From Octopus bimaculoides (lineage: Eukaryota): 44,317 nucleotides of DNA. Within the stretch, counting starts at the first letter, position 1. Every line of letters starts with the position of its first letter. The notes under the pieces were generated by a model. It did not search any database. It was not told the DNA's origin and was given only the letters and a program-made list of their open reading frames with translations. The translations under genes were made by a program, and so were the position numbers. Location of the stretch: positions 144,084,635-144,128,951 of the forward strand of contig NC_068982.1 in assembly GCF_001194135.2 (NCBI RefSeq), written 5' to 3'. Shown here one piece after another: positions 1 through 44,317 of this stretch.

Positions 1-772
1 CCAGCGAGTAGATAGGGCTCTTAATTGTAGATTTTAAATATTTGAGATACAACAATGCATAAATCGTAATTTTTAAAAGAGCAATGAATTCTAGGTGATT
101 AGAATATAACGTAGCATGAATTTAGGAAGCTTAGAAAATGAATAAGCATGAATTTAAGACAACAACTGAATTCAATTGAATTTCATGGAGAGAAACAAGA
201 TAAATAATAGAGGGCAAACTAAAGCGCGAAGGTATTATGAGATGTTTGAGGCCGTAAATAAATAAAAAATCTCTATCTTATCTGCATCTTGGAGATTTCG
301 TCGTAGTATGTCAGCGATGGCTTTACAGTAGTTTACTTCTTGTAAAATGTGACCTATTAAAGCAGGGTTCTTGTTAGTATTAATATTCTAGCTTATTAAG
401 GCAGCTGGCTAAATCGTTAGCTCACCAGGCAAAATGCTTAGTGTCTTAAGCGAAGTTTAATTTTGGAGGTGTACTTGCGAGGCAAATGATTTGATCTGAA
501 ACCATGAGATGAAGCTAAAACAATTTCAGTGTGGAAAGCACATATTAATCATTGAAAAAAAAAAAACAAAGAATGTTAATTTCACTTAAACATTTATTAT
601 ATGTAGCATTGTATCAAAATGTTCATTGCATGAACTGTGACCTGCTTATTGACACATTACACTGCATTTTTCATTCTTTTGCATATCATAAATGATCTTC
701 TTTTAACATTGGATGTTTACTGCATTGTTAATTTTAATTTTTTTATTTTTGTAGTGTACTGTTGTTCCACAG

Positions 773-987
773 GATGGTCAAATATCGACACCGCTTTCAG
801 TGCCACGGCTCAAGTTAAACATCAAACTTGGCAGTAGTACACCTGTTGCAGTAGCATCTGATGAAGGAAGTAATAAACCTGCTCCACCACCTGTTTCTCT
901 CTCTATTACTGAACGTTCACCTAGTAATGCCGCTAAACGAGAGCCACCTCAGTCACCATCTTTATCAAGACCTGAAATTCCAAGGCT
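773..987 (+). CDS. TAF3: TAF3 internal exon (DGQISTPLSVPRLKLNIKLG...PEIPR); upstream exons lie outside the window
   Basis: Acceptor ccacag ends at 772 and donor gttagt starts at 988. The phase-2 end (CT) joins the next exon (G) to give PEIPRLVIRTP in the long ORF frame. Confidence 0.8.
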
Positions 988-1222
988 GTTAGTATCAATT
1001 GAATTGTGTTTATGTTTATGTGTATGTCTGTGTGTGTGTGTGTGTGCGTGTGTTGTTTATCATTGATTTATACTACTTTTCCATGCAGATATGTACTGAT
1101 GGGGCATTTTGAGGCAGTGTTTATGGTTGGATGCCCTTCTGACATCAACTTTTTAGTCACCTCATTTGATATGCAGGAATATGGTGCATCTATTCTAAAA
1201 ATGAGGATACACACGCAATATA

Positions 1223-1260
<38 letters not shown>

Positions 1261-1500
1261 GCACTAACAGCACTGTCCAAGCATAAAAATAAGATAAAAA
1301 CATCATTGTAGCTCTAGGAGCTACAATGAAAGTGCTAAATTGATCCCTGATATACAAAATACAGAAAAATGGTATGGTCATGGCTGGAACAACAAACTTT
1401 AAAAGGTATCATGTCTGCAGTTGAAAAATTTATATTTTTATTATTTTTTAAAGAACTCTTTCAGTTATTTATTGTTAATGATTATTTTATATAATTTCAG

Positions 1501-2977
1501 GGTTATCAGAACTCCAATGCCACCAACAGTTACAACTCCACCAGCAGTTCTGTCTCCTCCAATGGTTCATCCTGAAAAAGCAGAAAAGAACCTCAAACCA
1601 GAGAAGCCAACACCTAAAACTAAACCTGCTGCTAAAAAGAAAGCTGTTGTTAAGAAACCTGCAGTGAAGAAGGCTGACAAGAAAGTGGTTAAGAAAGGTC
1701 CAAAAATGGCAGCATATCCTCTTGACAAACGGGGATCTTTTTCACCACCAATGATGCCATCTGAGTTTCCTGAACAAGATAAGCTACTAAGTGGATCAAA
1801 ACAAATGATGTACCCCAATGTAGGAGAAATGCATCCTCTCATAATGAAACCAGAGAAACAAGTTCCAGTTAAACCAATGATGAGAGCAGCTGATAGGGTA
1901 ATGATGCCAACAAGTCTTGATAAGACTGCAATGAACATGGCAGGTAGAGCTCTTTTCAAAGAAGAAATGGGTTTTACAAAGGTGAGCAATATTTCCCCAA
2001 GGACCACTGCTAAAGCTGGGAGAGGTAAAGGAACTAAGGGCAGCAAGGCCAATAAACCTGTTGTGACGAAAACTGAGAAACTCCCTGCTAAAGTCAAGTC
2101 AGAAAGAGTGGCCAGCAAAACAAAGACTCCATCGAAAGCAGAGAAGGCACCTATGACAAAAGTGCCTGTTACTGCTGCTGACATTGTTGTTGCTTCAAGA
2201 ACACCTGTGACAAGGGTAACTCCTACAGCAAAGATGCCTATCATGAAACCTGAAAAAGCAATTCTAACAAAAGAAAAACCAATTATGAAAATCAACAGAC
2301 CTCCAAATAGACTGGGACGACCCCCAAAAGTAGAGGTTCCTTCATCACCACCACCAACTATTCCTTATCCATCATCTCCTTCACACAAATCTCATCTCTC
2401 CACATTACCAATCGCACACCCACTCACACACCCATTTAATCCTCTACTACCATCCGTCTCCACCCCTATTGCTAACATGTCTCGACCAAGTTCCATTCCT
2501 GTCCCAACACCTATCTCTAAACTTCACACTCCACCTGTACCTAAAGTTCAGCCCACTCCTAAAGTGACTCAAAAATCTCATACAGGCAGAGGTGGGAAAA
2601 CTGGAAGACCATCAAGATCAGCTTCTAAGAACCTCCAAAATTCAAAAACTTCTGGCATGTCAGCTATTACATCTTTTAAAGAAACTCTAACAGATTCCAT
2701 CCGAGCACAACCGGAAAATCTGCTGACACCTCCACTACTACCTTCACCTTTAACACAAGAGCAGTTCTTAAAAGCAGAAAATCCAGCCTTTAACACTGGT
2801 CAAATGACGACCAGTGTGCAGATTGCTGGTGCTTCTACACTTGATCATGGACCTTTTATGCTGCCATTAGATGCAAAGGGGTCAACAATGGTTATGGAAC
2901 CTTCAGAAAGTTCTGTTCTACTTGGGAAAAGAACTGTTCAGCGTTCAGTTTTTGCAGAGACAGTGGGAACATTCTTT
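1501..2977 (+). CDS. TAF3: TAF3 large low-complexity Lys/Pro/Met-rich exon ending ...RSVFAETVGTFF
   Basis: tttcag acceptor ends at 1500 and gtaagt donor starts at 2978. It lies inside ORF 1421-3094. Its end resembles vertebrate TAF3 RSVVTETVSTYV just before the PHD finger. Confidence 0.9.
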
Positions 2978-4254
2978 GTAAGTGTGACTTTATGTACATT
3001 TAAGACTATTTTTAGCACTGTATTTTGTTTTAGTATTGAGGCTAAGAGTAGCTTATATTTTATTGTTTGTTTAACTGCCATTCTCCCATGCTAGAATGGG
3101 TTAGATCAGGATATATCTGTGGCAGGAATTTTATGGCCAAATGTCCTTCCTGTTGCTAACCCTTCTCTGTTTTTCAAGTAAGGGATTTTTTTTATTCCAC
3201 AACTCCTTGAAAGTAGTGTGATTGGTCATAATGTCAATGAGGTATATAAATATCATATCAAGTGATACTGTGGGATGTCAGCATTCATGCACATTTGTGT
3301 GCACACACACACAGCATGCTCCCTACAGTTTTCATCTACCAAATTCACTCACAAGGCATAACAGCCTAAAGCTTTAGTAGAAAACATTTGCCCATGGTGT
3401 TGTTAATGGGATTCAATCTGAAACCACTTAGTTATGAAGCAAACATCATAACCATATCGCCATACTTGTATCTGTTGTAAGAGATAAAAATGTTATAATG
3501 TAAGAAATCTACATTCTATTTTGATGAGAATATCTCGTTAATAAATATTCTATGTAATTTGAGTTTAATGTAGAATAGTTTGTTAAATACTGTGAATTGT
3601 CAGATTTTTTTAGTGTCAAATAAATTAGTTTTCAGCATTTGTTTCAGCTCTTTACATTCTGAGCTCAAATCCTACTAACATTAACTTTGCTTTTCATACT
3701 TTTGGAATTAATAAAATAAAGTACAAGTCCAGGGCTATGTATTGGTGGAATAGTGAAAATGCCACACAAGATGACTTGTGATATTTGTTTTGATTCTTTG
3801 CATTCTGAGTTGTTGGGTGATGAACTTAATCCATCAGCAAATTGAACACTACCACTTGGTACTTGCAAAATTCAAGCCAGATCCTTGGTCTGAGGATAAC
3901 TTCCTCCCTTTCCCTTGCTAGTCTCAAGGCCTTGATAAAATAAAGGATCATAGGCATTGCCCTTCCCTCTTTGACTATTTAGTAAAAAAACAAACACAAG
4001 CTGTCACATAGAACTTAGGTCCAAATCTAGTGACAAAACTATGATCGAAAAAAATCTCATATGTGGTTTAGCCAAATTAATCTGATACCTAATTCTATTT
4101 CTAACAGATAGATGAACTGGGACAAAGTAAATTATTCTGATCAGAAATGAAAACAAATTTGGTTTATGATCCCCGTGTCTCTTACTTTATTTTTTTATTG
4201 TTAGAATTCAATAAATTATAATACACGACACCTTTTTCTGTCCTCAGTTGAGGG

Positions 4255-4465
4255 GTCTTGTCCTGCAAGTTACTTGGTGACCTCAATTCTGTTAGCATCA
4301 TGTAAAAGCAACCAGTACATTCTGTAAAGTGGCTGGCATCAAGAAGGGTCTCCAGCTGTAGAAATCATGCCAAAGCAGAGAGAACTCGATGCAATCTTCT
4401 AACTTATCACTTTCTGTCCAACCGTCTAACCTATGCCAACATGGAAAACAGACAACGATGATGTT
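4255..4465 (+). mobile_element. Diverged RTE 3'-end copy
   Basis: gcatcaagaagggtctccagctgtagaaa...catggaaaacagac followed by a gatgatg tail. Confidence 0.55.
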
Positions 4466-5260
4466 GTTGTTATTATTTTATGTTGAGATTTCAAGAGAAA
4501 GGAGTGTAAAATTTGATCTGTTTCTTGGTCTTGAGTAAGCTTTAAAAATTCTAATGCAAACTCCTGTATAAAATTGCAGTATCTTGAATCTCTTACAGTA
4601 AAAGATCCAACTTAAGATTTTATGTTAAGTATTAGTGTTAATCAAATCTAGTGAAAGTATTTCAGTTCTACCTAACAACAATGAAGAAATGGGTGTTAAA
4701 ACTGACATTGCATATGTTTCAACTTCGAAGTTTTGTAAGAAAACACAAACTTCTTTTTGAATTATTTACTTTCTAGTAATCAAGTCAACTAATCTTATTG
4801 TGAAGGTACAGTTGTTAGAATTGATAATCTATTGGAATATTGATTCTAGGAACAATGGTTGGTATCCATCATAGGAGCTGTACTGTGCCAACAAACTTGA
4901 TTCTGGATGATCCACTTTATTTTTCTTTAAGTAAGCTCTTGGTGTGGGTGTATAACTAAATACTGTAAGGAGCATGATTATTGAATATTTTACAGGTATT
5001 TTGTTAGCTTGCCATTGAAGCCCTCCCTTGGTTCAAGAAAAACTTACATTGGTACTCAACTGAAGTTTGCAATTAATTATTTCAATCATTATATGCTGGA
5101 TACAGTTCTTATAATGGGTTGATCAATCATATGAAATTACCTAATACAAAATTTGTATTTATAAATTAGAGTAAAACTTTAGTATAGTAGGTTTTGTCAT
5201 ATGTAATATTTTCTTATTTTTGGTCATGTCTTTGTTTAACAAAAACGATTGTTCTTTTAG

Positions 5261-5361
5261 GACGAAAATGGACAAAAGGTTTGGATTTGTCCAGGTTGTG
5301 CATTACCAGATGATGGCAGTCCAATGATTGGATGTGACGATTGTGATGAATGGTATCATTG
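5261..5361 (+). CDS. TAF3: TAF3 PHD finger first half (DENGQKVWICPGCALPDDGSPMIGCDDCDEWYHW)
   Basis: ttttag acceptor and gtaagt donor. Near-identical to the TAF3 PHD motif WICPGCxxPDDGSPMIGCDDCDxWYHW. Absent from the ORF track. Confidence 0.95.
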
Positions 5362-6297
5362 GTAAGTGTCTTAGTTATATCTCTTCTAGTTTATTAAATA
5401 ATGCCTATTGTGTTTACATTCCTCCTTCTGTATTCTGACACCAAATCCTGTGAGGCTTGACTTCCTTTTCATCCCTCAATAAAAACTCACACACAGATTT
5501 AAATGTGGATAACAGTTGAGAATAGCTAATCATGGCTAAAAGCAGATCTTGTGCATTGAGATTGATACTTATCAAATATTCAATATGTAATCTTTCTCTT
5601 GGCTTACAAATATGACATAATGTTTAAGATAGGATTTGAGCTTAAAATCTTCAAATATTCCTGCCTACCATTGTTATGTCTCCATGAGCTCCAACTACAT
5701 TTTTTTACATCTTGTTGCCATTTGGTAACAGATAGTCTCATATGATATTGATAACTAGTTTCATGAATATTTTTTCTAAGACTATCTCACAATTAAACAC
5801 CCATATCTTTAATAACACTTGTAAATATACCAGGTAAACATAAAATATTTACATGATTACAAGTGCTATTAAAGATAAAGGTGTTTAACTGTGATAGTCT
5901 TGGTAAAAATATTGCATTATTACTAATTTTACTACGATTATAATTTTCTAGACCATTTATGTAGTTTACAGCTACAGTATATTTCAGTCTATTTGATCTT
6001 TGGTCGTCATCATCATTTTGCTCTTTTTTTTTGCCTAAGACTCTGTACACATATCCAGGTGTCTTTTCCCCAAGATATGTATATATGATCTCAAACTAGG
6101 ATCAAACTTATATAATTTATATATACACACATTGTTGTTTGATATTATTAACTATAACTATTTCAAACTGAACTGAAATTTGCTTGTCACTGGTATATGT
6201 ATATAATGACAATAAATTGATCTGAACTTGGATGTAGCAACTCAAATGGTAAATTTTGCAAGAACTAAAATTTATAAATTTAAAAAATATTTTTCAG

Positions 6298-6412
6298 GCC
6301 CTGTGTAAATATAAAAGAAGCGCCTCCAGAACAAGACCAATGGTTCTGTCCAAAATGCTTATTAAAAACCAAACATAAACCAAAACGAAAACGGAAACGC
6401 AGAACATATTGA
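6298..6412 (+). CDS. TAF3: TAF3 last coding exon (PCVNIKEAPPEQDQWFCPKCLLKTKHKPKRKRKRRTY*)
   Basis: tttcag acceptor, phase matches (TG+G=Trp). It completes the C4HC3 PHD, then a basic tail as in TAF3. TGA at 6410-6412. Confidence 0.95.
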
Positions 6413-6526
6413 GACTTTGGTTGCCAGAGATTGGCCAACTCTGTAAAAAATGAAAATTAACTATCAACTTCAAATTTTATAATTCATTATTTAAGGACAG
6501 AGTGAAGTTGTTTATTTGATGTTGTA

Positions 6527-6532
6527 AATAAA
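6527..6532 (+). promoter_or_regulatory. Candidate TAF3 polyadenylation signal AATAAA
   Basis: First canonical hexamer, about 115 nt after the stop codon. Confidence 0.5.
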
Positions 6533-7017
6533 CCTTCGTGTTTACAACTAGTACTAGTTATCTTGTTTCCATCTATCAGATTCCTCTCACAAGGTATTGG
6601 TTAACCATAAGTTATCGTAGAAGACACTAATCCAATGTGCTATACAATAAAATTGAGACCATACTCACACAATTGCAAAGTGAACTTCTTAAACCATAGT
6701 CTGCACTTATAAATTTGGATAAGTTTGTATATTGTGGTAAGACATGCATTGATGTCTTGAAGAAAGCCTTTCTTAGTAGAAAAAGAAATTTAAATGTGTA
6801 AGCTTGCACTGAACAAATAGGTTTCATGAGTGTTCCAGAAATAAGGAAGAGTGAGAGAGGATGGTTACCAGGTAAAAAGTGTGTTACTAGATTGGCCACA
6901 GTTTCATGACAGGTGGGAGAAAAATGACGATATGACAATATCAAAGAGCAAAATAAAAATCCCAGACACTAAAAGATAACATATACATACATATATATAT
7001 ATTACACACACACATGT

Positions 7018-8950
7018 ATGTTTCAGGTGCTGAATAACATCTCTCCTTTCCATGTTCTCTCCCCACATTCCTTTCTCAGTTTTCAGAGTTGCCACTGTAA
7101 ATGTAGCTTTAACGAGATTGTAGAGATGCTTGAAAGGAGGCATGTTGATGTATGTTGCATCCAAGAGGTTAGGTGGAGAGGAGCTTCAGCCAGGTTCCTC
7201 ACAGGCAAGACACATAGGTATAAAATTTTCTGGGAAGGTAATTGTGACAGAGTAGGTGGTGTGGGCATACTCCTAGCTGAGAAATAGGTGGATAAAGTCA
7301 TAGAGATAGTTAGAGTATGTGATAGAGTACTTAAGCTCAGCATAGTATAGCTACAATTACATCTGTCTACGTCCCACAAGTGGGCCTACCAAATGAATAG
7401 AAGGACCACTTTTATGATAGTCTTCTACAGGCTACCTCCAAGACGAGCGACAATGATCTCATCTTTGTGGCTGGGGATTTCAATGGGCATGTCGGACAGC
7501 AGCCCGGTATCTTCCATGGTGTACATGGAGGCCATGGAATTGGTCCCCGAAACAAAGAGGGGACAAGGCTACTGGAGTTCTGTGATGCGAATAACCTTTT
7601 GATCTGCAACACCAACTTCAGAAAGCCACGATGCCAAGACGCAGACCAATCTGGAAGCTTAAGGACGTGTCATATGGTCAGACATTTAGGGACATCCTAA
7701 CTGAGAAATTTGATGAGAGGGAGGAGCAGCTACTTGTGACGTAGAAGGCAACTGGGGAATTCCTGCAGGATAGCTTGCTGAGTGCCATAAACCAAATCTG
7801 TGGCTTGTGCAAAGTCCCTTCCAGACCCAGGGTAATGTGGTGGTGGAACAATACCGTAGACAGGGCCATTAGAGCAAAGAAACAGGCCTGGAAGAGTGGG
7901 GGCAGCAGGGAATTGTACCAGATAGCCAGAAGGGAAGCTAGGAGACTGTATTGTAAATATCTAGCCAAGAGAGAAGCAGAAAAGAAAAAGTTTGCCTATG
8001 TTCAGTACCATGAGGACTAATGAACTGAAGTATTTTGGATTGCAAGACAGTGTGTGAGAGAAAATTGTGATGTCATAGGAGAGAAATATGTCTGCATGGA
8101 TGATGGTGCACTTGCTTTTAATGAGTCTGCAAAGAAAGACTGAACATGGAGAATGAATGGGAGGAGGAGAGTCTGCCAAATGTTGACCCAACTGAGGGAC
8201 CAGCTATCCGAACTGACAGTACCCTAGTAGATGAAGCAATTAAGGATATGAAGACAGGGAAAGCCCCTGGCTCATCAGGAATCAATGCTGAGATGCTTAA
8301 AATATCTGGCAGTGTGGATTATGGTCTAGTCACCTGTATTGTAAATCAGGTGGTTCATGAAGGAGTCATACCCAATGACTGGTGTAGCAGCACCATAGTC
8401 AACTGCTACAAAGGTAAAGGTGATGCCTTAGATAGAAATAATTACAGAGGTATCAAATTGTCAGATCAGGTGATGAAAGTTGTGGAAAGAGTCATAGCCC
8501 AATTTACCAGGGAAAGAGTTAGTCTAGATGAAATGCAGCTTGGCTTTGTGACTGGTAGAAGCACTACTGGTGCTATATTTCTGGTAAGGCAACTACAGGA
8601 GAAATACCCAGCCAAAGATAAACTGCTGTACTTGGCTTTTGCTGACTTGGAGAAAGCTTTTGACAGACTTCACTGATCCGTTATCTGGTGGTCAATACGG
8701 AAACTAAGGATACTGCCACAGACCAAAGTGGTTGGTGAGAGCTGTTCAAGCCTTGTACAGCGATACTACCAGTAAGGTGAGGGTAGGCAACGAGTACAGC
8801 GAAGAATTTGGGGTACAAGTAGGGGTTCACCAAGGATCAGTGCTCAGCCGCCTCTTGTTCATCATAGTCCTCCAGGAATAACAAAGAAATTCAACACTGC
8901 TCCTGGGAGCTCCTCTATGCTGATGACCTTCTTCTTATAACTAATTCAAT
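7018..8950 (+). mobile_element. Decayed RTE-clade LINE ORF (APE endonuclease plus reverse transcriptase), truncated at both ends
   Basis: Frameshifted pieces: VDVCCIQEVRWRG, GVGILL and AGDFNGHVG (APE); YKGKGDALDRNNYRGIKL, FADLEKAFD, GVHQGSVL and YADD at 8916-8927 (RT). Many stops. Confidence 0.9.
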
Positions 8951-9600
8951 ACCTGAGCATGAGAAAACTGAAAGTTGAATTCTTCCCATGAATATAGCAG
9001 CCTTTGTTGAGAACAAATGTTATGCTAAATCTTTAACCTTAAAACAATGTAGCACAAAAACTAATTTGCTAAAAGAAAACTGACTGCCTACATGTATCAC
9101 AAAGTGCTTGAATGAAAATATATTTTTTAAATCTTTGGAAAGGAGATATTGAGGAAATATGTCCTTTTTTAAGTCTAGCACAAGCATTTATAATTTTGGA
9201 AAAACACATGCAATTATGCCTTTCCCAAATACAAGTGGTTGTTCCGAGAGTGTAGCTGTGACAATAAGATTAGTGGCATATATGTAGAAAAGTTCCAATT
9301 TCTTGCACTCTGGTGCACTGACTTGACATTGTAGAATATTAGGAATAAGAACTTAAAGATTTTAAAAAAATATTACAACATATTTATTACTAATTTCAAA
9401 TGAATTCAGGCATTCGTTGCTTTTTGCTGTCTGAAAAATATAATAGAGAAAAAAAGACATTATTAAATGGTGTTACAAACAAATTAAATTTATGGCAATA
9501 TAAAAATGTAATGTTTTCTGTTATAGGAAACTTTTTTCTCATTGGTTACCATTGAGAAATAGTCACAGTATTTCTAAATGATAACATTTATATGAACTTA

Positions 9601-9975
9601 CTGGCTGGTGGCACATAAAATATACCATTTTGAGTGTGGCCGTTGCCAGTACCGCCTGACTGGCCTTCGTAGGATTTTCGAGCGAGATCGTTGCCAGTGC
9701 CCCTGGACTAGCTCTTGTGCAGGTGGCTCATAAAATACACCATTTTGAGCGTGGCCGTTGCCAGTACCGCCTGACTGGCCTTCGTGCGGGTGACACGTAA
9801 AAGTACCCACTACACTCTCTGAGTGGTTGGCATTAGGAAGGGCATCCAGCTGTAGAAACTCTGCCAAATCAGATAGGAGCCTGGTGTAGCCATCTGGTTT
9901 CACCAGTCCTCAGTCAAATCGTCCAACCCATGCTAGCATGGAAAGCAGACGTTAAACGACGATGATGATGATGAT
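9601..9975 (+). mobile_element. RTE LINE 3' UTR copy with (GAT)n tail
   Basis: Tandem ~50-nt subunits, then the conserved module ggttggcattaggaagggcatccagctgtagaaa...gacgttaaacgacgatgatgat. Confidence 0.85.
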
Positions 9976-10649
9976 ATACACCATACTGAATTTGGTAAAC
10001 ATACTTAAGTCTCAATGACCCAGTACTCATTTGCTTTAAATAAGAAATATGAAAAAGATCACAGTACAATTGTTGTGCTTCATTATCTTGCAAGGTCGAA
10101 CTGAAATCCTCTCAAAGGCAGGTGGCAGGAAATTAATGAGATCTTTGATAGAGGAAATTACTCTTGTATGTCCTGTAGTATTATTATTTCAATTACAGAA
10201 TATGAAGTCTCCAGTGTTGCTTCAGAGAGATTGTCTTACTGATTTAAAAGTACAATGAACAAGAAGGCTAAATAGATTAATATACAACAACTCAAATTCA
10301 CTGCTAGAATTATATTGTTTCTGGGAACAGCTTTTTCGACATTCTGTCGATAGGCTTGGCTACCGAGATATGGTTACCAAATCCAGATATGTTTCCTGCA
10401 ATAAACTATTCATTAAGTACTGGCCCTTTATAGGACCTTAAGAAATATTGACAATGACCAAATGGGAGAAATACTCAGCTTTACTAATCTACAACAAAAT
10501 CAGATTTTTTAATCACATTTTGAGTTTATCTTTACTGTTGGATACATTCAAATATATACCGAAATTTGTTTTTTTGAAAAGTCACCTTATATCTATGTTT
10601 TTTTTTTGCATNNNNNNNNNNTCTTTTTTTTTTTTTTTGTAAGGAATGA

Positions 10650-10785
10650 CTGGCCGAGGTTGACTTGGCCTTTCATCCATTTGGAGTCAATGAAATAAGT
10701 ACCAGTTAAGCACTAGGGTCAATGTAACCAACTTCCCTATCCCTTGAATTTGCTGGCCTTGTGCTAAAATTTGAAATCAATATTT
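10650..10785 (+). mobile_element. CORE-type SINE fragment; relatives at about 395-470, 12815-12925, 21535-21665, 25920-26050 and 32810-33135
   Basis: Shared gacttggcctttcatcc...aaataagtaccagtt...gggtcaat motif, found in both orientations. Confidence 0.6.
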
Positions 10786-10963
10786 TGTAAAGAATCGCAA
10801 AATCTTTGTATGGGCTTGAATTGAAAGTAAATATTCTATTTTGGAGATCAAATTAAAAAGAAATCACCTTATCTTCAAATATGTGTAGGATAATTCAATT
10901 GATCCAGCTTTTGATTATTTTCAGTTTGTGTACTTCTACTAAGGTTGAGTTTTAGCTGGTTCA

Positions 10964-10969
10964 CTTTAT
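10964..10969 (-). promoter_or_regulatory. Candidate TIMMDC1 polyadenylation signal
   Basis: AATAAA on the minus strand, about 270 nt past the proposed stop. Confidence 0.35.
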
Positions 10970-11238
10970 TCACATGATAGTTTCAGAGTTTTTATCTGCC
11001 AAACCACTTGTATCATAACATTACAGAGGCCTCCTGTCTGAAGGACCATTGATTCATAATGCTAGGAGTGTTGTCCTTGGTCAAATCATTTAACACTTAC
11101 AAGCCTAATCAACCTAATCATAAATAGACACCTTGCAGAGACATACAATTCAGTGCTGTAATATACAAGAGCATTGTATAGTTAACAAATGTATCATTAG
11201 CGTATAGCATATTATTTTTATGTTTGCTCTTGTTGAGG

Positions 11239-11284
11239 TTAGTTTGGTATGAAAGATGAAACTAGATGGTTTATGTTTATCTGT
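11239..11284 (-). CDS. TIMMDC1: TIMMDC1 putative last coding exon (QININHLVSSFIPN*)
   Basis: tttcag acceptor after a 58-nt intron, phase compatible. Alternative ends exist (see findings). Confidence 0.4.
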
Positions 11285-11342
11285 CTGAAAGAAATTTATC
11301 TATGCAGAAATGTTGAGGATATGATTGTCAAAGGAAACATAC

Positions 11343-11444
11343 TTTTTCTCTTCCAAATACTTTTGTATTTCCCAGTAATGTCGTTGATCTTGAGTTTCAT
11401 TGGTTAATACCATAAAACCATAGATAATAGAACCACCACACAAA
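11343..11444 (-). CDS. TIMMDC1: TIMMDC1 coding exon 6 (LCGGSIIYGFMVLTNETQDQRHYWEIQKYLEEK)
   Basis: tttcag acceptor and gtatgt donor, 102 nt, phase 2 to phase 2. Confidence 0.75.
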
Positions 11445-11756
11445 CTGAAAGAAAATAGAGAAATGAAGACAAAATTAGTCAACAAATAAAATAGAAGTCT
11501 TTGCAGTTTGCATCAAAAATTCCTTAGCAAATAGTGGGATTAACAGTTGGGTTGATCAGAGAGGCTTAAGCATGTAAATATATTGATACAGGGCAATATG
11601 AAAAGGAAAAATCCAAAGTTTATTCATTAAGGAAGACTCAAAAAACTTAATATTTTTTGAATGATCTTATGAAAGATGCTGACGTTTAATACATGTCCAT
11701 ATGTAATCAAACATATCAGAGAAAAGACTGCAAGAAAATGTAAAATATATACATAC

Positions 11757-11835
11757 CCCATGAGTGAACCAAATATACCACCACTAATTATTCCTTTCAG
11801 TCCCAAGTTCACCTTCAGTATCATTCCTGTTATCC
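11757..11835 (-). CDS. TIMMDC1: TIMMDC1 coding exon 5 (GITGMILKVNLGLKGIISGGIFGSLMG)
   Basis: ctgcag acceptor and gtatgt donor, 79 nt. Matches the Tim17/22/23-family glycine motif (human [27 protein letters not shown]). Confidence 0.85.
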
Positions 11836-11890
11836 CTGCAGATTAGAAAAGATGAAAAAACAAAAATAAGGTAAATACCTTCCCATTTTT

Positions 11891-12700
11891 CATCATCATT
11901 GCTTAACATCCGCTTTCCATGCTGCCTTGGGTTGGATGGTTTGTCTGAGAACTGGCAAGCCAGAAGGCTGCACCAGGCTCCAATCTAATCTGGTAAGGTT
12001 TCTACAGCTGGATGCCCTTCCTAATGCCAACCACTCCGAGAGTATTGTGGGTGTTTTTTCACGTGCCACTGGCATGGGAGCAAATAAGGTGGCATTGGCA
12101 TTGGCCACGCTTGAATGGTGCTTTTTACATGCCACGGCACATGTGCCAGTCAGGCAGCACTGGCATCGGCCATGACTATAACTTCACTTGACTCAACAAG
12201 TCATCTCAAGCACAGCATATTGCCCAACAATTGAAGGGTACTTTTAAATGGGCCGGTTATGCAACACTGGTATTGGCCATGGCTACGATCTCACTTGACT
12301 TGTCAGGTCTTCTCCATCACAACATATCTCCAATGGTCTTGGTCTCTTGTCATTGCCTCAGTGAGACCCAACGTATGAAGGTTGTGCTTCACTACTTCAT
12401 CCCATGTCTTCCTGGGTTTACCTTTTCCACACGTTCCTTCCACTGTTAAGGTGTGACACTTCTTCACACAGCTGTCCTCATCCATACACAACACATGACC
12501 ATACCAGTGCAGTCATCTCTCTTGTACACCACATTTGATGCTTTTATGTCAGGGTGCTTACACTCTGTGGTGTATGCACACTGACATTACACATCCATTG
12601 GAGCATACTAGCTTCATTTCTTTTAAACCTATGCATATCCTCAGCAGTTACAGCCCATGTTTCACTGCCGTGTAGCATGGCTGTTCACACACATGCATTA
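11891..12700 (-). mobile_element. 5'-truncated RTE LINE: ORF C-terminus, 3' UTR and (GAT)n tail
   Basis: Minus strand reads AMLHGSETWAV...HWYGHVLCMDEDSCVKK...GKGKPRKTWDEVVKHNL, then runs into the same 3' module as the dispersed copies. Confidence 0.9.
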
Positions 12701-13700
12701 TAATATATATTAAATATCTGCAGTACTGGCAACATTTAATTTATAATATATATTGTCTTCTAACATAGGTGCAAGGCAACAATCTCATGATGGGGGTGAA
12801 AGAAAGAATAGATGATTATATCAACTATAGTATTCAACTAGTACTTTATGTTATTGACCCAGGGAGGATGAAAAGCAAGACTGACCTTGGTGAGAAGTGA
12901 ACTTATGACATATGGCAACATAACTTAATACCACAATGTTTGTTCAATAATATATCTGCCAAACATATGAAATTAAGTTAATAACAACCCTGATATTTAC
13001 TAAAACTAGTTTACCATCACTAACAGCCAACAGCACAGTGATATTTTAAAGCTCCATCTGATTATTTTGATAGAGGGTTTAACTACAGACTAAATGGTTA
13101 ATAGTTCATATTCTGCTTCTATCATGACCAAGATATTTAACTCCCTCTCACCCACACCACCCTGTAATAAAAATACTGGGAGTAATTACAATTCACTGCA
13201 TGTATTTACAAAGGGACGTCTACATAGTGGTCAAACCTGTTAGAAATAGCAGCCAAATCCCCTCAAATTACAATCTTAAAGTTAAAAAACACAATATATT
13301 CTTATATCCCACTAAAGAGACAGGACGATCACAGCTATAATAATTTTGATCATGGGTCAGCTTGAACAGGAATGACCTGAAGCTGAAGAACAACAACAAA
13401 TGATCACTACAGTGGAAAGCTGGAACATAAATGATAAACAAGTATTTATTTCTAGTCCCCTTAGTAAGTTTTAAAAAGATCTCATATGATGGCTGATGTG
13501 CAATAATCCAACTCATTTTAAAACTTATTGTGCATGTGCATTCACTCCTCGGTATGTATTTTATTCGATTACAAGAGAGTACATAATACATATAAGAATC
13601 ATGATGTTCCTCATTTGAAGTCATGTAGCTCCCCAACAAGAAACATGCTTTGCTCTGGCCCTTTACTCTCATACTTCACTCCTCTCTATTCCTTATTCAC

Positions 13701-13897
13701 CATCATCATCATCATCATCATCATCATCGTTTAACGTCCACTTTCCATGCTAGCATGGGTTGGACAATTTGACTAAGGACTGATGAAACCAGATGGCTAC
13801 ACCAGGCTCCAATCTGATTTGGCAGAGTTTCTACAGCTGGATGCTCTTCTTAATGCTAACCACTCAGAGAGTGTAGTGGGTGCTTTTACGTGTCACC
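13701..13897 (-). mobile_element. RTE 3' UTR copy
   Basis: (CAT)n followed by gtttaacgtccactttccatgctagcatgggttggac... Confidence 0.85.
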
Positions 13898-13929
13898 CAT
13901 CAAAATGTTTTCCCTCCCCACTCAAGGTT

Positions 13930-14346
13930 TGTAGGCCTGCAACCTGCAGAGTGACCTCACTAATGCTAGTGGCACAAAAAAAAAGCACCCAGTATGTACT
14001 GCAAAGTGGTTGACATAAGGAAAGGTATCCAGTTGTAGAAGCCATATTACAATACAGTCTCAGGGCCCATTGGATCCTGTCAAACCAACAAACCCATGCC
14101 AGCATGGAACATACGTTAAATGATGACGAGGGTACCATGTAATGGTGCTTGTGTCATGTAGAAAGCACTGGTCATGGTACCAAGTAAAAAAAGCATTCAG
14201 TACAGTCTGTGGAGTGGCTGGTGTTAGGAAGAACATCAGCTGTAGAAACCAAGTCAAAACAGACTATGGAACCTGGTGCAGCCCCTGACCTTGCCAGTTC
14301 CTGTCATGCCAACATGGAAAATGGATGTTTGATGATGATGATGATG
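13930..14346 (+). mobile_element. Two adjacent diverged RTE 3'-end copies
   Basis: Two aggaa(g)ggxatccag/ctgtagaa modules, each ending in a gatgat(g) tail (about 14128 and 14346). Confidence 0.6.
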
Positions 14347-14461
14347 AACATTCAAAAATTTATAGGTATGGAGAAAATGATATTAAATTAAAATTAAATA
14401 TGAAAATAAAAGAAAATTAGAAAAATAAAAACGGATAAGCAGTAATAAATAAATAACTTAC

Positions 14462-14529
14462 CTGAAGCTATCAAATATTCCCAAACACTGCTTTTGTTTC
14501 TGTAGACAGCTATAGATTGTGATAATAAA
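14462..14529 (-). CDS. TIMMDC1: TIMMDC1 coding exon 4 (LLSQSIAVYRNKSSVWEYLIAS)
   Basis: ttttag acceptor and gtaagt donor, 68 nt. The VYRNK motif matches human SLNVYRNKDALSHFVIAG. Confidence 0.9.
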
Positions 14530-15305
14530 CTAAAAAAGTAAAAAAAGAACAACAGAGTGGTTTTAGTTGAAAATCATCTGACAGTACATTATTTTCAACT
14601 CAAAAGTTGTTTGTACATGAGGAGAAGGTACACCAGACAGTTACAGGACATTTGTAATGTTATGTAAAATACATCTGATGTGCTTTTCAAAACAATTGTA
14701 GTACTCAACAACCTCTTCCATCCTTTTCATTTACAAATTTATCTATTTATAGATATATATATCTTTAAAGAGATTTGCTGTGTAAGGCCAGAAAAATGTG
14801 CAAGAAGGTACAAAGTAAACTGCAAAAGGAAAAGAAAAGAAAACAATGTTACAGTTTTACCATATATATATATATTGGGGTTATGATCCCTTCTTCAGGA
14901 CATTGGGAAAAAGCAATGGATACAAAAGTCATTGCTCAGATGTGTAGGGGAAGAAGGAGGAAAGTAACATGTGCAGACTAGGGTTGCTATAGCAACCAGT
15001 CTTCTTCATGCAGTTCCTTCTTGTTGTAAATGGCTGGTCTCAATTTGTTTATAAGGAGGGCCTTCATGATTCTCAGGGGCAATCTCAAATTGCACAGACG
15101 TTTTCTTTGTCATTCTAACCCCTAGAAATGTAATGAAGCAATGAGTGGTCCATTGGAAGCTTGTAATGAATAACACTATTATTGCAGGATATAAAATTAG
15201 AATAGAAAAATTGAATTGTTCTAATGTATGAAATATAATGAAACCTTCTCATACCCACACACACACACAAAGAATTATATTTAGCATAAAAAGAAGGTAA
15301 CTTAC

Positions 15306-15387
15306 AGGAATATTGAGGAGAAAAAACACGTGCGATAACTCCAAAAAATGCCTGACTTCATTCCTGCTAACACAACACGGTCAGTCA
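15306..15387 (-). CDS. TIMMDC1: TIMMDC1 coding exon 3, 5' end hidden in a gap (TDRVVLAGMKSGIFWSYRTCFFSSIF)
   Basis: gtaagt donor at 15305. The phase-2 end fits exon 4. The frame is open up to the N run at 15388. Confidence 0.8.
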
Positions 15388-15585
15388 NNNNNNNNNNNNN
15401 NNNNNNNNNNNNNNNNNNNNNNNNNNNNNNNNNNNNNNNNNNNNNNNNNNNNNNNNNNNNNNNNNNNNNNNNNNNNNNNNNNNNNNNNNNNNNNNNNNNN
15501 NNNNNNNNNNNNNNNNNNNNNNNNNNNNNNNNNNNNNNNNNNNNNNNNNNNNNNNNNNNNNNNNNNNNNNNNNNNNNNNNNNNNN
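15388..15585. other. Assembly gap; other gaps at 10612-10621, 17635-18209, 19303-19513, 23799-24685 and 36222-36276
   Basis: Runs of N. Confidence 1.
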
Positions 15586-15714
15586 ATAATTCCAGGCCTT
15601 GTGCCTAGAGCCGTCGCCGTCATCATCAACAACAACAACAACAACAACAAAGTAGCAATTCAGTAATATCAGAGAAGAGCAAAAGCATATACTTCATATT
15701 ATATATATATATAT

Positions 15715-16093
15715 CATCATCATCATCATCATCGTTTAACGTCTGCTTTCCATGCTAGCATGGGTTGGACGATTCGACTGAGGACTGGTGAACCAGATGG
15801 CTGCACCAGGCTCCAATCTGATCTGGCAGAGTTTCTACAGCTGGATGCCCTTCCTAACGCTAACCACTCTGAGAGTGTAGTGGGTGCTTTTACGTGTCAC
15901 CAGCACGAGGGCCAGTCATGCGGTACTGGCAATGGCCACACTCAACATGGTGTTTTTTTACATGCCACTTGTACAGGGGCCAGTCCAGGGGCACTGGCAA
16001 CGACCTTGCTCGAATGATTTTCTAACGTGCCACCAGCATAAGTGCCAGTAGGCGACGCTGATAACGATCACGCTCAAATGGTGCTATTTACGT
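15715..16093 (-). mobile_element. RTE 3' UTR copy
   Basis: (CAT)n tail, conserved module and tandem subunits. Confidence 0.85.
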
Positions 16094-16104
16094 TATATAT
16101 ATTG

Positions 16105-16623
16105 GGCCTCACCGAGGCACTGGCAAGTGATTGAAACCTTTGGAGATATGTTGTGCTTGAGAAGAGCCGGCAAGCCAAGTGAGACCGTAACCATGGTCTA
16201 TGCCAGTGCAGCATAACCAGATCATTTAAGAGTACCCTTCAATCATTGGGCAATAAACTGCACTTGCGAAGACCTGTTGAGACAAGTGCAGTTGTGGCCA
16301 ATGACAGTACCGCCTGATTGGCACCTGTGCCGGTGGCACATAAAAAGCACCATTTGAACATGGTCGTTGCCAGTGCCGCCTGACTGGCTCCCATGCCAGT
16401 GCCATGTAAAAAGCACCATTCAAGCGTGGTCAATGCCAGTGCCATATAAAAAGCACCCACTTCACTCTCAGAGTGGTTGGCATTCTGAAGGGCATCCAGC
16501 TGTAGAAACTTTGCCAGATCGGATTGGAGCCTGGTACAGCCTTCCGGCTCGCCAACCCTCAGTCAAACCATCCAACCCATGCTAGCATGGAAAGCGGACG
16601 TTAAATGACAATAATGATGATGA
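16105..16623 (+). mobile_element. RTE 3' UTR copy, inverted relative to its neighbour
   Basis: Subunit array, then gagtggttggcattctgaagggcatccagctgtagaaa and a gatgatgat tail. Confidence 0.85.
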
Positions 16624-16683
16624 TATGTACATATATATATGTATATATAAGTAAAAAATTAATGAGTGCATGTTATATAAATA

Positions 16684-17033
16684 ATATTTTCAGGATTAAA
16701 TAAAAAGACAACGGAAAATATGACCTATATTATACAAATAAAAAAAACATGTAGTAAATAAACAAACGAACATATACTAAATACACATGTGGACAGCAAA
16801 CATAGGTTTCTTGTTGGTGCCTCCAGAGTGGAAGCAATATTATCAATAATGGCTGAAATTGCATTTGGCCCCTCTGGCCGATAACTGATGAAGAACTGGT
16901 AACCTATGTTTTCTGTCCGCCCGTGTATTTAGTATATGTTCATTTGTTTATTTACTACACGTTTTTTTTTTATTTGTATAATATATGTAGGTATATTTCC
17001 GTTTGTTGTGTCTTTATTTAATTCTGAAAATAT
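16684..17033. repeat. Inverted repeat: arms of about 125-133 bp (16684-16808 and 16901-17033) with a 92-bp spacer
   Basis: Arms align as reverse complements, e.g. tagtaaataaacaaacgaacatatactaaatacac versus gtgtatttagtatatgttcatttgtttatttacta. Confidence 0.85.
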
Positions 17034-17134
17034 AAATATATATGCACATACATACACACATAAGTGAGAGTGGGATTGATGCATAACTAAAATACGTTTC
17101 ACAGATGAGAGAAAAAGTGTGTAACAGAACTCAC

Positions 17135-17300
17135 ATTTGCCTGAAATTTGGTTCGGAAAACAGATGCATTATTATCTTTAATGAACTTGTCATTAGCTTC
17201 TCTGCCACTTATAAATGAACATACACAGAATGTCAAGAGACCAATCTTGCATAGGGAACTACCAATAAAATTCAGCTCAGGACTGAAATTACCCTGGATG
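17135..17300 (-). CDS. TIMMDC1: TIMMDC1 coding exon 2 (IQGNFSPELNFIG...NDKFIKDNNASVFRTKFQAN)
   Basis: ttccag acceptor and gtgagt donor, 166 nt. GA+C joins it to exon 1 as MYSKD-IQGNFSPEL. Confidence 0.85.
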
Positions 17301-17586
17301 CTGGAATGGAAAACAAAACACTTCTTAATGTTAGCAGTAAATTAACTTATAAATCAAATCTAAGTTAATAATTTAATTTAAATATTATTGTTGTTGTTGT
17401 TATTATTATATTTCAAAGGCAGCTGATTAACAAAATCATTACAGCAATGGACCGTGGTTCTTTAACTACGAGTTCTTATGTTCTGTGTTCAAATCATTTC
17501 TTCCTTCTCTGGCCAATAAAATGAGTACTAGTCAAGTACTAACTTCCTACACAACAAAATTTCTGGCTTTGCACCAATAAAAAGTT

Positions 17587-17589
<3 letters not shown>

Positions 17590-17634
<45 letters not shown>
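17590..17634. repeat. (TA)n microsatellite next to a gap; other TA/CA arrays at about 1020-1050, 1222-1260, 18440-18750, 36205-36340 and 40320-40440
   Basis: Directly visible. Confidence 0.95.
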
Positions 17635-18209
17635 NNNNNNNNNNNNNNNNNNNNNNNNNNNNNNNNNNNNNNNNNNNNNNNNNNNNNNNNNNNNNNNNNN
17701 NNNNNNNNNNNNNNNNNNNNNNNNNNNNNNNNNNNNNNNNNNNNNNNNNNNNNNNNNNNNNNNNNNNNNNNNNNNNNNNNNNNNNNNNNNNNNNNNNNNN
17801 NNNNNNNNNNNNNNNNNNNNNNNNNNNNNNNNNNNNNNNNNNNNNNNNNNNNNNNNNNNNNNNNNNNNNNNNNNNNNNNNNNNNNNNNNNNNNNNNNNNN
17901 NNNNNNNNNNNNNNNNNNNNNNNNNNNNNNNNNNNNNNNNNNNNNNNNNNNNNNNNNNNNNNNNNNNNNNNNNNNNNNNNNNNNNNNNNNNNNNNNNNNN
18001 NNNNNNNNNNNNNNNNNNNNNNNNNNNNNNNNNNNNNNNNNNNNNNNNNNNNNNNNNNNNNNNNNNNNNNNNNNNNNNNNNNNNNNNNNNNNNNNNNNNN
18101 NNNNNNNNNNNNNNNNNNNNNNNNNNNNNNNNNNNNNNNNNNNNNNNNNNNNNNNNNNNNNNNNNNNNNNNNNNNNNNNNNNNNNNNNNNNNNNNNNNNN
18201 NNNNNNNNN

Positions 18210-18441
18210 GGCACATAAAAGACACCATTTCGAGCGTGGCCGTTTTCGTGCGGGTGACACGTAAAAGCACCCACTACACTCTCTGAGTGGTTGGCGTTAG
18301 GAAGGGCATCCAGCTGTAGAAACTCTGCCAAATCAGACTGGAGCCTGGTGTTGCCATCCGGTTTCACCAGTCCTCAGTCAAATCGTCCAACCCATGCTAG
18401 CATGGAAAGCGGACGTTAAACGATGATGATGATGATGATGA
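18210..18441 (+). mobile_element. RTE 3' UTR copy next to a gap
   Basis: Conserved module plus (GAT)n tail. Confidence 0.85.
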
Positions 18442-18522
18442 TATATATATATATACAGGCATACATTCACACTCTTGCATATACGTATATACATATATAT
18501 ATATATATGTACACACACACAC

Positions 18523-18553
<31 letters not shown>

Positions 18554-19116
18554 CATACATCCTCCTATCACTCACCTAGACCTGCACATATACAAACATG
18601 CATATCCGTATAAATGAAAGGGACGTGTGCATGAAAGTCGCACTTATGCACTGGACACAGTCTTACACTCATATACATATATATACACATACACATATAC
18701 ATATAAAATATATACCTACATATACTCACACACGTACACATTCACACAATTAAAAAGGAAAAAATAAAAAATAAAAGATGTTAAGACATATAGAAAGCTT
18801 GTGCAGGAACAGTAAAAATGCGGATTCTATCCATGATCGGAAGGGGGTGGGCAAAACCGTAACAAGTATTTTGTCACATGACTGAAGATTTTTAGACAAC
18901 AAATATTTAAGTATTAATATATGGATATTTATATATCAAAAGATCAAATTTACCCACAATACAAACATCAAAGAGAATTAAAGGGAGGGTGGTAAGGTGT
19001 TACAAGTCCAGCAGCTGTTTCTGGCAGCTCGGAGATCCATCATAATGTTGGTATAGTTCACCAAAATATGCAGCCAGTAATGGAATCAAATAAACATAGG
19101 ATAAATCAAGCCTGTT

Positions 19117-19239
19117 ATCAGGGTAAAAAAAAGTCTTTCATTTCAGCTCATGATGCAGAAAAGTTTAAACTGCACCATCACCAGTTTAAACTTCTCTGCA
19201 TCATGATCTGAAATGTAAGATTTTTTTTTCTACCCTGAT
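19117..19239. repeat. Hairpin of about 123 nt (33-bp core stem 19140-19172 / 19182-19214, 9-nt loop)
   Basis: atttcagctcatgatgcagaaaagtttaaactg pairs with cagtttaaacttctctgcatcatgatctgaaat with 2 mismatches. Pairing extends imperfectly to atcagggt/accctgat. Confidence 0.85.
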
Positions 19240-19245
19240 GAAATC

Positions 19246-19813
19246 TTTCGAGCGGGATCGTTGCCGGTGCCCCTGGGCTGGCTCTTGTGCGGGTGACACA
19301 TGNNNNNNNNNNNNNNNNNNNNNNNNNNNNNNNNNNNNNNNNNNNNNNNNNNNNNNNNNNNNNNNNNNNNNNNNNNNNNNNNNNNNNNNNNNNNNNNNNN
19401 NNNNNNNNNNNNNNNNNNNNNNNNNNNNNNNNNNNNNNNNNNNNNNNNNNNNNNNNNNNNNNNNNNNNNNNNNNNNNNNNNNNNNNNNNNNNNNNNNNNN
19501 NNNNNNNNNNNNNTTTCGAGCGGGATCGTTGCCGGTGCCCCTGGGCTGGCTCTTGTGCGGGTGACACATGAGGTTTTCGAGCGAGATGAGCGTGGCCGTT
19601 GCCAGTACCGCTTGACTGGCCTTCGTGCGGGTGACACGTAAAAGCACCCACTACACTCTCTGAGTGGTTGGCGTTAGGAAGGGCATCCAGCTGTAGAAAC
19701 TCTGCCAAATCAGATTGGAGCCTGGTGTAGCCATCTGGTTTCACCAGTCCTCAGTCAAATCGTCCAACCCATGCTAGCATGGAAAGCGGACGTTAAATGA
19801 CGACGACGATGAC
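19246..19813 (+). mobile_element. RTE 3' UTR copy spanning a gap
   Basis: Subunits on both sides of gap 19303-19513, conserved module and gacgacgatgac tail. Confidence 0.85.
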
Positions 19814-20767
19814 AGAGGCTTGACTTATCCTGTGTTTATTTGCTTGCAACACTAATAATTCTTTTCTTTAATGAGTGATCCAAGTAAGAAGATTACATTT
19901 TTATCAATCGCCAGCTTTATGTTGAAATGACTAGTAATGGAGAGAGTGAGAAGCTACAGCAGTAAAAGCACAATGGTAAGATATGCAAGGAATTAAGCAA
20001 AGAGGAAGATGTGAGGAATAGATTTATCGTAGTCAAAGATTAGAGATTAGGTGTAATTAATGGGATTTGATTGCAATGAGTAGTGTCTTAGTTTTGTGTA
20101 ATAATGATTTCTTATATTTAACATAGGACTATAACATAGTGGAGGAATACAGATTACTGAATTCATCCCCCAATACATAACTGCTACTTTACCTTTGAGA
20201 GACGAGAGGTAAAAGACAACACCAACAGGATTTGAATTCAAACAATGGAAGCAGAATGAAAAACTGAAAGGCTTTTTACCTGACATTTTATTATTTCTGC
20301 TACTCTACTACCCTTAGATTTGTGGGAATATTTTTATCTGAAATTTACAAAAACTTTACTATTGAGTACTTTTGTTTTTGTATTTGGTTCCTGGTGTGAA
20401 CTCATATGTTGAAACCTATTTTATTGCATATCAAGAGGATTGTTATGCTAATGTTGCAAATGGTGACAAAAAAGACTTTGGCAAACCTAACTGATTGGCT
20501 AATTGGCCAAAAGATTAATTAAACAATTGATTAGTTAATTGGTTAACCAAAGTGCAAATAAAAATAAAAAAGTGAAACAGAGCTAGTGCAAGTATTTATT
20601 ATTGTCACAATAACCCTCCTGAGATACAACAAATCTACTATTGGGTAAATTTTTAGGACTCAGTTGTTTAAATGATTAAATTAAAGACAATCATCTTCAA
20701 CAAGAAAAGAAAAAAAAAAAAGAATGTCTTGTAATTATTTTGACAACAAGTTTCATGCTATACTCAC

Positions 20768-21069
20768 TCTTTACTGTACATTTTCTGCAAACGATACCAT
20801 CCAGTCTCTGATGACAAAAACTTCTGTATATCTAATTCTGAAATAATTAATTTGTTTTCTAATGCTTGCTTTCGCAGATTTTCAGTGGCTTTTATTAAAG
20901 CATCAGTAGGCTGGGTCTGCGTTTCAATTGAAGGAGATGAGTCTGCAAGAGGAGTTTCAACCTCACTAGCATATATCCGAGGGAACCAAAATGAACTCCT
21001 GAATTCCTGATAGAAGGAAGTGGAGCATATTTGAGATGGAACAAGACCCTTCGGAAACAGATTATCCAT
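20768..21069 (-). CDS. TIMMDC1: TIMMDC1 first coding exon (MDNLFPKG...ETGWYRLQKMYSK)
   Basis: ATG at 21069, just after an acceptor (ttgacag; exon starts 21071), which implies an upstream 5' UTR exon. gtgagt donor at 20767. ETGWYRL resembles TIMMDC1 ESGWDRL. Confidence 0.8.
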
Positions 21070-21908
21070 TCCTGTCAATAAATTAAATATATATTTATAT
21101 ATATAAATCTGTATGTATATACATGCAAGGTAGACTCACTCAAAGTAATACATCTACACCTCATTCTACTGTCACCACTGTACAAAAGACCCCTCCTTTT
21201 TATAGAACTGTTTAAGTTTCTTTATCTACTAACAAGGAAGATAGTCCAATATGAATGTCGAAAGATGTTGATTAATTTTTTAATATGACTTACCAAACAA
21301 TGGACTTGCTCAATGTGATATATTTATACTTCATCATATAATCATTATTACTGGAATAGAAGACACCTCATTTTTGTCAATTCATTTAAATTCCTTTATT
21401 TCTGAGAAAAATGGCCCAAGCTCCCATCATCTGGTGTATTTTCCTTGCAATTCAGTGTCTTATTACATAGTAGTTTGACTTTACAATATCACTATTATGT
21501 TCCAAATCGTAGTCAGGCATATCTAGAATACATTACGGAAAATGACTGGTACTTTATCTTATAGACCTCAGAAAGATGAAAGGCAATGTTAGTCTTGGCT
21601 GGATTTGAGCTCGAAATGTAAATATTGCAGACACTTAGACCGATGCTTTAATGAGTGTTTCATTCCATTGCCTTAAAACTGCAAAAACCTCAGATGTTGT
21701 TATTTTCAGTCATACACCCGTTACAATGTCATTGTCCAGCACCAGGTCAACTGAGATAACTTTCTGAATCCAGAATAATTTCCTGTAAATTCAATGAGGT
21801 AAATACATAAGGAGCCACTAAGTTTAATGTAAATTCATTCCCCGTGAGTAAAGTCATTGACATGCTGTTTATTTGCTGAGTAAATAATTCGCTAAACATA
21901 GAAAAATT

Positions 21909-22120
21909 GGTACTACTAAAGCAGCGCGGACCCGAACGCGCAGTCGCGCGTCCGCGCTAGCTAGTCGTGAGTGGTCGATCCTAACCCTAAACACGTATTC
22001 ATTTGCACACGCGGGTTAGGGTTAGGGATAGGGTTAGGGTAGGGTTAGGATCGACCACTCACGACTAGCTAGCGCGGACGCGCGACTGCGCGTTCGGGTC
22101 CGCGCTGCTTTAGTAGTACC
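21909..22120. mobile_element. 212-bp MITE with perfect 81-bp TIRs, 8-bp TSD (GAAAAATT) and GG termini; Merlin-like
   Basis: TIRs 21909-21989 and 22040-22120 are exact reverse complements. TSD at 21901-21908 and 22121-22128. TTAGGG-like repeats inside. Confidence 0.9.
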
Positions 22121-22840
22121 GAAAAATTTATTTTTAGAAGATGAAATTACAGGCGATGAGTTTCCCCGTTATGAATTTAGGGACACCCTCTAGAGTATGT
22201 TCTTTTTACGAGTCCCATGGAGGGTTAACACCATTGCTGTATGAAACGTTTCTTTTTTACTGTCATTGCTTGATACCTCGGTGGTGAGCATGGTATTCAC
22301 TTTCATGCAGAAACTCGTTCGTTTTCATACAATTGCCAACGTGAAGTGAACAAGCGACGGAGGTAGAGAAACATGTCGACTGCCAGTAAAAATGAGAGAG
22401 ACGAGGTATAATTTTATTTGATAGGGGTAATTAATTTTGTATATTTGAGGATACATTGTAATATTTAATAAAAGCAGTAACATCGAAAACATTTTGCAAC
22501 TAAGTTGAAGGTTACTTCAAGATCAAAACTAGACCTTTAAGGTATGAAGAATAAATTACAACAAACAGAATTAGACTTTTGTTACCAAATACATATAAAT
22601 CATAACACACGAACCTTTCTATAATTGAATAAATGCGTTTAACTGGAAGAGAAAGACCTGAATAAGTGACATTGAACTGTCACATAAATAAAGCGGTTGT
22701 GTTTTCTTTACAAGTTTCTTCCGCTCTTCAGTAATTGAGGAAGTTTTGGTACAAAGCTAGTTGTTGTTACAATTGTCTCGTGTTATTATCTCTTGTTGAT
22801 TTCATTGATGTAGCAACTGCTCATTCATTTTATTCGTTTC

Positions 22841-22914
22841 TTTCATAACGTATAATTGTTTCATAACGTATAATTTGTTTCATAACTTATAATTTGTTTC
22901 ATAACGTATAATTT
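22841..22914. repeat. Tandem repeat, about 4 copies of a 19-20 bp unit (tttcataacgtataatttg)
   Basis: Directly visible, with one substitution in copy 3. Confidence 0.9.
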
Positions 22915-23154
22915 CATCTAGCACAAAAAGAAAAAAACAAAAAAGAGGCTTCCGTGGATGGAATTTCAATTGTTAGGGTTTTTACAGGCAACTTGTATTT
23001 GTGTTCAAAGGAATTTGAAAAATAAATCAAAGCTCGTTAGTGAATTGAGACTGATACGCTACATTTATCCGTATGTTTTCCGACCGACATTAGTAAAATA
23101 TTACACTACATCATACGATTGTTAGACTTCAGAAAACATTTTACAAACTTACTC

Positions 23155-23269
23155 ATGGCTAAAACTGGTGATGTCTCAAATATCGATCCAAGCAATGACT
23201 TGGCAAATTGGATGTCCCAGTTACCGGCTTCTTGTCATGACTTACCGCTAAATAGTTTGGCGATCCCAG
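23155..23269 (+). CDS. PLCXD: PI-PLC X domain-containing protein (PLCXD2/3-like), exon 1 (MAKTGD...NWMSQLP...SLAIPG)
   Basis: NWMSQLP and LAIPG are typical PLCXD N-terminal motifs. gtaaat donor at 23270, phase 1. Confidence 0.85.
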
Positions 23270-23687
23270 GTAAATACATCTTAAACTTGTTACTCATTAT
23301 TTTCTAATATTGATTTCTTTTTTAGGTATCAGCGGAATTCCAGTTAAAGCACTTCATGTAACTTTTTGGCGGCGGGAGGTTTACTTATTTGAATCGACTC
23401 CGCCCTAAAACTTGAATGGTGTTTAAGAGTGGCGTATGGTGGTTGTTGTATTGAGTGTTCTGTCACACCCAATGCCACCAAATTTCAAGTAGGAGTATAA
23501 CAAAAGTTTCCTATTCAGATTTGTGACTTTAATTTATGAATTTGCCATTTTCGATATGTGTGCAGCGCACACCTAGCACACCCGGAATATACACCCCTGG
23601 TGTTTAATCTTATAGGCCCTGGAAGGATGAGAACATTCATGTAAGCTACATTTGAACTCAGACGTGGCTATTTACAGTGCAACACTT

Positions 23688-24809
23688 GGTGGACATTGGA
23701 ATTAGACACTGAGGGAAAATGGCTGTAACTTTTTTATTTTTTAATTTTGGCGATTTTCGTTTTCGATAATGTGTTCTACATGTCACGGTCATGCGATTNN
23801 NNNNNNNNNNNNNNNNNNNNNNNNNNNNNNNNNNNNNNNNNNNNNNNNNNNNNNNNNNNNNNNNNNNNNNNNNNNNNNNNNNNNNNNNNNNNNNNNNNNN
23901 NNNNNNNNNNNNNNNNNNNNNNNNNNNNNNNNNNNNNNNNNNNNNNNNNNNNNNNNNNNNNNNNNNNNNNNNNNNNNNNNNNNNNNNNNNNNNNNNNNNN
24001 NNNNNNNNNNNNNNNNNNNNNNNNNNNNNNNNNNNNNNNNNNNNNNNNNNNNNNNNNNNNNNNNNNNNNNNNNNNNNNNNNNNNNNNNNNNNNNNNNNNN
24101 NNNNNNNNNNNNNNNNNNNNNNNNNNNNNNNNNNNNNNNNNNNNNNNNNNNNNNNNNNNNNNNNNNNNNNNNNNNNNNNNNNNNNNNNNNNNNNNNNNNN
24201 NNNNNNNNNNNNNNNNNNNNNNNNNNNNNNNNNNNNNNNNNNNNNNNNNNNNNNNNNNNNNNNNNNNNNNNNNNNNNNNNNNNNNNNNNNNNNNNNNNNN
24301 NNNNNNNNNNNNNNNNNNNNNNNNNNNNNNNNNNNNNNNNNNNNNNNNNNNNNNNNNNNNNNNNNNNNNNNNNNNNNNNNNNNNNNNNNNNNNNNNNNNN
24401 NNNNNNNNNNNNNNNNNNNNNNNNNNNNNNNNNNNNNNNNNNNNNNNNNNNNNNNNNNNNNNNNNNNNNNNNNNNNNNNNNNNNNNNNNNNNNNNNNNNN
24501 NNNNNNNNNNNNNNNNNNNNNNNNNNNNNNNNNNNNNNNNNNNNNNNNNNNNNNNNNNNNNNNNNNNNNNNNNNNNNNNNNNNNNNNNNNNNNNNNNNNN
24601 NNNNNNNNNNNNNNNNNNNNNNNNNNNNNNNNNNNNNNNNNNNNNNNNNNNNNNNNNNNNNNNNNNNNNNNNNNNNNNNNNNNNNATTTTTTAGTGGGAA
24701 TCGCATGACCGTGACATACAGAACACATTACCGAAAACGAAAATCGCCAAAATTAAAAAATAAAAAAGTTACAGCCATTTTCCCTCAGTGTCTAATTCCA
24801 ATGTCCACC
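23688..24809. mobile_element. DNA transposon with TIRs of at least 110 bp, GG ends and a near-perfect 8-bp TSD; interior lost in a gap
   Basis: ggtggacattggaattagacactgagggaaaatggc... occurs inverted on both sides of gap 23799-24685. Flanks are caacactt (23680-23687) and caacattt (24810-24817). Confidence 0.8.
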
Positions 24810-25036
24810 CAACATTTATTCAACGCGCTATTGAATCTGCCATTCATCATCGACCCCTTACTTTTCTAATAATTAGATCTATTGGTCGTCTAATCAAGGC
24901 AATTTTCCCCCCAAAAGTAGAGATCTAGACTAAATGTGCTTTGCAGTGTGTAGTTTGCTGTCTCATTGAAGATGACGGGGATAAATATAGTGGTTCGCTA
25001 AGATGGGAGAGACTGAGAAGGTGGTAAGCTCTTATA

Positions 25037-25860
25037 CAGGGTGTAGACGGTATTCGTTCGCATAATGACTGTCTCAGAAAAGTAAAAAAGTGTTCTTATT
25101 TTCTGAGATATATTTGTCAAATTAGGGTCAGTTTGTCTTCATGACATGTTTTGTCGATCTCACTCGATGGCAGCTTCCAGACTACCTCGAAACTGGCCAC
25201 AAACCTTTGTCACTATCTCCTGTTTTAGGCCCCCGATGGCCCTGGTAATCCTGGTCCCCAGCTCATCCTTCCTGTTGCAGCTAGATTTGTTGGTCTCTCG
25301 GTTCATTGCATCCCATACAAAAAAGTCGAGGGGTTTGCAGTCAGGCGAGTTGGGAGGCCAAATGTCAGGTGATGAGTGATCGAACAAATTCTTCGACAGT
25401 CAGGTCTGGGTTTTCTGACTGTGGCAGGGCACAGTCTTTCCGCCACACGTACAGCCTCCCTGTAGCTACCTGGTCAATCCAGGGCTTCACCACCTCACTC
25501 AGATGGATGTAGCCATCGTTGTTCAGCTTGAGACTCACAAGGAAGAAATGGGGTGGCATGATGTCACCATCACTGCTGATGACATCAAAGACCATGATTG
25601 TCACTGGAAGTTTCGCCTGCATGTCTCTGGTGAGGCAGCAAGCCACCTGTTGTTCTGAGAGTTGATCTTCTGGTCTTGGCAGAAATTCTTCTTCTTGAAG
25701 AACAACAGCACATCTAGATCCAGCAGGTGTTTCAACTTGTTGATCAGCTTCTTGATGTGCTTAAGTCGCTTTTCCTGCATAGCCTTGGACAGAAATTGTC
25801 CTTTCCTCGTCTTGTATGAAACGTAGCAAATGTTCTCATGCACCACCAGCCTGATGAGCT
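25037..25860 (-). mobile_element. Decayed Tc1/mariner transposase (probably maT/DD37D type) with one TIR
   Basis: ta|cagggtgt terminus at 25037. Minus-strand pieces include INSQNNRWLA, IMVFDVISSDGDIMPPHFF and WPPNSPDCKPLDFFVW. Confidence 0.85.
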
Positions 25861-26521
25861 TTTAATATATACTGTTTCATACAAGATGAGGAAAGGACAA
25901 TTTCTGTCCAAGGCTGAAACTTTTGTGGGGCGGAGGCCAGTTGATTAAATTGACCCCAGTACACAACTGGTACTTAATTTATCGACCCCGAAAAGACGAA
26001 AGGCAGAGTCGACCTCAGCAGAATTTGAACTTAGAACGTAAAGACAGATGGTCATAATATGCAAACATTTCTCATGGCACCAGTACACTGTTTACAGATG
26101 CTTACATTTTTTATGTTTTCCGTGAATTTTTCATGGGTCCAGCTAGTGAGTAATTATTATACTGAGTGGACTTTTGCTGATCTGGCTCCCTCGCCAATGG
26201 CACTTGGTCTCCCATCTGTAATACAGCTGTATTAGACACAAGACAATTTTTGAATACATTTAAACATAAAAGTAAGCATGGCTTATACATAACCAAATAT
26301 GGTAGGTCTTGTACTAAAGACTAATTCTCGCCACCTTGCATCGCTCGGTCTTAACAAATTCGTGACCCGACTTAGAACACACATTCCTTTCCATAGTTCA
26401 GTGCCAGCTTTCATTTTAGTTTAATGACCGACCGTTCTTTCTAATTTTACCTCTTCCCTACAGAAATATCTTCCTTTTATTGTCTATTTTGTTTCCCACA
26501 AAATGACTGGTGAGGAGCTAT

Positions 26522-27747
26522 CTGTGGTATACACTTGAGTGAAATTCCTCACTCCCCTTTATTATATATACATGCACTCGAATGTAGCAGGTAACAGTTT
26601 GCCTTTGGCCAGTGTTTGGACCCCATTGTGTCCACTACTCTGATTGGTTGGTATTGGCGCAATTTGTCTCTTACTCTGTCACACCAATTTGCAACATGTA
26701 ACCAATCAATCAGAGCCTCTAAATAAATTCATGTGGGGGTCACTAATTTGTAAGGACTGTGTTATGTGAGATAATGAGAATGGGTCTCAGGTACATCACA
26801 CAGCCCTTACAGTAAATATAAAAAGAATACATATATGTGCCAGAGGGAAAAAGGGACACCCGAGTAGAATGTTTTATTAACATGTGTCTGTCTGTGTGTC
26901 ATGTATACAGAATAATAGACAGGTCATCATGAAAACAAAGTGTATGTGTGTATAGACATGGATGTATGCGTGTGCGTTAAGTACATATAAGAATAACTAT
27001 GAAGAAGACTAAAAGAGTCTATATTGAGAAGTTAGACAAATGTTCGTAGACACAAGAATGAGAAATACCAGTTCATAGTCAACTGTACATGGTAATTGAA
27101 AAACTGTATCAAGAAGTTGTGGCCATGATGCTGAGCCAGTTGCAGTACATGTTGTACAAGAAGTTGTGGCTGTGATACTGCTGCCTGGGTCACTTGGTAC
27201 ATGAGTCCTCGTAGGTTGTATATTCACTGTTGATCTATGGTGAAGTAATTCACAAACAATGAAGTGTTGGAACCTGGGCAAGCTGCTTGTTGAGTTGTGT
27301 ACATAGAAATGGTGTTGACAACGTTAAGATGATAGTGGAGATGAAGAAAGAGATCACTGTAATGCTGTTGGTTGAAGTTGGTAAGTCATTGTGTGGCAGC
27401 TGTGGTGTCATTGCTGGAACTGGATGTGTCTTGTGTGGTCAGTGGCTAGACCTTAAAAGGTCTGAAACCTAAGACAAGGAGAAGCTGGGTTTTTATAAGA
27501 AGCTGTAGGCTCAAACTGGGTTGAGAACAGGCTGTCTCATGTGATTTTATTTAGAGGCTCTGATTGGTTATATGCTGCAAATTGGCATGATAGAGTAAGA
27601 GACAACTTGTGCCAATACCAACCAATCAGAGTAGTGGACACAATGGGGTCCAAATAGCAGCCAAAGGCTAGCTGTTACCTGCTACGTTCGAGCACACGTA
27701 TATATAATAAAGGGGAGAGAGGAATTTCATTTGAGTGCACGCTACAG
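26522..27747. repeat. Long inverted-repeat element: arms of about 205 bp (26522-26730 and 27540-27747), about 800-bp interior
   Basis: Arms are reverse complements with scattered transitions; shared core ggaccccattgtgtccactactctgattggttggtattggc. No TSD found. Confidence 0.8.
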
Positions 27748-28122
27748 TCTTAAAGCATTCCCCCTCTTTAATAAATTATATCCTATATTATGTACTAATG
27801 CACAGATACATTCTTTATCTTGTACTGTGTACATTAACAATGTTAAACCTGTTTGTTTTTTTTTACTCTAAAACGATTACAATATCAAGTAACTGCACTT
27901 CCAAAAGTGAACTCTCTCCCTACTGCATTATATTTTTAATCAATTTATTCCAGCTTTTGTCTCTCCTGCTTTTTTAGATAAAAATCAATCATTGAGAAAG
28001 CTTTTTTCTTCACAATGGATGTAATTCTAATTAGAATTTCTTGGCTCATTACCTTAAATTTTGTTAATGTAATCTGCTGAGCCTTCTACTGGGCCTGGAG
28101 AGACTAAGACGAGCCTAATCTA

Positions 28123-28359
28123 CAGGGTGTTCAAAAAGTCTCTCCGCAGTCAATTTTTTTTCATCTTGTGCATTACCATGGTGCTACTTCAAGAGTTTTT
28201 CAGTGAACAGATTATTTTGAAGGGACTTTGGCCACAAAGATCACCTGATTTAACACTGCAAGACTTTTTTTTTTCTGAGGAGCAAGTAAAGGATCAGTGT
28301 ACAAGAATCGCCCGAAAACCATTAAATACTTACTGTGGTGAGACATTCTGAACACCCGG
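28123..28359 (+). mobile_element. 237-bp internally deleted Tc1/mariner derivative (MITE)
   Basis: TA flanks at 28121-28122 and 28360-28361. 28-bp TIRs match at 23/28. Internal remnant LWPQRSPDLTLQDFF. Confidence 0.8.
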
Positions 28360-28492
28360 TAGCATATTCTTTGTTGAAAATTCTGTAGTTGTTCCATGTA
28401 CAGGATTAGAATGTGTCTTGTATCATGCAATAGTAAATCTACAAAATGTTCCCAAGAATAACACTGATGATGTTTGTGTTTATCTTTTGCAG

Positions 28493-29328
28493 GTTCTCAT
28501 GACTCATTTAGTTCTAAGTTAAAAGAAGGAGAAATTGCTCCTGATTGCACTGAACTAATTAGATTAGCTGAGAAATTGTTTGGAAAAGCTGCAGATAAAG
28601 TAATTATGAGATGGTCTACTACACAGAATCTGGACTTAGGTGAGCAACTTGAAAAAGGGATCCGCTATTTTGATCTGAGGGTAGCTTACAATGATTCTTG
28701 CAATGATTTTCAGTTTGTTCATGGCATATATGGACCAAAAATAGATTGCTGTATGCAAGAGATCAATTCATTCTTGGAGAAACATCAGAAAGAGCTGGTA
28801 ATTCTGGATTTTAACCATTTTTATAATGTAAATCCAGAAAATCACAAAAGGCTGCTTTCAATGTTGTCTGATATATTTGGAAAGAAAATGTGTCCATTTA
28901 TTGGAGCTGCTAACTTGACACTTAATGTTGCCTGGGAGGTCAATCTTCAGGTAGTTATCTGCTATCATCATAATCTTGCTACTCAACAACCAATATTCTG
29001 GCCTGGAAATGCTGTACAACACCTCTGGGCAAACACTGATCAACTTCCAAAACTGATCAGTGCATTTGAGGAGGAATACCATAAAGGACGTCCAAGTGAT
29101 TGTTTTTTCAACTGGCAAGGTACTCTAACACCAACAGTAACTACTGTTCTTCAACATCTTGACGGTAGCTTGAAAACTACATTGGCTGAGAAAGCAACAT
29201 CTGCCATTACAAAGTGGGTTGCAGACAAATCTCCGTGTTGCAAGGGCTTAAACATCATATCTGTAGATTTTATGCAATTGTATGACTTTGTACATGTAAT
29301 TGTAGAAATGAATCATGACATTCAATAA
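28493..29328 (+). CDS. PLCXD: PLCXD2/3-like exon 2 (GSHDSFS...IRYFDLRV...FVHG...ELVILDFNHFY...NIISVDF...Q*); 316 aa in total
   Basis: ttgcag acceptor, G+GT=Gly. Both catalytic His motifs (SHD, FVHG) are present. TAA ends at 29328 and AATAAA is at 29360-29365. Confidence 0.92.
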
Positions 29329-29619
29329 TTTATGTGTATACATCTATTTGTTCATCAACAATAAATATTTTATTTTTGTTACCATTGTTTTATAACCATT
29401 TTTCAATGATAAAAATAAACCATGATCAGCATTTGAGAGTGAGTAATGACTTGATAGCATGGTACATGCTTTCATTATTTTAGGTATCCATGCCATTGCA
29501 AGCAGACTTAAACGTTTTCTTAGTCCTTCTACACCAGATCAAGTAGATTATGCAGTATGTGATATCTGGAAAGAGAGAGAAAGGGGGCTGCATTCATTTT
29601 CAGCTGAGTAGACTGCAGA

Positions 29620-30840
29620 AATTTGAAATAATAATGAGCTTATTGTACACAGTGCTCAGGTGCACTACAACTCCTTGAAAATGAGGACAGAAGAAGCCAT
29701 AAGTCAAGGAAAGGAATACAGCAACGAAAGTTAGAAGTACATGCATAGAACATTGTTCTATTGTTTTTTTCCTCTCTTTCTTTCTTATTTTTAGCTTCCA
29801 GTCTTTCCTTACCATTCTTTGGTTCTGCTGAATTCTCCCTTGACATCGTTCTCTTCCTTTTTTTGGGGGCTGACAAATCCGTCACTCCCCTCTTTTGTTT
29901 CTTTCACCTCACTCCTTTCCTTCTCTTTAACTTCCTGGGTAGAATCCTCCTCATTTTTATCTTATCTTGTATGTAATTTCTCCTCCATCTCCCTATGCGT
30001 GTACTCAAACAAGGGGCACTGAGTCTTCGTGTGACCCCTCACACCACATATATAGCAGTTCAGTCTGTCCCTCCTCCACCACATTTAACGTTTTCTCCTC
30101 CTCAACCTCAATCTGATAGGGGTTACATTCTATATCGTCAAATGTGGCAAATAGCCACATTTCAACTCCGAATCCCCACCAGTTCAGCTTTTTCTTCTTT
30201 CCAGCCGGTCCCAATTCTGGGTCATCTTCAGTTGCAGCCAGAATAGCTGCAACCAACCACTCAGTTTTAATTTCGGGTGGTACCCTTGGTATCCTGATCC
30301 AGACACTGTGCCACCTTCTCTGTCCTCAGAATGGTGGTGGAATGTGAGGCTGCCTCTTCCTTTGTAGGAAGCCTCACCTCCACTGTGCCGAACCTTCTTC
30401 CTCTGCCAATGTACGTTGTCTTCTTTACAATCTTACTCAAACATTCTATTTCTTCCTCCATCACTCTCTCTATCTTGTTGGTGGCGACCGCTTGTGTTCG
30501 ATACACCACCATCTTCAAACTTTTATCTTTTACAATATTTTGCGGAGGGATCAACTTAATGGTATCTCCCTCTTTTTTTATCAGTTCTTCGCTCTTCAAT
30601 ATTTCTTCCATGTCAATGTTTATCTGTTTAGCCTCCAATGGCATGGCTGTTCTTGCCACAGCAGTTTTTGCATAGCTCTTCATACCAGAGGAACTACACT
30701 TCTCTTTTCACCCACAATGGAGAAAAAAGAACAGCAAAACACAACAGCAGCAAATAACAACCTCACGTGATAACAAACTTCAACAGCAAATCTCCACGAA
30801 TCACAAAAAAACACTACCTTTCTCCTTTAAAACTGGGGTC
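29620..30840 (-). mobile_element. L1/Tx1-like retrotransposon ORF1 relic with a CCHC zinc knuckle; no ORF2 seen
   Basis: Frameshifted minus-strand pieces: ORF 30267-30683, VWIRIPRVPPEI and CYICGVRGHTKTQC (CX2CX4HX4C, 30016-30057). A GT-rich 5' UTR-like leader lies at about 30690-30840. Boundaries are approximate. Confidence 0.7.
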
Positions 30841-32127
30841 AAAATGACTAAAGTAAAATGACTAATCCCGCCAAAATAGTCACAGAAGTCTGGTGTAGGC
30901 TTCTGCCTGGCTGGCTCTTGTTAAACCATCCTACCCGTGCCAGCATGGAAGGTGGATGTCAAATGATGATGATGATAATGATGAGACAAAGAAAATTTGA
31001 ACAGACCCGAGTTGAACACTGATTAGAGGTCTGATCAATTAAGGATAACTTGGAGCTAAACAGCAACAACCTAAAACACAATGGGAGTATAACACTGCAG
31101 TCATACCCCACTTGTACTTCTCTAGCCTATGTAGATCATCCACATTGAATACTCATGTCTTGACTGTACAATATCACACTCTTTACATAAGTTTAATATA
31201 GTTTGCCTTTGACATGGAGAGAGAAATACTTTATCAATAATAGTAACAACTTGCTGAACTCTCACTCTTTCTGGCAAATGATGTTCACTACAAACATCTC
31301 CAGCTCTGATTAATTCAAAGTGAAACAGTTGAACCCAATGAAACTAGGGATGATCTGCAACAGCAAGTATGAAGTATATAAAGTTTGCAAAGTAGAAGAA
31401 ATTATTTTACTCTGAAGAAAAGGAACACTCTAAAGTTTCAACCAGAATCCTTTTCCAGGGAGAGTACAAAAAATGTCTACTTCATTTAGCAACAAGTCAA
31501 TGAGATCCTTTACATAATCAATCAACGTTGTAGAAATAGTGTCAGATTTCCCTCAAATTACTTCCCACTTTTTAAAAAAACTAATACAGTAGGTGTTATG
31601 TCTCAAGCTACTGCTATCTAGCACCTTCGGATGATCTCTACACGACTGCTACCCAACTCCTCTACTATGGCTAGACTACCTCTATTTATATGTCTTGGGC
31701 GATCCTACTTCTTCGCTTGGGGGCGTTGACACAACAGTTATGTATTTCACTACCTAGAAAAAAGAAAAGAGCTGATCTTGATAGAATAAATGATTTATAT
31801 CTGCTCGTTGAGGGCTGACCTGAAAGTAAACAAACTTAACAACCATGTTTGATAATATGGATAATAACAATGAATTTAAGGCTCCACAGAAAAACTTTCA
31901 TGGTTAAAATAAAAAAAATAGCCACAGCACCATTGTAACTCACAAGCTGTAATTAGTAAAAAAAAATTATCATTTTAGAAATTACCTTTATTTATTCAAA
32001 CCCATACATTCTTTAGTGTGCTTTTTCAACAGTAAATAGAGCTGCCCTTAAAAACTGTACAATAATTTCAGTCAAGTGACTTGGAGTATCTATATATTTT
32101 AATAAAAAAATAATTACTACAATCCAA

Positions 32128-32268
32128 TCAAAAGTTAATCAATTGTTTAACACCTTCAAAACATCTCCATTTGTCAGGTAAGTAGAAAGGTTCGTGAGTA
32201 TGTGAAAATGGGGTGTCATAGCCACAGACACGTTTTACAGGAGCTTCTAAGTGGAGGAAGCATTCGGA
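32128..32268 (-). CDS. BCKDHB: BCKDHB last exon ([46 protein letters not shown])
   Basis: ttgcag acceptor, 141 nt. E1-beta C-terminal motif. Confidence 0.95.
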
Positions 32269-32351
32269 CTGCAATGATACAATGTGGATAAGAAGAAAAA
32301 TATGTTAGATTCCTAAGTTTACAGAATAAATATATATAAAAAAGCGAAATC

Positions 32352-32701
32352 GGGATGGCACCTGTACCCAGCGTCGCCTTTCTGGCACTTGTGCCCGTGA
32401 CATGTGTAAGGATTTTCGAGCGAGATCGTTGCCAGTGCCCCTGGACTGACTCTTGTGCAGGTGGCACATAAAATACACCATTTTGAGCATGGCCGTTGCC
32501 AGTACCGCCTGACTGACCTTCATGCGGGTGACACGTAAAAGCACCCACTACACTCTCTGAGTGGTTGGCGTTAGGAAGGGCATCCAGCTGTAGAAACTCT
32601 GCCAAATCAGATTGGAGCCTGGTGTAACCATCTGGTTTCACCAGTCCTCAGTCAAATCGTCCAACCCTTGCTAGCATGGAAAGCGGACGATGATGATGAT
32701 A
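32352..32701 (+). mobile_element. RTE 3' UTR copy
   Basis: Subunits, conserved module and (GAT)n tail. Confidence 0.85.
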
Positions 32702-33471
32702 TATATATATATATATATATAGATAAATAGCAAGTGTGAAAATTTATCTGTGTATTAAGATTATTCATTAAAACGATTTCCATGTGAATTTCATTATTAC
32801 GCATGGCTCTTTACATTCTGAGCTCAAATACTGATGAGGTTGGCTTTGCCTTTCATCCTTTCAGAGTTGATAAAATAACCTCCTTCCCCTACAATTGCTG
32901 GCCTTGTAACAAAATTTCAAACAATTATCATTATTGTTATTATTATTACTATATTCTTTTATTTGTTTCAGTCATTTGATTGTAGTCATACTGGAGCACC
33001 ATCTTTAGTTGAACAAATCGACCCCAGGACTTGTTCTTTGTAAGCCTAATACTTATTCTATCAGTCTCTTTTGCCAAACCACTAAGTTATGGGGATGTAA
33101 ACATTCCAACATCAGTTATGCAATGGTGGGGGGGGGGGAGACAGACACACACACATACATACGATGGGCTTCTTTCAGTTTATCCACTCATAAGACTTTG
33201 GTCGACCTGAGTATAGTAGAAGACACTTGCCCAAGGTGCCATGCAGCAAGACTGAATCTGGAACCATGTGGTTGGTAAGCAAGCTATTTACCACACAGCC
33301 ACTCCTACACCTATGTCATCATTATAAATATATATCTTTTCAAATTTTTCCCATTTTTAATTTATTAGTGTTCGATATTTCTCGATAAGATAAACTTAAG
33401 TATTCACAATTTTGACATAGAATAAAACTATAAAACTTATTGTTGACAGCTTCAAAAAAATATTTCCATAC

Positions 33472-33558
33472 CTGAATAGTAGATGCAATTTCAGCACCAA
33501 ATCCTCCTGTAATAGGGGCTTCATGGGCAACCAATGCCCGACCAGTCTTTCGTACTGA
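33472..33558 (-). CDS. BCKDHB: BCKDHB exon ([29 protein letters not shown])
   Basis: ttttag acceptor and gtatgg donor, 87 nt. Confidence 0.95.
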
Positions 33559-34424
33559 CTAAAAAAGAAGAAAAAAATTGAGTATGATTTAAACATTTTA
33601 TTGGTGATACCTTTAATACTAATGTAGCCTCTTAGTTTACTTGTGCTCTGCATCTCAAGCAAGACAGTTAATTTCACATACACAGTGCTACATCTTCAAA
33701 TCATTTCTCTTTAGATTCAATAGATCTTTTGCATTTAATAATCATAACTCACTGACTCATGCTGTCAACTTTTTGCAAAGAGAAATAAACTCATTTGATG
33801 ACAACAACATCAACAATTTACTACCTAAGTATCTATGTTTTCACTGCAACCACCAGCACTACTAATTACTAGTAACAGAAACTATCAACTATTTAATGCA
33901 GAAATTATCAACTTCATCTGAGAAGCAGTTAATGCACCTCATTTCAACAGAACATTTACTGCTGCTATTCATGTTTGTCTAGTTATATCTGAACTCTGTA
34001 TGTCAGGCTGCGTCTGTTGTCTACCCAATGTGTTTATTGAGTGCACAGTATCAAGTTCCTACTTAATATCTTTCTACGTATCTGGCAAAGTAATGTGGTT
34101 GCTTGGTTTGCTAGAAACAGCAGCCAAACCCCCCACCACCACCACCACCAAAACCACACCCTGCTGTTTTGAAAAATGGACAACACAGTCATAAATATAC
34201 AAAAGTAAAGACAGTCGTGACCAGAATGCCATTGATCAAAGGCCTGTTTGAATCAAGGCTAACCTGGAGTTGAACAACATAATTATCTTGCTTACCTTAA
34301 CTACATCAATTACACTATCTTTATAGTTCAGTGCTCCCTCTTTTGCTCTTAGTATCTACTCAAAATAACAAACTTATGTTCCTTAAATCAACTTCTCTGT
34401 AATCAATTCACTGTAAAGAAGCCA

Positions 34425-34886
34425 GATGAAGAGACTAAGTGATTTGATGATGCCAGTGGCATGTAAAAAGCACCTGTGAAGCGTTGGGCCTCACAGAGGC
34501 AATGTAGCCAATGCCAGTGTCACATAACAGGTACCCGTGCTTCTGGCACATAAAAAGCACCTTCCGAGTGTTGGGCCTCATGGAGACAATGACAAATGAC
34601 CGAGATCTTTGGCAATATGCTGTGCTTGAGAAGAAGACTCATCAAGCCAAGCAAAATCATAGTCATGCCAGATACTGAAGTCACACAACTGGCACCTGTG
34701 CTGATGGCACATAAAAGCACCCACTACACTCTTGGAGTGGTTGATGTTAGGAAGGACACCCAGCTGTAGAAACCTTGCCAAATCAGACTGGAGTCTGGCA
34801 CAGCCCATCAGCCTACCAGCCCTGATCAAACCACCCAACCCATGCCAGTATGGGCAATGGACATTAAAATATGATGATGATGATGA
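34425..34886 (+). mobile_element. Diverged RTE 3'-end copy
   Basis: ORF-end-like sequence, subunits, module and (GAT)n tail. Confidence 0.75.
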
Positions 34887-35607
34887 ATTCCTGGGTGGAA
34901 GGGTTGATTTGTCACCCAGTTTAACATGGCCTCCTAACCCCTGTATTCTGGTCTGCTGTTCAATCTGAGGATATTTGGTGTTATTTCCTACACAAGCCAC
35001 AATAAAGAGATTGAGTTGGATTCATATTTCGGTTCTAAACCTTATAGCCTTTTTTACACGAGGCATTTATAAGGTTGTTGAAAGATGGAATGAGGTAATT
35101 TAAAGCATTGGAGAGTATGTTAATGAATAAATATTCCCATAGTCATTGGCTTATTCATTTTTACCTTAGATCTTTAAATTGGACATTACTTTTGCACCAA
35201 CCTGATATTTTTAATAGGTACTAATACAACTTTTGTCAGTATCACCTCTTTAACATCAACACTTATATTTATCACCACTGAAGGACTGTGAGCCAATGTA
35301 CAAAGCTTTATGCAATTATTTGACTTACATAGAAAAGTAGATAAAAATCTTTCCAATCATATATTACCATTTTAAAAAATAAAAAAATATCCATTGAATA
35401 ATGTAGTCCTGAATACACTATACCTTCAAATAAGATTGGATGGTCACAGCTTGAAAACCTTTTGATTAAAGTATGTTTGATCAGGGATAACCATTGGATT
35501 AAACAACATACAATCACTAATTTACACAACCTCGGACCATCATCATTAATACTAGCAATATTTAAAAGAATTTGAAATATATCAAAAGAATTTCCATGGA
35601 AACTTAC

Positions 35608-35753
35608 ATTGATAACTGTTTCGGTGTCCCAGGGTAAAATCGTTCGCAGATCTATCACATCACAGCCAACATTCAAACGGTCTTCTGCCATAGTAGCAAC
35701 TTCTCGTAGGACATGTACCTGAGTTCCCCAACCAATAAGTGTTACATCAGAAC
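35608..35753 (-). CDS. BCKDHB: BCKDHB exon ([19 protein letters not shown]...[17 protein letters not shown])
   Basis: cttag acceptor and gtaagt donor, 146 nt, phase 1 to phase 0. Confidence 0.95.
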
Positions 35754-36276
35754 CTAAGAAAGTAATAACAATTAGACAATACAAAGACACCAGATGTATG
35801 TGTGTATGCGTTTGTTGATATGTCTCTCTGTATTCAGTAACATAAATCTTTCACCAATTGTTTTGAAAAACTTTAAGATAGTTGAACAAAATAATACTAA
35901 AAAACAAATGTAATTTTCTCACAATGATAAGAAAGATATAGGGAGAATTAATAAAATGAATATAATTAAAACAGCCACCAATTTAGATGATAGAAGAATG
36001 ACTGTTATTCTTCCGCAAAATTCCATGGTTTGTTAGATCAGTTTTTATTTTTGGTTTGTAAAGTGGTTGGAGGCCTCCGTCCATAGAAACCATGCCAAAG
36101 CTGATCTGGAGCTCAACACAGCCTTGCAGCTCACCATGTCCTATCAAATCATCCAATCCATGCCAGCATGGAAAACAGACATTAAATGATGATGTTGATG
36201 ATATAGATATATATATATATANNNNNNNNNNNNNNNNNNNNNNNNNNNNNNNNNNNNNNNNNNNNNNNNNNNNNNN

Positions 36277-36307
<31 letters not shown>

Positions 36308-36349
36308 TATATATACATGGATACACATACACACACACATATATAAAGG

Positions 36350-36700
36350 GTCAGGGGTAAAGATCCCCTTCAGTCATGAATGATCATGGGATTGCACCTA
36401 GAAAGTTACCCTCCAAGGCACAAATTTGGGCAAGGCTGTTTATGGAAGACCAGCAGTTGCCCATGCACACCAGCCTCCCCTCTCCACACCATTGATGTTA
36501 TCCAAGGGAAAGGCAAAGGCCAATACAGCTTGGTACCAGTGACATCCCAACTCATTTTTACAGTTGAGTGAACTGGAGCAAGGTAAAAATAAAGTGTTTT
36601 GCTCAAGAACACAACACGTCCCAGTCCAGGAACTGAACTCACTATCTCATGATTGTGAGTCCAATGTTCTACCCACTGAGCCATGTACCTTCACTATGCT
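36350..36700 (-). mobile_element. tRNA-derived SINE
   Basis: Minus strand has an A box (tggctcagtgggtag), a B-box-like gagttcagttcc and a central gtgttcttgagcaaaacact. Confidence 0.65.
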
Positions 36701-37024
36701 GATACATATATGTGTGTACATGCATGTGTTTGAATATTTACATTCTTGCATGGAAGTGTTGAACACAAAACAATGAAATTATGTTGATATTCTGTTAATA
36801 AATTGTTCTCCACCTTTGTGCTTTTGAGAACAAGTGGAATTTTTAAAAATCCCTCACTTGAAAAACACATCAGAATTAGAAACAGGAAAGGCATCTAACT
36901 GTAAAACAATGTCTCAATACATGTCTAATCCATGCTAACATGGAAAAATGAACATAAAATGAACAAATGACTGAGATCAAGGAAATAATGGAGCAGGTAG
37001 ATTTAAATAAAATTTGAGATTTAC

Positions 37025-37196
37025 CTTCCACAATTACTTCAGCTTTAGACAATGGTATTTCAAAGGAACCGACAGGAACCTCTTCTACCGATGACCGATA
37101 AAGAATTTTAGGTTCAAAAAATATACAAGGGTTTCTGTCTTTGATACAGCTTAAAAGAAGACCTTTTGCTTGAATTGGGCCACGTGGGATAACAAC
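37025..37196 (-). CDS. BCKDHB: BCKDHB exon ([41 protein letters not shown]...AEVIVEG)
   Basis: tttcag acceptor and gtaaat donor, 172 nt. Confidence 0.95.
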
Positions 37197-37850
37197 CTGA
37201 AAAAAAAAAAAATTCATCATTTTTATGTCTATTTTGCCATCATGAATTGAATAGGTTATTTTGTATCAAAGCATCTTGCCATTGTGCGAGTCCTTTGTCA
37301 TTTCCTTCAAGAAGTTCAGTCTTGTGAGATCAACGATCACTATTACTTTATGTCTTCCTTTTCCACAGTTAGATCACTTGGCACTTCTTTACCTAACTCA
37401 TCTCTTACAGGCATCAACACAGGCTCTTTTCTGGCTCACTACATCTGCTTTCTTTTACACCCCGTTTTTTCTCAGCTCATTTGTTCACTATCCCTCATGC
37501 TACAGCTACATTCTCTGCCTTCATACCTTTAATCATGCTTCCAATCATATAGCTGTCAACTTTAATAGCTGATCCTTCTGTTAGTTTTACTTAGAATAAA
37601 TCTTCTTTCTATCATATATTATCCTCAGTCAATGGCTTCTTGAAGTAAAATTTTCAAACATCTTGGTGTCAGCAAAGACAGCCTCATTACTATCATTTTG
37701 TATATACTTTTACCCTACAATATCTTGTTTTACACTGACACACTGCTTTGCAATCTGGAACACCTCAGGTCTCTGGCCCTCTCATTGCTGAACACTAGCA
37801 AACTCTTACTTTCAATTTTTTTTTTTTTTTCTGATATACTATACCTAATG

Positions 37851-38230
37851 TGGAGGTGCAATGGCCGTGGTTAGGGCAGCAGATTTGCAGTCATAGGATT
37901 GCGGTTTCGATTCCCAGACTGGGCATTGTGTGTGTTTATTGAGCGAAAACACCTAAAGCTCCACGAGGCTCTGGCAGGGGATGGTGGCGAACCCTGCTGT
38001 ACCCTTCCACCACAACTTTCTCTCACTCCTTACTTCCTGTTTCTGTTGTGCCTGTAATTCAAAGGGTCAGCCTTGTCACACTGTGTCACGCTGAATCGCC
38101 CCGAGAACTACGTTACGGGTACACGTGTCTGTGGAGTGCTCAGCCACTTGCACGTTAATTTCACGAGCAGGCTGTTCCGTTGATCGGATCAACTTGAACC
38201 CTCGACGTCGTAAGCGACGGAGTGCCAACA
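37851..38230 (+). mobile_element. Full-length tRNA-derived SINE (380 bp) with a 13-bp TSD
   Basis: A box tggccgtggttagg, B box ggtttcgattccc and an AAC tail. TSD actatacctaatg at 37838-37850 and 38231-38243. Confidence 0.9.
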
Positions 38231-39116
38231 ACTATACCTAATGCTTAACATCTCTCCTGATATTGTTCCTTGTTTCCTCACTTCATTCAAATATTTTCAG
38301 AATTGTCTGTCCATGTCCATCCACATCTGTCTATCTGGTTGCTATGTGTTGGATGGGTCATTCTGCTCATCTAGTTGGGTCTGGGTATCATATCTGATTT
38401 ATAAGTTTCATTATATAATATAAATATCCATTTGTAAGCAAGAATCTTAAGATACAAAATACAGGCGTCATGATAACAACTGAACCAGACTAGAAAGTTG
38501 CACATTTGATTATGTGAACAACACTTATTTTTCAATTAAGCATTCACATATCCAACTGGGTAGAAGACTTTGTTGGTTACCTGCTTTAGGACCGTCCAGA
38601 CTAGCTCCCTGGTCCAACTTAATATTTCTTATGTTCCACTTCCCAATATAGTAACCCAAGTGTCATAATCTTTTCCCCTACAACAACTAGTTTCAAAGGC
38701 CTTGTAAAATTTCATTGACACTGTTCTTCCTCTTCTAATGCATTAAAAAATTGTTTATGTTATGCAGAGTTTATATCATGTAATATGAAATATGCAGAAT
38801 TTGCTTAATAACTTTACATAGCAGGGTTTGGTGTATATAAAACTCTTTTCTCTCCCACAAACATACCTGTAATACAAATTCTTTCAAAGTATCTTGATGG
38901 TACATGCTGTATGTCATGAAGTTGGCACATGTGTGTCTGAAGTTTCAATACACCACCACCAGAGATATTTTCTTTTTGATTTTGTGTATTTCCAAGAAAA
39001 ATGTAAATACGAGTAAAACTTTCAGAAAATTCTGTAGACAAGGAGCTTCTAGAATTGTATAGTCAATTTTCTTTTTTGATTGCAATTGATCTTATTGAAT
39101 TAATTATAATAGTTAC

Positions 39117-39272
39117 CTTTAGTCCAGGGACATGGGCAAAAAGTGCTTCAGGGCTCTGTGAATGGTATAAGGCACCATGTCCTACTGCACCCGAAGGTGT
39201 ACGAATGGTAAGACCACCAATGTTAAATAGATTACCAGTACGATATCGGAATTTTGCAGCTTCATTCACAAT
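39117..39272 (-). CDS. BCKDHB: BCKDHB exon ([13 protein letters not shown]...[22 protein letters not shown])
   Basis: tttcag acceptor and gtaact donor, 156 nt. Confidence 0.97.
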
Positions 39273-39699
39273 CTGAAATGGGAAGAACAATATATTTTTT
39301 TTGCTTTTGAGTTGCATTAATAGCAATAGTAATAACATCAAAGAAAAAAGTTATAATTCTTTTGGTATACCACAATGAAAGTGAAAATATTAGAAAGTAG
39401 AATATAATGTAATAGAAAAAACCCCCAACAAACTACACTATTGTATTGTTTAACCCAAGGTTAACTATGTAACAAAGAATTCTCCCCCAGGGGCATAAAA
39501 TTTATTTTACTGTTTAAACTAATATTACTATTTGTCTATGTAGAACAACATAAGTTTCTCAGACACTACTGTTTTGCTATATGATTAATCAGACCTAAGG
39601 TAAAAGGCAGTCTAGCAGGGATCACTCAATTTATTTTCAAATATAACTTATAATGGGACTACACGTTATGTTCTAGAGCAAGACACTTAATTTTACATC

Positions 39700-39905
39700 A
39701 CTTCAGCCCACTCAGCTTGCAAAACTGAGTTGTACCTGTATTTCAAAGGGTCAGCCTTGTCACACTGTCATGCTGAATCTACCTGAGAACTATGTTAGAG
39801 ATATGTGACTGTGGAGTGCTCAGCCACTTGCACTTTCATTTCATGAGCAGGTTGTTCTATTGATTGGATCAACCGGAACCCTTGTTGTCGTAACCGACAG
39901 AGAGC
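39700..39905 (+). mobile_element. Partial copy of the same SINE family as 37851-38230
   Basis: tcaaagggtcagccttgtcacactg...gtggagtgctcagccacttgcac shared with that copy. Confidence 0.8.
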
Positions 39906-40356
39906 CAATTATACACATGTATATATTCTTTTGTGCATCTCACCTTAAAAGCTGCAGCCATGCTGGAGCACCACCTGTGTAATCACTTTTTCCATGGCTA
40001 TTCTTAAGTGGTTGGCTTTTGGTGTAGGAGGGGGTTTAACACTGCTGCCCAATTTTGTCTTTCTTACCAGAGAAGATTCCGAGCAACTTGCTTTGCTAGA
40101 CATGTTTAGCAAAGTTGATTGGAATCTCCTGCCTAACTTTAAACTCAACCTGATGGAAGTGGAATTTTTCATGATGTAATTGATCTATTCATCAATAAAA
40201 GAAATGCTATTGAAACAGTTGTTATGAACCTTTAAAATCTACTTGTGTTCTTCTTTTATATTAAGGCCATACCTGCAACTATCCCTATGTTGGATCTATA
40301 ACTTACATTGGATCGTGAACCTACATGTGTATATGTACATATATCTATATGTGTAT

Positions 40357-40433
<77 letters not shown>

Positions 40434-40711
40434 TACACATGTATTATAAACCCTACAATTATTTTTAGAACAAAGCTTAACTCTTTTAAGCCTAGATTGT
40501 AGGATAACCTTGGAAAAACTAAATTGCAAAATAAGTCTTAGGGATTATAGGGTTTAATAATATTTGTACACATCGTTGAGATGTGTTGAAAGATGCTATA
40601 TTGCAGACATGTTCAAATGATGCTATATTAAAAACTGGGATAAGATATGATAATGAAAAGCACTGGAATTTAAAATATTAGCAATATGCCATTCAATGGG
40701 AGCAATTTTTA

Positions 40712-40975
<264 letters not shown>

Positions 40976-41485
40976 TTATTGGTTACATTTTCAAACCTTC
41001 CAGAAGAGATTTGTGAATTTAATATCAGTATTTTTACTTGTTTCAGACACATTTTAGCCATTCAAAAAACAATGAGTTTCAGTAGAACTATATCAGTGAC
41101 CAAATTGCAGATAATGCAACAGACATTTTAACACCAAATAATAAACGATCAAATGAAGTTAACAGTTTTTGTGTTTTTTGAATGTCTAAATTTACGTCTT
41201 CCATGATGTAATTGGTTTAATTTCACAGATCAAATCAATTACTCGGCAGTACAATTTCGAAATAGAAGTTTGTCATTATTTCAAAAGTAGTTATTAAGAA
41301 GTGACTGTTGAGACATATATATAAATAAACAAATATTAAAAGAAAAAGAAACGTAAAAGTTGATTAAAGTGAACCCAGTACCTGACCAGTACACATCTTA
41401 TTAACTTTGAAAGGATAAAAGATAAAGACAACCAAAGCAGGATTTTAACTCATAAAAGAAGAAATAATAAGATGTTAAACATTAC

Positions 41486-41554
41486 CAAATTTATCTTTTA
41501 AGCCTACAGTACATCGGAAAACTCCTCCAAAGGCTACATCTTCTCCAAATATAA
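41486..41554 (-). CDS. BCKDHB: BCKDHB exon ([23 protein letters not shown]); upstream exons not found in the window
   Basis: ctacag acceptor and gtaatg donor, 69 nt. GEDV...GGVFR motif. Not in the ORF track. Confidence 0.95.
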
Positions 41555-41729
41555 CTGTAGATAAAAAACATAAATAAAACATGCATTAAATTTTTAACTT
41601 CAGTGATTAGTAAATAATACATCAACTGATTTGCTATTTTTTTTTCTTTAGGCAAAATAGTGTTACAAATATTTTGTTGTCATCACTTTTATGTTTTATC
41701 ATTCTAACATTGTTTTCAAGATTATTTTA

Positions 41730-41885
41730 GATGTGGCTGTATGGTTAAGGCACTTGCTTCCCAGCCATGTGATCTTAGGTTCAGTCCCACTGCACAGCAT
41801 CTTGGGCAAGTGTCTTCTATTATAGTCCCAGATCAACCAAAGCCTTGGGAATGGATTTAAAAGACAGAAACTGAAAGAAGCCCAT
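41730..41885 (+). mobile_element. tRNA-derived SINE; relatives on the minus strand at about 3300-3475 and 33150-33315
   Basis: tggctgtatggttaag (A box), ggttcagtccc (B box) and cttgggcaagtgtcttcta core. Confidence 0.7.
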
Positions 41886-41899
41886 GGTGTATGTATATA

Positions 41900-42290
41900 T
41901 CATCATCATTTAACATCTATTTTCCATGCTAACACGGGTTCGCCGGTTTGACAGGAGCTGGCCAGGCTCCATGTCTGCTTTGGCATGATTTCTATGGCTG
42001 GACACCCTTCCTAACGCCAACCATATATTTATATGGGGGAAGGCTGTATGAGGCCCAACACTTGAAAGGAACTCAACCACTTTGCCTCCATGAGGCCCAA
42101 CGCTTGAAAGGAACTCAGTCACGTTGTCTCCGTGAGGCCCAATGTTCAAAGGTTGATTTTTACATGCCACCAGCACAGGTGCACTTGGCTTGATGAGTCC
42201 TCTTAAACAGAGCATATCACCAAAGGTCTTGATCACTAGTCATTGTCTTCCTGGGTCTACCTCTACCACAGGTTGCCTCCAGAGTTAGAG
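41900..42290 (-). mobile_element. Diverged RTE 3'-end copy
   Basis: catcatcattttaacatc...tttctatggctggacacccttcctaacgccaacc. Confidence 0.7.
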
Positions 42291-43984
42291 ATCAGCACTT
42301 TAAATGAGTTATGGAGCAACTATATTGTTACTATAACAATGAAATGATAGAATGAACATGGAATTGAAAAACCTTGCTAAGACTTGAGTATAAACCTGCT
42401 ATACAGGTTTCACAGTGTTGATAGACAGAAGAATACTGAGAACAAAAATTAAACAACAACAAAGTCAATATATTATGCTGTGTAGAAAAGAAAGAAACAA
42501 TGTTGCAGACAATTTGTCTTTTGTTAAGCTCTACTTGTAGAGAAGAAGAAAAATGTGTCTGTATTCAATAATGGAATGGAATTGAGTTCCCATCACTGCA
42601 TTCCTCTTCCTCTTTCCTCCATCTCCCACTTTACTTTCTCACTCTTGTGAACTTTCAGCCCACTCACCCTGTTGCCTCTGTAATACTTCACTTATGTTCA
42701 CCCCATCCCACCACTACACCTTGAGGGTACACCCCCAACATATCTCCACCACCACCACCACCACCTCTCTCTCTCTCTCTCTGTATTTCTCCTCCTTTTG
42801 CCAACTGGGGTAGCCATGTATCTCCTGTACAACAACACATCAGTTTCTGTGCCTCTCATCAACTGGCATAAAGCCATCTCGCTCAGTTTTCCATGCTGGT
42901 ATTGGTTAGGAGTTCTCAACCATTTTCTATCTATGGACCTCAATAGTCACTTGACATTTAAAAACTAGTTTTATAGAAACTTCTATCGAAATTCCTATTT
43001 GTTTTGTTTTTCACACATTAACTCATGTAGGTTGAACTATGTAAAATGATAGAGAAAGAAACCTAGCTGTTTCTTGCAATACATACATCTAAAGCAAAAT
43101 TGTTTTAGGGGTCCTTAAAATACTATTGTGGATCCCCAATTTACTATTTTGTTGCATGGATCCCCAAAATTTCTTACATGGACCTTCAGGGGTCATATGA
43201 ACCCCAGTTAAGAACCACTGGGTTAGATAGATACTAACTTAAGGCAATATTTTATGGTTAGATGCCATTCCTGTTTTTCAAGTAATTTTTTTTTATCCCA
43301 CTTGATTTCAAAAGTGTATATTGTCCACAGGTAATATAAATATGACATCACTATCTTTTGTTCAGCTAATCTCATGTAAAGACATGGAAACATCAACATG
43401 TATGCACACAGACACACACACATATATTGTGGAGAAAATAGCAGTTGTGCAAGATGGTGCATGGAGAGTTCAGTTGGATGAAAAATAAGAAGAAAAGTGG
43501 TTTGTGGTGGGACAGGAGGGCAGAAATGATGCTAGTAGCTAAGGTTGAATGTCTGTCTGCATGGACAGCTGGTTGAGAGTAACAACATTGGAGAAAAGAA
43601 AATGTAGCTGAGATGGAGGAACTGTTAGAGAGGGATAACATTTGATGTGTATTGAGTAGAATGAAGAGAAACCAATTTATGTGTGAGAGTCTGTTGGCGA
43701 AAAGGTTTGTGTGGTTAATTGAAATGGAAATCAATTGAAATCAAAGTTGACAGATGTTTTAGAGATGGTAGATGTGAACTCTAACGTAGGGTGGAAAAAG
43801 TTGCTAAAAGAAATGGAGATAGTGTTGGTACAATAATCAATATAACAGCTGTATAACTGTTTTAGAGGGTGGAGGCCTCTAAAACAAGCGAAGATTTGGG
43901 CTTCAGTATATCCAAAATCTGGATGGTACAGCTAGAGGTGAAAAGCCTAGTACCCATAGCCACTCCAGTGAACTACAGATAATG

Positions 43985-44317
43985 TATGTTGGCAGATGAT
44001 GTATGTTGAGGGTTCCAGTTGATCTGATCAACGGAACAGCCTGCTTGTGAAATTAACATGCAAGTGGCTGAGCACTCCACAGACACGTGTACCCTTAACG
44101 TAGTTCTCGGGGAGATTCAGCGTGACACAGTGTGACAAGGCTGACCCTTTGAATTACAGGTACAGCAGAAACAGGAAGTAAGAGTGAGAGAAAGTTGTGG
44201 TGGAAGAGTACAGCAGGGTTCGCCACCATCCCCTGCCGGAGCCTCGTGGAGCTTTAGGTGTTTTCGCTCAATAAACACTCACAACGCCCGGTCTGGGAAT
44301 CAAAACCACGATCCTAT
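43985..44317 (-). mobile_element. tRNA-derived SINE, inverted near-identical relative of 37851-38230, cut by the window end
   Basis: The reverse complement aligns along about 320 nt with long identical blocks. Confidence 0.9.

Follow-up and report, generated by a model that had tools for sequence, protein, structure and literature searches.

The window analysed here, a 44,317-nucleotide stretch of Octopus bimaculoides DNA, carries a short hairpin-shaped insertion in the 2.1-kb region separating two divergently transcribed genes, one of the Tim17 family (TIMMDC1-like) and the other PLCXD3 (Table 1). The PLCXD3 product is 100% identical to O. bimaculoides XP_014778656.1 and 93% identical to PLCXD3 of O. 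vulgaris and O. sinensis, and the gene order Tim17-family (-), PLCXD3 (+), BCKDHB (-) is the same in O. vulgaris (locus L001) and O. sinensis (locus L002). The Tim17 gene call of O. vulgaris ends at the position matching ours (L001 7914); the first coding ORF of this gene in the window had no Pfam match, and a protein search with the same TIMMDC1 exon-1 ORF gave no matches. Locus L008 (GCA_001194135.2, chromosome CM046602.1), from which the PLCXD3 range was taken, equals the window in 26174/26174 bases, the element included. The initial annotation had put the insertion about 840 bp from the TIMMDC1 ATG and about 1030 bp from the PLCXD ATG, and the measured distances, 840 and 1035 bp, bear this out.

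Table 1. Features of the insertion and of the genes on either side of it, in window coordinates.
Feature	Position	Strand	Remarks
Tim17-family (TIMMDC1-like) gene, first coding ORF	20764..21069	-	ATG at 21069, 840 bp from the element
Left target-site duplication, GAAAAATT	21901..21908	.	8 bp; single copy in O. vulgaris and O. sinensis
Element proper	21909..22120		212 bp; foldback, hairpin-shaped, non-coding
Left terminal inverted repeat (TIR)	21909..21989	+	81 nt; begins GGTACTACTAAAGC; 12 CpGs
Telomere-type C-strand motif, CCTAACCCTAA	21980..21990	+	Inner end of the left arm
Spacer between the perfect arms	21990..22039	+	50 nt; about 24 nt unique (ACACGTATTCATTTGCACACGCGG), then telomere-type G-strand units
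Telomere-type array, GGGTTA x 6.3	22013..22049	+	TRF, period 6, 87% matches, two variant units; covers spacer and inner end of the right arm
Right terminal inverted repeat	22040..22120	-	81 nt; ends GTAGTACC; exact reverse complement of the left arm
Right target-site duplication, GAAAAATT	22121..22128	.	8 bp
PLCXD3 gene	23155..29328	+	Two coding exons, 316 aa; ATG at 23155, 1035 bp from the element; PF00388

The range first reported for the insertion, 21901-22128, is made up of the element and both copies of its target-site duplication. A repeat finder and a script both confirmed what had been described at the outset, namely TIRs that are identical at 81/81 positions, an exact 8-bp duplication and ends reading GGTAC...GTACC. 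From the local base composition we estimate the chance of an 8/8 match of the duplication at these positions at about 5e-5. The inverted repeats account for 76% of the element, which as single-stranded DNA folds into one 81-bp stem (-120 kcal/mol, z = -25), and the left arm has an internal imperfect palindrome of its own (21923-21934 / 21947-21958). No ORF with both its start and its stop inside the element was found. Short, non-coding, and bounded by TIRs and a duplication, the 212-bp element has the make-up of a miniature inverted-repeat transposable element (MITE).

Neither the window nor about 115 kb of other octopus loci yielded a second copy of this MITE. A TIR 24-mer and an inner 26-mer had no second occurrence in the 44-kb window (0/100 shuffles matched), and the unique part of the spacer, ACACGTATTCATTTGCACACGCGG, had no BLASTN match in any fetched octopus locus. 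Two metagenome scans with the terminal 24-mer and the 26-base conserved core of the TIR returned 0 matches, and a full-text search did not find the TIR string in any of the papers it covered. An Rfam match of the element to Leu_leader was sub-threshold (26 bits vs 50) and was discarded as a chance match caused by the hairpin.

The state of the site before insertion was read from a BLASTN comparison of window positions 20500-23400 with L001 and L002. Both flanks align in both relatives, at 82-92% identity, with the element skipped, and the orthologous sites are empty and hold a single GAAAAATT (in O. vulgaris at L001 8844-8868 onward). The left flank together with GAAAAATT is 25/25 identical in both species and runs straight into the right flank, with no footprint. 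Since both species have an empty site with one GAAAAATT, this is a true insertion of the O. bimaculoides lineage, which arrived with its 8-bp duplication after the split from O. vulgaris and O. sinensis. Fixation across species, which the initial annotation had named as the observation that would speak against a recent origin, was not seen.

With the flanks joined and aligned, substitution divergence from the empty sites is 6.3-7.6%, or about 3-4% per lineage. Had the element inserted right after the split, about 6 differences would be expected among the 81 arm pairs and 8 duplication pairs; the observed count is 0/89. Under a simple clock, and at the 95% bound, the lack of differences against about 7% divergence in the flanks dates the insertion to the younger half of the branch leading to O. 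bimaculoides, which is most likely its age, although the identity of the arms could reflect conversion or hairpin-templated repair instead of youth. The initial description of the insertion as very recent is therefore upheld as far as the younger half of the branch, while "very recent" itself is more than these 89 pairs demonstrate. To find further O. bimaculoides assemblies covering the site, five small ORFs on either side of the insertion were looked up, and none was on record.

The element also differs from its surroundings in base composition. With 12 CpGs per arm and 3 in the spacer it holds 27, at 59% G+C and a CpG observed/expected ratio (o/e) of 1.48; for the whole window o/e is 0.34-0.37, and the 2 kb on either side have 31% G+C and o/e 0.67. 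By the formal definition (at least 200 bp, G+C at least 50%, o/e at least 0.6) the element is a CpG island, and the counts agree with the 12 CpGs per arm in CpG-poor surroundings first reported. The absence of CpG decay had also been put forward as an argument for recency, and here the density holds but its value as evidence of age is weak, because a decayed Merlin copy of O. sinensis (in L007, see below) still has o/e 1.33, which makes CpG retention a poor clock in this case. Several differences between this copy and the MITE are CpG-to-TpG/CpA changes, and in the comparison of the MITE with each of its ends 4-5/6 differences at CpG positions are C>T or G>A, a bias expected from the decay of an older copy.

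Merlin elements are defined by TIRs of 24-462 bp, terminal 5'-GG and duplications of 8-9 bp (PMC8101967), and the octopus element has an 81-nt TIR, a GG start (GGNRM in the original definition) and an 8-bp duplication. As these properties by themselves are indecisive, a link to a transposase was sought. A set of 191 Merlin proteins has been reported for O. bimaculoides, with sequences in the supplement (PMC8101967), and KOF79200.1 from that supplement was used as a query to find octopus Merlin proteins, whose loci were fetched. When the MITE was compared with all fetched loci by BLASTN, a single match was significant, 510 bp upstream of ORF P0146 (LOC115231130) in L007 (O. sinensis VCDQ01004827.1). 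P0146 carries the domain PF12762 DDE_Tnp_IS1595 (53 bits vs a cutoff of 27) and is cut short by a nested MITE.

The unit in question, L007 5415-7751, is 2.3 kb long and bounded by inverted repeats, with three collinear inverted blocks and outermost ends that start GGT(A/G)CTA. An arm of our MITE matches its left end (5415-5492) at 60/78 positions (77%), in register from base 1, and its right end at 50/71 (70%). The alignment score of 40, against 3.4 +/- 1.9 in 2000 shuffles, was the best at any position on both strands of the octopus loci fetched by then. The blocks common to the MITE arms and the L007 ends are GGTACTA, GCGCGCA-TCGCG, GCTAGCTAGTCGTGA and GTCGATCCTA. The duplication of the L007 element itself is not preserved (TTAACAAG vs GGCTTTGG). 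This homology to the ends of a PF12762-bearing element ties the TIRs to a Merlin transposase, through a single decayed copy in a sister species. The Merlin assignment of the initial annotation, which had named a link to a non-Merlin transposase as its refutation, is thereby borne out.

The closest O. bimaculoides transposase to P0146 is P0134 in locus L006, which is 82% identical and has a coding part homologous to L007. The left end of the P0134 copy is missing, and the terminal sequence at its right end is another one, GGATCTTT..., so that this copy does not identify the partner of this MITE in O. bimaculoides; L006 was ruled out as a second example of the TIR on the same ground. P0140, another Merlin protein of O. 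bimaculoides with 89% identity to P0146, was looked up and is not on record. The ENA contig with P0145 (L009) had no TIR similarity.

Other octopus Merlins and MITEs were used to check the duplication length, and wherever the duplication was legible it was of the 8-bp kind, together with GG ends, as the initial assignment had predicted. In a second Merlin family (protein P0207; L003-L005) the elements are 8.7 kb long with TIRs of about 350 bp that start GGCGATG/GGCATAG, the copies are 99.4-99.8% identical, and the duplications are exact over 8 bp (GCAAATCT in L003, CAAGGCTT in L005). The MITE nested in the transposase ORF of L007 (6780-7247, 468 bp) has the TIR of the P0207 family (44/44), with a 7/8 duplication (CAAAAGAG/CAGAAGAG). 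A 710-bp foldback element of O. bimaculoides, L006 5575-6284, has ends GGATC..GATCC and an exact 8/8 duplication, TAACGTTG, and over its terminal ~100 nt it matches the right end of the adjoining Merlin copy, P0134. Merlin-derived MITEs are common in these octopus genomes, and the element in the window is one more. The repeats of O. vulgaris include 18 Merlin families (2.2 Mb) and 74 MITE families, and two of the Merlin families, as well as MITE families, have been recently active (PMC13282606), which agrees with recent Merlin activity in the genus; the supplement of that study comes without repeat consensus sequences.

We conclude, with a probability of roughly 0.8, that 21909-22120 is a non-autonomous foldback MITE derived from the cut-and-paste DNA transposons that form the Merlin (IS1595-like DDE) superfamily. 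A Merlin transposase supplied in trans would have bound the ends of the element, excised it and integrated it through a staggered 8-bp cut at GAAAAATT, and repair of that cut would have left the 8-bp duplication.

The superfamily could be a different one, since an 8-bp duplication alone cannot separate Merlin from hAT, P, Zisupton or Novosib, and just one Merlin-bearing relative of the TIR was found. The element would then have been moved by the transposase of such a superfamily and its resemblance to Merlin would be coincidental. The termini of hAT elements are YARNG and those of P elements CATG, whereas ours are GG...CC; the duplication has a length that would suit hAT, but GGTAC termini do not have the CA/TA-RNG form. 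Coincidence also sits badly with 77% identity over 78 nt, in base-1 register, to the end of a PF12762-bearing element and with the GG and 8-bp rule kept by the other octopus Merlins, which leaves this reading unlikely. Inverted repeats that fill 76% of the element around a short spacer would also suit a palindromic transposon of non-Merlin lineage, either Foldback-type (FB/MuDR-related) or Galileo-type. However, FB/MuDR duplications are 9-10 bp long and this one is 8 bp, the arms lack tandem subrepeats, their only tandem units being the telomere-type hexamers at the inner ends, and the TIRs are homologous to a Merlin end, all of which make a Foldback or Galileo origin highly improbable.

The insertion might instead be old, its arms kept identical by intramolecular conversion or hairpin-templated repair and the empty sites of the outgroups produced by precise loss. 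A perfect palindrome can homogenise, CpG content keeps time poorly, given the o/e of the L007 copy, and the outgroups are two closely related genomes only. Cut-and-paste elements rarely excise so precisely that one target copy is restored, though, and the duplications, which lie outside any hairpin, are as identical as the arms, while the 25/25 identity over left flank and target in both outgroups shows no footprint; we consider an old insertion very unlikely. The telomere-type repeats in the core, and a window that comes from a draft assembly with N gaps, raise the question of a non-transposon origin, as a palindromic chimera of the assembly or as a product of double-strand-break repair with telomerase-added repeats and a fold-back copy, and in vertebrates telomeric repeats are documented as insertions at break sites (PMC8537989). 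Neither would be expected to come with an exact 8-bp duplication and GG..CC ends, nor with arms homologous to a transposon end in the assembly of another species and a clean empty site. On these grounds an assembly artefact and a simple break-repair insertion were rejected, with scarcely any probability left to them.

The centre of the element holds telomere-type hexamers, in the inner ends of the arms and in the spacer, which the initial annotation did not mention. After GTCGATCCTA the L007 Merlin end goes on with unrelated sequence, whereas the MITE goes on with ACCCTAA. In 160 kb of octopus DNA there are three telomere-like arrays, all at the centres of inverted-repeat structures: in the window element, in L006 5575-6284 and in L007 3149-3601. 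Two of the three structures, the window element and L006 5575-6284, have exact 8-bp duplications and GG..CC ends. In the 710-bp MITE of L006, a C-strand array comes after a G-strand one. The L006 and L007 arrays have a degenerate pattern in common (83% over 70 nt), and members of that family therefore inherit the array instead of gaining it afresh with every copy.

Molluscs are known to have MITEs with tandem repeats inside them (PMC3879986), and the core hexamers may most simply be read as a subterminal or central tandem-repeat module like those of other mollusc MITEs. In an alternative origin, telomerase would heal a fragile palindrome centre or a broken transposon end, and the healed end would fold back and prime a copy of the other arm; healing followed by fold-back copying would also explain the perfect 81/81 arms. 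If this were true, such elements would spread short interstitial telomeric sequences around the genome. A distinct octopus class of Merlin-linked foldback MITEs with telomere-type centres is a doubtful but conceivable proposal, resting on three cases. If the association of telomere repeats with foldback centres holds genome-wide, it would point to one way in which interstitial telomeric repeats come into being and spread. Apart from its central telomere-type repeats the element is an ordinary transposon relic.

Filled in O. bimaculoides and empty in O. vulgaris and O. sinensis, the site offers a clean, datable case of Merlin-type transposition among the cephalopods, whose genomes are unusually rich in Merlin transposase genes. 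The element also places a 212-bp CpG-dense perfect palindrome within the shared 2.1-kb putative promoter region of TIMMDC1 and PLCXD3, and so provides a natural test of whether such insertions change the expression or methylation of the two genes.

Among known systems, the long inverted arms and hairpin-forming architecture recall Drosophila Foldback (FB) and Galileo. FB and Galileo, whose arms consist of tandem subrepeats, make duplications of 9 bp and 7-8 bp and are members of the MuDR and P superfamilies, respectively; the octopus element has neither such subrepeat arms nor these duplication lengths, and lacks the MuDR or P membership. It is closer to the Merlin/IS1016/IS1595-related elements, with which it shares the 8-bp duplication, the 5'-GG, the TIR length (PMC8101967) and TIR homology to a DDE_Tnp_IS1595 element, and from which it differs in having no transposase, in arms that are perfectly identical over 76% of its length and in its telomere-type core. 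Within Merlin, the nearest comparison is O. sinensis L007 5415-7751, whose terminal ~78 nt are homologous and include the blocks GCGCGCA-TCGCG, TAGCTAG and GTCGATCCT. Unlike our MITE, the L007 unit is a coding element of 2.3 kb with imperfect TIRs, in which no telomere-type repeats follow GATCCTA, the duplication is lost and the ORF is broken by the nested MITE.

In its modular plan the element resembles DTC84 of Donax trunculus (PMC3879986), a mollusc MITE that likewise combines arms with a central tandem-repeat or microsatellite module; in contrast to DTC84, the octopus element has the telomeric hexamer as its repeat, in short runs of about 2 and 6 units, and its superfamily link is to Merlin. 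Finally, the short internal (TTAGGG)n stretch with variant units is like the interstitial telomeric sequences introduced at double-strand breaks (PMC8537989), but those insertions have neither TIRs nor an 8-bp duplication, whereas the octopus repeats are a component of a mobile element.

The 8.7-kb Merlin element, found at three loci carrying the Merlin protein P0207 (L003-L005), encodes an intact 305-aa DDE_Tnp_IS1595 ORF and has TIRs of ~350 bp, together with a second, internal inverted-repeat pair. Since identity among its three copies, which come from O. sinensis and O. vulgaris, is 99.4-99.8%, the sequences suggest that this element was recently active. To the same P0207 family belongs a 468-bp MITE in O. 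sinensis (locus L007), with TIRs matching at 44/44 positions (GGCGATGTTTCGCTTGTCG...), a core formed by (CATA)n and the flanking duplication CAAAAGAG/CAGAAGAG. This MITE is nested in the transposase ORF P0146, which it truncates.

Two further inverted-repeat structures have telomere-like centres. The 710-bp foldback element of O. bimaculoides (locus L006) ends in GGATC..GATCC, is flanked by an exact 8-bp duplication, TAACGTTG, and has arms of ~71% identity around a telomere-like core made of first a G-strand and then a C-strand array. The outermost ~100 nt of this element correspond to the right end (~L006 4505-4602) of the adjoining Merlin copy, which carries the transposase P0134. A third inverted-repeat structure, located in L007, has arms that are 71-80% complementary and surrounds a degenerate telomere-like array, which shares 83% identity with the L006 core.

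Features located in the window and at related loci
Feature	Location	Strand
8.7-kb Merlin element	L003 272-8980; L005 ~252-8991; L004 to ~8950	
468-bp MITE	L007 (VCDQ01004827.1) 6780-7247	
Third inverted-repeat structure	L007 3149-3601	
Degenerate telomere-like array	L007 3398-3487	
710-bp foldback element	L006 (LGKD02092233.1) 5575-6284	
563-codon open frame	window 1403-3091	+
Non-LTR retrotransposon remnant	window 7100-8900	+
~300-bp interspersed repeat	window 9601-9909, 11870-12172, 16242-16562, 19178-19744, 32219-32647, 34581-35021, 41913-42239	both
19-bp tandem repeat	window 22837-22914	
Putative mariner/Tc1-like ORFs	window 25160-25650	-
BCKDHB exons (Transket_pyr + Transketolase_C)	window 33343-40975	-
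N runs (assembly gaps)	window 10612-10621, 15388-15585, 17635-18209, 19303-19513, 23799-24685, 36222-36276	
Region listed with the N runs for the Tim17-family gene call	L008 (matching O. bimaculoides locus) 1-2207	

Close to the insertion site of the MITE in the window, 22 bp to its left, lies a length difference of ~66 bp (TGCTTTATACGCAC...TTATTATA), present in O. vulgaris and O. sinensis and absent from O. bimaculoides (window 21886/21887 versus 8779-8843 of the O. vulgaris locus). On the other side, a tandem repeat with the unit TTTGTTTCATAACGTATAA (4.2 copies, 91% matches) precedes the PLCXD3 ATG by ~240 bp.

Other repeats are spread through the window. The ~300-bp interspersed repeat, in about seven copies, translates as ...KPDGYTRLQSDLAEFLQLDALPNANHSESVVG..., has no Pfam match and is probably an octopus SINE-like family. 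The non-LTR remnant is split across frames, with RVT_1 just above the cutoff and an Exo_endo_phos_2 endonuclease fragment below it. The frame-broken ORFs judged mariner/Tc1-like by eye only (...PPNSPDCKPLDFFVWD...) gave no Pfam match.

The six N runs total 1936 N, and it is probably because of these gaps that the Tim17-family gene call is only 109 aa in O. bimaculoides, compared with 276-279 aa for the O. vulgaris and O. sinensis calls. The Lys/Pro/Thr-rich 563-codon frame (PAAKKKAVVKKPAVKK...) has no match in Pfam and may represent one large coding exon belonging to some gene. The position of BCKDHB is syntenic with that in both O. vulgaris and O. sinensis.
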